Part shown: positions 1-64,000 of the stretch, piece by piece
How the letters are laid out: every line of letters starts with the position of its first letter
How positions within the stretch are numbered: position 1 is the first letter of the stretch
Assembly: GCA_965250285.1 (NCBI GenBank)
Contig: OZ252299.1
Location: 5,888,001 to 5,952,000, forward strand
Length of the DNA: 64,000 bases
Reading direction: 5' to 3'
Source of the DNA: Myxococcota bacterium
GTDB lineage: Bacteria > Myxococcota_A > UBA9160 > UBA4427
Position numbers and translations under genes: made by a program
Notes under the pieces: model-generated
Seen by the model: only the letters and a program-made list of their open reading frames with translations
Told to the model about the DNA's origin: nothing
The model's database searches: none

Positions 1-457
1 CCCGCTTTGCCCGTGCGACCGCTTCGGCGAAACGCTCACTTGGCCCCGTGTTTCCGTCGAGATTGTCCGCCGACAGGTGGAACGTGTGGCCGCAGGCCTC
101 ACTCAGGATCCACTCGAGCGCCTGAGGTCTCGCCTCGACCTGCTCGAAAGCCTGCTGCTGATCGAAGCTGCGTCCGTCGGGGTGATACCAGTAGCCGTAG
201 TCGTCGAGCGCCCGCCGCGCGGCACCTGCGAGGCACCAGTGCGCGATCTCGTGGAGCGCACTCGCGAAGTAATCCTCGCGGTACACGATGCGATGGGGCT
301 TCGACTCGGGTGCGTCGCTCGCGATGTAGAGGGGCTCGTCGCCGCCGCCCTCGATCGTCGTCGAGAACTCCCGCCTGAAGCAGGCGTGAAAGATCGCCTC
401 GAGTCGCTGCAAGCGGGACGCGCCCACGGCTGCATCGTTGGGTTCGGCCGTGCTCAT
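1..457 (-). CDS. epmC: Elongation factor P hydroxylase (EpmC/YfcM), 3' end truncated by the window edge
   Basis: Not in the ORF track. Manual translation from ATG 457 gives ...AIFHACFRREFSTTIEGGGDEPLY...YFASALHEIAHWCLAGAARRALDDYGYWYHPDGR...FEQVEARPQALEW...SADNLDG, matching YfcM motifs (HEIxHWC, D[FY]GYWYxPDGR, PQALEW, SxDNL). Confidence 0.9.
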   Translation of the reverse strand, partial: MSTAEPNDAAVGASRLQRLEAIFHACFRREFSTTIEGGGDEPLYIASDAPESKPHRIVYREDYFASALHEIAHWCLAGAARRALDDYGYWYHPDGRSFDQQQAFEQVEARPQALEWILSEACGHTFHLSADNLDGNTGPSERFAEAVARAKR

Positions 458-549
458 CGCATGTGCACCCGCGCCGTCGTGAGCGCCATCGCCCGTACCG
501 AATTGCGCCTAAATCGACCCATACGGGCTCTCTTCGGCCGGATCGGGAG

Positions 550-565
550 TGGCACGCATGTTGAA
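550..565 (+). promoter_or_regulatory. Putative sigma54 (-24/-12) promoter of the nirB operon
   Basis: TGGCAC-GCATG-TTGAA; GG-N10 spacing is correct but -12 is GA rather than GC; lies just upstream of the ANTAR leader. Confidence 0.55.
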
Positions 566-640
566 AGTCATGGGGTCAGTCTACACCGGAAGCCGGCCTT
601 CGCGCCGTGCCTCCGGCCTCCCGAGTGCCGGCGAACCGGT

Positions 641-770
641 CTCGCAATGATGCGAGCCGCTGAGCGAAGAGCACGGCTGCTCGGGAAGACCCAGCCAGGG
701 TGAGTCGGAGACAAGGGCGTCTCCACCTCGCGATCCGAGCGACGGATCGGCGGAGGGGGGGCGCCTTTTT
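641..770 (+). promoter_or_regulatory. ANTAR (NasT) twin-hairpin antitermination leader with overlapping intrinsic terminator
   Basis: Hairpin 1 CTCGC-AATGAT-GCGAG (641-656) and hairpin 2 GGAGAC-AAGGGC-GTCTCC (707-724) both have A1/G4 hexaloops; 713-729 can alternatively pair with 752-768, ending in a T-run. Confidence 0.85.
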
Positions 771-871
771 CATTCGGGCGACCCGCCTGCGCCCGAGAGC
801 GCGAGCACGAATCGAGCGCGGCCGAGCCGCGGTGAGAGCCAGAGATCAGAAGAAGAGGAAAGAGGAGAGCC

Positions 872-3808
872 ATGCAGGTGGAAGGGCGCGAGCGCATCTT
901 GGTCATCGGTAACGGCATGGTCGGGCAGCGCTTCTGCGAGCGACTGGTCGAGCTGGGCGGTATTGACCGGTTCGAGATCACCGTGCTCGGCGAAGAGCCG
1001 CGACCGGCCTACGACCGCGTGCACCTCTCCGAGTTCTTCGCCGGCCGGTCGGCCGACGAACTCGCGCTCGTCGGCCTCGACTGGTTCGCCGAGCACGGCG
1101 TGAACCTCGAGCTGGGCGCCCGCGCCCAAGCGATCGATCGCGCCGGAAGGAGCGTCACGACGACCGACGGCCGCACCTTCGCGTATGACCAGCTCGTCTT
1201 GGTGACGGGCTCGGCTCCGTTCGTGCCACCCATCGACGGCATCGATCTGCCGGGTGTCTACGTCTATCGCACGATCGAAGACCTCGAGGCCATTCGCGAT
1301 CGCGGCGCGAAGTCGCAGCGCGCGGCCGTCATCGGTGGCGGGTTGCTCGGCCTCGAGGCCGCCAAGGCGCTCGTCGAGATGAAGCTCGAGACCGCCGTCG
1401 TCGAGTTTGCGGATCGCCTGATGCCGCGACAGGTCGACGACGCGGGCGGTGCTCTGCTGCGGGGTGCGATCGAGGATCTCGGCGTGAAGGTGATGCTCGG
1501 TGCACGCACGCAGTCGGTCCTCGGCGACGAAGGCGTGACCGGACTCCGCTTCGACGGCGACGATGATCTGCCCGTCGACATGGTGGTGGTCTCGGCCGGC
1601 ATCCGGCCGCGAGACGAGCTGGCCCGCGACGCGGGCCTCGCCGTCGGCGAACGCGGCGGGATCGTGGTCGACGACCACCTCACGACTTCGGATCCGCACA
1701 TTCACGCGATCGGCGAGTGCGCGCTCTACGAGGGCTTCGTCTACGGCCTCGTGGCCCCGGGCTACGAGATGGCGGCGACGCTCGCGAGCCGACTCTTTGG
1801 CGGCGAAGACACGTTCACCGGCGCCGACATGTCGACCAAGCTCAAGCTGCTCGGCGTCGACGTCGCCTCGTTCGGTGACGCATTTGCCGATGAGGCACAG
1901 GGAGCGACACACATCGAGCCGGTCGTCTTTGAGGATCGGCTGCGCGGGGTGTATCAGAAGCTGCTGGTCGATCGGCACGCTGAGAAGCTCATCGGCGGCA
2001 TCCTCGTCGGTGACAGTGAGCCCTACGCCGTGCTCGCCGATGCGACGCGCCGCGGGCGCGATCTGCCCGATCGCCTCGAGAGCTGGCTCTTTGCCGGCGT
2101 CGCAGGAGATGACGGCGGTGGCATGCTCGACGACGACGGGGCGCAGGTCTGCTCGTGCAACGACGTCACGGTGGGGGCCGTGCGCGAGTCGGTTTCGGCG
2201 GGCGGTTGTCAGACGGTCGGCGAGATCAAGACGTGCACGAAGGCCGGGACCGGCTGCGGGGGATGTCTGCCGCAGCTGACGAAGATCCTCGCCGACGAGC
2301 TCGAGAAGTCGGGGCTCGAGGTGAGCCAGTCGATCTGCGAGCACTTCGACTATACGCGGCAAGAGCTCTACTGGATCGTGAAGCTCGGCCGGATCGAGAC
2401 GTTCGATGCCCTGCTCGCGAGTCACGGCCAGGGGGACGGCTGCGAGGTGTGTCGCCCGGCGGTCGCGTCGATCCTCGCAACGACCTGGAACGATCTGGTG
2501 CTCAACCACGCGTCGATTCAGGATACGAACGACCGATTCCTGGCCAACATCCAGCGCGGCGGTACCTACTCGGTGGTGCCGCGGGTGCCGGGCGGCGAGA
2601 TCACGCCCGAGAAACTCATCGTGCTCGGCGAGGTCGCCAAGAAGTACGACCTCTACTGCAAGATCACCGGCGGGCAGCGCATCGACCTGCTGGGCGCCCG
2701 CGTCGAGCAGCTGCCCGACATCTGGAAGGAGCTCGTCGAGGCCGGGTTCGAGAGTGGCCATGCCTACGGCAAGGCGATGCGCACCGTGAAGAGCTGCGTT
2801 GGATCGACCTGGTGCCGCTACGGCGTGCAGGATTCGGTGGGCATGTCGATCCGGATCGAAGAGCGCTACCGCGGCCTGCGCGCGCCCCACAAGCTGAAGA
2901 GCGCGGTTTCGGGATGCATTCGCGAGTGCGCCGAAGCCCAGAGCAAGGATTTCGGCGTCATCGCCACCGAGCAGGGCTGGAACCTGTACCTGTGCGGCAA
3001 CGGTGGCTCGAGCCCCCGCCACGCCGATCTGTTCGCCACCGACCTTTCCGATGACGAGCTGATCGCGCTCTGCGACCGGTTCCTGATGTTCTACATCCAG
3101 ACGGCGAAGCCGCTGCAGCGGACGGCGCGCTGGATCGAGGAGCTCGACGGGGGCATCGAGTATCTGAAGCAGGTCATCGTCGACGACGTGCTCGGCATCT
3201 GCGCGCAGCTCGAAGAAGACATGCAGCGACTCGTCGACACGTACGCATGTGAGTGGAAGGCGGTTGTCGACGACCCCGAGCGCCAGAAGGAGTTCCGGCA
3301 CTTCGTCGAGAGCCGGCTGCCCGATCGTGAGCTCGCATTCGTGCAGGAGCGCGGCCAGAAGCGACCGGTCGACTGGCCGGCTGTCGCCGAGGCCGAGCTT
3401 GCAGCGCGCACGGACACCCCGACCGAGGAGACCGCGGGCTGGGTTCGCGTCGCGAAGGTCGGCGATGTACCGCAGGACGGCGGTCGCGCCTTCGACCATG
3501 GCGGCGCGCAGATCGCAATCTTCCACTTCGCGCGCCGCGGCGAGTGGTACGCCAGTCAGAACGCGTGCCCGCACCGCAAGGACATGGTGCTGTCGCGCGG
3601 GCTGCTCGGGACCGACGGTGACGAGCCGAAGGTCGCGTGCCCGATGCACAAGAAGACGTTCTCGCTGCGCACCGGCAAGGGCTTGAACGATCCCTCCTTC
3701 GCTATGGAGACCTTCCCGGTCGAAGTGCGCGGTGATGACGTGTGGGTCAAGCTGCCGCCCTCGTCGACGCTCAAGCAGCGTCTCGGCTGCGCGGGGTCGT
3801 GCGGGTGA
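872..3808 (+). CDS. nirB: Assimilatory NADH-nitrite reductase large subunit with fused C-terminal NirD Rieske domain
   Basis: GNGMVG FAD motif, GGGLLGLEAA, BFD 2Fe-2S cysteines (CSCNDV, GCGGC), TVKSCVGSTWCRYG and SGCIRECAEA siroheme/4Fe-4S motifs; C-terminal CPH...CPMH Rieske domain. Confidence 0.97.
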   Translation: MQVEGRERILVIGNGMVGQRFCERLVELGGIDRFEITVLGEEPRPAYDRVHLSEFFAGRSADELALVGLDWFAEHGVNLELGARAQAIDRAGRSVTTTDGRTFAYDQLVLVTGSAPFVPPIDGIDLPGVYVYRTIEDLEAIRDRGAKSQRAAVIGGGLLGLEAAKALVEMKLETAVVEFADRLMPRQVDDAGGALLRGAIEDLGVKVMLGARTQSVLGDEGVTGLRFDGDDDLPVDMVVVSAGIRPRDELARDAGLAVGERGGIVVDDHLTTSDPHIHAIGECALYEGFVYGLVAPGYEMAATLASRLFGGEDTFTGADMSTKLKLLGVDVASFGDAFADEAQGATHIEPVVFEDRLRGVYQKLLVDRHAEKLIGGILVGDSEPYAVLADATRRGRDLPDRLESWLFAGVAGDDGGGMLDDDGAQVCSCNDVTVGAVRESVSAGGCQTVGEIKTCTKAGTGCGGCLPQLTKILADELEKSGLEVSQSICEHFDYTRQELYWIVKLGRIETFDALLASHGQGDGCEVCRPAVASILATTWNDLVLNHASIQDTNDRFLANIQRGGTYSVVPRVPGGEITPEKLIVLGEVAKKYDLYCKITGGQRIDLLGARVEQLPDIWKELVEAGFESGHAYGKAMRTVKSCVGSTWCRYGVQDSVGMSIRIEERYRGLRAPHKLKSAVSGCIRECAEAQSKDFGVIATEQGWNLYLCGNGGSSPRHADLFATDLSDDELIALCDRFLMFYIQTAKPLQRTARWIEELDGGIEYLKQVIVDDVLGICAQLEEDMQRLVDTYACEWKAVVDDPERQKEFRHFVESRLPDRELAFVQERGQKRPVDWPAVAEAELAARTDTPTEETAGWVRVAKVGDVPQDGGRAFDHGGAQIAIFHFARRGEWYASQNACPHRKDMVLSRGLLGTDGDEPKVACPMHKKTFSLRTGKGLNDPSFAMETFPVEVRGDDVWVKLPPSSTLKQRLGCAGSCG

Positions 3809-5469
3809 GCGCAGCCATCCGAGACGACGTCGAAGGCGGGCTGTCGCTCGTCGACCTGCTCCTGCAGGAGCAGTCCGACCTCTCAGCGGTCGAGCGCTTT
3901 GCGCTGCGCGAGGTCGATGCGCAGGCCCCGGCGATGGAGCCCTTCTATGAAGAGCTGATCCCGTCGGGCCTGCCCGGTGTCGGTGAGCAGTATGCGTTTC
4001 GCGTCGACCTCGACAGCTGTACCGGATGCAAGGCGTGCGTGACGGCCTGCCATAGCCTGAACGGGCTGGATGAGGGAGAGACCTGGCGGCGGGTCGGTCT
4101 GCTCGTCGGCGTCGAGCAAGGCGAGGCGGTGCAGCAGACGGTGACGGGCGCTTGTCACCACTGCGAGGATCCGGGCTGCATGTCGGGCTGCCCGGTGCAG
4201 GCGTACGAGAAGGATGAGGTCACGGGCATCGTCCGTCACCTCGACGATCAGTGCATCGGCTGCAAGTACTGCACGCTCACCTGTCCCTATGACGTGCCGC
4301 AGTACAACGAGCGACTCGGCATCGTGCGCAAGTGCGACATGTGTACGGGTCGGCTCTCGGAGGGCGAGGCGCCGGCGTGTGTGCAGGGCTGTCCGAACGG
4401 CGCGATCTCGATTGCGATCGTGCCCCAGGGTGGCGCGGCGGCCGCCGAGCGCGAGCTGCTCCCGAGCACCGGTAGCGAGCTCGTGCCGACGTCGATCACG
4501 CGGCCGAGCACGCAGTACGTTCATCAAGTGGAGCCGACCGCGGGACCGCGCGAGCTGCTGGCCGCCGACCGGGACGTCGTCGAGCCGAATCACGCGCACT
4601 GGCCGCTGGCGGTCCTGCTGGTGTTCGTGCAGACCTCGCTCGGCTTGACGGCCGTAGATTGCATCATGCGGCTCTTCGGCGTGGGGGGCCTCGCGCCCGC
4701 GGCCTGGACCCTCGCAGCGATCGGGGCCGCCGCAGCCGGTCAGGCGGCTGCCTTCCTTCACATCGGTCGCCCGCTCTACGCGTGGCGCGCCGTGCTCGGT
4801 TTGCGCACGTCATGGATGAGCCGCGAGATCGTCGCGCTCGGGCTCTATCTCGGCGCGCTCACGCTGCACTTCGCGGTCGCGACCGTGGCCCCGACCTTCG
4901 CGCCCGATCTCGCCGCGTCGCTGCCGATCGGTGCAGGCGTGACGAGCTTGCTCGCGGTCGCTGCGGGTGCGCTGGGGGTGACGACCTCGGTGATGATCTA
5001 CGTCGTCACGGGCCGCCCGCTCTGGTCGCTGAAGCGCACCGCGCTGCGATTCGCGAGCACGGCGTGGATCCTCGGCACGGCGGGGGGGGCTGCCATCGCG
5101 CTGATCACCGGCGCGCCTCTCGTGGTCTCGCTCGGCCTGTCGAGCGCCGGTGCGCTCGCCTTGGCGGCCAAGCTGCTCATCGAGGCGCGCGTGCGCGACA
5201 CCGACGTTTCATCGGATCGGACGGCGCTCGTGCGCAGCGCGCGACTCGAGCTCGGCGTGCTGGCCCCGCGCGTGCGAATGCGCACGATCCTGGCCGTCGC
5301 GGGTTTTGCCGCGCTGCTCTTGGCGACGTTCGTGAGCGCCGCGGGCGCGCCCGTCGCGCTCGTGGGCGTCGTTGCGCTCGTGGGAGCGGGCGCCTGCTTC
5401 GGGGGCGAGCTCGCCGAGCGACATCTGTTCTTTGCGGCTGAAGCGTCGCGCGGCATGCCGGGCGCATGA
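3805..5469 (+). CDS. DmsB-like 4Fe-4S dicluster domain fused to a DmsC/YnfH-type membrane anchor
   Basis: GTG start overlaps the nirB stop (GTGA). Motifs [38 protein letters not shown]...PACVQGCP, then HWPL, HIGRP, SWMSRE, about 8 TM helices and [10 protein letters not shown]. Confidence 0.9.
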
Positions 5470-5494
5470 GCGCGGGCACGAAGGAAAGGGCCGA

Positions 5495-7726
5495 ATGAGC
5501 ACGAAGAAGGCAGAACCGGTGAGCGAGGGCTGGCGCGCTCGGGTCGAATCACTGATCCGTGCGCAGGACGGGCCCTTGACCCGCGAGCTGCTGCGTGAGC
5601 CCGGCCGCTTCGGCCTCGGTCAGGTGCCCGAGAAGCGGGCGCCCGACGCAGCGACGACGGTCGTCTGTGGGTTCTGCGCGACTGGCTGTGGTCTGGTTGC
5701 GCATCTGCGAGAGGGCGAGGCGACGAACCTCTCACCTGCGGTGCAATACCCGGTCAACATCGGCATGGCGTGTCCGAAGGGCTGGGAGGCGCTGCGCGTG
5801 CTCGACGCCGACGACCGCGCCACGACGCCCCTCGTGCGCAACGATGCCGGCGAGCTCGTGCCGGTCGACTGGGCCACCGCGCTCGAGACGTTCGTCGACG
5901 GGTTCAAGCGCGTTCAGGCCGAGCACGGCGGCGATGCCTGCGCGTTCCTCGGCACGGGCCAGATCACGAGCGAAGAGCTCGCTTTTCTCGGTGCGCTCGG
6001 TCGTTTCGGCATGGGCTTCGCGCACGGCGACGGCAATACGCGTCAGTGCATGGCGACCGCCGTGACCGCGTACAAGGAGTCGTTCGGCTTCGACGCGCCG
6101 CCGTACAGCTACGACGACTTCGAGGAGTCGGACGTCATCGTTCTGGTGGGTTCGAACCTGTGCATCGCACACCCGATCATGTGGGAGCGTGTTTGCCGCA
6201 ACCCCCACGATCCGAAGATCGTCGTCGTCGACCCGCGACGCACCGAGACGGCGATGGCGGCGACCCATCACTACGCGATCGCGCCAAAGAGCGATCTCGA
6301 CTTCTTCTACGGGGTGGCCCACGAGCTGATTCGAAACGGCTGGATCGATCGCGAGTTCGTCGACGCGCACACCGAAGGCTTCGAGGCCTTCGAGGCCCAT
6401 GTCGCCGACTATGCGCCCGAGGTCGTGGCAGAGCGGGCCGGCGTGTCGGCCGACGCGATCCGAGAGTTGGCCCAGCTGATTCATGCCGGCAAGCGGGTCT
6501 CGTTCTGGTGGACGATGGGCGTGAACCAGGGACATCAAGCCGTGCGTGTCGCGCAGTCGATCATCGATCTCGCCCTGATGACCGGCCACATCGGACGCCC
6601 GGGGACCGGTGCGAACTCAATCACCGGTCAGTGCAACGCGATGGGCTCGCGCATGTTCAGCGCGACGAGCAGCCTCTACTGTGGTCGCCACTTCGGTGAC
6701 GAGAGCGATCGCCGTGAGGTCGCCGACATCCTCGACATTCCGGTCGAGTCGATCCCTTCGGAGGGAGGGCTCACGTACGACGAGGTGGTCGACGGGATTC
6801 ATGCAGGCCGGATCAAGGGTCTCTGGGTCGTTGCGACCAACGGCGCGCACACGTGGATCCATCAGAATGGCTTCAAGGAGGCGGTCGAGAAGCTCGACTT
6901 CCTGGTTGTGCAGGACATGTACTCGAGCACCGAGACCGCCGAGCTCGCCGATCTCGTCCTGCCTGCCGCGGGATGGGGCGAAAAAGATGGCACGTTCATC
7001 AACAGTGAACGGCGCATCGGCCTGATCAAGAAGGTGCGCCGGGCCCCCGGGCAGGCCCTCGCCGACTTTCAGATCTTTCGGCTCATCGCCGACGCCTGGG
7101 GATGTGGTGCGCTCTTCGACCGATGGAAGTCGCCCGAAGACGTCTTCGGCTTGCTGCGGTCTCTCACGCGCGGCCGCCCGAACGACATGTCGGGGATCGA
7201 CGGCTACTCGACGATCGACCAGGCCGGTGGGATTCAGTGGCCCCTGCGCGCCGGTGAGGCCGTGCCCGACACGGGGCGCCGGCTCTTCGAGGACGGCCAG
7301 TTCTATCGAGAAGGGGGGCGCGCCCGGTTCGTGTTCGAGGCGCCGATCGCGCCGCCCGAGCCGGTCGACGACGACTACCCGTTCGTGCTGCTCAGCGGCC
7401 GCGGCGCCTCGAGCCAGTGGCACACCGAGACGCGCACCGCGAAGTCACCCGTGCTGCGAAAGCTCCACCGGACCGAGCCCTACGTCGAGATCGCGCCCGA
7501 CGACGCGGCGCGTCTGGGCATCGACGACGAAATGGTGGTGGTGATTCGCTCCCGCCGTGGCTCGATGCAAGCGACCGCCGTGGTGCGGCCGACGGTGGCT
7601 CCGGGCCAGGTCTTCGTGCCCATGCACTACGCCGAGACCAATCGGCTCACGTACCCGTGCGTCGACCCGCACTCGCGTCAGCCCTCGTACAAGCACTGTG
7701 CGGTGCTCATCGAGCGAGCACCGTAG
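5495..7726 (+). CDS. Molybdopterin nitrate reductase catalytic subunit (NasA/NarB-like, cytoplasmic)
   Basis: CGFCATGC...CPKG 4Fe-4S motif, [52 protein letters not shown]; operon context. Confidence 0.9.
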
Positions 7727-7800
7727 ATAAGAGGTGTGTGCAACAAATGCGATCTGGGCTGAGGGTGGCACGAAGTCCTGCGGATCGATTGCGCAAGAGT

Positions 7801-7816
7801 TGGAACGAACCTTGCT
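7801..7816 (+). promoter_or_regulatory. Putative sigma54 promoter of nasT-nasS
   Basis: TGGAAC-GAACC-TTGCT with exact GG-N10-GC spacing. Confidence 0.7.
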
Positions 7817-7888
7817 CTTCTCTTGAGGCAAGAACCCATCACTCGGGCAGGTCGTCGCTCGGGTGGGCCGGGATCGTCGAGGGAGACG

Positions 7889-8470
7889 GTGGAAGAGAAG
7901 CTGCGCGTCATGCTGATCGATGCCCGCAAGGCGCGATCGGACGAGCTCACGCTCGGGCTCGAGGAGGCCGGGTGCCACGTCGTGCATCGCTCGACCCCCG
8001 CGTCGGATCTCGAGCACGCGGTCGCCGAGTGTGCGCCCGAGGTGATCATCATCGACCTCGATAGCCCCGACCGCGACACCCTCGAAGGCATGTGTCGCCT
8101 GGGGGGCGACCAGCCGCGGCCGATCGTGATGTTCATGGATGACACCGATCGCGACTCGATCCGCAGCGCGGTGCATGCAGGCGTGGCCGCCTATGTCGTC
8201 AAGGGGTCTTCTCCCGACCGCGTGCGGCCCGTGCTCGATGTGGCCATCGAGCGCTTCCGGCGCCATGAATCGCTCAAGGCCGAGCTGCGCGAGATGAAGT
8301 CGACGCTCGACGAGCGAAAGCTGGTCGAACGAGCCAAGGGCATCTTGATGGAGAAGCGAGGTGTCACCGAGAACGAGGCATACAAGACGCTGCGTACGAT
8401 GGCGATGAGCCGCAGCGTGAAGATTCAGGAGGTCGCCCGCCGTGTGATCGACATGGCCGACCTGCTCTGA
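7889..8470 (+). CDS. nasT: ANTAR-domain response regulator (NasT)
   Basis: REC-like domain (SPDRDTLE, AGVAAYVV) plus ANTAR (ERKLVERAKGILM...EAYKTLRTMAM); GTG start after GGAGA. Confidence 0.92.
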   Translation: MEEKLRVMLIDARKARSDELTLGLEEAGCHVVHRSTPASDLEHAVAECAPEVIIIDLDSPDRDTLEGMCRLGGDQPRPIVMFMDDTDRDSIRSAVHAGVAAYVVKGSSPDRVRPVLDVAIERFRRHESLKAELREMKSTLDERKLVERAKGILMEKRGVTENEAYKTLRTMAMSRSVKIQEVARRVIDMADLL

Positions 8471-8558
8471 GCGAAGAGCTGATCGACGGGCAGATCGAAG
8501 AGCAGCCGAACGAACGAAGCATCCGCCGCAGGGGGCGGAGGGACGGAGCGCAGGGGCA

Positions 8559-9881
8559 ATGGCAGAAGGCATCGGGGGCCAAGAAGACAGTGTCGGCGAG
8601 CAGGCTGCGCACGGCCTCGAACGGCCCGAGCTCACCTTCGGGTTCATTGCGCTCACCGACTGCGCACCGCTGGTCATCGCGAAGGAGCGAGGCTTCTTCA
8701 GGAAGCACGGCCTGACGGTCAAGCTCGAACGCCAGGCATCGTGGGCCAATGTGCGCGACAAGGTCTGTCACGGTTTGCTGGACGGGGCGCAGATGCTCGC
8801 CCCGATGCCACTTGCATCGACCCTCGGCCTCTCGGGCATGTCGACGCCGATGGTCGTCCCCATCGGGCTCAGCCTCGGCGGCAATGCGATCACCGTATCC
8901 CGCGAGCTTCGCGCGCAGATGACCGACGTTTCGCCGGAGGGTGCGGCCGATCCGCGGCAGGCGGCGGGCGTGTTGCGCGAGGTGATCCGTGCCCGCCGCG
9001 ACGCGGGCTCCCCGCCGCTTCGCTTCGCAGCGGTGCATCCCCATTCGTCGCACTACTACCAGCTCTGCCATTGGATGGGCATGGCTGGGATCGATCCGCA
9101 CCGTGACGTCTCGCTGTCGATCGTGCCGCCGCCCTCGATGGTGCGCGCGCTCACCTCGGGCAAGATCGACGGCTACGCAGTGGGCGAGCCGTGGAGCCAG
9201 CAGGCCGCCGATCTCGGTGTCGGGTTTCCGATCGTGACCTCCGACGAGATCTGGGCCAGCGCGCTCGAGAAGGTGTTCGCCGTGACGGCCGAGTGGGCCG
9301 AGCGCCATCCGGCGACGCTACGAGCCGTGGTGCGAGCACTGCTCGAGGCGGCGGCGTGGGTCGACGACCCGGCACACCGACTCGAAACGGTGCACGTGGT
9401 CGCAAGCGAGAGCTACGTCGACGCCCCGGTCGAGACGGTGAGCCCGTCGATGGTCGATCGCGCGCCCGACGAGCCGGTGGGCGGACCTCGCACGCGGCAT
9501 GCCTTTCACCGCCATGCGGCGAACCATCCATGGGTGTCGCACGGGCTCTGGTACCTGATTCAGATGGTGCGTTGGGGCCAGGTCGAGAAGCCGATCGCGT
9601 TGCGCGAGACGGCGGAGCAGGTCTTTCGCCCCGACCTGCATCGCGACGCGGCCGAAGAGCTCGGCTGGCCCTTCCCGGAGATGTCCGAGAAGAGTGAGGG
9701 CTTGCACGACGCAGAGTGGTGGCTCGACGATGACGAGAAGTCGATTCGCATGGGCCCGGACCGCTTCATGGACGGGCACGTGTTTCGGCCCGAAGAGCCG
9801 ATCGCGTATCTCGAGGGCTTCGAGGTCTCCGACCTGCGGGTGCGACTCGACGATCTCGCCCTCCTGAATGGACCGTCATGA
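8559..9881 (+). CDS. nasS: Cytoplasmic nitrate-sensing NrtA-like protein (NasS)
   Basis: [28 protein letters not shown]; no signal peptide; directly after nasT. Confidence 0.85.
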   Translation: MAEGIGGQEDSVGEQAAHGLERPELTFGFIALTDCAPLVIAKERGFFRKHGLTVKLERQASWANVRDKVCHGLLDGAQMLAPMPLASTLGLSGMSTPMVVPIGLSLGGNAITVSRELRAQMTDVSPEGAADPRQAAGVLREVIRARRDAGSPPLRFAAVHPHSSHYYQLCHWMGMAGIDPHRDVSLSIVPPPSMVRALTSGKIDGYAVGEPWSQQAADLGVGFPIVTSDEIWASALEKVFAVTAEWAERHPATLRAVVRALLEAAAWVDDPAHRLETVHVVASESYVDAPVETVSPSMVDRAPDEPVGGPRTRHAFHRHAANHPWVSHGLWYLIQMVRWGQVEKPIALRETAEQVFRPDLHRDAAEELGWPFPEMSEKSEGLHDAEWWLDDDEKSIRMGPDRFMDGHVFRPEEPIAYLEGFEVSDLRVRLDDLALLNGPS

Positions 9882-9953
9882 AGGTCGGGGCTCGAAACAT
9901 TGGAGGGGCCGTGCCCGGATCGACGGCGGCGGTGGCTTGGAGCGACCGTTCGA

Positions 9954-9991
9954 TGCCCGCCGGTTGGGCTTGTCCGCCCCTGTCGTGGGCA
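9954..9991 (+). promoter_or_regulatory. Tandem NtrC-like enhancer sites
   Basis: TGCCC-N7-GGGCT (9954-9970) and CGCCC-N7-GGGCA (9975-9991), 21 bp apart, upstream of a sigma54-like site. Confidence 0.5.
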
Positions 9992-10050
9992 TGCGGGCGA
10001 GAACTGGCACGGTCTGCGCCGGCGAGGGAGACGTGAGACGCATTCGTGCT

Positions 10051-10066
10051 TGGCACGGATCTTGGA
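10051..10066 (+). promoter_or_regulatory. Putative sigma54 promoter of nrtABCD
   Basis: TGGCAC-GGATC-TTGGA; an alternative TGGCACGGTCTGCGC lies at 10005-10019. Confidence 0.55.
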
Positions 10067-10201
10067 AACGACCCGGGTGGAGAGAGAACGCAGGTCACCG
10101 ATCGAGCCCGAAGCGCTGAGCGCGAAACCGGGCCGAGGCAAGCAGGCGCGAGGCGGGTGAGACCCGAGCCGCGCTGACATCAGATGGCCGCTGACCGGCC
10201 A

Positions 10202-10303
10202 TGGTTCCAATGACGGGACCAGATCGAAGGGATGAGCCCGAAAGGGCTCCGGGCAAGGGCGCCCTCGCACGCAGACGCGTGCAAGGACGCCCTTCGTGTT
10301 TTT
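10202..10303 (+). promoter_or_regulatory. ANTAR twin-hairpin antitermination leader of nrtA with overlapping terminator
   Basis: TGGTTCC-AATGAC-GGGACCA (10202-10221) and GGGC-AAGGGC-GCCC (10251-10264); alternative stem AAGGGCGCCCTCGCACGC/GCGTGCAAGGACGCCCTT followed by CGTGTTTTT. Confidence 0.85.
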
Positions 10304-10323
10304 GGAGTGGAGCAAGCGTCGAA

Positions 10324-11709
10324 ATGAAGTCTTTGAAGACACTCAATGGGTTTCGGATCACTGCAGCGATCCTGCTCTGGTCGGTTGCCATGGCATCGGC
10401 CCTCGCGTCAACGGCCCAGGCCGAGATGCTCGACGTCGAGAAGGACGAGCTCAAGTTCGGCTTCATCAAGCTGACCGACTGTGCGCCGCTCGTCATCGCG
10501 AAGGAGCTCGGCTTCTTCGAGGACGAGGGCCTGTTCGTCACCGTCGAGGCGCAGGCGAACTGGAAGATTCTCCTCGACCGGGTCATCGACGGGGAACTCG
10601 ACGGTGCACACATGCTCTCGGGCCAGCCGATCGGCGCGACGATCGGGATCGGCACCCAGGCGCACGTCGTCACCCCCTTCAGCATGGATCTGAACGGCAA
10701 TGGCATCACCGTGTCGAACGAGATCTGGAAGGAGATGAAGAAGAACGATCCGAAGCTCGCCGGGCCGAATCCGCCGCACCCGATCACTGCGGATGGCCTC
10801 GTGCCGATTGTCACCGAGCGCAAGGATCTGGGTGACCCGCTCAAGATGGGGATGGTCTTCCCGGTCTCGACCCACAACTACGAGCTTCGGTACTGGCTGG
10901 CCGCCTCGGGCATCAGCCCCGGCTTCTACACGAAGAACGACACGACGGGAACGACCGACGCCGACGTGCTGCTCTCGGTCACGCCGCCTCCGCAGATGCC
11001 TGCCACCCTCGAGCAGGGGACGATCCAGGGCTACTGCGTGGGCGAGCCTTGGAACCAGCAGGCCGTCTTCAAGGGTATCGGAGTGCCGGTCGTCACGAAC
11101 TACGAGATCTGGAAGAACAACCCCGAGAAGGTCTTCGGCATGACCTCCGAGTTCGTCGAAGCCAATCCGAACACCACCACGGCCATCGTCAAGGCGCTGA
11201 TCCGCGCCGGCAAGTGGCTCGATGCGTCGCCCGAGAACCGCAAGAAGGCAGTCGAGATCCTCGCGCGATCCGAGTACGTCGGGGCCGACGAAGAGGTCAT
11301 CGCGAACAGCATGACGGGCACGTTCGAGTTCGAGCGTGGCGACAAGCGCGAGATGCCCGACTTCAACGTCTTCTTCCGGCATGACGCGACCTACCCGTTC
11401 TACAGCGACGCCGTGTGGTTCCTCACGCAGATGCGACGCTGGGGGCAGATCGGCGAGGAGAAGCCCGACGGCTGGTACGACGAGGTCGCTCGCAAGGTCT
11501 ACAAGCCCGCGATCTACGAGAAGGCGGCAGCGCTTCTCGTTGAAGAGGGGCACCTCACGGCCGACGAAGTACCGAAGACCGACGGCTACAAGCCGCCCAC
11601 CGGCGACTTCATCGACGGGATCGTCTACGACGGCAAGAAGCCCAACGCCTATCTCGCGAGCTTCGAGATCGGCAACCAGGGCAAGCGCAGCATGGCAAGC
11701 GCCAACTGA
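10324..11709 (+). CDS. nrtA: Nitrate ABC transporter substrate-binding protein (NrtA/NasF)
   Basis: Signal peptide; [47 protein letters not shown]. Confidence 0.95.
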
Positions 11710-11719
11710 TCCAACCCCT

Positions 11720-11748
11720 GCCCTCCCGGCCGAAGGGGCCGGGAGGGC
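11720..11748 (+). repeat. Perfect 12-bp-arm hairpin between nrtA and nrtB (possible mRNA stabiliser or attenuator)
   Basis: GCCCTCCCGGCC-GAAGG-GGCCGGGAGGGC. Confidence 0.6.
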
Positions 11749-11793
11749 GGCTCGCCCCGAGCACGACGAACACCGCTGGAAGGCAGGACTCTC

Positions 11794-12810
11794 ATGGAAG
11801 GCAAGGCTCGCATCATCAAGGGACTCGAGACGATTGGTCTCGGCATCTTCGTCCCGCTGGTCCGACTCGCGACCGGCGAAGACCCGAAGACGCAGCTCCG
11901 AACACTGAGTCGAGAGATCCTGATCCCGATCCTCGCGATCGTGATCTTCCTCGGCGCGTGGGCGATTCTCGCCGGCAGCGTCGAGACGAGCATCGGCTCC
12001 GTGCCGGGCCCGGTGGCGGTCTGGGCCGAGGCGGGCAACCTCGTCGACGAGCACCGTGCAGAGCGCGTGAAGGAGCAGGAGTTCCATCAGCGCATGGTCA
12101 CGCTGAAGGCCAAGTACGAGGCGGCCGGGAAGCCGTGGAAGGAACGGAACTACTCCGGCAAGCCCACGTTCTTCGACCAGATTCTCACGAGCCTGAAGAC
12201 GGTGTTCGCAGGTTTCGTGATCGCTTCGCTCATCGCCGTGCCGCTCGGCATCCTGTGTGGCTTGAGCGATCGGATCTACGCCGCGATGAACCCGTTGATC
12301 CAGATCTTCAAGCCTGTCTCACCTCTGGCATGGCTCCCGATCGTGATGATCCTCGTGAGCGCGCTCTACACCACGTCCGACCCGATGTTCGAGAAGAGCT
12401 TCATCAGCTCGGCGATCACCGTGGCGCTCTGCTCGCTCTGGCCCACGCTGGTGAACACTGCCCTCGGCGTGGCGAGCGTCGACCGCGATCATCTGAACGT
12501 CGCCAAGGTGCTTCGCCTCGGGACGTTCGAGACGGTGTTCAAGATCATCATTCCGTCGGCCATGCCGCTCATCTTCACCGGCCTTCGCCTGTCGCTCGGC
12601 GTCGGCTGGATGGTGCTGATCGCGGCCGAGATGCTGGCTCAGAACCCGGGTCTTGGGAAGTTCGTCTGGGACATGTTCCAGAACGGCAGCAGCCAGACGC
12701 TGGCGCAGATCATGGTCGCGGTGTTCACGATCGGCGGGATCGGCTTCGCGCTCGATCGCATGATGACCGTGATGCAGAACTTCGTTTCGTTCGAAGCTTC
12801 GGTGGGCTGA
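11794..12810 (+). CDS. nrtB: Nitrate ABC transporter permease
   Basis: [40 protein letters not shown]. Confidence 0.95.
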
Positions 12811-12820
12811 GGATTTCGAG

Positions 12821-13681
12821 ATGGCTTTTCTAGAGCTCAATGACGTATCGAAGGGCTACGGGGAGGGCGCTCACAGAACCGAGGTTCTGTCGAACGTCAA
12901 CCTGAGCCTGGCCGAAGGCGAGTTTCTCGCGATCGTCGGTTTCTCAGGGAGTGGCAAGACCACGCTCATCTCGCTGATTGCCGGCCTGATCGAGGCCGAC
13001 GCGGGCACGATCGAGATGGCAGGCGAGCCGATCAAAGGGCCCGGGCCTGACCGCGGCGTCGTCTTCCAGAACTACTCGCTGCTGCCGTGGCTGACGGTGC
13101 GCGGCAACGTGATGCTCGCCGTCAAGAAGATCCACAGCTCGAAGTCGACGGCCGAACAGATCGAGATCGCCGACCACTACATCGACATGGTCGGCCTGAC
13201 TCAGGCCAAAGAGAAGCGGCCCCTCGAGCTCTCGGGCGGGATGCGTCAGCGCGTCGCGGTGGCGCGGGGTCTGGCCACCGATCCGAAGCTGATGCTGCTC
13301 GATGAACCGCTCTCGGCGCTCGATGCCCTGACGCGCGCGACGCTGCAGGACGAGATCGAGCGGATCTGGCGCAGCGATCAGAAGACGGTCGTCCTGATCA
13401 CGAACGACGTCGACGAGGCGATCCTGCTCGCCGATCGCATCGTGCCGCTGAAGCCCGGCCCGAACGCGACGCTCGGTCCGGCCTTCCCGGTCCCGCTCGG
13501 TCGCCCGCGCGACCGCACATCGATGAACCACGACCCCGAGTTCAAGAAGATCCGCAACGAGGTCACGAAGTACCTGCTTCAGGTGGGCGAAGAGCAGTCG
13601 GCCAAGGCCGCGGTCGCGAGCGTCGACCTGCCCGACCTCGAGCCCCTGGATCTCACCGCACCGAAGCGAAGGAGCGTTTGA
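12821..13681 (+). CDS. nrtC: Nitrate ABC transporter ATPase
   Basis: [31 protein letters not shown]. Confidence 0.9.
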
Positions 13682-13683
13682 TC

Positions 13684-14487
13684 ATGGCCGGATTTCTCGA
13701 ATGCGTCGGTCTCAACAAGACCTACGACACGCCCAAGGGGCCGGCGGTCATCGTCGACGGCTTCGATCTAGAGCTGAAGCGCGGCGAGTTCGTCACGCTG
13801 ATCGGGCACTCGGGCTGTGGCAAGTCGACCGTGCTGTCCATGGTGGCCGGCCTGAATGCGATCACCGACGGCGCCGTTGTCGTCGGTGGCAAGGAGATCG
13901 CTGGCCCAGGGCCTGATCGTGGCGTGGTCTTTCAGGCGCCCTGTCTACTCCCTTGGCTCACGGCCTTCGAGAACGTGATGCTCGGGGTGGCGAAGGTATA
14001 CGCACATGGCACCGATCGTCAGCGTCGCGAGATCTGCGAGCACTATCTCTCCCGGGTCGGGCTCGCCGACGCGATGTTCAAGCGACCGGCCGAGCTCTCG
14101 GGCGGCATGCGCCAGCGCGTCGGCATCGCCCGCGCCCTGGCGCTGAAGCCCAAGGTGCTGCTGCTCGACGAGCCCTTCGGCATGCTCGACTCGCTGACGC
14201 GGATCGAGCTGCAGGAGCTGCTGCTCGACATCTGGGAAGACAACAAGATTACGACGCTGATGGTCACCCATGACGTCGACGAAGCACTCTACCTCTCGGA
14301 TCGGGTCACGATGATGACCAATGGGCCGGCAGCGAAGGTGGGGCAGATTCTCGACGTCCCCTTCCCGCGTCCGCGGGATCGGGCTGCCTTGCTCGAGACC
14401 GATGAGTACTACGCGCTCCGCGAACGCCTGATCGCCTTCCTCGAAGGCCAGGATCTCGATCGGGGGAGCTTCGAAGACGCCGCCTGA
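13684..14487 (+). CDS. nrtD: Nitrate ABC transporter ATPase
   Basis: [31 protein letters not shown]. Confidence 0.9.
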
Positions 14488-14676
14488 CGAGCCGCTCGGA
14501 CACGACTGAGTCGAGCCACGCGAAGAGAACGGGAGATTTGCGCCCGCGAATGGGCGAACGAGAGAGGTGCGTCTGTAGGTCGGACGCGAGCGAACTGAGC
14601 GATGCCATGAGCGGGAGATGGGCCCGCCTTCGTCGCTAGAGAGTCTTTAGGGAAGGAAGAAAGGGTACACCACAGA

Positions 14677-16011
14677 ATGGAACGGACCGAATCGCTGGAT
14701 CGAACGATGCGCGACTTCACACGGAGGTGTGTGGGCGCTGCGGTTGTGATGGCAGTATGGGCGCTGCTCTGCGTGGGCACGTCCGCGTGGGCGCAAGAGG
14801 GGGAGTCGGACCAGGCGAAGAACCTCGTCGATGCGCTCATCCATGGCACGCCGACGCTCAACGTGCGTGGCCGCATCGAGCTCGCCAAGGCGGAGGGGCT
14901 CGAACGCTCCGAAGCCTACACGGTGCGCACGGAGCTCGGGTACGGCACGAAGCCGTGGTACGGGCTTCGCGTCTACACCAGCTTCGAGAACGTCGCGACC
15001 GCGACGCAGAAGACGTACTGGGTGCCGACGGAGGGGCCGAACACCGAGGGCCAGACGGTCATCGCGGATCCGCCAGGCACCGAAGTTCAGCAGGGCTACC
15101 TCGAGTACAAGAACGCGAAGCTCCTAGATTCGATGACGAGGGGCGGTCGTCAGGAGATCATCTACGACGACTGGAGATTCATCGGCAACGTGGTCTGGCG
15201 TCAGAATCAGCAGACCTTCGACGCCGTGACGGCCGTTTCGAAGCTCGGGCTCGACGATCTGAAGTTTCAGTACGGCTGGATCGGCAACGTCAACCGAATC
15301 TTTGGCGGCGGCGGGGCCAACCCGAATCTCTCTGACTTCCGGTCGAACTCGCATGTGCTCAACGCGAACTACAAGGTCGCTCAGCAGCTGGACGTCACGG
15401 CATTCGCCTACCTGCTCGACCTGAAGACCAATGCGCCGGCGCCAGCCGACGACTCGGCGAACTCGAACCAGAGCTACGGCTTCATTGCGAAGGGCAAGAT
15501 CCCGACTGGCGACAGCGTGACGTTCGACTACTTCTTCTCGTACGCCTTCCAGAAGAACTACGCGGACAAGGCCATCGACTACAAGGCCAACTACATCCAT
15601 GGTGCGGCTGGCATCAAGCTCAAGGGCCTGGGTCGCCTCGGCGCAGGGTACGAGCTGCTTGGGAGCGACGACGGCAGGCAGCAGTTCCTGACACCACTCG
15701 CGACCGCGCACAAGTTCAATGGTTGGGTCGACGTCTATCTGAACAATGGTGGTCCGGCGGGCCTTCGAGACCTCTACGTCAACCTCGCGCCGGCCATGCC
15801 TTGGAAGCTCAAGCCGAAGATCATCTATCACCGCTTCTGGGACGACAACACAAACACGCATCGAGGCGACGAGATCGATGCTGAGGTCAGGCGCCACTTC
15901 GGCAAGCATCTGATGCTTCTGGCGAAGGGTGGCTACTTCATCAGCGCGACGGACGCGTTCCCCGAAGTCGACACCTGGCGATTCTGGTTCGACGTGGTCA
16001 TCAAGTTCTAG
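14677..16011 (+). CDS. Alginate-export-family outer-membrane beta-barrel (probable nitrate porin)
   Basis: Signal peptide; GRQEIIYDDWRFIGNVVWRQNQQTFDA, TPLATAHKFNGW; C-terminal F; start could be 14707. Confidence 0.8.
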   Translation: MERTESLDRTMRDFTRRCVGAAVVMAVWALLCVGTSAWAQEGESDQAKNLVDALIHGTPTLNVRGRIELAKAEGLERSEAYTVRTELGYGTKPWYGLRVYTSFENVATATQKTYWVPTEGPNTEGQTVIADPPGTEVQQGYLEYKNAKLLDSMTRGGRQEIIYDDWRFIGNVVWRQNQQTFDAVTAVSKLGLDDLKFQYGWIGNVNRIFGGGGANPNLSDFRSNSHVLNANYKVAQQLDVTAFAYLLDLKTNAPAPADDSANSNQSYGFIAKGKIPTGDSVTFDYFFSYAFQKNYADKAIDYKANYIHGAAGIKLKGLGRLGAGYELLGSDDGRQQFLTPLATAHKFNGWVDVYLNNGGPAGLRDLYVNLAPAMPWKLKPKIIYHRFWDDNTNTHRGDEIDAEVRRHFGKHLMLLAKGGYFISATDAFPEVDTWRFWFDVVIKF

Positions 16012-16115
16012 AGGGTGGTCCGTCCATTCGTCTTCGGCTCCATGCCTTCCCTAGAAGGAGCCGGAGTAGGTCCCGGTCGACGTTCGGGGGCGAGCGTCGG
16101 CCGGGACCATTCTGC

Positions 16116-16550
16116 CTAGTCGGTCCCGGCCTCTCCGTCCGCGCCCCGCGACTCGGGCCCGAGCCCGAACTCGATGCGCGCAGCCCGCCCCTGGACGGCG
16201 GGATCCCACGGCAGGCGCTCGAGCAGGTCGTGCAGGTGTGCTGCGAAGACGTAGGTGTCGACCTGCTTCTGCTGGCCCGACGGCAAGCGAACCGCGACGC
16301 GCTCCCGCGTGTACATGTCTCCCTCGAAGCGATCGAGCGCTGCCATCGTGTCGTCGTCGAGCCTCGCGTAGACGACGCCCTCGGTCTCGGCGCCCGGCTC
16401 GGGCACGACGGCCGGGTAGCTCGCGCCGCGCACCCGGTAGCGGGCGTGGTCGGCGAGCACGGCGGGCTCATGGTCGGCGCTCCGCCCGGTGACCGCGCGA
16501 AACACGTCGTCGAAGAGCAGCGAGCCGTACACGAAGAGATCCGTCGTCAT
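16116..16550 (-). CDS. Gamma-glutamylcyclotransferase (AIG2-like) family protein
   Basis: LFVYGSL, YPAVV, LDRFEG. Confidence 0.88.
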   Translation of the reverse strand: MTTDLFVYGSLLFDDVFRAVTGRSADHEPAVLADHARYRVRGASYPAVVPEPGAETEGVVYARLDDDTMAALDRFEGDMYTRERVAVRLPSGQQKQVDTYVFAAHLHDLLERLPWDPAVQGRAARIEFGLGPESRGADGEAGTD

Positions 16551-16564
16551 CGTCGAGATCCGGT

Positions 16565-18715
16565 CTAGTCGACCCAGCCGAGCACGTTGCGCACGATCGA
16601 CCAGCGTGGCTCTTCGACCTGCAGCTGCCGACCGCGGATCCAGTAGTCGAAGAGCTGCTCGATGGTCTGGTCTCGATGCTTGAGGTCGATCCAGGCGTCC
16701 AGCACGGCGACGAGCTCGTCTTCGCCCTGGGGCACTGCGTAGGCGATGGGCACCTCGAGCAGCGCCGGGTGGGGCACGGCGACGGCGAACTCGGGGTAGA
16801 TCAGGCTCCAGGCCGATCCGCGCTCGGCCGTGGTCACGAGGGCATCCCAGACTTCGTCGCCCTCGCTCTGCTTGAAGAAGTCACGCGGGTTGTCGAGCTC
16901 GACGACCTCCGCATTCGGGAAGAGCTCTTGCGCCTTCTTCTTGTAGTAGTCGAGTCGCGGGACCACGATCTTCGGCGCGGGCAGCGCGCGCGCCTTTTCG
17001 AGCGAGCTGAACTCGCCGCGCATGTGGTCTCGCACGACGACCGCGAGTGTCTCGTTGAGGACAGGGCGGCTCAGGCTCACGCGCTCGAGCGCCTGTACGG
17101 TGACGGGGTACCCGGTCATGAGGATGTCGATGCGCCCCGCGGCGAGGGCATCGAGCAACGTCTCGCGAGCGAGCAGGTGGAAGACCGGCTCGACCCCGAG
17201 CTCGGCGGCGAGGGTCTGCGCCATGTCGACGTCGAAGCCCACGAGGTGACCCGACTCGTTTCGGAACACGAAGGGCAGGGCGTTCGCGGTGTAGCCGACG
17301 CGTAGCTCGCCGCGAGATCGGATGCGGTCGAGCAGGTGGCGCGGGTCGGTCGTTTCTTCGACGGGCCGGGGATCCTGCTCGCCCACGCGTACCTCGGCTT
17401 CGGTCGTCTGCAGGCCACGATCGACGAAGAGCGAGTACTTCTCGTACTCGTGTCCCATCCATTCGAAGCCGGCTCGCACACCGCCCACGAAACCGACGGT
17501 GAGCAGGATCGTGATCGCTGCGAAGCGCATCACCCGCGGCCACTCGAACCGGACGAGGCCTTCGGCGGCGCACCCGGCGAGCATCGCCAGGCAGATCGTG
17601 TGCACCGCAGCGAGCAGCGCGCTGAACCGGTTGCCGACGACCTGGTCGACGATCACGAAGAGGTTGAACAGGTCGGTGGGCACCCGGAAGAGGTCGAGCA
17701 GAAACGGCACGGCAACATAGGTGCTGCCGAAGAACGTCACGACGCCGGTGCTCATGTAGGCGGGCAGCGACGCGAGGCCGATCGGAAACCCCGCCAGCCA
17801 GCCGGCGAAGGGTACGAACGCCAGCGCGAGCAGCTTGCCCGCGCTCGGAAAGTTGAACGAGCTCGGGATGATGACGTCGACCTGTGCGCCCATGTTCTCT
17901 TCGTCGCCGATGCCCGAGAGCACCTCTTTCGTTCGGCCGATCAGCAAAGAGAGCACGACGAAGAGATTGCCCGTCGCGAACGCGGTGATGAGCGCGTTGC
18001 GCATGGGGCCGAAGACCTGGCCGTACCGCAGCGGGGTCAACGTGACCACGAGCATCGGCAGGGTCCAGAGCGCGAGCAGGAGCGCCATGCCCGCATAGAG
18101 CACGACGTACACCTGCAGCCCGTCGATATCTTTGGGGTCGGTGGTGCCCGCGGCGTAGGCCGCGATGCCGAATACGCCGATCGGCGCCAGTCGAATGACG
18201 AAGTTCGTGATGCGGGATAGCGCTTCGTAGGTGGCGTTCAGCACCTCGAGCAGCGCGTCTTTCTCGTCGAGCCCGATCAGCGCAATGCCGAACGCGACGC
18301 TGAACACGACGACGGCCGGCACGACGGTCTCGGCCAGCGACGCAAACGGGTTCGAGGGAATGAAGAGCGAGAGAAAGTCGAAGGGCTCCTGCTCGGCGAC
18401 CAGGTCACTGCTGAAGAACGAAGCCGAAGGCCAGTCGGGCAGGCCGAAGGTCATGAGCACGATGCAGGTCAGAACGATGGCCCAGATCACGAGCAGGAAG
18501 GTGCCGGCCTTCACGGCGAGCACCTTGGCATCTTCGAACTGCAAGCTGCCGAGGCCGCGGATCAACGACACCATCATGAACGGCAGCACCGTCATCTGCA
18601 GCAGCAGGACGAACGCGTCGCCCAGCACACCGATGGGCGCGATCAGCTCGCCGAAGAAGAGCCCCGCGAAGATGCCGACGATCAGCGAGGTCAGGACCTG
18701 GGCGGCGAGGCTCAA
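16565..18715 (-). CDS. Dicarboxylate/amino acid:cation symporter (DAACS) fused to a C-terminal family-3 solute-binding domain
   Basis: TTG start after GGAGG; GDAFVLLLQMTVLP, FIPSNPF, LAPIGVFGI; then IRSRGELRVG...PF...GFDVDMA PBP2 domain. Confidence 0.88.
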   Translation of the reverse strand: MSLAAQVLTSLIVGIFAGLFFGELIAPIGVLGDAFVLLLQMTVLPFMMVSLIRGLGSLQFEDAKVLAVKAGTFLLVIWAIVLTCIVLMTFGLPDWPSASFFSSDLVAEQEPFDFLSLFIPSNPFASLAETVVPAVVVFSVAFGIALIGLDEKDALLEVLNATYEALSRITNFVIRLAPIGVFGIAAYAAGTTDPKDIDGLQVYVVLYAGMALLLALWTLPMLVVTLTPLRYGQVFGPMRNALITAFATGNLFVVLSLLIGRTKEVLSGIGDEENMGAQVDVIIPSSFNFPSAGKLLALAFVPFAGWLAGFPIGLASLPAYMSTGVVTFFGSTYVAVPFLLDLFRVPTDLFNLFVIVDQVVGNRFSALLAAVHTICLAMLAGCAAEGLVRFEWPRVMRFAAITILLTVGFVGGVRAGFEWMGHEYEKYSLFVDRGLQTTEAEVRVGEQDPRPVEETTDPRHLLDRIRSRGELRVGYTANALPFVFRNESGHLVGFDVDMAQTLAAELGVEPVFHLLARETLLDALAAGRIDILMTGYPVTVQALERVSLSRPVLNETLAVVVRDHMRGEFSSLEKARALPAPKIVVPRLDYYKKKAQELFPNAEVVELDNPRDFFKQSEGDEVWDALVTTAERGSAWSLIYPEFAVAVPHPALLEVPIAYAVPQGEDELVAVLDAWIDLKHRDQTIEQLFDYWIRGRQLQVEEPRWSIVRNVLGWVD

Positions 18716-18883
18716 CGCGCATCCTCCGGTGTGTGGGCCCCGGCGCACGTGCGCGCCCGGGCAAAGGCGGTGACCGGGATCGTCTCGGAGTGGGCGGGGC
18801 TTGGCAACCCGCTCGCCCCTGATCGACGCCGACAGTGCACGCACCCGGGGCTATCTTCGATCGTCGCTCACCCCTCGCAGGAG

Positions 18884-19360
18884 ATGTCCGTGCCGATCGA
18901 AGAAGGAAGAGCCGCCCCGGCCTTCGCGCTCAAGGATCAGAACGGCGACAAGGTCGCGCTGAAGGATTTCAAGGGTCAGGACGTGATCGTCTATTTCTAC
19001 CCGAAGGACGATACGCCGGGCTGCACCAAGGAGGCCCAGGGCTTTCGCGATCTGTGGAAGAAGCTGCAGAAGAAGGGGGTCGTCGTCCTCGGGATCTCGC
19101 CGGACGGCGAGGCCGCGCATCAGAAGTTCATCGCGAAGTACAAGCTGCCCTTCTCGCTGCTCTGCGACCCCGACAAGAAGGTCATGGAGAAGTACGGCGC
19201 CTGGGGCGAGAAGATGATGTACGGCAAGAAGCGGATCGGCGTCATCCGCTCGACGGTCTGGGTCGGACCGAACGGCAAGGTCAAGAAGCACTGGGCCAAG
19301 GTGCCGAAGGCCGCCGATCACCCCGCCAAGGTCTGGGAGGCACTCGAGGCCGACGCGTAG
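18884..19360 (+). CDS. bcp: Thioredoxin-dependent thiol peroxidase BCP
   Basis: YFYPKDDTPGCTKEA, YGAWGEK. Confidence 0.93.
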   Translation: MSVPIEEGRAAPAFALKDQNGDKVALKDFKGQDVIVYFYPKDDTPGCTKEAQGFRDLWKKLQKKGVVVLGISPDGEAAHQKFIAKYKLPFSLLCDPDKKVMEKYGAWGEKMMYGKKRIGVIRSTVWVGPNGKVKKHWAKVPKAADHPAKVWEALEADA

Positions 19361-19418
19361 CGCCGGACGCCGCTGCGTTCGAGATCGTTCATGCTTTGCT
19401 GCGGCCGAGCACCAGGCT

Positions 19419-20414
19419 TCAAACCTCGAGCAGCTGCTTGCCGAAGTTCTCGCCCGTGTAGAGCCGGATCAACGTGCGCGGCACGTTCTCGAAACCGCGC
19501 TGCACGTCGGCTTCCCAGACGATCTCGCCGCTTTCGACCCATGCAGCGAGCTGCTCGGTCGCCTCGGCAAAGCGTGCGATGTAGTCGAGCACGACGAAGC
19601 CCTCCATGCGGCTGCGGGTGATCATCAAGTTGATGTAATTGCGCGGGCCCGGCGGCAGCTCGGACATGCTGTAGCGCTCGATCGCGCCGCAGATCACCAC
19701 GCGCGCGTTCTGGTTGATGCGACCCAGCACCTCGTCGAGGGCTTCCCCGCCGACGTTGTCGAAGAAGACGTCGATGCCGTCGGGGCAGAGCGCGTCGAGT
19801 CGCGCCCCGATCGATTCGTTCTTGTAGTCGATCGCGCCGTCGAGCCCGGCGCGTTCGACCAGCCAGCGACACTTCGACTCACCGCCCGCGATGCCGACCA
19901 CCCGACAGCCCTTGGCCTTCGCGATCTGCGCCGCGACCGAGCCCGTCGCCCCAGCCGCCCCCGAGACGACGACGGTCTGGCCGGCCTCGGGCCGCCCGAT
20001 CTCGAGCAGGCCGAAGTAGGCGGTGACGCCCGTCATGCCGAGCACCGAGAGCGCGAGCTGTGGGTCGGTGCCGGGCGCGAGCTTGCGCAACTCGGGGCCG
20101 CCGACGGCGTACTCCTGCCATCCCATCGTGCCGGTCACGAGATCGCCCGGTGCGTAACCATCGAGTCGGCTCTCGACGACTTCGCCCACTGTCATGGCGC
20201 GCATCACGGCCCCGATCTCGACGGGCGGGATGTAGTTGGGTCGGTCCTCGATCCACCCGCGCATCGCGGGCTCGAACGACATGAGCTTGTTGCGCACGAG
20301 GATCTGTCCCTCGGCGGGTGCCGGGCGCGGGGCTTCTCGCAGCTCGAAGCAGCTCTCTTCGACGCGAGCGACCGGTCGCTTCACCAGGATCCACTGGCGC
20401 TGGGTCTCGGGCAC
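19419..20414 (-). CDS. NADP-dependent oxidoreductase (prostaglandin reductase/MDR family)
   Basis: LGMTGVTAYFG, VSGAAGATGS, FFDNVGG, NFGKQLL; GTG start after AGGAGG. Confidence 0.92.
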   Translation of the reverse strand: MPETQRQWILVKRPVARVEESCFELREAPRPAPAEGQILVRNKLMSFEPAMRGWIEDRPNYIPPVEIGAVMRAMTVGEVVESRLDGYAPGDLVTGTMGWQEYAVGGPELRKLAPGTDPQLALSVLGMTGVTAYFGLLEIGRPEAGQTVVVSGAAGATGSVAAQIAKAKGCRVVGIAGGESKCRWLVERAGLDGAIDYKNESIGARLDALCPDGIDVFFDNVGGEALDEVLGRINQNARVVICGAIERYSMSELPPGPRNYINLMITRSRMEGFVVLDYIARFAEATEQLAAWVESGEIVWEADVQRGFENVPRTLIRLYTGENFGKQLLEV

Positions 20415-20494
20415 GGCGAGGTCCCTCCTTTTCTCTATTTCGGGTCGGGGCGGCAACGGGCGATCAACGGGCCCGGGCGACCCGCGCGGCCGCC

Positions 20495-20533
20495 TTGGTC
20501 GTTTGACCAATTCAGTTTATACAAGTGGATAAA
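20495..20533. promoter_or_regulatory. Operator-like palindromes upstream of the oxidoreductase
   Basis: TTGGTC-GTTT-GACCAA (20495-20510) followed by TTTAT-N8-ATAAA in an AT-rich patch. Confidence 0.45.
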
Positions 20534-20661
20534 TCGTCGGGCAACCCCTCGCTGTGGCGCCGGGCCGGCTGACCCCGCACGCGCATGGCGCGGCGCTGAG
20601 GCGCGACTCAGGCGGGCGAGAGCCGGTGCATCAGCGGATCGAAGTCGCGCCGGGGCGGCGG

Positions 20662-21855
20662 CTACCAGGCGGCGGGCAGGGCGCGCGGTCCGCGCAGCAG
20701 AATGCCCCGCGGCGCGTGTGCCTCGGCGTCGATGAGACGCAGACCGGGCAGTCGCTCGGTCAGCACGCGCAGCGCCACCCGCAGGTTCTTCTGGGCGAGG
20801 TGCATGCCCGGGCACGTGCGCAGCCCGGGGCCGAACGTGAGCAGACCCTCGGGTCGGCGTTCGATGTCGAAGCGATCGGGGTCGGGGAAGACGTCTGGAT
20901 CGCGATTCGCCGCGGCGATGCCGAACAAGACCGACGTGCTCGGCTTCATCGCACAGCCTTCGAACTCGATCTCATCGTCGGGTCGGCTGAACCGCGGCTG
21001 GGCCGCGACCGGCGGACACCAACGAAGCAGCTCCTGCACGGCGTCGTCGACGCGCCCGGGCTCGTCCACGCATGCGCGCCACGCGTCGGGATGCGTGCCG
21101 AGCGCAAAGATCAGGTTGCCGAGGGCATCCGACGTCGTCGTCGCGCCCGCCGTGAAGAAGAGGCGGATGTGCGCCAGCATCTTCTCGCGCGAGACGGGCG
21201 CTCCTTCGACCTCGGTCGCCAGCCAACTGCTGATGACGTCGTCGCGTGGCTCGGCCTCGCGGGCATCGATGATCGGTTCGACGTATCGCGTGAGCAGCGC
21301 GTCGGCGGCCCGACTCTTGGCCAGGTCGCGGCCCCCGAACATCAGATCCATCGACCATTGATAGAAGTCGTCCTCGCGGTCGCGCGGCAGCCCCAGCTGG
21401 CGGCAGATGATCGCGAACGCGAAGCGGTGGCTGAACGTCGGAACGAGATCGGCGCGCCCGTCGGCTTCGATGCGGTCGATCAGCTCATGGCCGATCGGGA
21501 CCAGCTCGGCCTCTTCGAGGCGGTCGATCTCGGTGCGACGGAAAGCCGGCGTCATCGGGGGACGCCAGACGCGATGCCCGGGTGAATCCATCGACATGAA
21601 CGTCTCGCCGATGAAAGGCTGCGAGATGATCTGATACGCGTGTCCGGCGGGGAAGCGCTCGCCATCGCGGAATGCGTTGGCGAGAGCTTCGTAGCCGACG
21701 ATGTAGTGAACGGGCAGGGCGCCGCCCAGCGCGTGGACGGGCACGACCGGGCCGTGCGCGCGGAGCGCGTGCAGCCCCTCGGCGAACGCGGGGCCCGGCA
21801 TCTCGTCGTAGTACCAATCGGCTTCGAGCCAGTTGTATGACTGCGAGTCGGTCAT
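20662..21855 (-). CDS. Cytochrome P450
   Basis: I-helix AGATTT, ELLR (ExxR), AANRDP, FGPGLRTCPG heme motif. Confidence 0.93.
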   Translation of the reverse strand: MTDSQSYNWLEADWYYDEMPGPAFAEGLHALRAHGPVVPVHALGGALPVHYIVGYEALANAFRDGERFPAGHAYQIISQPFIGETFMSMDSPGHRVWRPPMTPAFRRTEIDRLEEAELVPIGHELIDRIEADGRADLVPTFSHRFAFAIICRQLGLPRDREDDFYQWSMDLMFGGRDLAKSRAADALLTRYVEPIIDAREAEPRDDVISSWLATEVEGAPVSREKMLAHIRLFFTAGATTTSDALGNLIFALGTHPDAWRACVDEPGRVDDAVQELLRWCPPVAAQPRFSRPDDEIEFEGCAMKPSTSVLFGIAAANRDPDVFPDPDRFDIERRPEGLLTFGPGLRTCPGMHLAQKNLRVALRVLTERLPGLRLIDAEAHAPRGILLRGPRALPAAW

Positions 21856-22144
21856 GGGAAGCTCCTCGCGCGCGGGCCGTCGCCTGTTCGTCGCCACCGG
21901 GCGTGGGCCCGGCGCAGGCGCGTCCGCTCGCGTGTTCGGCCGCGAAGCGGGGGTTTCCGCACCCTGCGCGCGATGCATCGTGATAGGGTGCGGCAGTCTA
22001 ACCCAGCGAGGGTCGCCCACCTCGTCGCCCATCGAACCCACGCCGCACGCCCGCGATTCGTCCCTCGCCGGTGTCTCGGCGGGCTTCGTTGGCGACACGC
22101 GCCCGTGGCGCGCAGCAGCGATCCCCGCTCTCAGGAGCGCAACG

Positions 22145-24658
22145 ATGCACTCGATCCGGCGGCGGCACCTCCTTCCTCTTCTCTCGGTCTTCGCGCTGGC
22201 GCTCCTCGGCACCGAGTCGTGCGACAAGTACGGGCTCGGCAGCCCCTTCCTGTTCTTCCGAGCACCGCTCTTCCTGCAGGTCTCACTGCCCGATGCCGTG
22301 GCCGTCGATCTGCACCTGAGCGAGCTCGTCGACGTCGAGTCGCTCGAGATCTTGCTCGACGACGAAGCGCTCGATCCGGCCAGCTACCAGATCAGCGAGG
22401 GCGAAGGCCGATTCGAGATCTTCTCGCCGCTCAAGGCCGAGGCGGTTCTGTCGGGCCTCGAAGACGGTGAGCACTGGCTCGTCGCGCGGGCGACGGTCGA
22501 CTTCTTCTTTTTCGAGAAGACGCTGCATGCCGCCACGCGCTTCGACACGACCGATCTCGAGCGGCCCGACGAGTGCGAGATCCTGAACAACGCAAACTGC
22601 ACGCTGCCCTTCCCGTCGTCGCGCTTCCTCGACGATGTCGGTGACGAGACGGCCTCGGGTCGGCGCATGAACTTTCCGGTCGTCACGCTCACGGGCGTAC
22701 CGGGCCCTGAGCTCGACCCCGCACCGCTGAACCGGCTCGATGGCTTCGCGCCCACGGTGCAGATCCTCGCCCACCTCGAAGGCGTCGACCCCGAAGCGTC
22801 GGATGCTGCGCGGCTGCTGCCCGGCGTGCCGCAGAGCCCGCCCTACGTCGACGTCCGCACCCACGACGATCGCTCGCTCGACGACGACAGCCCGACCGTG
22901 CTGCTCGACGTCGAAACCGGTGAGCGGATCCTGCACTGGGTCGAGGTCGATCAGACGCCGGCCGCGCTCGCCGATGCGTCGCGACAGGTGCTGTTCATTC
23001 GGCCGGCCGTCGCGCTTCACCCCGACCGCCAGTACGTCGTCGCGCTGCGCAACATGAAGGATGCCGCCGGCGAGCTGCTCGAGCCCGAGCCGGTCTTCCG
23101 CGCCCTGCGCGACCGGTCGCCGAGTACGATCCCGGCGCTCGAGGCGCGCCGGGACGAGATGGAGGCGATCTTCGACGCGCTCAAGGCGTCGGGCATCTCG
23201 CGCTGGAATCTGCAGCTCGCATTCGGGTTCGCGACGCGCAGCGAAGAGCAGCTGCACGAGCGCATGCTCACGATGCGCGACGATGCCCTCGGTTGGCTCG
23301 CGGCGCTCGCTCCCGATGACGTCTCGGGCTTGACCGACCTCGAGGTCGACGAGCTCAGCAGCTGCGAAGGCGACTCGACGGGCACGTGGCGCAAGATCAA
23401 GGGCAACTTCCACGGCCCGAGCTACATGACGGCCGACATCGACAACCCCCTCAACGTGGCCGTCCTCAACATCGGCGCCGACGGGCTGCCCGAGATGAAC
23501 GGCACCCACCCCATCGCCTGGTCTCTCGCAGTGCCGTGCTCGGTCTATCGAGGCGAGGCCACCGGCTACCCGCTCCTGCTCGGTCATGGCTTTCTCGGCA
23601 ACGGCGAAGGGCTGGTGAACGGCTTCGCGAGCGGCGGCATCTTCGGCGCCGACGCACCGATCTCGTACATCGCCGGTGCGACCGACTGGCGAGGCCTCTC
23701 GCGAGGCTTCACCGGGCCCGACGCACTCAATATCGTGTTGAACGTGATCGGAACGGTCGACACGGGCAACCGATTCAATACGTTCGAGACGCTGCCCCAT
23801 CGCCTGCAGCAGGGTGTGGTCAATACGCTCGTTCTGTCGCGCATGATGAAGAGCGGCTTCTTCAACCGACTCGAGGCGCTGCAACGCGTGCCGGGCGATC
23901 CGTCGACCGGCGTGTTCACGCCCGACGAGGAGATGTTCTACTTCGGCGTCAGCCTGGGCGGCATCTACGGCACGATGTACGCCGGTCTCAACCAGGACAC
24001 GATTCGCCACAATGTCGTCGTTCCGGCCATGAACTTCTCGCTCTTGCAGCAGCGCTCGACGCAGTTCCCCGTGTTCCTGGCATTGCTCGAGGCGATCGGC
24101 CTCACCGACCCGATGGAGATGGCGGTGTTGCTGGGTGTACAGCACGAGCTCTGGGTCGATGCCGATCCGACGGCCTACATCCGCAACGTGACGGGCAACG
24201 TCGATGCGCCGCTGCCCAACACGCCGCCGAAGAAGATGCTCGTCACCGTGGCCTGGCTCGACAAGCAGGTGTCGAACCAGGCGACCGAGATCTTCACCCG
24301 GTCGATGGGGGTGCCGAACGTGGGTGGATCGATGCAGCAGGCCATGCCCGGCATCGAGGACATCTCGGCTGACTGGGGGGCCGGTGAACCGGGCCTCGAG
24401 TCGGGCATGCAGATCTTCGACTCGGGCTACTTCGACATCTTCGACCCGGCCTTCGACCCGGTCGTGCCGGCGCTCGCGAACCTGATCCCGAGCAGCGCAT
24501 GCGACCCCCACAACGCTCCGCTCTCGACGCCCGCGGCGATCGACCAAATTGCCGCATTCCTGCAGCCGGGTGGGCTCGTTTGGAGCTTCTGTGACGGTGC
24601 CTGCGATGCGCAGTCCGAGCACGAGAAGCCGAGCGGCGAGTGCAACCCGCTCGAGTGA
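22145..24658 (+). CDS. Large exported alpha/beta-hydrolase-like (lipase-type) protein, probable lipoprotein
   Basis: Hydrophobic N-terminus with Cys; PFPS, LDGF, GHGFLG and GVSLGG nucleophile elbow; C-terminal DPH. Confidence 0.65.
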   Translation: MHSIRRRHLLPLLSVFALALLGTESCDKYGLGSPFLFFRAPLFLQVSLPDAVAVDLHLSELVDVESLEILLDDEALDPASYQISEGEGRFEIFSPLKAEAVLSGLEDGEHWLVARATVDFFFFEKTLHAATRFDTTDLERPDECEILNNANCTLPFPSSRFLDDVGDETASGRRMNFPVVTLTGVPGPELDPAPLNRLDGFAPTVQILAHLEGVDPEASDAARLLPGVPQSPPYVDVRTHDDRSLDDDSPTVLLDVETGERILHWVEVDQTPAALADASRQVLFIRPAVALHPDRQYVVALRNMKDAAGELLEPEPVFRALRDRSPSTIPALEARRDEMEAIFDALKASGISRWNLQLAFGFATRSEEQLHERMLTMRDDALGWLAALAPDDVSGLTDLEVDELSSCEGDSTGTWRKIKGNFHGPSYMTADIDNPLNVAVLNIGADGLPEMNGTHPIAWSLAVPCSVYRGEATGYPLLLGHGFLGNGEGLVNGFASGGIFGADAPISYIAGATDWRGLSRGFTGPDALNIVLNVIGTVDTGNRFNTFETLPHRLQQGVVNTLVLSRMMKSGFFNRLEALQRVPGDPSTGVFTPDEEMFYFGVSLGGIYGTMYAGLNQDTIRHNVVVPAMNFSLLQQRSTQFPVFLALLEAIGLTDPMEMAVLLGVQHELWVDADPTAYIRNVTGNVDAPLPNTPPKKMLVTVAWLDKQVSNQATEIFTRSMGVPNVGGSMQQAMPGIEDISADWGAGEPGLESGMQIFDSGYFDIFDPAFDPVVPALANLIPSSACDPHNAPLSTPAAIDQIAAFLQPGGLVWSFCDGACDAQSEHEKPSGECNPLE

Positions 24659-25070
24659 GACGGCGGGCCTGACCGCCTGAGGTCGGGCCCCGAGAGCCTC
24701 GAGCAGCGTTCGAATCGGCCCGGTCGTGCATGCGACCGGGCCGATGCACGTTCGGAGCTCGCTCGCGCGTCGATCGGCCGGTCGTCGCTCCCGTCGCAGC
24801 GCATCATTGCGATGGGACGGCACTGGCCCCGGGCGACCTCCGCCAGCGCGTCGACCCGGCCCCGCCGAACGAAGCCTGCTTTCCCCGCACCCGTTCGAGC
24901 CCCCTGCTCTTCAACCGAGCTGCGCAATGACTGCCGCTCGCGCGCGTCTGCGCCTCAAGTCGCTTGCGGGTTCTCCGATGCAGCGTGGAGCCGTTCGCGC
25001 TCTCGTCGGGTGGGGTGTGCCCCCCTGACCGGGCGTCGAGTGGCCCAATTACACCGAACCGGAGGGGCCG

Positions 25071-27077
25071 ATGCGCCGTTCGAACCGCCCGCGCCGCACC
25101 CACGCGGGCCTCATTGCCGACCTTCAGATCGCATTCGCGTGTCTCATCGCGCTCATCGTGCCGGCGGGCACCGCGTGGGCGACCGACGACCTGGCCGACA
25201 TGAGCCTCGAAGATCTCATGAACGTCACGGTGACCTCGGCAGCGAAGCGTGAGCAGAACCTGGTCGACGCCGCGGCGGCGATCACGGTGCTCACGCAAGA
25301 AGACATCCGCCGCTCGGGCGCCACGAGCATCCCCGAAGCGCTGCGCCTCGTCCCCGGTCTCAACGTCGCGCGCATCAACTCGAGCCGCTGGGCGATCTCG
25401 GCTCGTGGCTACAACGGTCAATTCGCGAACAAGATGCTGGTGCTGATCGACGGCCGCGTCGTGTACACGCCGCTCTTCGGCGGCGTGTACTGGGACGTTC
25501 AGGACACGATGCTCGAAGACATCGATCGCATCGAGGTCATTCGTGGTCCCGGCGGCACGCTCTGGGGCGCGAACGCGGTGAACGGCGTCATCAACATCAC
25601 GACGAAGAGCGCCAAAGACACCGAGGGCGTGCTCGTCACCGGGATCGCCGGCAATCAGGAATACATCGGCGAGGGCCGCGTCGGCGTGAAGGTCGGCGAC
25701 CACACCGGGTTTCGCGCCTACGGCAAGGGCTTCAAGCGTGAAGCGTTCACGTACCCCGACGTCGTGACGCGTGAGCCGCATGATGCCTGGTGGCAGGGCC
25801 GGGCGGGCGCCCGGCTCGACTCGCAGCTCAGCGAAGACGACCTCTTCACGCTGCAGGGCGACTTCTACAAGGGCAAAGAGCAAGACCCGGGCGGTCTGCT
25901 CACGGGCCCCGTGCCGCCCTTCCCGCCCGACACCGAAGTCAAGGGCGGCAATGTGCTCAGCCGCTGGACCCACACGTTCACCGAGACGCAGTCGCTCGAG
26001 ATGCAGGCGTACTGGGACAACACGCAGCGCACCTGGGCCGGCGTCGACGAGACTCGAAACATGGTCGACGTGCAGGCGCAGCACAACTTTCAGCTCGAGG
26101 GGGGCGGCACCTGGCTCTTCAACTGGGGCACCGAATACACGTGGAACGGCGATGATCTCGTCTCGACCGGCGCGCTGACGTTCGATCCCGACGAGGACGA
26201 CTTCCATCGCGTGAGTGGCTTCGCCCAGGTGCAGTGGAACTACTTCGACGACCGCCTCCAGATCATCGGCGGCAGCAAGCTCGAGTGGAACAACTGGACC
26301 GACTTCGAGTACCAGCCCACCGGCAAGGTGCTCTGGAAGTTCCTCGAAGGGAACGTCGTCTGGGCATCGGTCTCGCGCGCCGTGCGGGCCCCGACCCGCG
26401 TCGAACGCGCGATCCGGGTGCTCACGGTCGTGGGCAACCCCAACGTTCAGTCCGAAGACCTGCTCGCCTACGAGTTCGGCTTCCGAAACTACGTGATCGA
26501 GAACCTGAGCTTCGATCTCGCGCTCTTCTACAACGACTACACCAACTTCTCGGCGATCGAGAACACGGTCGACTTCGCCAACAACATCGATTCGCGGGCC
26601 TATGGCGGCGAGTTCGAGGTGAACTGGAAGCCGCTCGACCAGCTGCGCTTCGTCACCAGCTACGCCTACCTGAGGGTCGAGGACGAGGTGCCGGCGAACA
26701 CCACGCAGGTGTTCGGTACCAACGAGGGCTCGGCACCGCAGCACACGTGGATGATGCGCGGTCTCTGGAGCCTGCCCTGGGCCCCCGTCGAGCTCGACTC
26801 GACCGTCTGGTACGTGGGCAAGTTGACGGGGCGATACGACCCGGTGTACGCGAGCCAGCCGATCGTGAACCCGGCCACCGATCCCATCATCGGTGCGTAC
26901 TGGCGACTCGACGCTCGTGTCGCGTGGCAGGCCCTCGATTGGCTCGGCCTCGAGTTCGCAGCGCAGAACATCACCGACAAGCAGCACGCTGAGTGGGGCG
27001 TGTCCGAAGAGCTGCAGCTCTTCCCCGGCAACTACGTCCCGCGCAGCTACTACGGGAAGGTCACGCTCTCGTTCTGA
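25071..27077 (+). CDS. TonB-dependent receptor (paralog 1)
   Basis: MSLEDLMNVTVTSAAK, ANKMLVLIDGR, IDRIEVIRGPGGTLWGANAVNGVINI; C-terminal F. Confidence 0.95.
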   Translation: MRRSNRPRRTHAGLIADLQIAFACLIALIVPAGTAWATDDLADMSLEDLMNVTVTSAAKREQNLVDAAAAITVLTQEDIRRSGATSIPEALRLVPGLNVARINSSRWAISARGYNGQFANKMLVLIDGRVVYTPLFGGVYWDVQDTMLEDIDRIEVIRGPGGTLWGANAVNGVINITTKSAKDTEGVLVTGIAGNQEYIGEGRVGVKVGDHTGFRAYGKGFKREAFTYPDVVTREPHDAWWQGRAGARLDSQLSEDDLFTLQGDFYKGKEQDPGGLLTGPVPPFPPDTEVKGGNVLSRWTHTFTETQSLEMQAYWDNTQRTWAGVDETRNMVDVQAQHNFQLEGGGTWLFNWGTEYTWNGDDLVSTGALTFDPDEDDFHRVSGFAQVQWNYFDDRLQIIGGSKLEWNNWTDFEYQPTGKVLWKFLEGNVVWASVSRAVRAPTRVERAIRVLTVVGNPNVQSEDLLAYEFGFRNYVIENLSFDLALFYNDYTNFSAIENTVDFANNIDSRAYGGEFEVNWKPLDQLRFVTSYAYLRVEDEVPANTTQVFGTNEGSAPQHTWMMRGLWSLPWAPVELDSTVWYVGKLTGRYDPVYASQPIVNPATDPIIGAYWRLDARVAWQALDWLGLEFAAQNITDKQHAEWGVSEELQLFPGNYVPRSYYGKVTLSF

Positions 27078-27155
27078 CGTCGAACCGATTCGCAGCGGCG
27101 CAGATCGCGCCGAGGGGTCCAGTCGATTCGGCGGCGGTCGAGGTGGAGGTTTGAA

Positions 27156-29120
27156 ATGACCTTGATGCACCGATTCTTCGTCCGCAGCATCGTGTCTGCA
27201 GCGGTCTTGCTCGTGGCGGCCGGCTCGGCTCAGGCCGCCGACGATCTGGCGGACATGAGCCTCGAAGACCTCATGAACGTCACCGTCACGTCGGCGGCAA
27301 AGCGTGAGCAGAACAAATCGGACGCGGCTGCGGCCATCACGGTGCTCACGCAAGAGGACATTCGCCGCTCGGGTGCGACGAGCATCCCCGAGGTGCTTCG
27401 GCTGGTGCCTGGTCTGCAGGTGGCGCGGATCGACGCGCATCGCTGGGCCATCTCGGGTCGCGGCTACAACGGACAGTTCGCAAACAAGATGCTCGTGCTG
27501 ATCGATGGCCGCGTGGTCTACAGCCCGCTCTTCGGTGGCGTGTACTGGGACGTGCAGGACACCGTCATGCACGACATCGACCGGATCGAGGTGATTCGCG
27601 GCCCGGGCGGCACGCTCTGGGGCGCGAATGCCGTGAATGGCGTCATCAACATCACGACGAAGAGCGCCAAGGATACGCACGGTGTGCACGCGATGGGTGC
27701 CGCCGGCAATCAGGAGTACATCGGCGAAGGTCGATACGGCGGCGAGGTCGGCGGGCACACGTCGTACAGGGCCTGGGGCCGGGGCTTCAAGCGTGATGAC
27801 TTCACGATGCCCGATGACGCGACCTACCAGGCTCACGACGGCTGGTGGCAGTGGCGCGTGGGAGCGCGCATCGACTCTCAGCTGACCGAAGATGATCTGG
27901 TCACGCTCCAGGGCGATTTCTACGACGGCCAGGAAGAGGCGACGTCGTACGCTTTTCCGGTCGGGCCCGTCGTCGAGGACAACGATACGACGTATCGGGG
28001 CGGCAACGTGCTCGGGCGCTGGACGCACGAGATCACCGAGAAGCAGTCGCTCGAGATCCAGGCGTACTGGGATCAGACCCAGCGCGATGGCGATACGAAC
28101 GGCGAGACGCGCAACACCGCCGACGTCCAGATCCAGCACGACTTCGTGCTCGAGGGCGGCGGGACGTGGATCTTCAACTGGGGCACCGAGTACTTCTGGA
28201 CCGGTGACGACGTCGCAAACGGCACCGGAACGACCTTCGATCCGACGAAGGAGGACTTCCACCGCGCGAGCGGCTTCGCTCAGGTGCAGTGGAACTACTT
28301 CGAGGATCGCCTGCAGGTGATCGGCGGCACGAAGCTCGAGTGGAACAGCTTCACCGACTTCGAGTACCAGCCCACCGGCCGAGTGCTCGTGAAGCCGATC
28401 GAAGGCAACGTGCTCTGGGGCTCGGTCTCGCGCGCGGTGCGTGCCCCCACGCGCATCGACCGCGACATCTTCTTCGACGCGGTGATCATTCAGGTCTTCG
28501 GCAACAAGAACATCCAGTCGGAAGACCTGCTCGCGTTCGAGTTCGGCTACCGCAATCTGATGCTCGACAACCTGACGGTCGATGTGTCGGCGTTCTTCAA
28601 CCAGTACACCGATCTGGTCGCCCTGAGTGGCACCACGTTCGACAACGGCGGCAAGTCGAAGGCGCGCGGCGTCGAGGTCGAGGTCGCGTGGGCGCCGATC
28701 AAGCCCCTGCGCTTCGTCACAGGCTACACCTTCCTGCGCATGAAGGACGACTTCGCCACGGGCTCCACCCCGATCTTCGGTGCGAACGAGGGCTCGAGCC
28801 CCGAGCACACGTGGATGCTTCGTGGCTTCTGGAATCTGCCGGTCGTGCCGGTCGAGCTCGACAGCACCGTCTGGTACTACGGCAAGCTCACCAGCCGCTT
28901 CGACCCGTCACAGCTGCCCGTCGTCGGTGACCCCGTGCCGGCCTACTGGCGCCTCGATGCGCGCATCGCCTGGCAGGCCCTCGACTGGCTCGGTCTCGAG
29001 TTCGTTGGCCAGAACCTGATCGAGTCGCAGCACATCGAGTGGGGCGAGGGTGTGATCGCGCTCTTCCCGGGCACCTACGTGCCGCGCAGCTACTACGGCA
29101 AGGTGACGCTCACCTTCTAG
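27156..29120 (+). CDS. TonB-dependent receptor (paralog 2)
   Basis: Plug motifs near-identical to paralog 1; ends PRSYYGKVTLTF. Confidence 0.95.
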   Translation: MTLMHRFFVRSIVSAAVLLVAAGSAQAADDLADMSLEDLMNVTVTSAAKREQNKSDAAAAITVLTQEDIRRSGATSIPEVLRLVPGLQVARIDAHRWAISGRGYNGQFANKMLVLIDGRVVYSPLFGGVYWDVQDTVMHDIDRIEVIRGPGGTLWGANAVNGVINITTKSAKDTHGVHAMGAAGNQEYIGEGRYGGEVGGHTSYRAWGRGFKRDDFTMPDDATYQAHDGWWQWRVGARIDSQLTEDDLVTLQGDFYDGQEEATSYAFPVGPVVEDNDTTYRGGNVLGRWTHEITEKQSLEIQAYWDQTQRDGDTNGETRNTADVQIQHDFVLEGGGTWIFNWGTEYFWTGDDVANGTGTTFDPTKEDFHRASGFAQVQWNYFEDRLQVIGGTKLEWNSFTDFEYQPTGRVLVKPIEGNVLWGSVSRAVRAPTRIDRDIFFDAVIIQVFGNKNIQSEDLLAFEFGYRNLMLDNLTVDVSAFFNQYTDLVALSGTTFDNGGKSKARGVEVEVAWAPIKPLRFVTGYTFLRMKDDFATGSTPIFGANEGSSPEHTWMLRGFWNLPVVPVELDSTVWYYGKLTSRFDPSQLPVVGDPVPAYWRLDARIAWQALDWLGLEFVGQNLIESQHIEWGEGVIALFPGTYVPRSYYGKVTLTF

Positions 29121-29171
29121 CCGAAGCACGAACAAGCGGGGCGTGGCCGGCGACGGCTGCCCTCGCGACGC

Positions 29172-29217
29172 AAAAGAGAGAGGCCCCGGTGCACTGCACC
29201 GGGGCCTCTCTTCGTTT
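29172..29217. terminator. Likely bidirectional rho-independent terminator
   Basis: Long inverted repeat GAGAGGCCCCGGTGC...GCACCGGGGCCTCTC flanked by A- and T-rich tails between convergent genes. Confidence 0.8.
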
Positions 29218-29229
29218 CGGCGGCCGGGC

Positions 29230-29886
29230 TCAGAAGCGGAAGACGACGTGGCCCATGTAGGTGAGGTAGTCGAGGTCGGCGAGCACGCTCGTCGGGATGA
29301 TGTACGCGACCTCGCCCGACAGCGCGATGTGGGGCGTCAGGTAGAAGTCGAGGCCGCCGCCGGCGCGACCGGCGAACGCGATCTCCTTGATCGAGCCAAC
29401 GAAGGCGCCGTTCGGGGCGTAGGAGTCGATCCCACCCCAGACCAGACCGACACCGCCCATGGCGTAGGGCTGGATGCGTCCACCGAAGGGGTAGAGCTTG
29501 AGGTTGCCGAAGCCGGTGACCGACACGAGCTCGGTGCGCGAGCCATCGGTGAAGTTCGTCTCGAACCCCTTGGCCGACCAGTCGATGCTGGCGTCGAAGG
29601 CCAGGTACTTGTTGAAGCGGGCCCCCGCGCGCAGGCCGAGGATCAGCGCCTCGCTCACGAAGTCGTTGGCCCCCTCGAACTGGCCGCGGAACATCGAGTG
29701 CGCCCCGCCGACACCGAGCGAGAGGTAGCCGCCCGGGCGCGCGAAGTCGTTCTTCTTCTGGCCGCCGCCCGCGCTGCCGAGATAGTCGTCGGCCGCCGCC
29801 GGGTGAGCGAGCAGGGCGATCCCCAGGGCGAGCAGCGAAGCGGCGAAGCCTCGGCGGATCGGTCGCGGGTGCGTGGGATGGGGCAT
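29230..29886 (-). CDS. Small outer-membrane beta-barrel protein (OmpA/OmpW-like)
   Basis: Signal peptide, QPYAMGGVG, GGGLDFYL, alternating strands, C-terminal F. Confidence 0.8.
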   Translation of the reverse strand: MPHPTHPRPIRRGFAASLLALGIALLAHPAAADDYLGSAGGGQKKNDFARPGGYLSLGVGGAHSMFRGQFEGANDFVSEALILGLRAGARFNKYLAFDASIDWSAKGFETNFTDGSRTELVSVTGFGNLKLYPFGGRIQPYAMGGVGLVWGGIDSYAPNGAFVGSIKEIAFAGRAGGGLDFYLTPHIALSGEVAYIIPTSVLADLDYLTYMGHVVFRF

Positions 29887-30237
29887 CGGGTTTCTCCTCG
29901 TACGTGCGGTGCGAAGCGGCGGCGAGCGGTCGGGTGGGGCCGCTGTGAGTGCATCGTGCTCGGGGCCCCGTGGCGCAGCGATTGGGGTGGGCCCCGCAGT
30001 TCCAGTGGGAGCGGAACCTTCGCCGCCCGCCGTGGCCGAGCGAGTTCTCCCCGCCCGCTCATGGATCACTCTACGGCATTCGCTCTGGGGGCTTCATCGG
30101 CCAACCGGTCTAGGCCGGCTGATCGGGGCGGGAGCGGGGGGCTGAGAAGGGGCTCAGCGCGTCGACGAGGCGTGCCTCGGCCGGCTCGGTGCGGCGATGC
30201 TGCAACGTTCGCCCCACTGCTGGCCGATGGCGGTGCG

Positions 30238-30717
30238 CTAGCTCGGTGCGCCGCGCCCCTGCTCGAGCAGCTGCTTCATGCGCTCGAGCGTAACGGCGTG
30301 TGCTTCGCTCGCCTGCTTGACGACGAACCGCCGCAGACCGAACGGGGCCTTGACGAAGACACGCTCTTCGAGCCGGGTGATGTGCGGCGAGCCGCCTTCT
30401 TCGAGCAGGTAGAGGGTGACGAGGCGAACGCCCGGCGACTGCCAGGCGTGGCCGCGCACCTCGCGCGGTGAGTGTGACTCGAGGGCCGCCACGTACGTGG
30501 TGCGCAGCCGCAGCGGGCCGAAGGGGATGCGATCGACGACGCGCCAGCGGCGTGCACCGGGCAGGTGCTCGGCGGGCTCGATCTCTTCGATCGACTCGAT
30601 CAAGGGATGCAGCGGGCGGTAGTGCTCGAGGTCGCAGAGCACCGCGTGCAGGTCGTCGGCCGCGACGTCGATCGTTACGTGGTGCACGAAGTCGGGGGCG
30701 CGGCCGAAGTCAGCCAT
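30238..30717 (-). CDS. SRPBCC/polyketide cyclase family protein
   Basis: LCDLEHYRPLHPLI N-terminal motif and C-terminal helix (HAVTLERMKQLLE). Confidence 0.75.
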   Translation of the reverse strand: MADFGRAPDFVHHVTIDVAADDLHAVLCDLEHYRPLHPLIESIEEIEPAEHLPGARRWRVVDRIPFGPLRLRTTYVAALESHSPREVRGHAWQSPGVRLVTLYLLEEGGSPHITRLEERVFVKAPFGLRRFVVKQASEAHAVTLERMKQLLEQGRGAPS

Positions 30718-30859
30718 CGGGTCGCGCGCCTCCACGTAGACCCCCTTTGGCTCGTTCGCCGTGATTCGACCGGCGGGGCGACGCGCGCGCCCGTCGGTGC
30801 GGTGACCGGCGCGCGCAACGATGTGATCCGACCCGAGGTCGGTCGGGTTCACCCAGGGC

Positions 30860-32137
30860 TCACCAGGGGTGCAGCTTGACCGGCATCTCGACGTAGCCCT
30901 TCACGAAGCACGACTTCGTGCGCACGGGCTCACCGACGACCTCGACGAAGCGGAACCGCTTCATGATCTCTTCCCAGATCACGCGCAGCTGGAGCTCGGC
31001 GATGCGGCTGCCCATGCAGAAGTGCACGCCCCAGCCGAACGAGAGGTGCTTCTTCGACTCTTTGCGGTCGATGATGAACGCGTCGGGGTTCTCGATCGCG
31101 TCGGCGTCGCGGTTCGCCGAGACGTACCACATGACGATCTTGTCCCCCTTCTTGATCGACTTGCCGCCGAGCTCGGTGTCCTGGGTGGCGGTGCGGCGCA
31201 TGTGCGCGAGCGGGGTCTGCCAGCGGATGATCTCGTCGACCATCGTCGGAATCACGCTCGGGTCGGCGCGCAGCTTGTCGTACTGATCGGGGTTCTCGTT
31301 CAACGCGAGCACGCCGCCCGAGATCGAGTTGCGGGTGGTGTCGTTGCCGCCGACGATGAGCAGCATCAGCGTGCCGAGGTACGTGACCGGATCGAGATCC
31401 TGGGTCGCGTCGGCGTTGGCCATGGCCGTGATGAAGTCGAGCTTGTCGTTCGGCTTGCCCCGGCGCTCGTGCCAGAGCTTCGTGAAGACGTCGAGACACT
31501 CGAGCAGGCCGGCCTTGCGCTCGTCGGGGCCGATGCCCATGTCGCGCAGCTGGTCGGGACCGGCTGTCGCCAGATCGCTCCAGTAGGTGAGGCGCCGGCG
31601 CGTCTCCCAGTCGAAGTCGAAGAACGTGGCCAGCATGCTGGTCGTCAGCTCGATCGAGACCTTGTCGACCCAGTCGAAGGTCTCGCCGACCGGCAGCGAT
31701 TCGAGGATCTCGATCGCGCGCTGGCGCACGATCGGCTCGAGGACCTTCAGGTTGCGGGGTGACGAGACGGGCTGCACGACCTTGCGGTGCGAGTTGTGTC
31801 GCTCGCCATCCATCGTGATGAAGCCCGCGTTCTGGAGCACGGCATTGGGGGGCGGATTGAAGACCACGATGCCTTCGCCCGAGCAGAAGAGCTCGGGGTT
31901 CTTCTCGACGTGGACGATGTCGTCGAACTTCGTGACGGCCCAGTAGGGGCCGAAGTCGCTGTCGGCGACCCAGTGGATCGGATCTTCCTTGCGAAGCCGC
32001 TCGAAGTAGCCCCAGAGCTCGTTGCTCGTGAACAGCTCGTAGTCGGCGGGGTTGATCCGCTCGAGGGGAAAGGCGTAGGGATCGACGCCGACCTGACCGG
32101 TCGACGTATGGGTCGGCATGTTGACGGCTTCGCTCAT
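30860..32137 (-). CDS. Cytochrome P450, CYP153-like
   Basis: LLIVGGNDTTRNSISGG, EIIRWQTPLAHMRR, HLSFGWGVHFCMG, FDWVDKVSIELT. Confidence 0.92.
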   Translation of the reverse strand: MSEAVNMPTHTSTGQVGVDPYAFPLERINPADYELFTSNELWGYFERLRKEDPIHWVADSDFGPYWAVTKFDDIVHVEKNPELFCSGEGIVVFNPPPNAVLQNAGFITMDGERHNSHRKVVQPVSSPRNLKVLEPIVRQRAIEILESLPVGETFDWVDKVSIELTTSMLATFFDFDWETRRRLTYWSDLATAGPDQLRDMGIGPDERKAGLLECLDVFTKLWHERRGKPNDKLDFITAMANADATQDLDPVTYLGTLMLLIVGGNDTTRNSISGGVLALNENPDQYDKLRADPSVIPTMVDEIIRWQTPLAHMRRTATQDTELGGKSIKKGDKIVMWYVSANRDADAIENPDAFIIDRKESKKHLSFGWGVHFCMGSRIAELQLRVIWEEIMKRFRFVEVVGEPVRTKSCFVKGYVEMPVKLHPW

Positions 32138-32210
32138 GTCTCGCTCCTCAGCGTGCTGCACGTGCGTACGGCGGCATTTCAGTCGCGGCCGACGAGGGCC
32201 ACGCGTTCGA

Positions 32211-32855
32211 CTACACGGCCCGGGGCCCGTTCATGCCGAGCAGCCGCTCGGCGATGGCAACGGTGTCGGCGACGAGCATCTCCATGCGCTCGGCCGAGAG
32301 GTGGTCGTCGGGCAGGTCGGCGACGAAGTGCGGCAGGGCGGCGACGTAGAAGAGCACCGTGCCCGCGATCGCACTGAAGAAGTGATAGGGCTCGTTGCGC
32401 ACGGGCTGGATGTCGCCGCTGCGCACGCCCTCTTCGAAGAGCGCGACGATCTGACCGAGCAGCGGGTTCGTCTCGCGCTCGACGTCGCGGTCGCCGGTCA
32501 TCGCCTGGCGCAGCGCGATGCTTGCCAGGGCGGGGCGCACGGCGATCGACTGAGCGGCGGCGCGTACGAGCGCCACGAGCCGTTGGCTGGGCGGCGCATC
32601 GGATTCGACGGCCTGGGCCACCGAGCTCAGCATCTCGGTGCTGAGATCTTCGATCACGGCGCGGTAGAGCTCTCGTTTGCCGCCGTAGTGGTAGAGGATC
32701 GCCGACCCGACCATGCCGATGTCGTCGGCGATGTCGTCGAGGCGCGTCTGGTCGAAGCCCGATTCGGCGAATCGACGCTCGGCTGCTGCCAGGATCTGGC
32801 GGCGGGTGCGCTCGGCCTTGGGCAGCCGGGGTGTGCGGGCAGTCGCTGTGCTCAA
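32211..32855 (-). CDS. TetR/AcrR family regulator
   Basis: TRRQILAAAERRFAESGFDQTRLDDIA...ILYHYGGKRELY; TTG start inferred. Confidence 0.9.
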   Translation of the reverse strand: MSTATARTPRLPKAERTRRQILAAAERRFAESGFDQTRLDDIADDIGMVGSAILYHYGGKRELYRAVIEDLSTEMLSSVAQAVESDAPPSQRLVALVRAAAQSIAVRPALASIALRQAMTGDRDVERETNPLLGQIVALFEEGVRSGDIQPVRNEPYHFFSAIAGTVLFYVAALPHFVADLPDDHLSAERMEMLVADTVAIAERLLGMNGPRAV

Positions 32856-32873
32856 GCGGGGCTCCGTCTCACG

Positions 32874-32982
32874 TTTTGAGTTGGTACTCAAAAATGAATC
32901 GGGGGTCAAATCGGGCCATGAGGGGGCTCTGAGCGCCGGTCCCGCGGGGGCTTCCATTGACTGAGTGAGTTGAAATCAACTC
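32874..32982. promoter_or_regulatory. Two palindromic candidate TetR operators
   Basis: TTTTGAGT-TGGT-ACTCAAAA (32874-32893) and GAGTTGA-AA-TCAACTC (32967-32982), sharing GAGTTG. Confidence 0.6.
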
Positions 32983-33138
32983 GATTCAATCTCGGCCAGA
33001 GGTCTTCCAGATGCCTGATTTGGTTGGTCTTTTGCTCTCGCTGCGGGCTGTCTTGAGTCGATGCGCGCGTTTCATTTGAGATCGCGTTCGGCCGATCAAA
33101 CCCCTGGCGCCTGCTGCGCCGCCCCACCAGGTGGACCC

Positions 33139-34749
33139 ATGCCGCTCGAGCGACCGGCCATCAAAGCCTTTCCCAGCGCCCTCGATCAGGGCGCGTTCGT
33201 CGCCTACTTCCTGGGCGGCGTGGTGCCGCTCGCCGCGCTCGGGGTCGTCGTCGAACGCTACCTGCTCTCGCCCGAGATCGAGCGGCTCGACGACCTGTCG
33301 GCCGCCGGCCTGGTCTCGCTGGTCGCGGGCATCGCGGTGCTCTCGCTCTTCAGCTTCCTCATGCTGCGCCGGCTCGTGGTGCGCGCGATCGAGCAGAACC
33401 TCGAGCCCATCTACCACGACGTGCTGACGGGTCTGCCCAACCGGCTGCTCTTTCAGCAGCGCCTCGAGCAGGCGGTCGAGCACGCGACCGAGACGGGCGA
33501 TCTCGTCGCGGTGTGCTTCCTCGACCTCGACGGCTTCAAGCGCATCAACGACAGCCTCGGCCACGCGGTGGGCGACGAGCTGATTCGACAGGCGGCGCAG
33601 CGCCTGCAGGACAACCTTCGCAGCACCGACGCGGTCGCGCGTTCGCGCAGCGAGGTCGCTTCGGCCGACCCGTCGGTCTCGCGCCTCGGCGGCGATGAGT
33701 TCACGTTCGTCATCCCCGACCTCTCGAGTGCGCACGACGCCAGCTCGGCCGTGTGGCGCGTGCTCGAGGCGATCCGCAAGCCCTTCACGCTCGAAGGCCG
33801 AGAGGTGACGGTGACCGCGAGCGCCGGCATCGCGCTCTTTCCCGACGACGCCGACGAACCGCAGACGCTGCTGCGCAACGCCGACATCGCGATGTACTGG
33901 GCCAAGAGCTGCGGCCGCAACAACTATCAGTTCTTCGCACAGTCGATGGATTCAGAGGGCCAGCGCCGACTCAACATCGAGCGCTGCCTGCGCCGCTCGC
34001 TCGAACGGTACCCGTTCTCGTTGATCTACCAGCCGATCCGCGACGCCGAGAGCACGCAGATCGTCGCCGTCGAAGCGCTGCTGCGCTGGGAAGACCCCGA
34101 GCTCGGTGCGGTGGGCCCCGCCGAGTTCATCCCGGTCGCCGAAGAGGCCGGCCTCATCGCCCCGCTCGGCGAATGGGTGCTGCGCACCGCCTGCGCGCAG
34201 GTCAAGGCCTGGCAGGATGCCGGCCTGCGCGCGCCGCGCATGTGTGTGAACGCGTCGGGCATCCAGATCAAGCACCCGAGCTGGGTGGCCCGCGTGCGCT
34301 CGATCCTCGAGCGCCTCGATCTGAGCCCCGGGAGCCTCGAGCTCGAGATCACCGAGAGCACGATCCTCGGCGACGGCGACGGCACGCGCGAGACGCTGCA
34401 CGAGCTGAGCGCGATGGGCGTGACCCTCGCCCTCGACGACTTCGGCACCGGCTACTCGTCGCTGCGCTATCTGCACGACTTTCCCATCGATCGCGTCAAG
34501 ATCGACCAGGCGTTCGTGCAGAGCCTCGGCACCGAAATGGGCCGCTCGCTGATCCTGTCGGTGATCTCGATGGCACACGGGCTGGGCATCACCGCCATCG
34601 CCGAGGGCGTCGAGACCGAAGACCAGGCGACCTTCCTGCGCGACGCCGGTTGCGACGAGCTCCAGGGCTTCCTCTTCAGCAAGCCCGTGCCGGCCGCAGA
34701 GCTGACCACCCATCTCGAAGCCGAGAAGGAAGCGGGGGGCGGGGCGTAG
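33139..34749 (+). CDS. Membrane-anchored diguanylate cyclase/phosphodiesterase (GGDEF-EAL)
   Basis: Two TM segments, [38 protein letters not shown]. Confidence 0.95.
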
Positions 34750-34752
34750 GCG
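34710..34752 (+). repeat. 43-bp direct repeat, copy 1 (3' end of the GGDEF-EAL gene)
   Basis: CCATCTCGAAGCCGAGAAGGAAGCGGGGGGCGGGGCGTAGGCG; 42/43 identical to 36816-36858. Confidence 0.9.
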
Positions 34753-34862
34753 ACTCACACCCAAGCAACGCTTCACCTGAACGACCGCCGCAGGGCTGCC
34801 CAAGGCCAGCCCCGCGACGATCGCCGAGGCGCCTGCGGCAAGCGCCTCGGAGGCGCTTGCGG

Positions 34863-35855
34863 CTAGCGCCTCATGCCTGAACGGCGCGAACGCATTCGGG
34901 CGAGGGATGAACCGGCGGGTTCGCCCTCGGCCGGGCTCGCGAAGGCGGCCAGGTGGACGACGCGGCCATCGGCCACGAGGCCAGCGGCGACGAGCGTGCT
35001 CGACTGCGTGCGCACCTCGGTTCCGGCCCCCAGCGCGGGCGTCACATCGAACGCGGCAGTGCGCACCTGCGTCACGAAGTCGCGCGCGTCGTTCTCTGTC
35101 GGGTTGTTTCGATGTCGGGCGACGGTTTCGAGTGCGTCGATGGCATAGCTGCGGATCAGCTTCGGCAGCATGTCGGCCATAGTCTCGGGACAGTCGAACA
35201 GCTCGAGCCCTTCGACGCGATCATTGATCGCGAACACCACACCCGTCTGTCCGGGCCTGGCTTCGAACGCACGCACGTAGTCGTCGAGTCGCGTCGCATG
35301 TGATTCGTAGACATCGCTCATGGCGCTGGTGCGTGACGACACTCGCATGCGTCGCGACTTCGACTCGATGTCACTCCACACTGCCCCCTGATCGGCGCCG
35401 GGTAGGCCGCACTCCTCCATCGACGTGGCCACCGAGCGCATCTTGGCTCGGCGCCCACCCGAGAAGTGCATGCGATCCGAGGGCGCCATCTCGACGCCGC
35501 GGTCCGACCAGCGGCCGGCCTCGACACAGGTCACGGGGATCCGGGTCGTCGCGCCCGCCGGTGCGAGCACGGTGACGTTGGCGGTGCGGTTCTGTTTGGC
35601 GCCGACCAGTTCTTCCCCCTCGAAGACGAGCACCGGCTCTTTGCCGCCGTTGTCGACCGCGAGCTCGGACACGCTGCCGCCGGTCGAGATCTCTCGAACG
35701 CGCACTGAACCCGACTCGATGCCGGCGCCCAGAGTGATGTAGTCGCGGTGGTACCCGCTCTGCCCGAGCAGGGGAAAGGCGGCGAGGTTCAGGAACCGAT
35801 CCGGCTCCCCGAGAGCGGCCTGCTCGAGGGTCTGTGCAATGACGTCCATGGTCAT
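34863..35855 (-). CDS. DUF6569/ARPP-1 family protein
   Basis: GSVSEL, GEELVGAKQNR, IPVTCVEAGRW, DQGAVW, KLIRSYAIDA, VHLAAF; family recognised from memory. Confidence 0.8.
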   Translation of the reverse strand: MTMDVIAQTLEQAALGEPDRFLNLAAFPLLGQSGYHRDYITLGAGIESGSVRVREISTGGSVSELAVDNGGKEPVLVFEGEELVGAKQNRTANVTVLAPAGATTRIPVTCVEAGRWSDRGVEMAPSDRMHFSGGRRAKMRSVATSMEECGLPGADQGAVWSDIESKSRRMRVSSRTSAMSDVYESHATRLDDYVRAFEARPGQTGVVFAINDRVEGLELFDCPETMADMLPKLIRSYAIDALETVARHRNNPTENDARDFVTQVRTAAFDVTPALGAGTEVRTQSSTLVAAGLVADGRVVHLAAFASPAEGEPAGSSLARMRSRRSGMRR

Positions 35856-35896
35856 CCTCCTCTGACTGGGACCGGAGCCCCACACTGAGCTCCGAT

Positions 35897-35965
35897 TTGA
35901 CAGTAGTCGTCAGTAATCGGCACCATATCGACAGTCAAAAAAGAAGTCAACAGTTGTTGACAGTG
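35897..35965. promoter_or_regulatory. Divergent promoter/operator region with repeated GACAGT motifs
   Basis: TTGACAGT twice, TCGACAGT, and palindrome GTCAACA-GT-TGTTGAC (35946-35961). Confidence 0.6.
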
Positions 35966-35990
35966 GGCAGTCTGGCGCGAAGCTGAGGCC

Positions 35991-36758
35991 ATGGAGCGCG
36001 AAGAGCGGACCTACACCCTCAGCGAGATCGCGGCCAAGACCGGGTTCGACCAGCGCACGATCGCCTACTACGTGCAGGAGGGGCTGCTGCCCCGGGTTGG
36101 CCGCCGCGGCCGATCGACCCGCTACGCGAAGCCGTTCGTCGACCGGCTCGTCTTCATTCGCCGCGTCCGCGACCTTCAGGATTCGGGGCGAATGCGCTCG
36201 GTAACGCTCGGCGAGATTCGCAACGTGCTCGACGACCTGTCGCCCCGCGAGGTTCACGACCTGACGCGCAAGGGCGCCGACGAAGCGAGACTGCAGGAGC
36301 TGTTCGAACCGGATGAGCTGCCGGGCGCGCCCGAGTTCGAGGAGGCGGCCATCGGCGCAGCTGAGGGGATCGAGGTCGACGAGAAGCCGACGGACGCCCG
36401 GGTTGGCAGCGCGCGAGGGCGGCGCGCGCGACTCTTGCAGAGATTCGAGGGAGCGCGCGCAGGCGAGGCCGAGGAGGCCCCGCAACCGGCTCGCATCGGC
36501 TCGTCACGAGCGGGCCGCAGCCGCATGGCGACGGCGCAGGCCATGGCCGATGTCGATCGAATTCAGCAGTTGCTGACGCAGATCGAAGCGTACGCGCAGC
36601 AGGAGCGCGGCGAGCGCGACGACGACTCGACCCACGAACGAGTGACCCGCGTGCCGATTGGCGACTCAACCTATCTCTCGGTCAAGGATCTCGGCGAAGA
36701 GCACGCGGCCCTCGTGGAAGAGTTGGCGAGGCTGCTTCGCGGGAGGCTCGGGGACTGA
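35991..36758 (+). CDS. MerR-like HTH regulator
   Basis: YTLSEIAAKTGFDQRTIAYYVQEGLLP...Y...RLVFIRR; C-terminal ERVTRVPIGD motif. Confidence 0.85.
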   Translation: MEREERTYTLSEIAAKTGFDQRTIAYYVQEGLLPRVGRRGRSTRYAKPFVDRLVFIRRVRDLQDSGRMRSVTLGEIRNVLDDLSPREVHDLTRKGADEARLQELFEPDELPGAPEFEEAAIGAAEGIEVDEKPTDARVGSARGRRARLLQRFEGARAGEAEEAPQPARIGSSRAGRSRMATAQAMADVDRIQQLLTQIEAYAQQERGERDDDSTHERVTRVPIGDSTYLSVKDLGEEHAALVEELARLLRGRLGD

Positions 36759-36815
36759 GTTCGAGACCTCGTTGCGATTCGGCTGCGAACTTCAGTCGTG
36801 TTGTTGGCCTTCTCT

Positions 36816-36858
36816 CCATCTCGAAGCCGAGAAGGAAGCGGGCGGCGGGGCGTAGGCG
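36816..36858 (+). repeat. 43-bp direct repeat, copy 2
   Basis: CCATCTCGAAGCCGAGAAGGAAGCGGGCGGCGGGGCGTAGGCG; both copies encode [12 protein letters not shown]. Confidence 0.9.
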
Positions 36859-37093
36859 GACCCCGCGGAGGGCCGCCGCCCTCGCCGTGAAGCACGCTCG
36901 CACGATCTTCGAGCCGATCGACGCCGTCCCGGGCGGTCGCGTCTGTGACACCGTCACGAGTTGATCATAGTTCATCCATTAATCAAGTCGTATAATCAGG
37001 GTGCGACCTCGTTGGGTCGCTGGCTGACTCAGGCGCCCGTTGCGGCGGGCAATCGGCCCTCCTTCAGCGAGGCCGAACCGCGGAGGCCGACCG

Positions 37094-39172
37094 ATGGCTC
37101 ACTCGACTGTTCGTTCTCACCGATCCTGCCGTTCCCCTTGGCGCTCTCTCTTGCTCCCCGGCCTGATCGCGACACTCGCGCTGGTCGCCGGGTCGAGCTC
37201 GGCCTTCGTCAGCGAACGCGTGGTCTATCGCGAGGATTTCGTGGGCGAGACCGCATACGAGACGACGCCCGAGATCGATGAGATCGCCGGCGTCGGTCTC
37301 GTCGGCCTCGACACCGGAGGCCCGGGCGATGGGCCGGTGCTGACCGGCAGCGCCGCGCGGGCCACCATCGCCGCAGCCGGTCCCACGGTGCAGTGGGTGT
37401 TTCTGCCCTTCACATCGTTCGGTGCGGGCCCGGCGCGACTCAGGACGACCGCATCGAGCTGGTCGACGGCTTCGGAGGGCGCAGGCCTCGTTGGGCTCGA
37501 AGTCGAGCTCGAGGCCGCCAGCGGAAGCGCGCGGGTCAGCGCGCTCGTCGAGATCGAGAACGATCCGGGTGGGACGACGGTCGGCTTCGGTGGCTTCGTG
37601 CTGGGGCAGAACCCGGCGGCGGGCCCTGGCTCGAGCCTCTCGCTGACGCTCACGCCCGCCGAGCTCGCCGTGATCGAGGCAGGTGGGGCGTTCGAGATCG
37701 AGCTGACCGTCGACCGAGATGCAGCGACGGCGACCGCCACGATCGAGGTGAGCGGCCAGCCGCCTCAGTCACTCGGGCCGATCTCGATCGACGCGACGAC
37801 GGCCGGGCTCGAGATCGAGTCGGCCGCGATGGTGCTCGCCCAGCTCTTCGGCGTCGATCCATTTCAGGTCGACTTCGACGCGTTCGAGATCAGCCGCGTC
37901 TACACCACGTCGTTCACGGTCGACACGCTCGCCGATGAGGTCGATGCCGCCATCGGCGACAGCGCGTGCGCCACGTCGACCGGCTTCTGCAGCCTGCGTG
38001 CGGCGATCCAGGAGTCGAACGCAATCGCGGGGCCGGGTGAGGTGATCGTACCGGCGGGCGAGTACGTGACGACGATCGCTGGCACCGGCGACGACGCGGC
38101 TGCGACCGGCGACCTCGACATCACCGACGCGCTGACGCTCAGAGGGGCCGGGCGAGACGTCACGACCATCGACGGCGGGGGCCTCGATCGGGTGCTCCAC
38201 GTTCTGTTTGCATTCGATCTCGTTCACGCGCAGGTCATGGATCTCGCCGTCCGCAACGGAGCCGCCGTGCTGGCGGACAACGCCGTCGGCGGTGGCATCG
38301 AGAACAGCGGCCGGCTCGATCTGCTGCGCTGCGAGGTCTCGGCCAATCGCGCGAATCTGGGCGGCGGCATCCTGAACCGCGAGCGGCTGTTCATGGACGA
38401 CTGCATCGTGCGGGAGAATGCCGCCGAGAACCTCGGCTTCACGAATGCGTTCGCCGGCGGCATCGCGAGTGCGTCGTCGTCGGCCGGGGGCGGCGATTTC
38501 GTGAGCGCGTTCATTCGCAACAGCGCCATCGTCGACAATGAAGCGTTCGTCACGGGCGGCCTCGAGTTCGGCAACGCCAGCTTTGCGAACGTCTCGAATA
38601 CGACGATCAGCGGCAACACGAGCCCGCAGGTCACGGTGCGCAGCACCGACGTCACGCTGCGCCATGTGACGATCGCCGATGGCTTCGGGGTCGGTCTTCA
38701 GGCCTCTTCGTTCGATCCGACGAAGGAGCTCGAGATCGTCAACAGCGCCATCTCGGACTTCACCGCGTGCAACCTCAGCACGACGGCGCCGATGACGATC
38801 CTCCTCGCCGGTCACAACGCGAGCAGCGATACGAGCTGCGGCTTCGTCGGTGCCGGTGACGTCGAGGGCGTGCCGCTCGAACTCGAACCCCTCGCCGACG
38901 TTGGGGGCACCCTGGCTCACGTGCCGATGCCTTCGAGCCCGCTCATCGACAGCGGCGACGACGCCGAGTGCGCCTTCGCCGACCAGCGCGGTGAGCTGCG
39001 CCCGCAGGACGGCGACGCGAGCGGCACGGCCGAGTGCGACATCGGAGCGATCGAGGTGCCCGAGCCCGGGCTCGGCGCGCTCACGGCGAGTGGACTGATC
39101 GCGTTGTGGGCGCTGCGAGCACGGCGAGTGCGGCGACGCGATCGAGGTGGGCTGGGGCGCCATTCCGCGTGA
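37094..39172 (+). CDS. CSLREA/choice-of-anchor-Q surface protein with PEP-CTERM sorting signal
   Basis: Signal peptide; CSLRAAIQE, GDLDI, beta-helix GGGI repeats, SPLIDSG, DQRG...CDIGAIE; VPEP-TM-basic tail. Confidence 0.88.
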   Translation: MAHSTVRSHRSCRSPWRSLLLPGLIATLALVAGSSSAFVSERVVYREDFVGETAYETTPEIDEIAGVGLVGLDTGGPGDGPVLTGSAARATIAAAGPTVQWVFLPFTSFGAGPARLRTTASSWSTASEGAGLVGLEVELEAASGSARVSALVEIENDPGGTTVGFGGFVLGQNPAAGPGSSLSLTLTPAELAVIEAGGAFEIELTVDRDAATATATIEVSGQPPQSLGPISIDATTAGLEIESAAMVLAQLFGVDPFQVDFDAFEISRVYTTSFTVDTLADEVDAAIGDSACATSTGFCSLRAAIQESNAIAGPGEVIVPAGEYVTTIAGTGDDAAATGDLDITDALTLRGAGRDVTTIDGGGLDRVLHVLFAFDLVHAQVMDLAVRNGAAVLADNAVGGGIENSGRLDLLRCEVSANRANLGGGILNRERLFMDDCIVRENAAENLGFTNAFAGGIASASSSAGGGDFVSAFIRNSAIVDNEAFVTGGLEFGNASFANVSNTTISGNTSPQVTVRSTDVTLRHVTIADGFGVGLQASSFDPTKELEIVNSAISDFTACNLSTTAPMTILLAGHNASSDTSCGFVGAGDVEGVPLELEPLADVGGTLAHVPMPSSPLIDSGDDAECAFADQRGELRPQDGDASGTAECDIGAIEVPEPGLGALTASGLIALWALRARRVRRRDRGGLGRHSA

Positions 39173-39311
39173 CGTGACCCGTCGTACGTGCGGCATCGCA
39201 GTCGGTCGGTCATCTGCCGTACCGGGCTTGCTTCGGCGCGACCCGGGTTTAGGTTGCTCCCGTAAGCGTTTTGGTCGACTCGAAGACGAGTCACGACACA
39301 GGTCGTTTCAG

Positions 39312-39704
39312 ATGACGACAGAAGCGCACCCGAACATTGCCGTGCTTCAGCGACTCGATCTCTCCCGCCTGGGGGAGGACGCAGACCTCTTCGCCGGCGA
39401 ATTCGTCTGGCACTTCTTCAATCCCAGGTTGCCCGATCTCGCGGGTGACTATGCGGGTGTAGATGGCCTCCAGACCTTCTTCGAGAAGCTCGGAGCGGCG
39501 ACGGGCGGCACGTTTCGAGTCGAGCCGCTCTCGGTCATCCCGATCGGGGACGAGTTTCTGGTCGTACACGCCCGGGATACCCTGACCCTCGAAGGGCAGT
39601 CCATCGAGCTCGACGCCGTGGTGGTCTGGCGCATCGTGGCCGGCCAGATCGCCGAGGCGTGGGACATCCCCGGGATCCACACGATCCGTCCGGCTGCGCC
39701 ATGA
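39312..39704 (+). CDS. SnoaL/NTF2-like protein
   Basis: FVWH...LAGDYAG...FF...VVWRIVAGQIAEAWD. Confidence 0.8.
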   Translation: MTTEAHPNIAVLQRLDLSRLGEDADLFAGEFVWHFFNPRLPDLAGDYAGVDGLQTFFEKLGAATGGTFRVEPLSVIPIGDEFLVVHARDTLTLEGQSIELDAVVVWRIVAGQIAEAWDIPGIHTIRPAAP

Positions 39705-39777
39705 CGCGCCGGCGCAGCGTCGCTTCGCCCGGAAGTCGTCGTCCGGGCCTGTCTCGGACGCAGGGAGGCCGCGTCGC

Positions 39778-40761
39778 ATGAGGATCCTCGTCTACGGCGC
39801 GGGCAACATCGGCTGTCTCTATGCCGCGCTGCTCAGTCAAGGCGGTCACGACGTTTCGGTTCTCGCGCGCGGCCACCGTCTCGACGCGATCGACGGCGAC
39901 GGCATCGTGCTCGAGCGCTTCGCGACGGGGGAACGGTCGGCCACGCGGGTGCGGACGATCTCGTCGCTCGCGGCCGACGACGCCTACGACTTCGTCCTCG
40001 TCTCGATGGGGCGAGAGCACGTCCATGACGCGCTCCCCGCTCTGGCCAGCAACTGCTCGCCCAGCGTGATCTTCTTCGGCAACAACGTCGTGGGGTCCAA
40101 GCCTTTCGTCGAGGCGCTCGGCGTCCACCGTGTGCTGCTCGGCTTTCCCGGCGCGGCGGGGATCCCCAGCGACGGGGCCATTCGCTACGTGATCCTGGCC
40201 AAGGCCGACCAGCCGACGACTCTGGGCGAGCCCGATGGCGGCGAATCGGAGCGGGTGCGCGCCATCGCGTCGGTCTTCGAGGGGGCTGGCTTCCCCGTCG
40301 CCGTCTCGCCCCGCATGGATGCCTGGCTGAAGACACACGCAGCCGAGATCCTGCCGACGGCGTACGCGCTCTATGCGGCGGGGGGCGACGTCGCGAGGCT
40401 TTCGCGCACGCGCGACGCGCTCGTCCTCGCGGTGAGGGGGATTCGCGAGGGCTACAGCGTGCTCCGCGCCGCGGGCGTTTCGATCGATCCGCCCAGCCAC
40501 CGGGTGTTCGATTGGTTGCCCGAAGCCCTGCTGGCGCCGACGATGAGACGGATGGTCTCGGGCGAATCCTGGCTGATCAAGATCGGCCACGCGAACGCGG
40601 CCCGAGAAGAGATGCGTTTGCTGGCGGGCGACTTCGGCGCGCTGACCCGCAGCACAGGTGTGGAGACGCCCGTGCTTGATCGGCTCTCGGCCCATCTCGA
40701 TCGGGCCGTGCCGCCCATCGCGGATGGGCGCCGCGAGATCCGCCCGAGATGGTGGCGTTGA
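39778..40761 (+). CDS. Ketopantoate reductase (ApbA/PanE) family protein
   Basis: MRILVYGAGNIGCLYA, LLGFPGAAG, MDAWLKTHAA. Confidence 0.85.
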   Translation: MRILVYGAGNIGCLYAALLSQGGHDVSVLARGHRLDAIDGDGIVLERFATGERSATRVRTISSLAADDAYDFVLVSMGREHVHDALPALASNCSPSVIFFGNNVVGSKPFVEALGVHRVLLGFPGAAGIPSDGAIRYVILAKADQPTTLGEPDGGESERVRAIASVFEGAGFPVAVSPRMDAWLKTHAAEILPTAYALYAAGGDVARLSRTRDALVLAVRGIREGYSVLRAAGVSIDPPSHRVFDWLPEALLAPTMRRMVSGESWLIKIGHANAAREEMRLLAGDFGALTRSTGVETPVLDRLSAHLDRAVPPIADGRREIRPRWWR

Positions 40762-40778
40762 GCGAAGGGGCGACGCCG

Positions 40779-41375
40779 ATGCAGCGGCTGATCTCGGCCG
40801 AGCAGGTGTGGCGTGAGATCGAGCGACGCTCGTTCGCGGTGCTCTCGTATGTCAGCCCCAGCGGTCGGGCGCGCTCGTCGGGCATCGTCTACGTCGCGGT
40901 CGATCACGTACTGTACGTCCGCGTCGCCGCAGAGTCGTGGAAGGCGAGGCACATTCGCCGCAACCCGCACGTCGCGCTGAACGTGACGATCCCGAAGCGG
41001 GTGCCATTGCTGCCCTTCGTCCAGATTCCCGACGCGACGATCGCATTCGGTGGCGAGGCGCGCGTATGGCGCATGGACGAGGTCGAAGCAGAGCTGCGCG
41101 ATCACGTACTCGCGCGAATGATCGATCACCCGAGCGACGAAGAGACCTGCCTGATCGAGATCCGACCCACGGGCCATTTCGCGACCTATGGCGTCGGCGT
41201 CTCGCTCTGGGCCATGCGGAACCCGCGCACCGCAAGGGCGCGGGTGCCGGTCGGGCCGAGCTCCCGCTGCCCGCCGACCGTCCTCGATCAACCGGGCTTC
41301 AGTGGCGCCGGGTCATTGCGCGCCTCAAGTCACCGTCGCGCCCGCAACCCTACAACGGCAGGTCGTACACCGTGA
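40779..41375 (+). CDS. Pyridoxamine 5'-phosphate oxidase family (flavin-binding) protein
   Basis: FAVLSYVSPSGRARSSG, SWKARHIRRNPHVAL. Confidence 0.8.
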   Translation: MQRLISAEQVWREIERRSFAVLSYVSPSGRARSSGIVYVAVDHVLYVRVAAESWKARHIRRNPHVALNVTIPKRVPLLPFVQIPDATIAFGGEARVWRMDEVEAELRDHVLARMIDHPSDEETCLIEIRPTGHFATYGVGVSLWAMRNPRTARARVPVGPSSRCPPTVLDQPGFSGAGSLRASSHRRARNPTTAGRTP

Positions 41376-42597
41376 TGCGGTTGTTGCCGTAGTCGGTGAC
41401 CCAGAGCCGGTCGTCGTAGAAGGCGCAGCCGGTCGGGGCGCTCAGCGTGCGAGCGCTGGCCGTGTCGTCGACCTCGCCGTCCTGGTCGTCGTCGTTCTCG
41501 GCGTCCATCGTGAACGTCGCCTGGCCGATCACGACGTCCGCGGGCTCGAAGTTCGAGCTCGGGAAGCCATCCCAGATGAGCACGCGATTGTTGCTCGTAT
41601 CGGGCACGCAGAAGTAGCGGCCGTCGAAGTCGGGGCCGCCGTAGTTCGAGCTGCCGAGCACACGCGCCGTGGGGGCATCGTCTTCGGTGCCGTCCTGGTC
41701 GTCGTCGTTCTCCTCGAAGTTCGTGAAGTTCGACTGGCCGATCACGAGGTCGGCGGGCTGAAAGCTCGACGTCGGAAACGTCGTCCAGATGAGGACGCGG
41801 CGGTTGTCGTTCTCGAGCACGGCCAGGCGCGTCCCGTCCGTCCAGACGCCGGCCGGGTAGCTCATGGTGCGGGCCGTGGGGCCAGCGTCGGCGCTCTCGT
41901 CTTGATCGTCGTCATTCTCGGTGCAGTGCACGAAGTCGGCCTGGCCAAGAACCAGGTTGGGGGGTGTCGAACTCGAGGTCGGGATCGTGTTCCAGATGAG
42001 CACGCGGTTGTTGCCGGCATCGGCGACGACGAGCTTGTCACCGCCCACCGCGACGGCCTCGGGGTGGTTCATGCCACCCGCGCTGCAGTCTTCGTCGCTC
42101 AGATCGAACCCGGCTTGGCCGAGAACGATGTCGGCCGCTTCCTGCGTCGTCGTGGGCGCCGGGTTCCAGATGAGTACGCGGTGGTTGCCGTAGTCGGCCA
42201 GGTAGAGGTTGGTGCCATCGGTGGCGCTGCCGCTCGGGTCGGTGATGCCGTTCGCAGCGTCGCTGTCGCCGTCGGTGTCGAAGGTCGCCTGGCCGAGCAC
42301 GAAGTCGGCCGCCTGGCCGTTGCTCGTCGGAAGCGACGTGAAACCCATCACGCGATCGTTCGAGTAGTCGGGCACGTAGAGTCGGTTGCCGACGACGGTC
42401 ACATTGCCGTAGGGCTCGTAGAGCGACGAGGCCGTCGTGTCGTAGTCGTTGTCTTCGAAGTTCGCCTGGAAGACGACGAGCGAGGCGTCGGGAAAGCTCC
42501 GAATGACCGTCTCGGATTCGTTGCAGCCGACGCTGCCGGTCGAGAGCAGGGCGAGGCCCGCAAGCGGGGCAAGCATGTGGCGGGTGGCGGTGCGCAA
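41350..42597 (-). CDS. NHL-repeat beta-propeller lipoprotein
   Basis: Lipobox SVGC; repeats [DE]xxN[NH]RVLIW...ADxVxGQxxF; TTG start after GGAGG (alternative ATG 42576). Confidence 0.85.
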   Translation of the reverse strand: MRTATRHMLAPLAGLALLSTGSVGCNESETVIRSFPDASLVVFQANFEDNDYDTTASSLYEPYGNVTVVGNRLYVPDYSNDRVMGFTSLPTSNGQAADFVLGQATFDTDGDSDAANGITDPSGSATDGTNLYLADYGNHRVLIWNPAPTTTQEAADIVLGQAGFDLSDEDCSAGGMNHPEAVAVGGDKLVVADAGNNRVLIWNTIPTSSSTPPNLVLGQADFVHCTENDDDQDESADAGPTARTMSYPAGVWTDGTRLAVLENDNRRVLIWTTFPTSSFQPADLVIGQSNFTNFEENDDDQDGTEDDAPTARVLGSSNYGGPDFDGRYFCVPDTSNNRVLIWDGFPSSNFEPADVVIGQATFTMDAENDDDQDGEVDDTASARTLSAPTGCAFYDDRLWVTDYGNNRITVYDLPL

Positions 42598-42816
42598 GGC
42601 GGGCTCCTCCGAGTCGACGTCGCGGCGCGGCAGGCACACTCGAGGGGCTCGCAGGGCGCACGCGGCGGCTCTTCCTTCATCGGCGAAAGGAGGCCGATTC
42701 GGGAGCAGATTCGGTGGGAATGGATGAGGCGAGGGTGGGCGCCGGAGCGCACACCGCCTGCCGCCGACCGAGCGGCACAAGGTGCGGCCGGACGTGTAGA
42801 ACTGAAGGGGGCGTGC

Positions 42817-42892
42817 TGGAGCCGACGCGCGGACTCGAACCGCGGACCTGCTCATTACGAGTGAGCTGCTCTACCAGCTGAGCTACGTCGGC
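42817..42892 (-). tRNA. tRNA-Thr(CGT)
   Basis: GCCGACGTAGCTCAGCTGGTAGAGCAGCTCACTCGTAATGAGCAGGTCCGCGGTTCGAGTCCGCGCGTCGGCTCCA; 76-nt cloverleaf, anticodon CGT, encoded CCA. Confidence 0.97.
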
Positions 42893-43309
42893 TCACCGCC
42901 AGGGCCGAGCGGAGCGCTCCAGGCCTCGGCGGGAGCCGGAGATTAGCCGCGGGCCCTCGCCCCCGCCATCGAATCAGGGGCGTCTCGAGGCCCTCGATTC
43001 GACCTCGGCGCCCACCGGCAACGGGCGCGCAGCCGGCCGCACACCGCCGCGAACCTGGACGCCGAGTGCCCGGTGCCCGGGCGCCCGGCTCGGCCTCGGG
43101 TTTCCACCCGAATTGACCTCGTCGGCGCTCGGAGCGTAGGATCGAGACTTGGACGCTCGCCCGCGTCCACCACGTCGAGCCCGGTATGCGGCACCGGGCT
43201 CGCACGACGCTCTCTACCTCACGATCGGCTCGTTCGATCGGCCGCATGCTGTTCGGCCGGCGCTCGCGTCTGCGTGGCCGACCGGGCAGCGCTCGCGGAG
43301 GCGCCACGC

Positions 43310-43660
43310 ATGCCGATTCTGCCCTTCATCGATCTGCTGATCCTGGCCGGTTGGACCTCGCTCTTTGGCGGGTTCATTCTGAAGCTGATCTCGATGACGA
43401 CCACCTACCGACCGACGCTCTTCGGCATCGGGCCGATCGATCTGCTGATCGTGGCCGGGGTCTTTCTGCTGCTCGCGCTCACGCTGTCGGCGCGCACCTG
43501 GGTCAAGGCACACGAGATCGACCGCGCGATGGCGCGGCGCAAGCGCAACGACGAGATCGATCAGCGCATCGCGCTGCTCGACAACGGCGGCGGTGCGATG
43601 CGCGAGAACGGCGCGCCGACGCCGATTCGGCCGGTCGACCGCGATCAGTATCCCGGCTGA
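43310..43660 (+). CDS. Small hypothetical membrane protein (2 TM)
   Basis: ATG after GGAGG; two hydrophobic segments; GC3-rich codons. Confidence 0.7.
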   Translation: MPILPFIDLLILAGWTSLFGGFILKLISMTTTYRPTLFGIGPIDLLIVAGVFLLLALTLSARTWVKAHEIDRAMARRKRNDEIDQRIALLDNGGGAMRENGAPTPIRPVDRDQYPG

Positions 43661-43853
43661 GGTCGGGCTCGACCGCGCTTTCGGGCGCCCAAACGAGGAC
43701 CGGCGCACAAAGTGCGCCGGTCGGGTCGAGCCAGGTCAGGAGAAACCTGGTGGTAAATGACGGCTCTGCTTGCGCGGGCCGGTGCCGCAAACCGGCCCGC
43801 GACTTGAGCGGCTCGAGGTGTCCTGCCGCCAGAACACCGAGCCCGCCGCAGAG

Positions 43854-43979
43854 TTAGAGGCCGGGCCGCTCGGCGTCGCGATCCCGCTGGATCAGCGTCA
43901 GCGCAGAGAGAGCCACCTCGCGATACAGGCTCGCACCGATCACGAATGCGTTGCGTGCCGTTCGAATGGCCTTCGACAT
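43854..43979 (-). CDS. 41-aa small hypothetical protein
   Basis: MSKAIRTARNAFVIGASLYREVALSALTLIQRDRDAERPGL*, preceded by GAGAGGAG; below the ORF-track cutoff. Confidence 0.45.
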   Translation of the reverse strand: MSKAIRTARNAFVIGASLYREVALSALTLIQRDRDAERPGL

Positions 43980-44226
43980 GCTCGTTGCTCCTCTCTTCTC
44001 CGGTCGCTTCGCCTTGCCGTGCCTCTGCCCCGCCGTGTGCTCCTCCGCCCCGACTGACTCGAGCGGGCCGCACGGTGGGGTCTGAAAGGAAGTGGGTCGA
44101 TGCCCTCGCTCCGTGGCATGAAATCATCAAGATGAGCCGAAATAGCCGCGGAAGGGCGATCAGGCGCACCCCAGCCGCCGAGGCGGTTCGCCGGCGTCCC
44201 GCGGGCTTCGTGATACCCTCCGGCCC

Positions 44227-45228
44227 GTGACCACCGCCACCTCGACACAGCGCACCGAAACCACCGAAAACAAAGGCGAATCGGCTGATTCGACGGCGCC
44301 CGATCGGCTGATCTGGCGCGACGGCGAGTGGGTGCCCTGGGCCGACGCCACGGTGCACGTGCTCTCGCACAGCCTGCAGCGCGGCTCGCTGATCTTCGAC
44401 TACATGTCCGTCCGCGAGACACCCCGGGGGTCAGCGATCTTTCGGCTCGATCTGCACGTCGAGCGCATGCTCACCAGCTGTGCGTTGATGGGCCTGCCGA
44501 TCACGATGGGGGCCGACGCGATCGCGGCCGCCATCGTCGAGACCGTGCGCCGCAACCCCGGCGCGCGGGCAGTCAAGGCGTGCGCCTACTTCGCGAGCGT
44601 CGAGGTCGACGTCGTGCCGCTCGACGATCGCGTGACGGTTGCGATCGCCGCGTACGATCCGCAGGCCGACATCATCGAGCGGCTCCCCGTCGCGCGACCG
44701 GCCGCCAAGGCGTCGGTCGGCCTCTGGATCGAGAAGAAAGTGCACAACCGGCGCGAAGACATCGTGCCGCCCCAGGCCAAGGTGAGCGCCAATTACGCGA
44801 GCACGATGACCGCGAAGGCGCTCGCGAAAGAGTCGGGCTACGACGAGATCATCCTGGTCGACGAAGACGGCCATCTCGCCGAAGGCCCCACGTCGAATCT
44901 CTTCGTGGTCGACGCCGCTGGCGCACTTCTGACGCCGCCCACGAAGAAGGTGTTGCTCGGCGTGACCCGCGCCTCGGTGCTCGAGCTCGCCCGGGCCGAA
45001 GGCCTCGACGTGCGCGAAGAGCCGATTCTGCCCGCTGCGCTCGAGACGGCGCGCGAAGTGTTCCTCACCGGCACGACCGCCGGTGTGCTGCCGGCACATG
45101 CGGTCGACGGCAAGCCCGTCGGCGACGCGTGCCCGGGCCCGGTGTCGGCCCGGCTCAAGGCCCGGCTCGCCGCGGTCGAGCGCGGCGCCGATGCCGAATT
45201 CGCCCACTGGCTCACGTTCGTTGATTGA
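44227..45228 (+). CDS. Class IV PLP aminotransferase (branched-chain amino acid aminotransferase-like)
   Basis: ATVHVLSHSL, AKVSANY, EGPTSNLF, LLGVTR, FLTGT. Confidence 0.9.
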   Translation: MTTATSTQRTETTENKGESADSTAPDRLIWRDGEWVPWADATVHVLSHSLQRGSLIFDYMSVRETPRGSAIFRLDLHVERMLTSCALMGLPITMGADAIAAAIVETVRRNPGARAVKACAYFASVEVDVVPLDDRVTVAIAAYDPQADIIERLPVARPAAKASVGLWIEKKVHNRREDIVPPQAKVSANYASTMTAKALAKESGYDEIILVDEDGHLAEGPTSNLFVVDAAGALLTPPTKKVLLGVTRASVLELARAEGLDVREEPILPAALETAREVFLTGTTAGVLPAHAVDGKPVGDACPGPVSARLKARLAAVERGADAEFAHWLTFVD

Positions 45229-45270
45229 ACCCGAGCGTCGCGGGCGCCCCGCGACCGCGGAGGACCGGCC

Positions 45271-45654
45271 ATGATCGGTTACACCACCCTCGGCACGAAC
45301 GACTGGAACGGCGCGCTCGCATTCTACGACGCGCTGCTGGCCGAGGTCGGCGCGGCGCGCCTCATGGATATCGAAGACTTCGTGCTCTACGGCACCACGC
45401 CCGAGCAGGCTTGCCTGGCCGTCGTGAACCCGTACGACAAGCAGGCGGCGAGCGTCGGCAACGGCGTCATGGTCGCGCTGCGCGCCGACTCGCACGACCA
45501 CGTGAAGGCGGTCTACGCCAAGGCGCTCGAGCTCGGCGGCGCCGACGAGGGCAAGCCGGGGGATCGGGGGGGCGGCTTCTATGCGGCCTACTTCCGCGAT
45601 CTCGACGGCAACAAGCTCGCCATCTTCACGTTCGATCCGCCGAGCGAAGGCTAG
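45271..45654 (+). CDS. VOC/glyoxalase family protein
   Basis: MIGYTTLGTND, GNGVMVA, FYAAYFRDLDGNKL. Confidence 0.92.
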   Translation: MIGYTTLGTNDWNGALAFYDALLAEVGAARLMDIEDFVLYGTTPEQACLAVVNPYDKQAASVGNGVMVALRADSHDHVKAVYAKALELGGADEGKPGDRGGGFYAAYFRDLDGNKLAIFTFDPPSEG

Positions 45655-45671
45655 GGGCGAGCCCGGGCGCG

Positions 45672-46733
45672 ATGTATACCCGACGCATCTATTCGCCGTG
45701 GCAGATGCTGCTGTGGACCCGCTACGACACGCTGCTCTTTCTGTTCGTCTCGTTCCTCAGCGTGCTCGTGTTTCACGTCTTCGATCTGCGCTGGGCCCAC
45801 CTGCCGTGGCTGCCGATCGCGCTGATCGGTACCGCCGTCGCGTTCATCCTCGGCTTTCAGAACAATGCGGCCTACGACCGGGCGTGGGAGGCGCGCAAGA
45901 TCTGGGGCGGCATCGTGAACGCGTCTCGCGGCCTCGGTACGACGCTGAACGACTTCGTGACCGACCGCCTCGCCACCGAGCCGATCACCGAAGACGAGCT
46001 CTTCGCGATCCGTCGCCGCATGGCGAAGCGCCACGTCGCGTGGATGACGGCCCTGCGCCACGGCCTGCGCGCCGATCGCCCTTGGGAGCAGTTCGGTCGC
46101 CAGCTCACGAACCGCGAGTGGGAAGATCGCATCGCCGCGCGTGAGCGAAGGATGACGCTCGAAGAGGACATCGCCGGTCAGCTGAGCGACGCCGAGTGGG
46201 CCGAGGTCTCGGGCAAGGCGAACGTGGCGACGCAGATCATCGGGCTGCAGTCGCACGAGCTCGCCGAGCTGCGACGCCGTAATCTGATCGACGACTGGCG
46301 GCACGTCGAGATGCAGCGGCAGCTGAACGAGCTGCTCGATCTGCAGGGTATGGCCGAGCGCATCAAGAACTTCCCGTATCCCCGGCAGTACGCGACGCTC
46401 AACTGGCTCTTCATGATGATCTTCGTGATGCTCGTGCCATTCGGCACGGTGCACGAGTTCTGGGCGCTCGGCGAAGAGGTGCGCGACGCCCACCCGCAGA
46501 TCGCCCCCTACCTGGTCTGGCTGAACGTGCCCTTCGGCGCCCTCGTCATGTGGATCTTCCACACGACCGAGCGGATCGGCCGGGTCACCGAGAACCCCTT
46601 CGAGGGCGGCGCGAACGACGTGCCGATCACCACGATGTCGCGCGCCATCGAGATCGACCTGCTCGAGCTGATCGGCGAAGCTCCCGAGGCGATCCCGGCC
46701 CCGATCGAGTCACACGGCGGCATCCAATCGTGA
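45672..46733 (+). CDS. Bestrophin family ion channel
   Basis: GFQNNAAYDRAWEARKIWGGIVN, ERIKNFPYPRQY, ENPFEG. Confidence 0.92.
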   Translation: MYTRRIYSPWQMLLWTRYDTLLFLFVSFLSVLVFHVFDLRWAHLPWLPIALIGTAVAFILGFQNNAAYDRAWEARKIWGGIVNASRGLGTTLNDFVTDRLATEPITEDELFAIRRRMAKRHVAWMTALRHGLRADRPWEQFGRQLTNREWEDRIAARERRMTLEEDIAGQLSDAEWAEVSGKANVATQIIGLQSHELAELRRRNLIDDWRHVEMQRQLNELLDLQGMAERIKNFPYPRQYATLNWLFMMIFVMLVPFGTVHEFWALGEEVRDAHPQIAPYLVWLNVPFGALVMWIFHTTERIGRVTENPFEGGANDVPITTMSRAIEIDLLELIGEAPEAIPAPIESHGGIQS

Positions 46734-46901
46734 GCCTCGGGCCGATCGAGACGCGTTGGGGGCATGCGATCGTGAGCCTCGGCGCCGAAGGCGTGCCATC
46801 CTGAGCCCCGCCCGGCGCCCTCGCGCCGCCGGCGCAACCCGCGAGCACCGCGCCCACGTGAAGCGCCCACGAAGAACGAGTCAGAAAGGCCCCGACGAAT
46901 C

Positions 46902-47882
46902 ATGCGCGTCCTGTCCGGCACCAAGCCCACCGGCGATCAGCTTCACCTCGGCAACTACTTCGGTGCCCTGCGCCAGTTCGTCGCCCTGCAGGAGAAGTAC
47001 GACGAGGCGCTCTACTTCATCGCCGACTACCACAGCATGACGAGCGTGCGCGACGGTGAGACGCGCCGCCGCAACACGCTGAACGTGACGCTCGACTACC
47101 TCGCGGTCGGCCTCGATCCGAACCGCGCGATCCTCTACCGCCAGAGCGACCTGCCCGAGGTGTGCGAGCTGACCTGGGTGCTCACCAGCATCACGCCGAT
47201 GGGGCTGCTGAACCGCGCCCACGCCTACAAGGCCGCGCTCGACAAGGGCGACGACGTCGACCACGGGCTCTTCAGCTATCCGGTGCTCATGGCCGCCGAC
47301 ATCCTGCTCTTTCGCGCCGACGTCGTACCGGTGGGGCAGGATCAGAAGCAGCACGTCGAGATCGCCCGTGACATGGCCCAGCGCTTCAACAATGCCTACG
47401 GCTGCGAGGCCCTGGTGCTGCCCGACGCGTACACGCCGAAGGAGACGGCCACCGTGCCCGGCACCGACGGCCAGAAGATGAGCAAGAGCTACGGCAACAC
47501 GATCTTCATGTTCGCCTCGAACAAGCAGCTCAAGAAGCAGGTGATGGGCATCGTCACCGACTCGACGCCCGTCGAAGACCCGAAAGATCCCGATACCACG
47601 GTCTTCAAGCTCTACGAGCTCTTCGCGAGCGACGACGAGCGCGCCGACATGCGCGCTCGGGCCACGGCCGGTGGCCTCGGCTACGGCGACGTGAAGAAGG
47701 AGATCCTCGCCAAGGTGCTCGATCACTTCGGCGAGATGCGCGAGCGCCGAGCCGAGTACGAGGCCCGGCCCGACGACGTCGAAGACATCCTGGCCGAGGG
47801 GGCGAAGCGCGCGCAGGCGATCGCCGAGCCCGTGCTCGACGACGTGCGGCAGGCCGCCGGGCTCGGCCCGCCGAAGCGCTGA
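46902..47882 (+). CDS. trpS: Tryptophan--tRNA ligase
   Basis: HLGNYFGA, YPVLMAADIL, VPVGQDQKQH, KMSKS. Confidence 0.97.
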   Translation: MRVLSGTKPTGDQLHLGNYFGALRQFVALQEKYDEALYFIADYHSMTSVRDGETRRRNTLNVTLDYLAVGLDPNRAILYRQSDLPEVCELTWVLTSITPMGLLNRAHAYKAALDKGDDVDHGLFSYPVLMAADILLFRADVVPVGQDQKQHVEIARDMAQRFNNAYGCEALVLPDAYTPKETATVPGTDGQKMSKSYGNTIFMFASNKQLKKQVMGIVTDSTPVEDPKDPDTTVFKLYELFASDDERADMRARATAGGLGYGDVKKEILAKVLDHFGEMRERRAEYEARPDDVEDILAEGAKRAQAIAEPVLDDVRQAAGLGPPKR

Positions 47883-48128
47883 GCCGCGCCCGCCCATGCG
47901 CAGCGTTCGGTGCGCCTTCGCGCCACGGGATGTCTCACGGCGCCGGACGATTCCGCTCCGACTTCAACCGAGCGTGCGTTGAGCGCCGCCAAACGATGGC
48001 GCCGAGGTGGCACGTGGCGCGCCATCACCGCGAAATCTCTCGCCAAACCCGAAGTGTGACGCCCGTCGCTCAACCGCCGGCCTCCATCGGCCGATGTCGG
48101 AAGGGTGGAATCGTATGGGAGTCCCTCC

Positions 48129-49403
48129 ATGAGCCCTGCTCGTGTCGCGCACCGATGCACCGTGGCGCTGGCCGCGTGTCTCGCGACCTTCACCCTCGCC
48201 GCCTGCAACCTGATCGACGCTTCGCCGGGCGACGAGCCGGGTGAAGAAGGCCAGCCCCCGCCTCAGGTCGTGTCGAAGGCCGAGTCGGGCGATGCCGCGG
48301 CACAGTACGAGCTGGGCGCGTGGTACCAGACCGACGAGACCGGCGACGCTGCGCGCAACCGCATGCAGGCGATCGAGTGGCATACCGAAGCGGCCGAGCA
48401 GGGCGAGATGCGGGCGCAGACCGCGCTCGGCGTGCTCTTTCTCGAGGGTGAGGGCAGCGAGCGCAACATGCTCGAGGCGAAGCGCTGGCTGACGCGGGCC
48501 GTCGAACAGGGCGAGCCGGCGGCGCACTTCCACCTGGGCGAGCTGTACGCGATCGGCGAAGACTTCGAGCCCGATCCCGTCGAGGCCGCGCGCTGGTGGA
48601 AGCAGGCCGCCGACCTCGGTGTGCCCGAGGCGCAGTACCGACTCGGCGAAGCCAGCGAGCAGGGTCTCGGGGTCGAGGTCGACGCCGACGAGGCCGTGCG
48701 GCTCTACCGCGCCGCCGCCGATCAGGCGATGACCGAGGCCCAGTACAAGCTCGGTGTGCTCTACGACGAGGGACGCATCGTGACCCGCGACGCCACCGAG
48801 GCGGTCACCTGGTATCGCATGGCCGCCGAAGCGGGCCATGCGCCCTCGCAGGCGCAGCTCGGCTTCATGTACGCGAGCGGCGACGGCGTGATGCAGCGCT
48901 ACGACGAGGCGGTGAAGTGGTCGACGATGGCCGCCGAAGCCGGCGATCCCGACGGCTGCAACAATCTCGCGGTGCTTCATCTGAAGGGCCTGGGCCTGCC
49001 CCAGAGCTTCTCCGAAGCCATCGTCTGGTATCGCAAGGCGGCCCAGCGCAACCACGCCGCCGCCCAGAACATGCTCGGCACGCTCTACCTGACGGGTGCG
49101 GGCGGCACGAGCAAGGATGCGAGCGAAGCCGAGCACTGGTGGCGCATGGCCGCCGACCAGGGCTACGCCGCGGCGCAGTACAACCTCGGTGGGATGTACT
49201 CGCGCGGGCTCTCCGATTCGCTCACGCGCGACGAAGCCATCGATTGGCTGGGTCGCGCCGCCGAGCAGGGTCATCGCCCCGCGCGCCGCGAGCTCGCGAA
49301 GCTGCGCGCCGAGATCACCGCCGAGTCGGTGCCGGCCGAGCCCGCAAGCGTCGAGCCCTCGAACGATCCGACCGAAGAAGAAGGCGACTCGATCGCCCTC
49401 TGA
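48129..49403 (+). CDS. Sel1-repeat lipoprotein
   Basis: Lipobox LAAC; about 9 AQYxLGxxY...WY..AAxQG repeats. Confidence 0.92.
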   Translation: MSPARVAHRCTVALAACLATFTLAACNLIDASPGDEPGEEGQPPPQVVSKAESGDAAAQYELGAWYQTDETGDAARNRMQAIEWHTEAAEQGEMRAQTALGVLFLEGEGSERNMLEAKRWLTRAVEQGEPAAHFHLGELYAIGEDFEPDPVEAARWWKQAADLGVPEAQYRLGEASEQGLGVEVDADEAVRLYRAAADQAMTEAQYKLGVLYDEGRIVTRDATEAVTWYRMAAEAGHAPSQAQLGFMYASGDGVMQRYDEAVKWSTMAAEAGDPDGCNNLAVLHLKGLGLPQSFSEAIVWYRKAAQRNHAAAQNMLGTLYLTGAGGTSKDASEAEHWWRMAADQGYAAAQYNLGGMYSRGLSDSLTRDEAIDWLGRAAEQGHRPARRELAKLRAEITAESVPAEPASVEPSNDPTEEEGDSIAL

Positions 49404-49448
49404 AGGCGCGCCTGCATCGCGGCGCCCTGGAGTCTCGCGGCCTGGTCG

Positions 49449-50720
49449 CTAGGCGAGGGCCTCGCTGATCGCTGCGGCCGTGCGTCGGCCCGACGCCATC
49501 GCCCCCTGAATCGACGCCACGTCGCGGTGGTCGCCGGCGACGAAGAGTCCGTCGTCGACGCGCGCCGGCCGCTCGCGCGCCGCATGCGGGCCGGGCGGTT
49601 GCGCCGGTAGAGCGCTTGCGACGCGCACCATGCGCAGCGTCCGCCAGCCGTCCACGCCATCGCCGAACCAGCTGCGCAGCTGCTCGCGTGCGCGCTTCTC
49701 GATCGCGTCGTCCGAGTCGTCGAGCGCGTCGGCGAGGATGCTGGCCGAGACAAGCGTGCGGCCCGCCGGCGCGTAGCCGGGGGCGACCTCGCTCGGCAGG
49801 CACAGATGATTGATCACGCCCTCGCCCGTGCCGTCGAGCACCAGGTGGTTCGAGACCGGCGGGGCGGTGGCGCTCGGGGCATCGAGATACAGGCAGCCGA
49901 CCTCGCGCATGTTCGGCACCGCGAGCGAGGGCAGGAGCCGCCCGGCCACGGCCGCGTCGGTGGCGATCACGACAGCTGCCCCCTCGATCCACTCGCCGCC
50001 GTCGATGCGCACGCCGTCGCTCTTCACCTCGACCACGGGCGTGCCGAGCTGCAGCGTGCCCGGGGCGAGGCGCGACGCGAGCTGCTCGGCGATCGCGCCC
50101 ATGCCGCCGGTTGGCAGGGTGGCGTGCCCGGTCGCGAAGTGTCGGATCAGAAAGCCGAGCGTGCGCTGCGAAGCACGCAGGTCGCGGTCGAGCAGGACAC
50201 CGCCGAGGAAGGGGCGCCAGAACTGCTCGATCATCTCGTGCGACAGTCCCCGCGCGCGCAGCGCCGCTTCGGTGTCGAGGTCGTCGGGCAGTGTCGTCCA
50301 GCCGCGGGCGCCGCGTCGCAGGGTGCCCGCGAGCCAACCGCCGAGGCGCGCGACGTCGCCCACGTTCGCAAGGCCCGATCGCAGCGTCGCCCAGGCGTCC
50401 TGCGGTCGGCGCAGCGGATCGGCCGCGCGCACGAGTCGCTGGCCGTTCCAGACCATCGCGCCGGGCACGAAGCGGCCGAGCTCGAGCGCCGACAGGTCGA
50501 GGGTCGAGCGGGCTTCGCTGTATGAATCGAGCAGCACCTGGAAGCCGCGGTCGAGGGCGAAGCCGTCGACCGGATCGGTGCGCACGCGTCCGCCGGGTCG
50601 GTCCCCCGCCTCGAGCACACGCACAGGCACGTCGCGTCGCTGCAGATGAATCGCCGTCGTCAGTCCGGCGAGTCCGGCGCCGACGACGAGCACGGGGAGA
50701 GGGGCGGGGGGTTGGGTCAT
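49449..50720 (-). CDS. FAD-dependent oxidoreductase (amine oxidase/phytoene desaturase superfamily)
   Basis: VGAGLAGL, GGRVRTD, DRGFQVLL, AGDH...SIQGAMASG. Confidence 0.9.
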   Translation of the reverse strand: MTQPPAPLPVLVVGAGLAGLTTAIHLQRRDVPVRVLEAGDRPGGRVRTDPVDGFALDRGFQVLLDSYSEARSTLDLSALELGRFVPGAMVWNGQRLVRAADPLRRPQDAWATLRSGLANVGDVARLGGWLAGTLRRGARGWTTLPDDLDTEAALRARGLSHEMIEQFWRPFLGGVLLDRDLRASQRTLGFLIRHFATGHATLPTGGMGAIAEQLASRLAPGTLQLGTPVVEVKSDGVRIDGGEWIEGAAVVIATDAAVAGRLLPSLAVPNMREVGCLYLDAPSATAPPVSNHLVLDGTGEGVINHLCLPSEVAPGYAPAGRTLVSASILADALDDSDDAIEKRAREQLRSWFGDGVDGWRTLRMVRVASALPAQPPGPHAARERPARVDDGLFVAGDHRDVASIQGAMASGRRTAAAISEALA

Positions 50721-50842
50721 CTCGGGCTCCGGTGCGCGGGCTCGGGCCGAGGGCGACGCAGCCTGTCGCCTCGAGCCGCCGGCGGCTTCCAAGGAACGAT
50801 CGGGAACGTAGCGGTTCGTCTTGAATTCGTACAGATAAAATA

Positions 50843-50876
50843 TTGACAAGAAACGAAAAACCCGGACAATATTGTC
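50843..50876 (+). promoter_or_regulatory. Sigma70-like promoter with overlapping palindrome
   Basis: TTGACA at 50843-50848; GACAATATTGTC perfect palindrome at 50865-50876. Confidence 0.5.
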
Positions 50877-50933
50877 TCTCCGTGCCCTGAACGCCCCCAC
50901 GGCTCATCCGAGCCGCGACGGTCAGGAGGTCCC

Positions 50934-51599
50934 ATGCCCCTTCAGAGCCCCGACGCCCGTCTCATTCGGCGCTTCGTTCTGGCGGCCGTGCTGTTCGCCA
51001 TCATCGCACTCGGCCTCGCACTGCCGGCCCTCGAGAGCGCCGACGCCGAGGCGCCGCCGGCCGACGCCGAGGCGCGGCTGGCCGATGCCGGCGACGCGAC
51101 CCTCTATACGTTCGAAGCGCGGCGCCTCGGCGGCGATGTCGAGTCGCTCGACCGCTACCGCGGCCAGGTGGTGCTCGTCGTCAACACGGCGAGCCGGTGT
51201 GGCTACACGCCGCAGTACGACGAGCTGCAAGCGCTGTACGACGAGCAGAGCGCCAACGGACTCACCGTGCTGGGCTTTCCGTCGAACGACTTTGGCCAGC
51301 AGGAGCCGGGCACCGACGCTCAGATCGGGGCGTTCTGCAAGCAGAACTACGGCGTCGAGTTCCCGATGTTCTCGAAGGTCAAGGTGAATGGCCCCGAGGC
51401 GCATCCGCTGTATGTCTGGCTGACGTCGCAGCCCGCCCCCGTCGGTGGGCCCGTGCAGTGGAACTTTCAGAAGTATCTCGTCGACCGCGACGGCCACGTC
51501 GTTCGCAGCTTCCCTTCGCGCGTGAAGCCGAGCCACCCCGAGCTGCGCGCCGAGATCGATCGGTTGCTCGCCGCCGAACCGGGCCGCAGCGCGGGCTGA
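50934..51599 (+). CDS. Glutathione peroxidase (Cys-type) with N-terminal signal/anchor
   Basis: VNTASRCGYT, GFPSNDFGQQEP, WNFQKYL. Confidence 0.93.
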   Translation: MPLQSPDARLIRRFVLAAVLFAIIALGLALPALESADAEAPPADAEARLADAGDATLYTFEARRLGGDVESLDRYRGQVVLVVNTASRCGYTPQYDELQALYDEQSANGLTVLGFPSNDFGQQEPGTDAQIGAFCKQNYGVEFPMFSKVKVNGPEAHPLYVWLTSQPAPVGGPVQWNFQKYLVDRDGHVVRSFPSRVKPSHPELRAEIDRLLAAEPGRSAG

Positions 51600-51710
51600 A
51601 GGGGGAACGCGACCGGCCCGAGCAACGGACGCGGCGGCTCAACCCTCGATGGACCTCGGCGCGCGGCCGCCGTCGGCGCACGGCCGGTGGTGCAAGAGCG
51701 GAGTGAACGC

Positions 51711-52724
51711 ATGAGTGAACGAAGTGTCGCCGTGATCGGTGCGGGTCTGGCCGGGCTGGTGTGTGCGCGACGCCTGGCCGACGTGCCAGGAACGCGGGTG
51801 CGCGTCTTCGAGAAGGCGCGTGGGCCGGGTGGCCGCGTCAGCACGCGGCGCGCGGGCGAGCTCGCGTTCGACCACGGAGCGCAGTACTTCACGTGTCGAA
51901 CGCCCGCGTTCCGGCGACAGGTCGACGACTGGCTGATGCGCGGCGTGGCCGCGCCCTGGGCGGGCGAGGTCGTGTCGCTCGAGCGCGGGCACCTGCGCAG
52001 CGACCCGGGGCGCGACGCGCGCTACGTCGGCACGCCGCGCATGAGTGCCCTCGGGCGCGATCTCGCAAGCGGCCTCGATCTCGCGCTCGAAGCGCGCGTC
52101 GAGTCGACGGAGCGCACCGATCCGGGCCCGAACGGTCAGTGGCAGCTGCGACGCGTCGATGGCTCGGTCGAAGGGCCCTTCGATGCCCTCGTCGTCGCGG
52201 CGCCGGCGCCCCAGGCGGTGCCGCTGCTGGCGCCGACGCCCGAGCTCGCCTCGCGCGTTGCCGGCGTCGCGATGGAGCCTTGTCACGCCGTCATGGTGGC
52301 GTTCGACTCACCGCTCGACGTGCCGTTCGACGCCGCGTTCGTGCAGGGCTCGCCGCTCTCGTGGATCGCGCGAAACGACAGCAAGCCGGGGCGCGCCGAC
52401 GCGACGACCTGGGTGCTGCAGACCACCGTCGAGTGGAGTGAAGCCCATGTCCCGGCCGACACGAGTGGGCTCGCTCCGGTGCTGCTCGAAGCGTTCGAGA
52501 AGACGGTCGGGGTCACGCTCCCGCCGACGACGCACGTCGCCGTGCACCGCTGGCTCTACGCGCGCTGCTCGGCCCCGATCTGCGAACCGTTCCTGCACGA
52601 CGCGGTGCGGAACCTCGGCGTGTGCGGCGACTGGATGATCGGCGGTCGCGTCGAGGGCGCGTTCACGAGCGGGCACTCGCTCGGCGAAGCGATGGTGCGT
52701 GCGTGGGCGAAGAGCGAACGCTGA
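51711..52724 (+). CDS. Renalase-like NAD(P)/FAD-dependent oxidoreductase
   Basis: GAGLAGL, EKARGPGGRVSTRR, FDHGAQYFT, HRWLYA, CGDW...VEGAF. Confidence 0.9.
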   Translation: MSERSVAVIGAGLAGLVCARRLADVPGTRVRVFEKARGPGGRVSTRRAGELAFDHGAQYFTCRTPAFRRQVDDWLMRGVAAPWAGEVVSLERGHLRSDPGRDARYVGTPRMSALGRDLASGLDLALEARVESTERTDPGPNGQWQLRRVDGSVEGPFDALVVAAPAPQAVPLLAPTPELASRVAGVAMEPCHAVMVAFDSPLDVPFDAAFVQGSPLSWIARNDSKPGRADATTWVLQTTVEWSEAHVPADTSGLAPVLLEAFEKTVGVTLPPTTHVAVHRWLYARCSAPICEPFLHDAVRNLGVCGDWMIGGRVEGAFTSGHSLGEAMVRAWAKSER

Positions 52725-52992
52725 CGCGCGTCAGCGGTTCCTGCCCCGCCCACCGATGATGTCTTCGTGATTCGCACAAACGTTCGAGTGTGTTCGTCGC
52801 GATGTGAGCGTCGAGCCTGCGGGGCCGCGTGACGACTCGATCCAGTGTTTGCCTGACTCGACGACGCTTTGAACCCGATCGGGTGTGCATCCTATTGACC
52901 CGCGTGTGCATCCATTGAAACATGCGCGTCATGCACCCGACGCGATTCTGTGTCCACTGCGCCGCTGCGGCGCGCACCTGGAATCGAACCCC

Positions 52993-53235
52993 ATGAAGCG
53001 AAAGTCGATGTCGCCGACCCGGGGCACCTCCCGAGTCGGTCCGCTCTTCACCCTTCTCTCGTTCGTTGGCGCGTTGCTGTTGGCCCTCACCGCGGGCCAT
53101 GTGCTCGAGCAGCGCGGTGCTGGTGTCACGCCCCGTGCCAAGGAGCGCGCAAGCGACGCGTCGGCCGATGCGCTGGCCCGCGCGCGCTACGAGGTCGAGC
53201 CCAAGAACGAGCTCGTGCTGCTGGCTTCGCTCTAG
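52993..53235 (+). CDS. Small hypothetical membrane protein
   Basis: One TM segment; stop overlaps the convergent gene stop; weak support. Confidence 0.4.
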   Translation: MKRKSMSPTRGTSRVGPLFTLLSFVGALLLALTAGHVLEQRGAGVTPRAKERASDASADALARARYEVEPKNELVLLASL

Positions 53236-55304
53236 CCGGCCGGCCGCGCCCACACCTCGTACTCGGGCGTCTCTTCGACGCGTTCGAGCGGGCTCGCTTC
53301 GAGGGCGCGCTCGACGTCGCGGTACTGGCGGGCTTCACCCTGCAGGACGACCGCCTGGAGCGGGACCGACGCGATCGCCTCGGCCAGCAGCTCGCCGCTG
53401 CGCGGCAGCCGCACGTCGCCGCCGACCATGCGGGTCAGCTGCGCGCGTAGGGTCAGCTCGCGCGCCGCGAAGCGCTCGGCCAGCACGTCGAGCAGCAGGT
53501 CGCGCACGAGCAGCGGATGCGGATGGTCGTGTAGCAGCCCCACCCAGTGCGAGGGGCCGACGGGCGCGAGCACGAAGTCGCCCGACCCGGCGTGGCGTGC
53601 GACGGCGCGCGCGACCGACAGCTCGGCCGGGTCGATCTTGATGTCGGGCACACCCAGGCGCACACCGTTCGCGGGTGAGGGCGTGACGACGCCTTCGCTC
53701 AGTCCGAGGCCGATCGCGACGCTCAGCGCGAACGCGGCGCCCTGGGCCGCGAGCCCCGAACGGCCGATGCGGGTGGCGAGCCCGACGCCCCACGTCAGCA
53801 GCGCTGCGAACGCGAGCGGTACGGGCCAGATCCAGAGCACGCGAAAGTATGTGTCGGGGCCCGTGATGCCGGTCGCGATCAGATGCGCATGGAGGGGCGA
53901 CCAGAAGAGCACCGTGGCGGCCGCCGCGTACACGGCGATGAACCGCCGCAGCGGGGCGGTCGGTGCGAGCGCAGTCGCTGCGGCCACGGCGAAGACCAAC
54001 CATGCTGCGCCGAGCCCCGTGCCGGCGACGCGCTCGAGCGCATCGGCCATCAGCTCGGCTGCGGTCGCGCTGAGCCCCGGCATCGGATGCGTCGCCTCGC
54101 TGAACGCCCGCACCATCTCGGCGCGCATTGCGAGCGCAACGCCCACCGGGTAGCTCGAAGCGAGCGCGCCCAGCGCCAGGGTGCGCAGCGTGTCCCGCGG
54201 CGACGGTCGCGCGCGAGCCTGCTCGGGCTCGGTCGTGAAGCGCTCGAGGCAGCCCGTGACGACACCGAGGCCGCCGAGCACCGGCGCCAACCAGAGCGCG
54301 TTGGTCGTGAGGCCGAGGGCGGCGACCTGGGTCGCGGCGAGGCGCAGCCAGCGCCCGACCGAAGGCTGCGCGCCGAACGCCAGGCCTGCGTCGGCGAGCA
54401 ACGGCCAGAGCACGACGAGCACGATCGCCTTGCCCTGCTGCAACCGCAGCAGGGCGAAGTCGCCGAACGACGATGCCGCCTGCGAGAACAGATAGAGCGA
54501 CGTGACGAGGCCGACGAGCAGCCAGGGCCACTCGCCCGGGGCGAGCCGGCGCAGCAGCCGCGCCCAGACGAGCGGGATCAGCGCCGCGAAGAGCGGGGGC
54601 AGCGCGACGTGGGCCAACACCAGCGCTTCGATGCCCGTGATCCATGCGAACAGGCCGATGGCCGGCTCGAAGGCGTGCAGCCGAAACACCGGCAGATCCA
54701 TCGGGACGTCGTCGTACCCGTGCAGGGTGTCGCCGGCGAGCAGCGCCGCGCCGGGCGCGTCGGCCGCGGCGACCGCCATGTTCAGGTAGAAGGCGTCGTC
54801 TTCGTTGGCGCGGTGCGAGACGGCTACGGTGATCGCGCAGACGAGCGCCAGCGCGGGGATGAGCCCGGGGGCCGAGGCGACGCCGGTCGGCCGGGGCGTC
54901 GCGTCGGGGCGCAGCCCTCGCCAGACGCCGAGGCCCGCGATCGTGAGCCAGGCCGGAAGCATCGAGCCGGTCGCCCAGGTCGCTCCGGCGCCTGCTGCGG
55001 CGAGACCGACGAGAACGAGGGTCTCGAACGGGGGCAGGGGGTCGCGCCAAGAGCTGCCCAGCGCGATGGGCGGGCCCGCTTCGCCCGGGTCGGGTCGCAG
55101 CCGCCACCCGATGCCGAGCAGCAGGCCGAGCACGGCGAGCGCACCGAGACCGAGGGCGATCAGCGAGCCACCGAGCGCGACCGTTGCGTGGGCCACGAGC
55201 GTGAAGAGGGCAAACGCGCCGACGCCGAGATCGGTCCACCACGCGCTGCGCGATCGGGGTGGCTTCGACGTCGATGCGTGGCTGTGAGAGCTCGGCGCGC
55301 CCAG
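53232..55304 (-). CDS. Multi-pass membrane protein (DUF6077 / GT-C-like)
   Basis: More than 10 TM segments, DDAFY loop, LRLQQGK, YFRVLWIWP; start uncertain (CTG 55304 after GGAGGGG). Confidence 0.65.
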   Translation of the reverse strand: MGAPSSHSHASTSKPPRSRSAWWTDLGVGAFALFTLVAHATVALGGSLIALGLGALAVLGLLLGIGWRLRPDPGEAGPPIALGSSWRDPLPPFETLVLVGLAAAGAGATWATGSMLPAWLTIAGLGVWRGLRPDATPRPTGVASAPGLIPALALVCAITVAVSHRANEDDAFYLNMAVAAADAPGAALLAGDTLHGYDDVPMDLPVFRLHAFEPAIGLFAWITGIEALVLAHVALPPLFAALIPLVWARLLRRLAPGEWPWLLVGLVTSLYLFSQAASSFGDFALLRLQQGKAIVLVVLWPLLADAGLAFGAQPSVGRWLRLAATQVAALGLTTNALWLAPVLGGLGVVTGCLERFTTEPEQARARPSPRDTLRTLALGALASSYPVGVALAMRAEMVRAFSEATHPMPGLSATAAELMADALERVAGTGLGAAWLVFAVAAATALAPTAPLRRFIAVYAAAATVLFWSPLHAHLIATGITGPDTYFRVLWIWPVPLAFAALLTWGVGLATRIGRSGLAAQGAAFALSVAIGLGLSEGVVTPSPANGVRLGVPDIKIDPAELSVARAVARHAGSGDFVLAPVGPSHWVGLLHDHPHPLLVRDLLLDVLAERFAARELTLRAQLTRMVGGDVRLPRSGELLAEAIASVPLQAVVLQGEARQYRDVERALEASPLERVEETPEYEVWARPAG

Positions 55305-55419
55305 TGCTCTCCCCCTCCCCCCGCCCGCGCCGATGCGCGTGCGTCCGACCCGGTCGGATGGTGGGGGCGCGGCGCGTGTGCGGCAACACCAGAGGCGCTG
55401 CGCGAAAAGGTGCGTGCGG

Positions 55420-58400
55420 CTAGAGGCTGGCGAGGATCGCTTCGAGTCGGTGCCCGACCGTCGCGGCATCGGCGACCCGCTCATCGGGGTTCTTGGCGAT
55501 CATCTCGAGGATCAGCTCGGCGATCACGTCGGGGACGTCGCTGCAGATGCTGCGCGGATCGGGCGGCTCGGTGTGGCGATGGTGATACTGCACGTCGCCG
55601 TCCTGGAACGGGACGCGGCCCGTGACGAACTCGAAGAGCGTCACCCCGAACGCGTAGATGTCGGCGCGGTGGTCGACGTGCTCGCCGGCCGCCTGTTCGG
55701 GCGCCATGTAGTAGGGCGTACCGCCGACGATGGTCGAGCCGCGGCGCACCTCCTCCATCATCTTCGCGAGACCGAAATCCATGATCTTGACCGTCTTGTC
55801 CTTGGTCAGGAACAGGTTCGAGGTCTTGATGTCGCGGTGGACGACCTGGCTCGCGTGCGCGTATTGCAGACCCGCCGCGACCTGCTGCCCGATCTTGGCC
55901 GTGTCCTTCGCGCTCAGGCGACCGCGCTTGCGCAGGATCGCGTTCAGGGGATAGCCCTCGAGCAGCTCCATCGTGATGAAGAAGGTGCCGTCCTCTTGAT
56001 CGGTGTCGTGCACCGTCACCAGGTTCGGGTGATTCAGGCGGGCCGCGGCCTGGGCCTCGTTCAAGAAGAGCTTCACGGCCTTCGGATGCTCGCGCAGGTT
56101 CTCGGGCAGGCGCTTGAGTGCGACCACGCGGTTCAGGCGGCGGTCGCGGGCCTTGAACACGAGGCCCATCCCGCCGCGTCCAATCTCGGCGAGGATCTCG
56201 TAGCGATGATCGTTGACGAACTGCGTCGGGACGCTCGTCGTCTTGCCGCCCTTGTTCATCGCCTCGGCGGCCTTCTGCAGCGCGACCTTCTTGCGCACGC
56301 CTTCGATCGCCTGGGCGACGCCCGGGTGCGTCGGCTCGCGCTTGCGTAGATCGTCGAGGGTCTCGATGGCGCGCTCGAGCTGATCGCTGTCGACGAAGAG
56401 GTCGGCCAGCTCCATCGCTTCGTCGCCGGTGATCGCGCTGCGGCCGACGGCCGAGACGTAGGCCTCGTACTTGTTCGCGGCGAGGTCGGCGTGGCCTTCC
56501 TGCTTGAAGGCCAAGGCGAGGCGCTTGCATGCGATGGCGTAGTCGGGGTCGGCGGTCGTGACCTGCTGCAGCAGCCGGATCGCCGAAGCGCGCTCGCCGG
56601 CGCCTTCGGCCAGATCGGCCGCCTCGATGAAGGCGCGCTTGCGCTCGAGCACGCCGATCAGCGAGCCCTCGCTGTCCGACTGGCGGAAGCACGCCTCGGC
56701 CTCGTCGAGCGCGTTGACCGATTCGAAGAGCTCGCCGGCGCGATCGAACATGCCGGCCTCGCGGTAGCTCTCGGCGGCGTCCTTGATCTCGCCCGACCGC
56801 TCGTAGAGCTCGGCGGCGCGCTCGAAGTCGCTGATCGATTCGCGCAGCCGGGCCGCTTCGAGGTGATGCCCTGCGTTCTCGAGCTGCTGCGCGGCGGCCT
56901 CGGTGGAGCCGTTCATCTGGTGCAGACGTGCGAGCAGCAGGTGCGCCGACTGATGATGCCCATCCTGCTCGAGCGCGTGCGCCGACCCCTGCAGATCGCC
57001 GAGCAAGAAGGGCTGCACGGCGGGTGGGCAGCCCTTGAAGACGATGCGGTCGGTGCCCGCGAGGTCGACGGCGATCGCCTGGGGCTTGAAGTCTTCGACC
57101 GTGACGTCGAGCTCGGCGATGCGGTCTTCGCTGCCGACGACGAGCAGGTGCTGACCCATTGGCAGGCGGATCCGCAGCTGCCCTTCGCTCGCGTAGCGGA
57201 GCGACTGCGGCAGGCCTCGCGCGACCACGCCGATCTCGCCGCCGCGCCGCTTGTCCCAGCGCACCTCGACGTCGATCGGGCAGTCGCGGGGCCGCAGGTC
57301 GAACGCGATGTCGACGGGCGTGCGCGACTTCACCTGCACGATCTGGTCTTCGAAGATCTCGTTCAGCACCTCGCCGCTCGTCGGATCCTTCAGCTCGCCG
57401 CAGACCGTCACTACGGCGCGGCCCGTGCGGACGCGGCCGAACTGCACCTCGCGCCCGACCTGACGCGCGAAGGCGAGGGCGTTGCGCATGCGCTTCGGTG
57501 CCGGGTCGTCGCTGGCCGGGCGCTTGGGCTTCGATCGCTCGCGGGTCACGGCCACCCAGAAGTGGCCCTCGAGCACGTCGGGATAGTCGATGCGCACCTG
57601 CACCTCGCCCTTGCGGCGCAGGAAGGGCAACACGGCGAGCAGGGCGAAGAACAGACCGATGCCGCGCACCACGTTCTGGTAGTGGACGCGGCCATCCTCG
57701 AGCGTCAGCAGCGAGCGCAGCGGGCTGGGCAGCGCGGCGAAGCGCGCCTCGATGTTCGCGCGCCGCGTCTCGACCTCGTTCGCCGGGAAGAGCTCGGGGA
57801 CGGGATCGCTGTCGGTCGGGTCGCGCTCGCCGCGCTCGGCGAGCACCTGCCGACGGGCGTAGTCGAGGAGCGCCCGGGTGCGGTCTTCGTCGTAGAGCAC
57901 GAGAGAACGGTCGAGGGCCTCGCCTGCGTCGCGCGGATAGTCGATCTCGAGGTAGAACTCACCGAGGTCGCGCCAGGCGCCGGCGCGCTCGGCGTCGCCG
58001 AACTCGGTGCGGCGCTCGGCGATCTCGATGGCGAAGAGCAGCGCGGCTTCGGCGTCTTCGATGCGTTCCTGGCGCAGGCGAATGCGAGCGAGCTCGCGCC
58101 AGGCGCCGATCGAATCCTGCCCGATCCCGATCGCGCGCTCCCACGTGGCGGCCGCGCCCTCGAGGTCGCCCATCACGCCGCGCGTGTTGGCCTCGCGCGA
58201 GAGCCAGAGCAGGCGATTGCGCTCGTTCATCCAATCGTCGGCGTCGAGGCCCGGGGTCGGCAGCGCATGGGCCGCGCGGCGCGTCTCGCGCTCGAGGTCG
58301 GAGCGGGCTGGAATGAAGCGGTCAGAGCGCGGCGCGAACATCGGCTGAAAGCCGCTGCGCGCATCGGCGCGTCGCTCGCTCGACCACGGGTCGTCGTCCC

Positions 58401-58497
58401 CCCCCGCGGCGATCGCCAGGGGAGCGAAAATCAAGAGGGCGAAGAGACATGTGACGGTTCGCACCGCCCGCCCGCTGTGTCGGGGTCGGAATACCAT
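55420..58497 (-). CDS. Membrane Ser/Thr protein kinase with TPR domains
   Basis: Signal peptide, TPRs, one TM, further TPR-like repeats; GRGGMG, VALK, HRDIKTSN, DFG, GTPYYMAPE. Confidence 0.93.
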   Translation of the reverse strand: MVFRPRHSGRAVRTVTCLFALLIFAPLAIAAGGDDDPWSSERRADARSGFQPMFAPRSDRFIPARSDLERETRRAAHALPTPGLDADDWMNERNRLLWLSREANTRGVMGDLEGAAATWERAIGIGQDSIGAWRELARIRLRQERIEDAEAALLFAIEIAERRTEFGDAERAGAWRDLGEFYLEIDYPRDAGEALDRSLVLYDEDRTRALLDYARRQVLAERGERDPTDSDPVPELFPANEVETRRANIEARFAALPSPLRSLLTLEDGRVHYQNVVRGIGLFFALLAVLPFLRRKGEVQVRIDYPDVLEGHFWVAVTRERSKPKRPASDDPAPKRMRNALAFARQVGREVQFGRVRTGRAVVTVCGELKDPTSGEVLNEIFEDQIVQVKSRTPVDIAFDLRPRDCPIDVEVRWDKRRGGEIGVVARGLPQSLRYASEGQLRIRLPMGQHLLVVGSEDRIAELDVTVEDFKPQAIAVDLAGTDRIVFKGCPPAVQPFLLGDLQGSAHALEQDGHHQSAHLLLARLHQMNGSTEAAAQQLENAGHHLEAARLRESISDFERAAELYERSGEIKDAAESYREAGMFDRAGELFESVNALDEAEACFRQSDSEGSLIGVLERKRAFIEAADLAEGAGERASAIRLLQQVTTADPDYAIACKRLALAFKQEGHADLAANKYEAYVSAVGRSAITGDEAMELADLFVDSDQLERAIETLDDLRKREPTHPGVAQAIEGVRKKVALQKAAEAMNKGGKTTSVPTQFVNDHRYEILAEIGRGGMGLVFKARDRRLNRVVALKRLPENLREHPKAVKLFLNEAQAAARLNHPNLVTVHDTDQEDGTFFITMELLEGYPLNAILRKRGRLSAKDTAKIGQQVAAGLQYAHASQVVHRDIKTSNLFLTKDKTVKIMDFGLAKMMEEVRRGSTIVGGTPYYMAPEQAAGEHVDHRADIYAFGVTLFEFVTGRVPFQDGDVQYHHRHTEPPDPRSICSDVPDVIAELILEMIAKNPDERVADAATVGHRLEAILASL

Positions 58498-58681
58498 GGA
58501 TCCACCCCAGACATCGGCGCCTCTCGCGGCCAGATTGAGCGCCGAAACGCGCGCTTGCAGGCACCAGATACGCAGCGCTGCGGCGGCGCCCAATTCGGCG
58601 TGGGCGAGGGCGATTCGAGATGCGGAGCTGGGCGATGGGAGTGCGCCGAGGCCCGACTCCCCGCGGGCGAGGGCTTCAGGT

Positions 58682-59509
58682 TCAGCCCAGGCCGATCGCG
58701 AGCTGACGGCTCAGGGCGAGCAGCTGGCCGTTGGGCGACCAGATCTCGCCATCTTCTTCGAGGAAGGCGCCGTCCTTGAGGCGGGTGCGAAACACCGCGA
58801 GGCAGAAGGCGTCGGGCGCAACGCTCGCCCAGGCCTCGGGGTGCCGAAAGTGCACCGTCAGGTCGACCGTCGGCACCGGGCCGAAGCGGTCGATGCCGCC
58901 CGACAGGGCGAAGACGGCCGGAGGCAGGGCGTCGGCGTAGGCGGCGAGCAGCTGCGCGTCGATGGCGCGGCCCGGTTCGGCGAGTCGGATCCAGGCGGCG
59001 GTCTGCGCGGTGTCGCTGCCCGCGTCGCGCTCTGAACCCGGCAGAAAGCGCATCTCGTAGCGTCGATGCAGCGGCAACAGGCCGGCGTACGGCTCGAGGC
59101 TCTCGGCGGGCGGCGCTTCGGGCATGCGCAGGTCGATGAAGTGGTCGCCGTCGCGGGTCTTCGAGATCGCGGCCACCGCAAACGCCCGCAGCTTGCCGTC
59201 TTGCACCAGTCGGCAGGTGATCGAGGAGAGCGAGCGTCCGCTGCGCAGCACCTCGGTTTCGAGCTCGGCGGGGCCCTCGCTCGGCGGCGACGTGTAGTGG
59301 ACGGTCAAGCTGCGTGGAATGCGCGCTTCGTCGCCGACCCGCTCCTGCATGGCGCGCAGCATGAGCGCGGCGATGTAGCCGCCGTTCGGTCCGTTCACGA
59401 CCCACCAGTTCGTGTCGATCGGGCGCGCGACGCTGAATCGGTCGGGGCCGGCGGCGATCAGGCGGGTGTCGAGGTCGAGGGTGTCGGCGGGGGTGGTGAC
59501 GTCGGTCAT
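58682..59509 (-). CDS. Acyl-CoA thioesterase (TesB-like double hotdog)
   Basis: GPNGGY, DALPP, PTVDLTVHF, EEDGEIW...SRQLA. Confidence 0.9.
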   Translation of the reverse strand: MTDVTTPADTLDLDTRLIAAGPDRFSVARPIDTNWWVVNGPNGGYIAALMLRAMQERVGDEARIPRSLTVHYTSPPSEGPAELETEVLRSGRSLSSITCRLVQDGKLRAFAVAAISKTRDGDHFIDLRMPEAPPAESLEPYAGLLPLHRRYEMRFLPGSERDAGSDTAQTAAWIRLAEPGRAIDAQLLAAYADALPPAVFALSGGIDRFGPVPTVDLTVHFRHPEAWASVAPDAFCLAVFRTRLKDGAFLEEDGEIWSPNGQLLALSRQLAIGLG

Positions 59510-59629
59510 GAGCGGCGTTCGATGCCGCGCAGCTTGTCCAGATTCATGAATCCCCAGAGAGGGGGAATGCGCTGCGACTTCGGCGACATGGCGGGCGGCT
59601 ACCCGTGGCCTGCGCTACACGACCCGGCC

Positions 59630-61960
59630 GTGTTCAAGCCCGGCAGCAAGCTTCAGCATCCGTTCAATCCCGAACTCGGGGTCGGGGTCGTGCGCTCGGT
59701 CGACGGTCGATTCCTCGCCGTCTACTTCCCCGCCACGGGCGAGGAGCTCACGCTCTCGGCCCACGCCGGACTCGAGCGGCTCGTGGTGCAGCCCGGTGAG
59801 TCGCTGCGCCTCCTCGAGGACGACCGCATCGAGCGCGTCGCCGAGGTCGAAGACTACGTCTACGTGCTCGAGACCGGAGAGCGCGTGCACGAGGCCGAGA
59901 CCTGGCCGCTGGTCGCCGCCGACACACCGCTCGAGCGCCTCGCCAAGCTGCAGCTCGATTCGCTCGACGGGTTTCGCAATCGCATCGACGGGCTCGAGTT
60001 GATGCAGTTGCGCGAGGCGGGCGGGCTCGGGTCGTTTCTCGGGGGCCGCATCGAGCTGTTTCCGCATCAGCTGCACGTGGCACGCCAGGCAGTCGAGCGT
60101 GAGCCCGTGCGCTGGCTGCTCGCCGACGAGGTCGGTCTAGGGAAGACCGTCGAAGCGTGCCTCGTACTGTCGGCCCTGCTCCGCACGGGCCGCGCCCAGC
60201 GCGCGCTCGTCCTCGCGCCCCCGACGCTCACCGTGCAGTGGCTCGGCGAGCTCTACCGCAAGTTTCATCAGGTGTTCGTGCTGCTCGACGAGGAACGCAT
60301 CGAGGCGGTCGCGACCGACTTCGGCGAAGAGGTGAACCCCTTCGACGTGCATCCCTTTGCGGTCATGAGCGTCGAGGCGCTCGCCCGGGACGAGCGCCTG
60401 CGCCGCGCCGCGCTCGAAGCGGGGCTCGACGTCGTGGTGGTCGACGAAGCGCACGGCCTCGCGACCCACGAGCAGGACGCCACCGTGGGCAAGCTCGTGC
60501 GCGAGGCGCGTCACGCGCTGCTGCTGACGGCGACGCCGCTGCAGGCCGACCTCGAGGGCTTCCACCGACTGCTCGATCTGCTGCATCCCGAGCTCTTCGA
60601 CGACTTCACCGCGTTCGAGGCGGCGGTGCGCGGCGGCGAAGCCGTGCTGCCGTGCACGAGCGCCGTGCGCCGGGCGGACGTCGGGGGCCTGCCGCCGCGC
60701 GCGCCCGAGGCGGTCGACGTCGGCGCGCCCATTGACGATCTCGAGCGGCTCGCCGACGACCCGCGTACGCAGTGGCTGATGAAGCAGGCGCAGGCCTGGA
60801 AGAAGGCCGGCGAGAAGGCGCTCGTGTTCGTGCGCGAACGCGAGACGCTCGAGGCGCTCGCCGCGCTGCTCGAGTCAGCGACCCAGACACGCGTCACGCT
60901 CTTTCATGAAGATCTGTCGCCGGCCAAGCGCGACATCGAGGTCGCGGCCTTTCGCGAGTCGTCGGTGCCGCTGCTGCTGTGCACCGAGGCCGGCGGCGAA
61001 GGCCGCAACTTCCAGTTCTGCGATCGCATGGTGCACTTCGACCTGCCCGGCGATCCGACGCTGCTCGAGCAGCGCATCGGCCGACTCGATCGCATTGGGC
61101 GCGAGAAGGACGTCGAGATCGTGTACTTCCGCTTCGACGCGGGTGGGACGGGCGCGGCGATCGATCTGGCCCGCCTCTACGAGCGCCTCGAGCTGTTCGC
61201 GCGGCCGGCCTCGGGGCTCGATGCAGCGCTCGCGCCCGTGCGTCCGGCCATCGAGGCGGCGCAGGCGGCGGGTGAGCCGCTCGACGTCGATGCCGTCGTG
61301 GCGGCCGTCGAGGCCGAACGCAGCGGCAGCGCGCCCGATGTCGGCCGCGTCGTCTACAGCGATGCGTATCGCGCCGAGCTCGGTGATTCGATCCTCGCCG
61401 ACGTGCCGCCCGATCTCGAGACGCGCACGCAGCGCTACTGCCTCGGCGCGGCCGACGACCTCGGCTTCGACGTCGTCGACAAGGGCGGCATCGCGATGGC
61501 GTACATCGAGTTTGGAAGCGGCGCGAAGGTCGACAGCCTGCCCGGCGTCGCGGGGGGCGTGCGCTACCTCGGCAGCTTCGATCGCGAAGAGGCGGTGACC
61601 CGCGACGAGGTCGAGTTCTTCGCGAGCGGTCACCCGCTGGTCGAAGGTCTGCTGCTCGAGCTCGAGGACGGCCATCGCGGACGCGTCGCCCTCATGGAGC
61701 TCGAAGGCAGCGGCATCGACGGCGCGGGTCTCGTCGGCATCTTCAAGGACGGCGCCGACTGGTCGATCGAGGTCGTGGGCGCCGACGGCGAGATGCATCC
61801 CGAATGGGTCGAGCCCCTGCGCGCAGCGCTCCCTGAAGCGCGCGGCGTGAAGGTCGAGAAGTGGGGCATCGGCGCAGGCTGGGCCGAGGGCGTGCGCGCG
61901 CTGGGCGATCAGCTGCGAGGGCGCGGCGAGCTCGTCGCGGTGGCGTTCTTCCGCGCTTGA
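59630..61960 (+). CDS. RapA/HepA-like SNF2 family ATPase
   Basis: LFPHQL, LLADEVGLGKT, DEAH, LTATP, EGRNFQFC, LEQRIGRLDRIG, HPLV; GTG start inferred. Confidence 0.88.
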   Translation: MFKPGSKLQHPFNPELGVGVVRSVDGRFLAVYFPATGEELTLSAHAGLERLVVQPGESLRLLEDDRIERVAEVEDYVYVLETGERVHEAETWPLVAADTPLERLAKLQLDSLDGFRNRIDGLELMQLREAGGLGSFLGGRIELFPHQLHVARQAVEREPVRWLLADEVGLGKTVEACLVLSALLRTGRAQRALVLAPPTLTVQWLGELYRKFHQVFVLLDEERIEAVATDFGEEVNPFDVHPFAVMSVEALARDERLRRAALEAGLDVVVVDEAHGLATHEQDATVGKLVREARHALLLTATPLQADLEGFHRLLDLLHPELFDDFTAFEAAVRGGEAVLPCTSAVRRADVGGLPPRAPEAVDVGAPIDDLERLADDPRTQWLMKQAQAWKKAGEKALVFVRERETLEALAALLESATQTRVTLFHEDLSPAKRDIEVAAFRESSVPLLLCTEAGGEGRNFQFCDRMVHFDLPGDPTLLEQRIGRLDRIGREKDVEIVYFRFDAGGTGAAIDLARLYERLELFARPASGLDAALAPVRPAIEAAQAAGEPLDVDAVVAAVEAERSGSAPDVGRVVYSDAYRAELGDSILADVPPDLETRTQRYCLGAADDLGFDVVDKGGIAMAYIEFGSGAKVDSLPGVAGGVRYLGSFDREEAVTRDEVEFFASGHPLVEGLLLELEDGHRGRVALMELEGSGIDGAGLVGIFKDGADWSIEVVGADGEMHPEWVEPLRAALPEARGVKVEKWGIGAGWAEGVRALGDQLRGRGELVAVAFFRA

Positions 61961-61994
61961 TCTCGCGATCGGCGCGGGGTCGCCACTTCGTGCG

Positions 61995-62660
61995 CTAGGT
62001 GGCCGCACCCGGCGAGAGCAGTACGTCCATCAGCGCGCTCAGATCCGAGTAGAACGGCGAGTGGTCGCAGTCGAGGCGCACGACGCGTCCCGCGCTCTCG
62101 GCCATGCGGGCCTGGGTGGCCGCGGGGATGGCCGCGTCCTGCTCGCAGAGCACGTAGGTCGACGGGATGTCGACCCAGGGCGAACGATCGGGGGCAGCGG
62201 CGACGCACGCGAGCGCCGTCGGCCGCAATCGGTCGGCGGCGCGGTTTGCGTCGTCGGCGTCGCAGGTGTTGTAGAAGACGTCGAGGGCTGCTTCGACCGG
62301 GATCGAGAAGTGCTCGCTGTCGACCTGCATGGTCGCCACGACGCCGCCGGGATCCTCGTCGAACAGGTCGGTCGGTGCGATCCCGGGCTCGACCATGAGC
62401 GCAGCGACGTAGACGAGGTGATCGACGCGATCGGCGTGGGCGGCCTGGCTGATGACCAGGCCACCGTACGAGTGACCGGCGAGCACGGTGGGTTCGTCGC
62501 TGGCCTCGAGCAGGCGTGCGACATGGGTCGCATCGTCGTCGAGCGACGTGAGCGGCAGATCGGGCGCCGTCACGGTATGGCCGGCGGCCTCGAGCTCGGA
62601 CTGCACGCGCTCCCAACACCAGCCGCCGTGGGCGACACCGTGGACCAGGACATATCTCAA
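61995..62660 (-). CDS. Alpha/beta hydrolase (esterase)
   Basis: LVHGVAHGGWCW, GHSYGG, DHSPF. Confidence 0.92.
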   Translation of the reverse strand: MRYVLVHGVAHGGWCWERVQSELEAAGHTVTAPDLPLTSLDDDATHVARLLEASDEPTVLAGHSYGGLVISQAAHADRVDHLVYVAALMVEPGIAPTDLFDEDPGGVVATMQVDSEHFSIPVEAALDVFYNTCDADDANRAADRLRPTALACVAAAPDRSPWVDIPSTYVLCEQDAAIPAATQARMAESAGRVVRLDCDHSPFYSDLSALMDVLLSPGAAT

Positions 62661-63475
62661 TGGGGCGGCTCCTCGCTCGGCGAAACTGCGTGCTCGATGT
62701 CTCGCTGAAGCACGCGGTAGGCGTTCAGGTCGTGGGTCTTGCCATCGTCGCGGTAGCGGTCGACTTCGACGAGGTCGAGGTCGGCGACCAGCGCGTCGAG
62801 CTCGGCCTCGTGCGTGAGGTGGCAGTAGCGCGGCGTCTCGGCGTCGCCGCCGAATCCGAGCAGATGGTCGCCGGGCTCGAAGTCATCGGGATCGAAGCCG
62901 AGCGCCCGCGCGCGTGCAGCGACCGCGTCACAGTCGATCGTCGTGCGGTCGAAGCGGGCATGATCGCCGAACTGCCATGCGGTCACGACGAGCGTGCCGC
63001 CATCGGCGACGCGCTCGGCCAGCGAAGTGAGCAGGCGCGCGCGCGTTTCATGGCCGGGCACGTGGTGCAGCACGCCGAAGAGCACGATCAGATCGAAGGG
63101 GCCCGGCGCGATCGTGGCCGCCGCTTCGTCGTTCTCGTCGATGAAGTCGACCTCGTCGAGCCGGGCAAAGAGGGTGCGGGGGGTCGACCCGAGCTGACTT
63201 CGCGCACGGTCGAGGAGCAGCTTGCTCGCGTCGATGCCGTGGTAGTCGATCGGGTCGGGTCGAGATCGAATCAAGAAGCGGGCGAAACGGGCGTTGCCGC
63301 AGCCGACGTCGAGGACGCGCAGGGGCGGGTCGGTGTTGCCGCGCGGCGCGATGTGCGAGATCGCGCGATCCCACCCCGGCCACGGATGATCGCGGGTCGC
63401 GTCGAATTCGGCGCCCCGGCGCTCGTAGAAGCGGCGATTGAGCGCATTGAGCGCCGCGCGGGTCTCGGGCTTCAT
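62657..63475 (-). CDS. Class I SAM methyltransferase, Trm9/ALKBH8-like
   Basis: FYERRGAEFDATRDHPWP, VLDVGCGNAR, GVLHHVP, TAWQF, RYCHL...EL. Confidence 0.8.
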   Translation of the reverse strand: MKPETRAALNALNRRFYERRGAEFDATRDHPWPGWDRAISHIAPRGNTDPPLRVLDVGCGNARFARFLIRSRPDPIDYHGIDASKLLLDRARSQLGSTPRTLFARLDEVDFIDENDEAAATIAPGPFDLIVLFGVLHHVPGHETRARLLTSLAERVADGGTLVVTAWQFGDHARFDRTTIDCDAVAARARALGFDPDDFEPGDHLLGFGGDAETPRYCHLTHEAELDALVADLDLVEVDRYRDDGKTHDLNAYRVLQRDIEHAVSPSEEPPH

Positions 63476-63543
63476 GGGTGTCCGACCTCGGATATCTTCC
63501 GCTCGCCCGACCGCGTGGGTCGGTGCCGATCTCGAGTGTCGCG

Positions 63544-64000
63544 ATGCTAGACGAGCCCCAGAGCGCGCGCAGGCCAGGCCGGCCGAGCGCCATCGATGTC
63601 GAGGAACACCGTTCGGCGTTGCGTGCGCTCGTCGACGGCATCATCGAGGCGGGGGGCGAGGCCCCCGGCGCACCGCTGCCGCCCGAGCGGATGGACGCGC
63701 TGCTGCGGGCGCACCCGAAGGGCGGTCGCGGTTTCTTCTCGCGCAGTGACCTGATCGCGGCGTTTCGGCGCTTCGATACCGAAGCGCCGATGTCGATCGC
63801 CGAGTCGCGCTTCGTCGAGCTCGTCCAGCGGCGCCCCGTGCGCACGCAGAGCGGCGTCACGCCGCTCACGGTGCTGACCCGTCCGCACCCCTGCCCGGGC
63901 AAGTGCATCTTCTGCCCGAACGACGTGCGCATGCCGAAGAGCTACTTGTCGGACGAGCCCGGCGCGCAGCGGGCGGCCGTCAACCGCTTCGATCCCTATC
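63544..64000 (+). CDS. elp3: Elp3-like radical SAM tRNA U34 acetyltransferase, 5' part (runs off the window)
   Basis: Not in the ORF track. Manual translation from ATG 63544 gives ...RRPVRTQSGVTPLTVLTRPHPCPGKCIFCPNDVRMPKSYLSDEPGAQRAAVNRFDPY, with Elp3 signatures (PVRTxSGV, CP..C..CP, PKSY..EP, FDPY). Confidence 0.9.
   Translation, partial: MLDEPQSARRPGRPSAIDVEEHRSALRALVDGIIEAGGEAPGAPLPPERMDALLRAHPKGGRGFFSRSDLIAAFRRFDTEAPMSIAESRFVELVQRRPVRTQSGVTPLTVLTRPHPCPGKCIFCPNDVRMPKSYLSDEPGAQRAAVNRFDPY

Follow-up and report, generated by a model that had tools for sequence, protein, structure and literature searches.

The window analyzed here, a 64 000-nucleotide stretch from a Myxococcota bacterium, holds a nitrate gene cluster in the order nirB-nirD, DmsB-DmsC-type fusion, nitrate reductase, nasTS, and nrtABCD. 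The following features were assigned:

550..565, + strand: sigma54-like promoter, TGGCAC-N-TTGA variant, upstream of nirB (pattern scan)
641..656, + strand: ANTAR-like hairpin 1, A..G.. hexaloop, 5-bp stem (motif scan)
707..724, + strand: ANTAR-like hairpin 2, 6-bp stem, sharing bases with the 5' arm of the leader terminator (motif scan)
710..771, + strand: predicted leader terminator, long stem followed by a U-run (RNAfold, -40.5 kcal/mol)
872..3808, + strand: nirB-nirD fusion, NADH-dependent siroheme nitrite reductase, 978 aa (TIGR02374 999 bits, TIGR02378 101 bits, both above cut-off)
3805..5469, + strand: DmsB-DmsC-type fusion, 554 aa, four [4Fe-4S] motifs and an 8-helix quinone-type anchor, predicted inverted
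4597..5433, + strand: DmsC (PF04976) anchor domain of the fusion, H319 and E341 aligning with E. coli DmsC H65 and E87
5495..7726, + strand: Nas/Nap-clade molybdoenzyme, 743 aa, with N-terminal arm, Fe-S motif C58/61/65/93, K95, Mo-ligand C185, no Tat signal, and no BFD domain
7801..7816, + strand: second sigma54-like site, upstream of nasT (pattern scan)
7823..8470, + strand: nasT-like receiver-ANTAR regulator (Pfam ANTAR and Response_reg; longest open reading frame, real start probably further in)
8559..9881, + strand: nasS-like nitrate sensor, NMT1_2 (Pfam; labelled from the adjoining nasT)
10324..14487, + strand: nrtABCD-type nitrate ABC importer, with binding protein, permease, and two ATPases (Pfam)
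14677..16011, + strand: alginate-export-family outer-membrane porin (Pfam)

Pfam and NCBIfam profiles identify nirB as a single NirB-NirD open reading frame. The fusion frame runs from a GTG at 3805 to a TGA at 5469, its first 4 nt (GTGA) shared with the end of nirB, and the reductase frame (ATG 5495 to TAG 7726) follows after a 25-nt gap, in agreement with the arrangement given in a preliminary description of this DNA. The gene set, comprising nitrite reductase, importer, and nitrogen regulators, and the predicted cytoplasmic location correspond to assimilatory Nas/NarB systems. The same description reported no NADH diaphorase nearby; this is accurate for a dedicated gene within the cluster (Pfam), but NirB has a built-in FAD/NADH module, and a second NirB/NasB-like FAD and BFD protein is encoded elsewhere in the genome (G000:C1:2150532-2152559). 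The missing diaphorase is a weak argument, because Paracoccus NasC is described as fed from NasB/NasG without one (PMC6618116). Porins of the alginate-export family recur in related nitrate clusters.

The proposed nitrogen control through sigma54 and NasST is consistent with candidate elements around the leader. Sigma54-like sites were located with the sigma54 consensus, and the TGGCAC-N-TTGA variant also precedes nirB in 2/5 related loci examined. The hairpins match the ANTAR motif; two ANTAR-like stems of ≥5 bp arose in 23 of 2000 shuffles, and a hairpin resembling hairpin 2 is present in 2/5 related loci. The predicted terminator was absent from the output of a short-loop terminator scan. 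A sigma70/terminator scan gave results at chance level and was discarded.

Fusion protein and membrane orientation

The profiles bear out the earlier assignment of a 4x[4Fe-4S] ferredoxin fused to a DmsC-type anchor. Four ferredoxin motifs of the iron-sulfur wire (C72-82, C117-129, C150-160, and C177-196) contain 16 Cys, and all 16 are invariant in 128 aligned fusion homologues. Fer4_11 spans residues 115–203, and DmsC (PF04976; 36 bits, cut-off 22) spans residues 265–543 and is the sole PF04976 match in the genome. The AlphaFold model (mean pLDDT 90.7) has eight long helices in the anchor, which is structurally closest to ActC (Z 23.6, RMSD 3.0, 283 aligned) and also matches menaquinone-bound PsrC (Z 20.6, RMSD 3.4, 243 aligned), while the wire matches FdnH, ArrB, and PsrB. 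The four-cluster subunit with its FdnH/PsrB fold, the predicted 8-helix NrfD/PsrC/DmsC anchor with a putative quinone-site His/Glu pair, and a Mo-bisPGD subunit with an N-terminal Fe-S cluster (PF00384, PF04879, and PF01568; C58/61/65/93 invariant) are those of complex iron-sulfur molybdoenzymes of the DmsABC/PsrABC type.

Within the anchor, H319, S336-W337, and S339-R340-E341 are invariant in 128/128 rows. H319 and E341 align with E. coli DmsC H65 and E87 in 28/28 anchors, H65 presumably being a quinol-site residue. E87 has been linked to menaquinol binding, as given by the title of a paper cited within PMC6303296. The genome encodes menD above cut-off; because mqnA was not found and no UbiB exceeded its cut-off there, it is menD by itself that carries the menaquinone assignment.

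Fusion anchors average 18.7 K+R on the wire side vs 2.2 on the opposite side, and the bias is inverted in 128/128 rows. Enterobacterial DmsC/YnfH controls, which are close kin (82–100% identical) with helix borders set by hand as elsewhere in the comparison, average 4.1 vs 7.9, with an inverted bias in 0/72. Eight stand-alone anchors that we labelled SoeC-like on our own judgement pattern with the fusion (K+R 15–20 vs 0–2). The inverted charge bias of the anchor predicts that the wire, like that of SoeABC, lies in the cytoplasm, and this topology check supports the orientation suggested earlier. Tat motifs were found in none of 128 fusions and none of 37 reductase matches. The protein pair therefore differs from DmsABC proper, with its Tat-exported catalytic subunit and periplasm-facing anchor, in having no RR motif and an inverted K+R bias; a periplasmic, Nap- or Dms-like reading is rejected on the absent Tat signal and the charge bias. 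The fusion family would offer a clean case of membrane-topology inversion within the DmsC family.

Catalytic subunit and distribution of the pair

No RR pair occurs among the first 100 residues of the reductase, and its Pfam domains are Molybdop_Fe4S4, Molybdopterin, and Molydop_binding only, so that the previously noted lack of both a Tat signal and a C-terminal BFD domain holds. Its motifs (RQCMA, GQCNAMG, and K95) and its grouping with Nas/Nap, apart from FdhF, in the tree point to a nitrate-type, Cys-ligated active site of the Nas/Nap clade and uphold its identification as a nitrate reductase. It reached the cut-off of none of the NCBIfam nitrate-reductase models (NasA/NasC models 494/1000 and 414/1100). 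For NapA, the absent RR pair is joined by a TIGR01706 score of 318 bits vs a cut-off of 931; for the DmsA clade, TIGR02166 gave 97 bits vs 778, and the tree also argues against membership. Nitrate-type motifs and the 23 other rows lying nearer than the SoeA-like row separate it from the sulfite-oxidizing SoeA clade. A formate dehydrogenase reading, suggested by the best PDB sequence match and a high TIGR01591 score, was overruled by motifs and tree. A conserved arm of ~57 residues lies N-terminal to the Fe-S motif and contains a GPLT motif in 31/33 aligned reductases, the two exceptions being divergent G116 enzymes.

Genome-level searches recovered fusion and reductase in the same genomes in 6/40 relatives, 12/151 Verrucomicrobiota, 14/151 Planctomycetota, and 26/201 proteobacteria, counts that include kin and are not independent. 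Presence and absence of the two genes match across these four genome samples. The fusion has no fewer than 7790 matching sequence clusters at E 1e-40 or better, which their sources label, for example, DMSO reductase chain B or formate dehydrogenase subunit; the design is common and not confined to the source genome. Loci in a neighborhood survey, a check recommended in the preliminary description, were dominated by Verrucomicrobiota (two formate-dehydrogenase loci, L063 and L064, were left out) and place the fusion after nirA, often with flavodoxin, in 52/62 and after nirB in 7, and before nasA in only 26/55. Among 29 loci without an adjacent nasA, five were tested, and the reductase type was found elsewhere in the genome in all five. 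Close catalytic relatives also occur without an adjacent fusion (L087, 53%; a Cetobacterium enzyme, 43%), and P0293 has a different, SdhB-like Fe-S module in its place; the catalytic clade is therefore not bound to the fusion as donor. No anchor homologues were found on plasmids, and a homologue search with a second-type fusion returned one weak match.

Triple fusions were considered as Rosetta-stone evidence for the pairing. One locus (L059), a single case from an assembled genome to which we give little weight, has a 1256-aa B-C-A reading frame. An apparent triple fusion in G008 was rejected because the frame crosses unknown bases, P0302, P0321, and P0326 look like frameshifted assemblies, and no intact triple fusion was present among the best 150 representatives.

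A candidate quinol route to nitrate

Several known systems share parts of this design. SoeABC of Allochromatium vinosum and Ruegeria pomeroyi is a membrane-bound, cytoplasmic molybdoenzyme with an Fe-S subunit and an NrfD/PsrC-like anchor (PMC6335251); SoeC-like anchors share the inverted charge bias and His/Glu pair of the fusion, but SoeABC has three separate subunits, a sulfite-oxidizing subunit of ~960–970 aa that is distant in the tree, and an electron flow running the other way. E. coli DmsABC and YnfEFGH have a DmsB-type wire, a PF04976 anchor with the H65/E87 equivalents, and a presumed quinol-to-Mo path, whereas their anchor charge bias is opposite, B and C are separate, and the catalytic subunit belongs to another clade; E. 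coli DmsAB is translocated (PMC10609526). NarGHI, too, reduces nitrate on the cytoplasmic face with electrons that a four-cluster wire carries from quinol, but NarG belongs to another clade and the anchor here has the PsrC/DmsC fold. NarI is a dihaem cytochrome b that makes a redox loop. NasA/NasC/NarB enzymes, such as Paracoccus denitrificans NasBGC, share the Cys-ligated Mo, cytoplasmic location, and nirBD/nasTS/nrtABCD context. Known Nas enzymes are soluble and can draw on ferredoxin, whereas the reductase here lacks the C-terminal BFD domain and has 57 residues before the Fe-S motif vs five in Paracoccus Nas. NADH is the other donor described for known Nas (PMC6618116).

The nearest precedent is a database record for Thiogranum longum (P0260/P0244), named ‘nitrate reductase (quinol-dependent)’ catalytic and transmembrane subunits. 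There, a narK-nirB cluster includes a Tat-less, BFD-less reductase and, beside it, a four-cluster/DmsC fusion whose charge bias is inverted, but identities are 38% and 28% and the gene order is reversed; in a small tree, the P0260/P0244-type and source-type anchor groups are not sisters. The literature searched yielded neither a paper behind this name nor a study or experiment on the fusion-reductase family.

We hypothesize that fusion and reductase are likely the two subunits of a membrane-bound enzyme with a predicted orientation toward the cytoplasm, and we consider it rather likely, from sequence comparisons, that this enzyme acts as a quinol:nitrate oxidoreductase serving assimilation. 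The membrane-tethered, quinone-linked arrangement first suggested for this locus gains computational support from the inverted charge bias, conserved quinol-site equivalents, co-occurrence, the nitrate-type active site and tree position of the reductase, and the sigma54-like and ANTAR-like leader elements; no computational test ran counter to it. Nitrate would enter via the porin and ABC importer, and transcription from a sigma54 promoter would proceed through the nirB leader once NasS/NasT relieve termination there. Quinol, probably menaquinol, would be oxidized at the H319/E341 site on the cytoplasmic face, and electrons would pass through the four clusters to the reductase Fe-S cluster and Mo-Cys185; the N-terminal arm may serve for docking. 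NADH-dependent NirB-NirD would convert nitrite to ammonium. The enzyme itself would not be electrogenic, because both sites would lie on the cytoplasmic side, and quinol feeding would spare NADH at the first two-electron step.

An unlikely alternative is that the fusion is a membrane scaffold or relay mainly for the nitrite reductase side, passing electrons from NirB or flavodoxin/NirA through its four clusters to the nitrate reductase, with the quinone site used for overflow, in the reducing direction, or to feed nitrite reductase. The overlap with the nirB stop, the predominance of positions after nirA, and the retention of the fusion beside the nitrite reductase gene where nasA has moved would suit such a role. 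However, the fusion accompanies two unrelated nitrite reductases, NirA and NirB, while the type of nitrate reductase stays constant, and two relatives with nirB (G004 and G027) have no full-length fusion match. Given known siroheme potentials, quinol is also a weak donor for siroheme enzymes and an ample one for nitrate. The nitrate potential is about +433 mV (PMC10100899).

At least as doubtful is a mainly dissimilatory use of the same chemistry, in which a cytoplasm-facing quinol:nitrate electron sink would replace NarGHI at low oxygen and use the assimilatory transporter. Neither narG nor napA exceeds its cut-off in the genome (best NarG score 28 bits), and locus L134 encodes a conventional BFD-bearing NasA beside the fusion-linked pair, which allows a non-assimilatory role for that pair; a single-subunit nitrate reductase in Methylotenera, perhaps of this family, serves both routes, as related second-hand in PMC7240106. 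Against this stand the assimilatory context of nirBD, ATP-driven importer, nasTS, ANTAR-like hairpins, and sigma54-like sites, the lack of a NarK-type transporter match in the genome (one query), and a nirB match in 6/6 relatives carrying the pair. We give very little credence to a soluble Nas of the ordinary kind, supplied with electrons by NirB-NirD or ferredoxin, with the fusion as a passenger or the partner of another molybdoenzyme, of which 14 PF00384 matches in the genome would offer candidates. BFD-less soluble Nas enzymes do exist (haloarchaeal NasA in the tree), and NirB-type enzymes are able to supply Nas with no diaphorase involved (PMC6618116), but such a passenger is hard to reconcile with the matched presence and absence of the two genes and with the conserved GPLT arm.

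Implications for nitrate assimilation

To our knowledge, known assimilatory nitrate reductases are soluble and fed by NADH or ferredoxin, and quinol-fed ones are respiratory. It is reasonably probable that bacteria assimilating nitrate have a third and widely distributed way of taking in electrons, a two-subunit enzyme in which a Nas subunit is joined to an inverted, fused DmsBC on the respiratory quinol pool. This enzyme would be the nitrate reductase ordinarily used by Verrucomicrobiota that assimilate nitrate, by the source lineage, and by many Planctomycetota and proteobacteria, and its subunits would regularly carry mistaken names taken from DMSO reductase or formate dehydrogenase. Its assembly may have happened on more than one occasion, and it may also serve as an electron sink. 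Because of these names, counts of DMSO and nitrate pathways in metagenomes may be skewed. Cultured carriers of the fusion exist, among them Luteolibacter algae (L055), Rubripirellula obstinata (P0119), and Thiogranum longum, making direct testing feasible. If the proposal is true, bacteria abundant in fresh water, soil, and the sea feed nitrate assimilation directly from the respiratory chain, which would change the energy cost and oxygen dependence of the process and blur the split between assimilatory and dissimilatory nitrate reduction.

Conservation of the fusion–reductase pair

The locus couples nitrite reduction genes to a membrane-anchored ferredoxin and a molybdoenzyme.

Features of the nitrate locus in the window (nirB–nirD and molybdoenzyme genes from domain/profile searches; sigma54-like sites from a pattern scan)
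550: sigma54-like site in the nirB upstream region
872–3808, + strand: nirB–nirD fusion
3805–5469, + strand: DmsB–DmsC-type fusion, 554 aa, with a 4-nt overlap with nirB–nirD
5495–7726, + strand: molybdoenzyme (the reductase), 743 aa
7801: second sigma54-like site

Downstream lie nasT, nasS, nrtABCD and then a porin gene, all on the + strand. The DmsB–DmsC fusion carries 16 Cys in four ferredoxin motifs, its DmsC domain passes the Pfam cut-off, and it is the sole PF04976 match of the source genome (one 6.25-Mb contig, 95% complete). No RR pair was found in the first 100 residues of the reductase and no BFD domain by domain search. These results bear out the preliminary description of a four-cluster ferredoxin with a DmsC anchor overlapping the nirB stop, and of a reductase lacking a Tat signal and BFD; its pairing of the two proteins agrees with the co-occurrence across genomes described below.

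Of the 64 loci returned by a homologue search, 62 hold relatives of the fusion, with titles mostly from Verrucomicrobiota and three from Planctomycetota; named homologues of the fusion include Myxococcota, Deltaproteobacteria and Planctomycetota records. Pooled with the search of relatives' genomes, this gave 65 loci (one contig counted twice) in which the fusion was matched over a long stretch. The reductase lay directly downstream in 26 of the 55 loci having 1.5 kb of downstream sequence, and nirA (52/62) or nirB (7/62) upstream where 1.5 kb was available. It was not adjacent in 29 loci, and all five such genomes searched encode a 58–60% identical reductase elsewhere.

Both proteins occurred jointly in 6/40 relatives, 12/151 Verrucomicrobiota, 14/151 Planctomycetota and 26/201 genomes of the class of genome G197, counts that come from samples in which kin genomes are not independent. 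The six relatives encode a full fusion, a close reductase and a nirB match (one below cut-off). One of the 12 Verrucomicrobiota, G116, encodes a divergent version of the pair and, in addition, a reductase (53%) with neither arm (the ~57 residues before the Fe–S motif) nor adjacent fusion. In Planctomycetota, 14 of 20 DmsC matches lay in frames of 561–668 aa, each immediately 5′ of one of 14 reductase matches (at least 41%). In G197's class, where G239 contributes to the denominator only, DmsC in frames >600 aa (a length proxy for fusion, with four Cys motifs confirmed in 10/26) and a near-complete second-type reductase (at least 67%) marked the same 26 genomes; partial reductase matches without such an anchor occurred in two more, and 9 of the 10 confirmed fusions had both the reductase and nirB close by. 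The pair is real, conserved and widespread.

Several related arrangements were observed. In locus L059 (7926–11696), one 1256-aa frame spans Fe–S wire, anchor and reductase, which may reflect a genuine fusion or the loss of a stop codon. Verrucomicrobial clusters (L001–L059) pair NirA, 5′ of the fusion, with a stand-alone flavodoxin of ~195 aa, often with a PP2C–kinase fusion and NarK. In G116, a second-type fusion and reductase (L088:636–14000) sit immediately 5′ of ORFs read from sequence as nifH/nifD/nifK-like, and a nearby transporter cluster (L087) holds a separate arm-less reductase. Just upstream of the L088 pair is a homologue of a source-genome pair that lies beyond the window (C1:2149119–2152559, − strand). 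There, a FAD+BFD protein resembling NirB/NasB, with a His-bearing membrane segment fused at its C-terminus, is followed by a multihaem cytochrome c and preceded by a globin-like ORF. The window also contains two tandem paralogous ORFs of 668 and 654 aa, read from sequence as TonB-dependent receptor-like (25071–29120, +), a 941-aa ORF for a large secreted-looking protein (21833–24658, −) and, adjoining the latter, cytochrome P450-like ORFs (20662–22227 and 30860–32161).

Anchor, putative quinone site and predicted membrane orientation

An AlphaFold model of the fusion built from 128 rows (pLDDT 90.7, pTM 0.89) gave an anchor with eight long helices, most similar to ActC (Z 23.6) and menaquinone-bound PsrC (Z 20.6), followed by cytochrome bd subunits (Z 18–19). 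H319 and E341, invariant across the 128 rows, align with E. coli DmsC H65, which we take to be a quinol-site residue, and E87. The latter has been linked to menaquinol binding, according to a title cited in PMC6303296. The putative quinone site looks functional. The source genome has menD above cut-off; mqnA was not found there, nor UbiB above cut-off.

The Fe–S domain attaches at the anchor N-terminus, on the same side as the His/Glu loop. Fe–S-side loops averaged 18.7 K+R (density 0.17) versus 2.2 (0.046) opposite, a bias present in 128/128 rows. Among 72 enterobacterial controls (E. coli DmsC, YnfH and 70 relatives of 280–290 aa out of 120), the values were 4.1 (0.040) versus 7.9 (0.18) and the fusion-like bias occurred in none; the controls are close kin and loop/helix borders were set by hand, but the two sets differ strongly. 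In eight stand-alone anchors, which we infer to be SoeC-like, the counts were 15–20 versus 0–2 K+R; each lies beside a Tat-less molybdoenzyme of ~960–970 aa. PMC6335251 places the working site of SoeABC in the cytoplasm. From the charge bias we predict a cytoplasmic Fe–S domain, in line with the cytoplasm-facing reductase proposed earlier.

Catalytic subunit and assimilatory context

Sequence marks the catalytic subunit as a nitrate reductase. It carries Fe–S cysteines C58/61/65/93, K95, RQCMA (C185) and GQCNAMG, and in a quick 26-row tree groups with Nas/Nap enzymes apart from two FdhF rows, although order within that group is unsure because deep supports reach only 82–92. It passed none of the curated NasA, NasC or NapA cut-offs. 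The GPLT motif of its ~57-residue arm occurs in 31 of 33 aligned rows, whereas Paracoccus NasC has only five residues before the Fe–S motif (PMC6618116). A same-clade reductase, P0293, has an N-terminal SdhB/FrdB-like Fe–S domain in place of the arm.

Two ANTAR-like hairpins with A..G.. hexaloops lie in the nirB leader, and a predicted terminator overlaps the second of them. Among 2000 shuffled sequences, 23 also formed two stems of this kind. In 2/5 related loci the sigma54-like promoter variant recurs, and a similar hairpin likewise in 2/5. Together with nasTS and the ATP-driven importer, these elements point to an assimilatory role. Neither narG nor napA exceeded cut-off in the source genome. 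Elsewhere, at C1:3625888–3631098, it encodes another NasT-like regulator (51% identity) together with an ABC importer and a gene read from sequence as cyanase-like.

Proposed electron route and its alternatives

We consider it probable that the pair forms a cytoplasm-facing quinol:nitrate oxidoreductase serving assimilation. The anchor would oxidize quinol, and electrons would pass through four Fe–S clusters to reduce nitrate on the cytoplasmic side. The lack of a nearby diaphorase gene, counted earlier in favour of quinol feeding, now carries less weight: NasB/NasG supply electrons to Paracoccus NasC (PMC6618116), so a missing diaphorase is not diagnostic.

Other results weigh against the proposed route. 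In Verrucomicrobiota, the position of the fusion gene follows nirA more than nasA, as would suit a relay connected mainly with nitrite reductase, a reading we regard as unlikely. Similarly doubtful is an electron sink, with which the additional, conventional BFD-bearing NasA at L134 is consistent. Members of the catalytic clade are also found where the fusion is lacking, at L087, in Cetobacterium and in P0293. That the fusion is a passenger seems very improbable.

A database source applies the name 'nitrate reductase (quinol-dependent)' to a distantly related pair from Thiogranum longum, indicating that an annotator already had the idea. At L134 (4552–12192), a fusion-linked reductase shares one cluster with the conventional NasA, and the source calls the first pair quinol-dependent. 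Full-text searching found no description of the fusion/reductase pair; subscription journals and supplements lay outside that search and may describe it. The pair falls outside DmsABC and SoeABC and the reductase outside NapA; the reductase agrees with Nas in sequence and context, its electron donor being putative only. The quinol:nitrate oxidoreductase proposed here would resemble NarGHI with another anchor, or a SoeABC that works in the opposite direction and has Nas as its catalytic subunit.

Follow-up and report, generated by a model that had tools for sequence, protein, structure and literature searches.

A two-gene ARPP-1/MerR insert between two copies of a GGDEF-EAL gene tail, probably captured without an integrase

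Results

A duplicated gene tail brackets the insert

The window, a 64,000-nucleotide stretch of a Myxococcota genome, contains an intact GGDEF-EAL gene whose 3' end is repeated beyond a divergent gene pair. The features of the locus are as follows.

33139-34749, + strand: GGDEF-EAL (cyclic di-GMP) gene, 536 aa, intact, with its motifs present (PF00990 E 2e-46; PF00563 E 2e-70)
34710-34752, + strand: repeat copy 1, the GGDEF-EAL tail (1 nt, the final 12 codons, TAG and 3 nt)
34823-34876, no strand: strong hairpin between convergent genes, overlapping the ARPP-1 stop (-40.9 kcal/mol; z -3.84 against 200 shuffles)
34863-35849, - strand: ARPP-1 (DUF6569) gene, 328 aa, intact (PF20208 E 4e-93; 312.6 bits against a cut-off of 27)
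35922-35962, - strand: operator-like palindrome TGTCAA-N3-CTGTTGAC (35962-35946) and promoter-like site; the palindrome overlaps a sigma70-like -35 box (35950), and the site points at ARPP-1
35991-36758, + strand: MerR-family HTH regulator, 255 aa (PF13411, MerR_1, E 3e-9; alignment of 50 homologues)
36759-36815, no strand: non-coding right end of the insert, 57 bp, with no second match in the genome
36816-36858, + strand: repeat copy 2, a stranded non-coding copy of the tail, followed by what is presumably recipient DNA

The original prediction held that the last 12 codons, the stop and four flanking bases of the GGDEF-EAL gene recur downstream, and sequence comparison together with whole-genome BLAST bears this out. 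The two 43-bp copies lie in direct orientation at an offset of 2106 bp with 42/43 identity, the TAG stop (34747-34749) falls inside the repeat, and the four flanking bases prove to be one upstream and three downstream. The sole mismatch between the copies, G34737 versus C36843, is synonymous (GGG/GGC). When the repeat was searched against the 6.25-Mb genome, only two copies were found, the second at E 7e-16, and the remaining rows among the matches listed were at most 17 nt long with E of at least 0.15; therefore, the repeat is not a chance match, and it is not dispersed through the genome either. Between the copies lie 2,063 bp that enclose, as predicted, only the divergent pair of ARPP-1 (called DUF6569 in plasmid annotations) and MerR-like HTH genes, and by Pfam neither gene carries a recombinase or transposase domain, in keeping with the claim that the module has no integrase.

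We compared the assembly with short-read contigs of three runs, all from one study and possibly from the source sample. One X1 contig spans 31667-40000 with zero differences. Each repeat copy is also bridged by contigs from X2 and X3, such that both junctions and the mismatch are reproduced in three runs. An assembly artefact is therefore not the explanation.

Repeat copy 1 opens with an imperfect dyad (34710-34729) with 8-bp arms (7/8 matching) and a 4-bp spacer. Such a dyad is found at 0.86% of random genome positions, or ~5% when an offset of a few nt is allowed, and the folding z of its hairpin is not significant. The hairpin at 34823-34876 is likely terminator-like and has no second copy in the genome, nor were further copies found there of the inner ends of the insert or of the sequence that follows the GGDEF-EAL stop. 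The right and left inner ends share no similarity above chance, and terminal inverted or direct repeats at the insert ends are at chance level; for inverted repeats, 1545 of 2000 shuffles score equally well. The GGDEF-EAL protein is 82% identical, from residue 1, to a same-genus orthologue, and the duplicated tail segment is poorly conserved even inside the genus. Genome gene calls were made with a codon-score script and are approximate; by codon score the module genes fall in the 5th-10th percentile and the host GGDEF-EAL gene at about the 90th. In tetranucleotide content, however, the module does not stand out as foreign (54th percentile), which counts against capture of foreign DNA. A tRNA-Thr island at 42817-42892 was also considered and has no displaced 3' copy.

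The insert encodes ARPP-1 and a likely regulator

ARPP-1 is the single member of its family detected in the genome, and alignment of 46 homologues identifies Q86, C108 and Q154 as conserved. A structure model of the protein (pLDDT 72) returned no Foldseek match at E<=0.001 and a best VIA Z of 4.6, with no clear solved relative; these searches with a predicted model show neither that the ARPP-1 fold is known nor that it is new.

The MerR protein has a conserved C-terminal segment, evident from the alignment of its 50 homologues. The palindrome motif recurs exactly in 9/14 homologous spacers and has a single exact match genome-wide, and the promoter-like match toward ARPP-1 scores 9/12, against 0.1 expected in shuffles. 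The palindrome over the ARPP-1 promoter is a likely binding site of the HTH protein, and MerR and ARPP-1 would form a mobile-prone, probably autoregulated pair. A MerR profile run against 401 genomes of the phylum matched the genome of origin alone; G119 has the gene and was presumably not drawn. A scan of GTDB with a single protein gave one unrelated context.

Viral contigs and phages gave no match to the module, and plasmids gave three distant matches of 22-32% identity. The sole output of PADLOC on the insert was an HTH match to mad1, and the cargo contains no nuclease or methylase.

The module is patchy among relatives

No conspecific genome was found among relatives by DNA (41 genomes) or by protein (68 family genomes), and the one-copy empty site that the original prediction proposed to look for in related genomes was not seen in the relatives examined. 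The same-genus orthologue has one gene end, no module and neither flank syntenic, and at the orthologue loci of five genomes (G001, G002, G005, G025 and G034) the GGDEF-EAL protein is the only one of 13 window proteins with a match. The same-genus genome (83% complete) has no ARPP match, so the module is patchy rather than syntenic in all relatives. No tail copy of at least 20 nt lies behind any of 17 GGDEF-EAL homologues, 11 of which have at least 6.8 kb downstream and the same-genus orthologue only 2.2 kb. Similarly, none of the seven homologous MerR/ARPP pairs with both flanks is surrounded by a target-type repeat, and a search of metagenome contigs for the repeat pattern gave 0 matches. 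Contigs of the three runs, which are of one study and drop rare variants, list no empty-site, module-skipping or circle joint.

A scan for repeats flanking ARPP homologues, covering 80 metagenome loci plus genome loci, many of them too short, flagged four other loci, none of which is a gene-tail duplication. The repeat at L091 forms one half of a dispersed palindromic element. L139 has a 43-bp intergenic repeat with copies 10.4 kb apart, and neither a MerR gene nor a gene end is involved there. The flagged sequences at L054 are two 25-bp matches (88%), and L071 has the 18-bp core of a dispersed palindrome.

Other gene tails are duplicated in the same genome

Scanning the genome yielded 778 direct local repeats, of which 691 were dropped because they lie in the integron array; among the 87 that remain, 15 are two-copy and do not have both ends within genes. 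This set of 15 includes four stranded copies of gene 3' tails from unrelated genes, namely patatin (255 bp, 98%), a gene without name (89 bp, 92%), ettA (345 bp, 88%) and the focal gene, and none is a stranded copy of a 5' head. In that order the repeats end 0, +26, -4 and +3 nt from the stop; under an even spread over the spacers, an end within 5 nt of the stop has a 4% chance. By Pfam and by the mapped positions of the genome's integrases and resolvase, no integrase was found in the four inserts, in which a 493-residue N-terminal part and unnamed ORFs had no Pfam test or match.

The companion loci are labelled A, B and D, D being ettA. At locus B, the last part of the insert is a truncated allele, 83% identical, of a gene whose intact version lies 10 kb further on, and the joint to the tail copy is GGCGAG, a 6-nt microhomology. 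Locus D is built likewise: a truncated allele (77%) of a gene present in intact form 2.4 kb further along closes the insert, and GCT, a 3-nt microhomology, forms the joint to the tail copy. Synonymous changes make up 31/41 of the copy differences at D, 3/5 at A, 2/3 at B and 1/1 at the focal locus; pooled over A, B and the focal gene, the share is 6/9, and selection on the coding copy alone could yield a similar excess. No syntenic counterpart of loci A and B was found in five relatives, and the read contigs (one study) list no empty-site joint at locus B. At ettA, tail copies occur in two relatives, each after a shared 131-bp arm (78% identical), and in G001 a lone sulfatase gene lies between the gene and a tail copy that has its upstream arm in common with G002. 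This arrangement looks like a site-specific hotspot and makes locus D mixed evidence for integrase-free capture. A dyad of the focal-repeat type is lacking at A, B and D, and the companion loci need not have the mechanism of the focal locus.

Discussion

A proposed one-off capture

We propose, with a probability of roughly 55%, that the 2.06-kb MerR/ARPP-1 block was inserted once, integrase-free, from a relative in which the block followed the gene's stop. A donor fragment would have entered the cell with its own version of the gene tail, together with the ARPP-1/MerR pair and a further 57 bp. Its far end would have been joined illegitimately 40 nt before the stop, via circularisation of the fragment or directly onto the chromosome, and a homologous single crossover in shared gene sequence would have fixed the insert. 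The gene would have stayed whole and the displaced tail would have been stranded downstream, placing the presumed illegitimate joint at 36815/36816. The two copies would then represent one donor and one recipient allele, with no copying of the target, and the repeat would stop 3 nt past the stop because donor/recipient homology ends there. It counts against the proposal that a homologous crossover normally needs more than 43 bp, so that the anchor would probably have to reach further upstream.

The anatomy of the locus, its lack of mobility genes, the recurrence of such duplications in the genome and the junctions at B and D are observed directly; for the focal locus itself, we infer the donor and the order of events. 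The truncated alleles at B and D, with their 6- and 3-nt microhomologies, point, at somewhat better than even odds, to one homologous crossover and one illegitimate joint with DNA of a relative. The single mismatch at the focal repeat is compatible with alleles or later drift alike, and no donor was found. The genome contains comEC and dprA, but their presence in 10 and 11, respectively, of 14 control genomes gives them little weight, and no Ku for end joining was found in the genome (95% complete).

The closest experimental parallel comes from E. coli, for which the relevant parts of one report describe linear DNA that was trimmed, re-circularised and inserted by a single crossover, giving a target duplication of 109-950 bp, as well as joints of homology-facilitated illegitimate recombination (HFIR) with 3-10 bp of microhomology and insertion normally coupled with deletion (PMC3240628). 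The combination of one homologous and one illegitimate junction with a partial duplication is alike, and microhomology is seen at B and D; in contrast, that is a very low-frequency laboratory plasmid system and the focal repeat is shorter. The focal locus also differs from strict HFIR in showing duplication, not deletion, and so matches the circle route of the same report, as far as the parts cited describe it.

A more speculative extension, which we regard as doubtful, is that this lineage routinely gains accessory genes by recombinase-free, 3'-tail-anchored capture of fragments from relatives that were circularised at microhomologies, with B and D as natural snapshots of the mechanism behind long target duplication and MerR/ARPP-1 as a so far undescribed, autoregulated anti-phage or ADP-ribose-stress unit spreading in this way. 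Under such routine capture, the donor's variable region may, just as tentatively, have been stacked before the resident version.

Alternative origins

The original prediction offered an islet mobilised in trans or left by recombination, with the c-di-GMP gene as its attachment site. The part about recombination fits our data, whereas mobilisation in trans mostly fails (0/17 homologues, 0/7 pairs, no terminal repeats, no excision joint). We consider it unlikely that the insert was a circle, bearing a 43-bp copy of the gene end, that a site-specific recombinase supplied in trans or lost since then had integrated. A 3' duplication in direct orientation that restores the gene is the typical layout of att sites, and this model, too, would place a repeat end at the stop; moreover, the repeat begins exactly with the 8-bp-arm dyad. 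The genome has six tyrosine recombinase domains above cut-off, the nearest ~107 kb off (genome 6031573), and one resolvase (1416607); it also holds a true example, a tRNA-Val island with an integrase and a 38-bp repeat (genome 1379212/1420039), and the lone sulfatase of G001 at ettA is an integrase-less remnant in relatives. However, no tail copy accompanies the GGDEF-EAL homologues and no target-type repeat the homologous pairs, the inner ends have nothing in common above chance and no copies elsewhere in the genome, and the duplicated tail shows poor conservation even between members of the genus. The 4-bp dyad spacer is shorter than the 6-8 bp usual at the core sites of tyrosine recombinases, and A, B and D have no such dyad. 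Unlike attL/attR elements, then, the focal insert shows no integrase, no target reuse in homologues, no shared arms and no excision, the contigs of three runs listing no joint that skips the module.

Structurally, the locus is an already described pattern, the "insertion with long target duplication" of Nobusato et al. (2000) and Furuta, Abe & Kobayashi (2010), whose repeats, in the parts of the latter drawn on here, often span start or stop sites and which was proposed for restriction-modification genes (PMC2853133). As in the class described there, the insert is <20 kb, the repeat is >30 bp and spans a stop, no mobile-element gene is present, the target is intact and the cargo is of conflict type. 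Unlike it, the cargo is ARPP-1 with an HTH regulator, without R or M genes, no empty site was seen, and the picture suggested by the companion loci is one of two alleles instead of target copying; the focal insert thus fits the structural class without being a restriction-modification member. A true target duplication, in which foreign DNA was patched into a staggered double-strand break, fill-in copied 43 bp of recipient sequence and the mismatch arose later, is in our view improbable. The insert and repeat are within the size criteria of Furuta et al. 2010 as given in the same parts (PMC2853133), no donor synteny is required, and 42/43 identity fits a recent copy, but the cargo has no nuclease or methylase, no Ku was found, and such a duplication leaves unexplained both the three of four repeats that end within 4 nt of the stop and the truncated alleles at B and D.

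That the gene end was duplicated locally in tandem, and that the DNA in between was later replaced or eroded, is very improbable despite tandem paralogues nearby (repeats D1/D3 at 25-29 kb), since no other duplicated remnant lies inside the insert, and an assembly error, which we rank with it, is contradicted by the junctions and mismatch in the contigs of three runs. The genome has no match to DUF4277, which we take to be the label of IS1634-type transposases, and the insert has no transposase and no terminal inverted repeats. A relic of a long-direct-repeat transposon (IS1549/IS1634 type), or of a non-autonomous, passenger-carrying derivative, is accordingly scarcely credible, although the relevant part of the literature reports variable direct repeats of 8-514 bp for those elements (PMC2266710).

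Significance of the locus and its cargo

Taken alone, the focal locus adds a further instance to a pattern known from work of 2000-2010, and its value is modest. Companion loci B and D offer checkable evidence that "target duplications" can be donor and recipient alleles from ordinary recombination, a point left open in the discussion of Furuta et al., as far as the portion used here goes (PMC2853133).

We infer that ARPP-1, a protein predicted to function in conflict with viruses, would work in such settings as a Cys/Gln enzyme on adducts of ribose or ADP-ribose, and our literature search found no experimental test of ARPP. The relevant sections of Iyer et al. (2022) describe ARPP neighbourhoods as a conserved two-gene unit, one form of which has a WYL transcription factor (PMC9503650). 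The focal module resembles these units, as those sections present them, in being a two-gene unit with an ARPP that has conserved Cys and Gln, but its partner is a divergent MerR-type HTH protein with a conserved palindrome, and the insert has no ARG, rhodanese-phosphatase, WYL, HIRAN or deacetylase gene. Linked ARG or phosphatase genes were absent from the insert and from 25 scanned neighbours of homologous pairs. A MerR/ARPP pair with a conserved operator-like palindrome was not a context found in the literature searched, and the divergent pair with its palindrome provides a simple two-gene handle on this predicted enzyme. As a minor observation, one of the 25 scanned neighbours of homologous MerR/ARPP pairs has ordinary rhodanese domains.

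Results

Duplication of a gene tail around two genes

The original prediction described a 43-bp direct repeat of the 3' end of a GGDEF-EAL gene, and this repeat is real: sharp-edged copies lie at 34710-34752 and 36816-36858, identical at 42 of 43 positions, with a synonymous sole mismatch. The repeated sequence comprises 1 nt, the last 12 codons, the TAG stop and 3 nt of the gene. As also claimed, only ARPP-1 (DUF6569, PF20208) and MerR-like genes separate the copies, lying head to head in 2,063 bp.

33139-34749, + strand: GGDEF-EAL gene; its 3' end is the duplicated sequence
35849-34863, - strand: ARPP-1, full length against 46 aligned homologues
35991-36758, + strand: MerR-type HTH gene, full length against 50 aligned homologues

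The proposed genome-wide search returned exactly two copies of the repeat in this single-contig, 6.25-Mb genome. The region is reproduced by contigs of three public runs, all from one study, and a single contig spans 31667-40000 with zero differences; the runs possibly include the source sample, and therefore rule out mis-assembly as the source of the repeat, yet are not independent occurrences.

The ARPP-1/MerR pair

The divergent pair is a conserved unit, with the regulator present in 13 of the 80 best metagenome ARPP loci, many of the others being short or more distant. A family member (G119) also carries it, and locus L062 is identical in sequence to that of G119. The spacer between the genes holds a palindrome, TGTCAA-N3/4-(C/G)TGTTGAC, that is exact in 9/14 spacers and has at most two changes in 11/14, counts that are partly circular since the motif derives from the same alignment; its exact form occurs only once in the genome. 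Because the palindrome overlaps a -35-like box directed at ARPP-1, the sequence suggests that the pair is likely autoregulated. ARPP has been predicted to be a Cys/Gln enzyme with ribose moieties as its target, and occurs in ARG-centred conflict systems or as a partner of HIRAN, WYL or deacetylase genes; the main text of that paper gives no MerR partner, which Figure 7c or the supplements could show (Iyer et al. 2022, PMC9503650). Our literature search found no further ARPP papers.

Genes around homologous pairs differ, and include PIN toxins, AAA-DUF4143, NAD salvage genes and transporters. At L074:1317-3223, nicotinate phosphoribosyltransferase and isochorismatase-family (nicotinamidase-like) genes lie 1.5 kb from the pair, making a link to NAD possible. 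At two homologous pairs a third gene of similar size directly follows ARPP (L062:11034-11735 and L068:1496-2173); it carries a DTG motif, lacks a Pfam match and is absent from the focal insert.

The unit is patchy: of 201 class genomes, 30 have an ARPP match, just two of these reach 56% identity, and the same-genus genome (83% complete) has none. The insert's low codon score (5th-10th percentile) and ordinary tetranucleotide content (54th percentile) fit a GC-rich, related donor.

Stranded gene tails across the genome

Comparing the genome with itself gave 778 direct repeats (at least 28 nt, at least 80% identity, 0.3-60 kb apart). Removing 691 in an integron array left 87, of which 15 were two-copy and not inside genes at both ends. 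The array, at G000:C1:5463134-5490000 (G000:C1 being this genome's single contig), holds many attC-like repeats behind a tyrosine recombinase; we label it integron-type by its sequence features. Four of the 15 are stranded gene tails, with a non-coding copy downstream: the focal locus and three companions. The remainder are one part of locus B, one tRNA-Val island with an integrase, and nine that are paralogues, an intragenic repeat or intergenic repeats. No stranded 5' head occurs among the 15 (4 tails versus 0 heads, small numbers), and no integrase was shown in any of the four inserts.

Companion gene-tail duplications
Locus A, G000:C1:769741-788950 (L141, L142): patatin gene tail, 255 bp, 250/255, ending exactly at TGA; 19 kb, 6 genes
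Locus B, G000:C1:4542074-4564453 (L143, L144): 89 bp, 82/89; 12 metabolic genes, 12.4 kb
Locus D, G000:C1:2914889-2918301 (L153): ettA tail (presumably ettA, from ABC-F sequence), 345 bp, 88%; 1 gene

Locus B is the clearest mechanistic snapshot. The truncated allele that closes its insert is 83% identical to a beta-propeller gene lying intact 10 kb further, and the joint is a 6-nt microhomology, GGCGAG, common to both parents. (Run X2 carries a 4-bp insertion variant at L143:5222.) At locus D the truncated allele at the insert's end is 77% identical to a gene that stands intact 2.4 kb further, and GCT is shared at the joint. Of the two ettA copies at D, the intact gene combines a host-like body with a rare-codon tail, and the stranded copy a divergent start with a tail resembling those of relatives; the copies show 31 synonymous and 10 non-synonymous differences, with ~95 identical bases between. 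Such a mosaic is the expected product of one crossover with a foreign allele, although an att-like hotspot coincides with D. Truncated-allele partners are confined to B and D: none matches the right end of the insert at A or at the focal locus. The six genes of A, which have low codon scores, encode among others a 2,376-aa RHS protein carrying a TcdB_toxin_midN domain and a protein with an FGE-sulfatase domain; the insert showed no integrase.

Discussion

The simplest account for all four loci is that a fragment of a relative's chromosome would have been captured via a single homologous crossover within the 3' part of the gene, its other end being closed by one illegitimate joint. This would explain the variable repeat length, the unrelated targets, the synonymous differences and the ends at stop codons, expected by chance in 4% per event. 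By analogy with its companions, our analysis extends this account to the focal locus with a probability of roughly 0.55; an anchor of 43 bp is short, and a lone mismatch is no proof. In E. coli, linear DNA became circular again after trimming, and its integration through a single crossover duplicated 109-950 bp of target, a route ten times commoner than homology-facilitated illegitimate recombination (PMC3240628). The presence of comEC and dprA, and the failure to find Ku in this genome, are weak signals.

The original prediction took the insert for an integrase-less islet between attL and attR. The missing integrase stood, but the att reading fared less well. Such an islet should recur with similar ends, or its target be reused, yet target-type repeats surround none of the seven homologous pairs with both flanks, and none of 17 GGDEF-EAL homologues has a tail copy of at least 20 nt, three showing chance-level matches of 10-18 nt. 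The two inner ends of the insert have no similarity to each other or to other sequence in the genome, no recombinase was found close by, no IS1634-type domain was found in the genome, and no excision joint is listed among the contigs of the three runs. In its favor, the focal repeat starts with an imperfect dyad, present at 0.86% of random positions, and the ettA 3' end is an insertion hotspot in the family: tail copies occur in this genome (L153) and two relatives (G001, L174:4216-4514; G002, L176:1760-2070). The copies in both relatives share a 131-bp upstream arm that is absent here, one of the two copies encloses a sulfatase gene alone, and the stretches read showed no integrase. An att remnant is unlikely. 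Two partial repeat matches near homologous pairs were rejected as target-type repeats, being dispersed palindromes. Elsewhere, a 43-bp, 91% intergenic direct repeat (L139:775-817 and 11177-11219), away from gene ends, encloses a 10-kb block with an ARPP gene. The same-genus GGDEF-EAL orthologue has one tail of different sequence and non-syntenic flanks; in another relative a homologue lies 1.1 kb from ettA, convergent (L023, G005:C26:177306-181672).

The anatomy of the focal locus matches a described pattern, 'insertion with long target duplication', in which an insert under 20 kb without mobile genes lies between repeats over 30 bp, often spanning the stop (Furuta et al. 2010, PMC2853133). 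The focal locus shares each feature, stop included, but its cargo is not R-M and no empty site is shown, so it belongs to the structural kind, outside that paper's R-M set. A true target duplication by break repair ranks below an att remnant and is improbable, and all remaining explanations together merit very little weight. That capture is a routine, tail-anchored route caught in the act, with an undescribed ARPP-1 defence unit, is a tentative suggestion.

Other repeat-flanked elements were seen. A 41-kb island sits at tRNA-Val (G000:C1:1379169-1420076); its att repeat is 38 bp long, and it has a degenerate tyrosine integrase at one end, with a serine resolvase close to the opposite end. A 22-kb block by tRNA-Gly (G000:C1:3186946-3209797) is flanked by a non-coding repeat (272 bp, 93%), whose family also flanks a 2.4-kb block (G000:C1:2525112-2527566). 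About 3 kb from tmRNA, a 43-bp, 88% intergenic repeat flanks an 11.5-kb copper/heavy-metal efflux cluster of low codon score (G000:C1:2590671-2602272). Within the window, 25071-29120 holds two tandem paralogues, TonB-dependent-receptor-like in sequence appearance, 70-85% identical in blocks and spaced 2055 bp.
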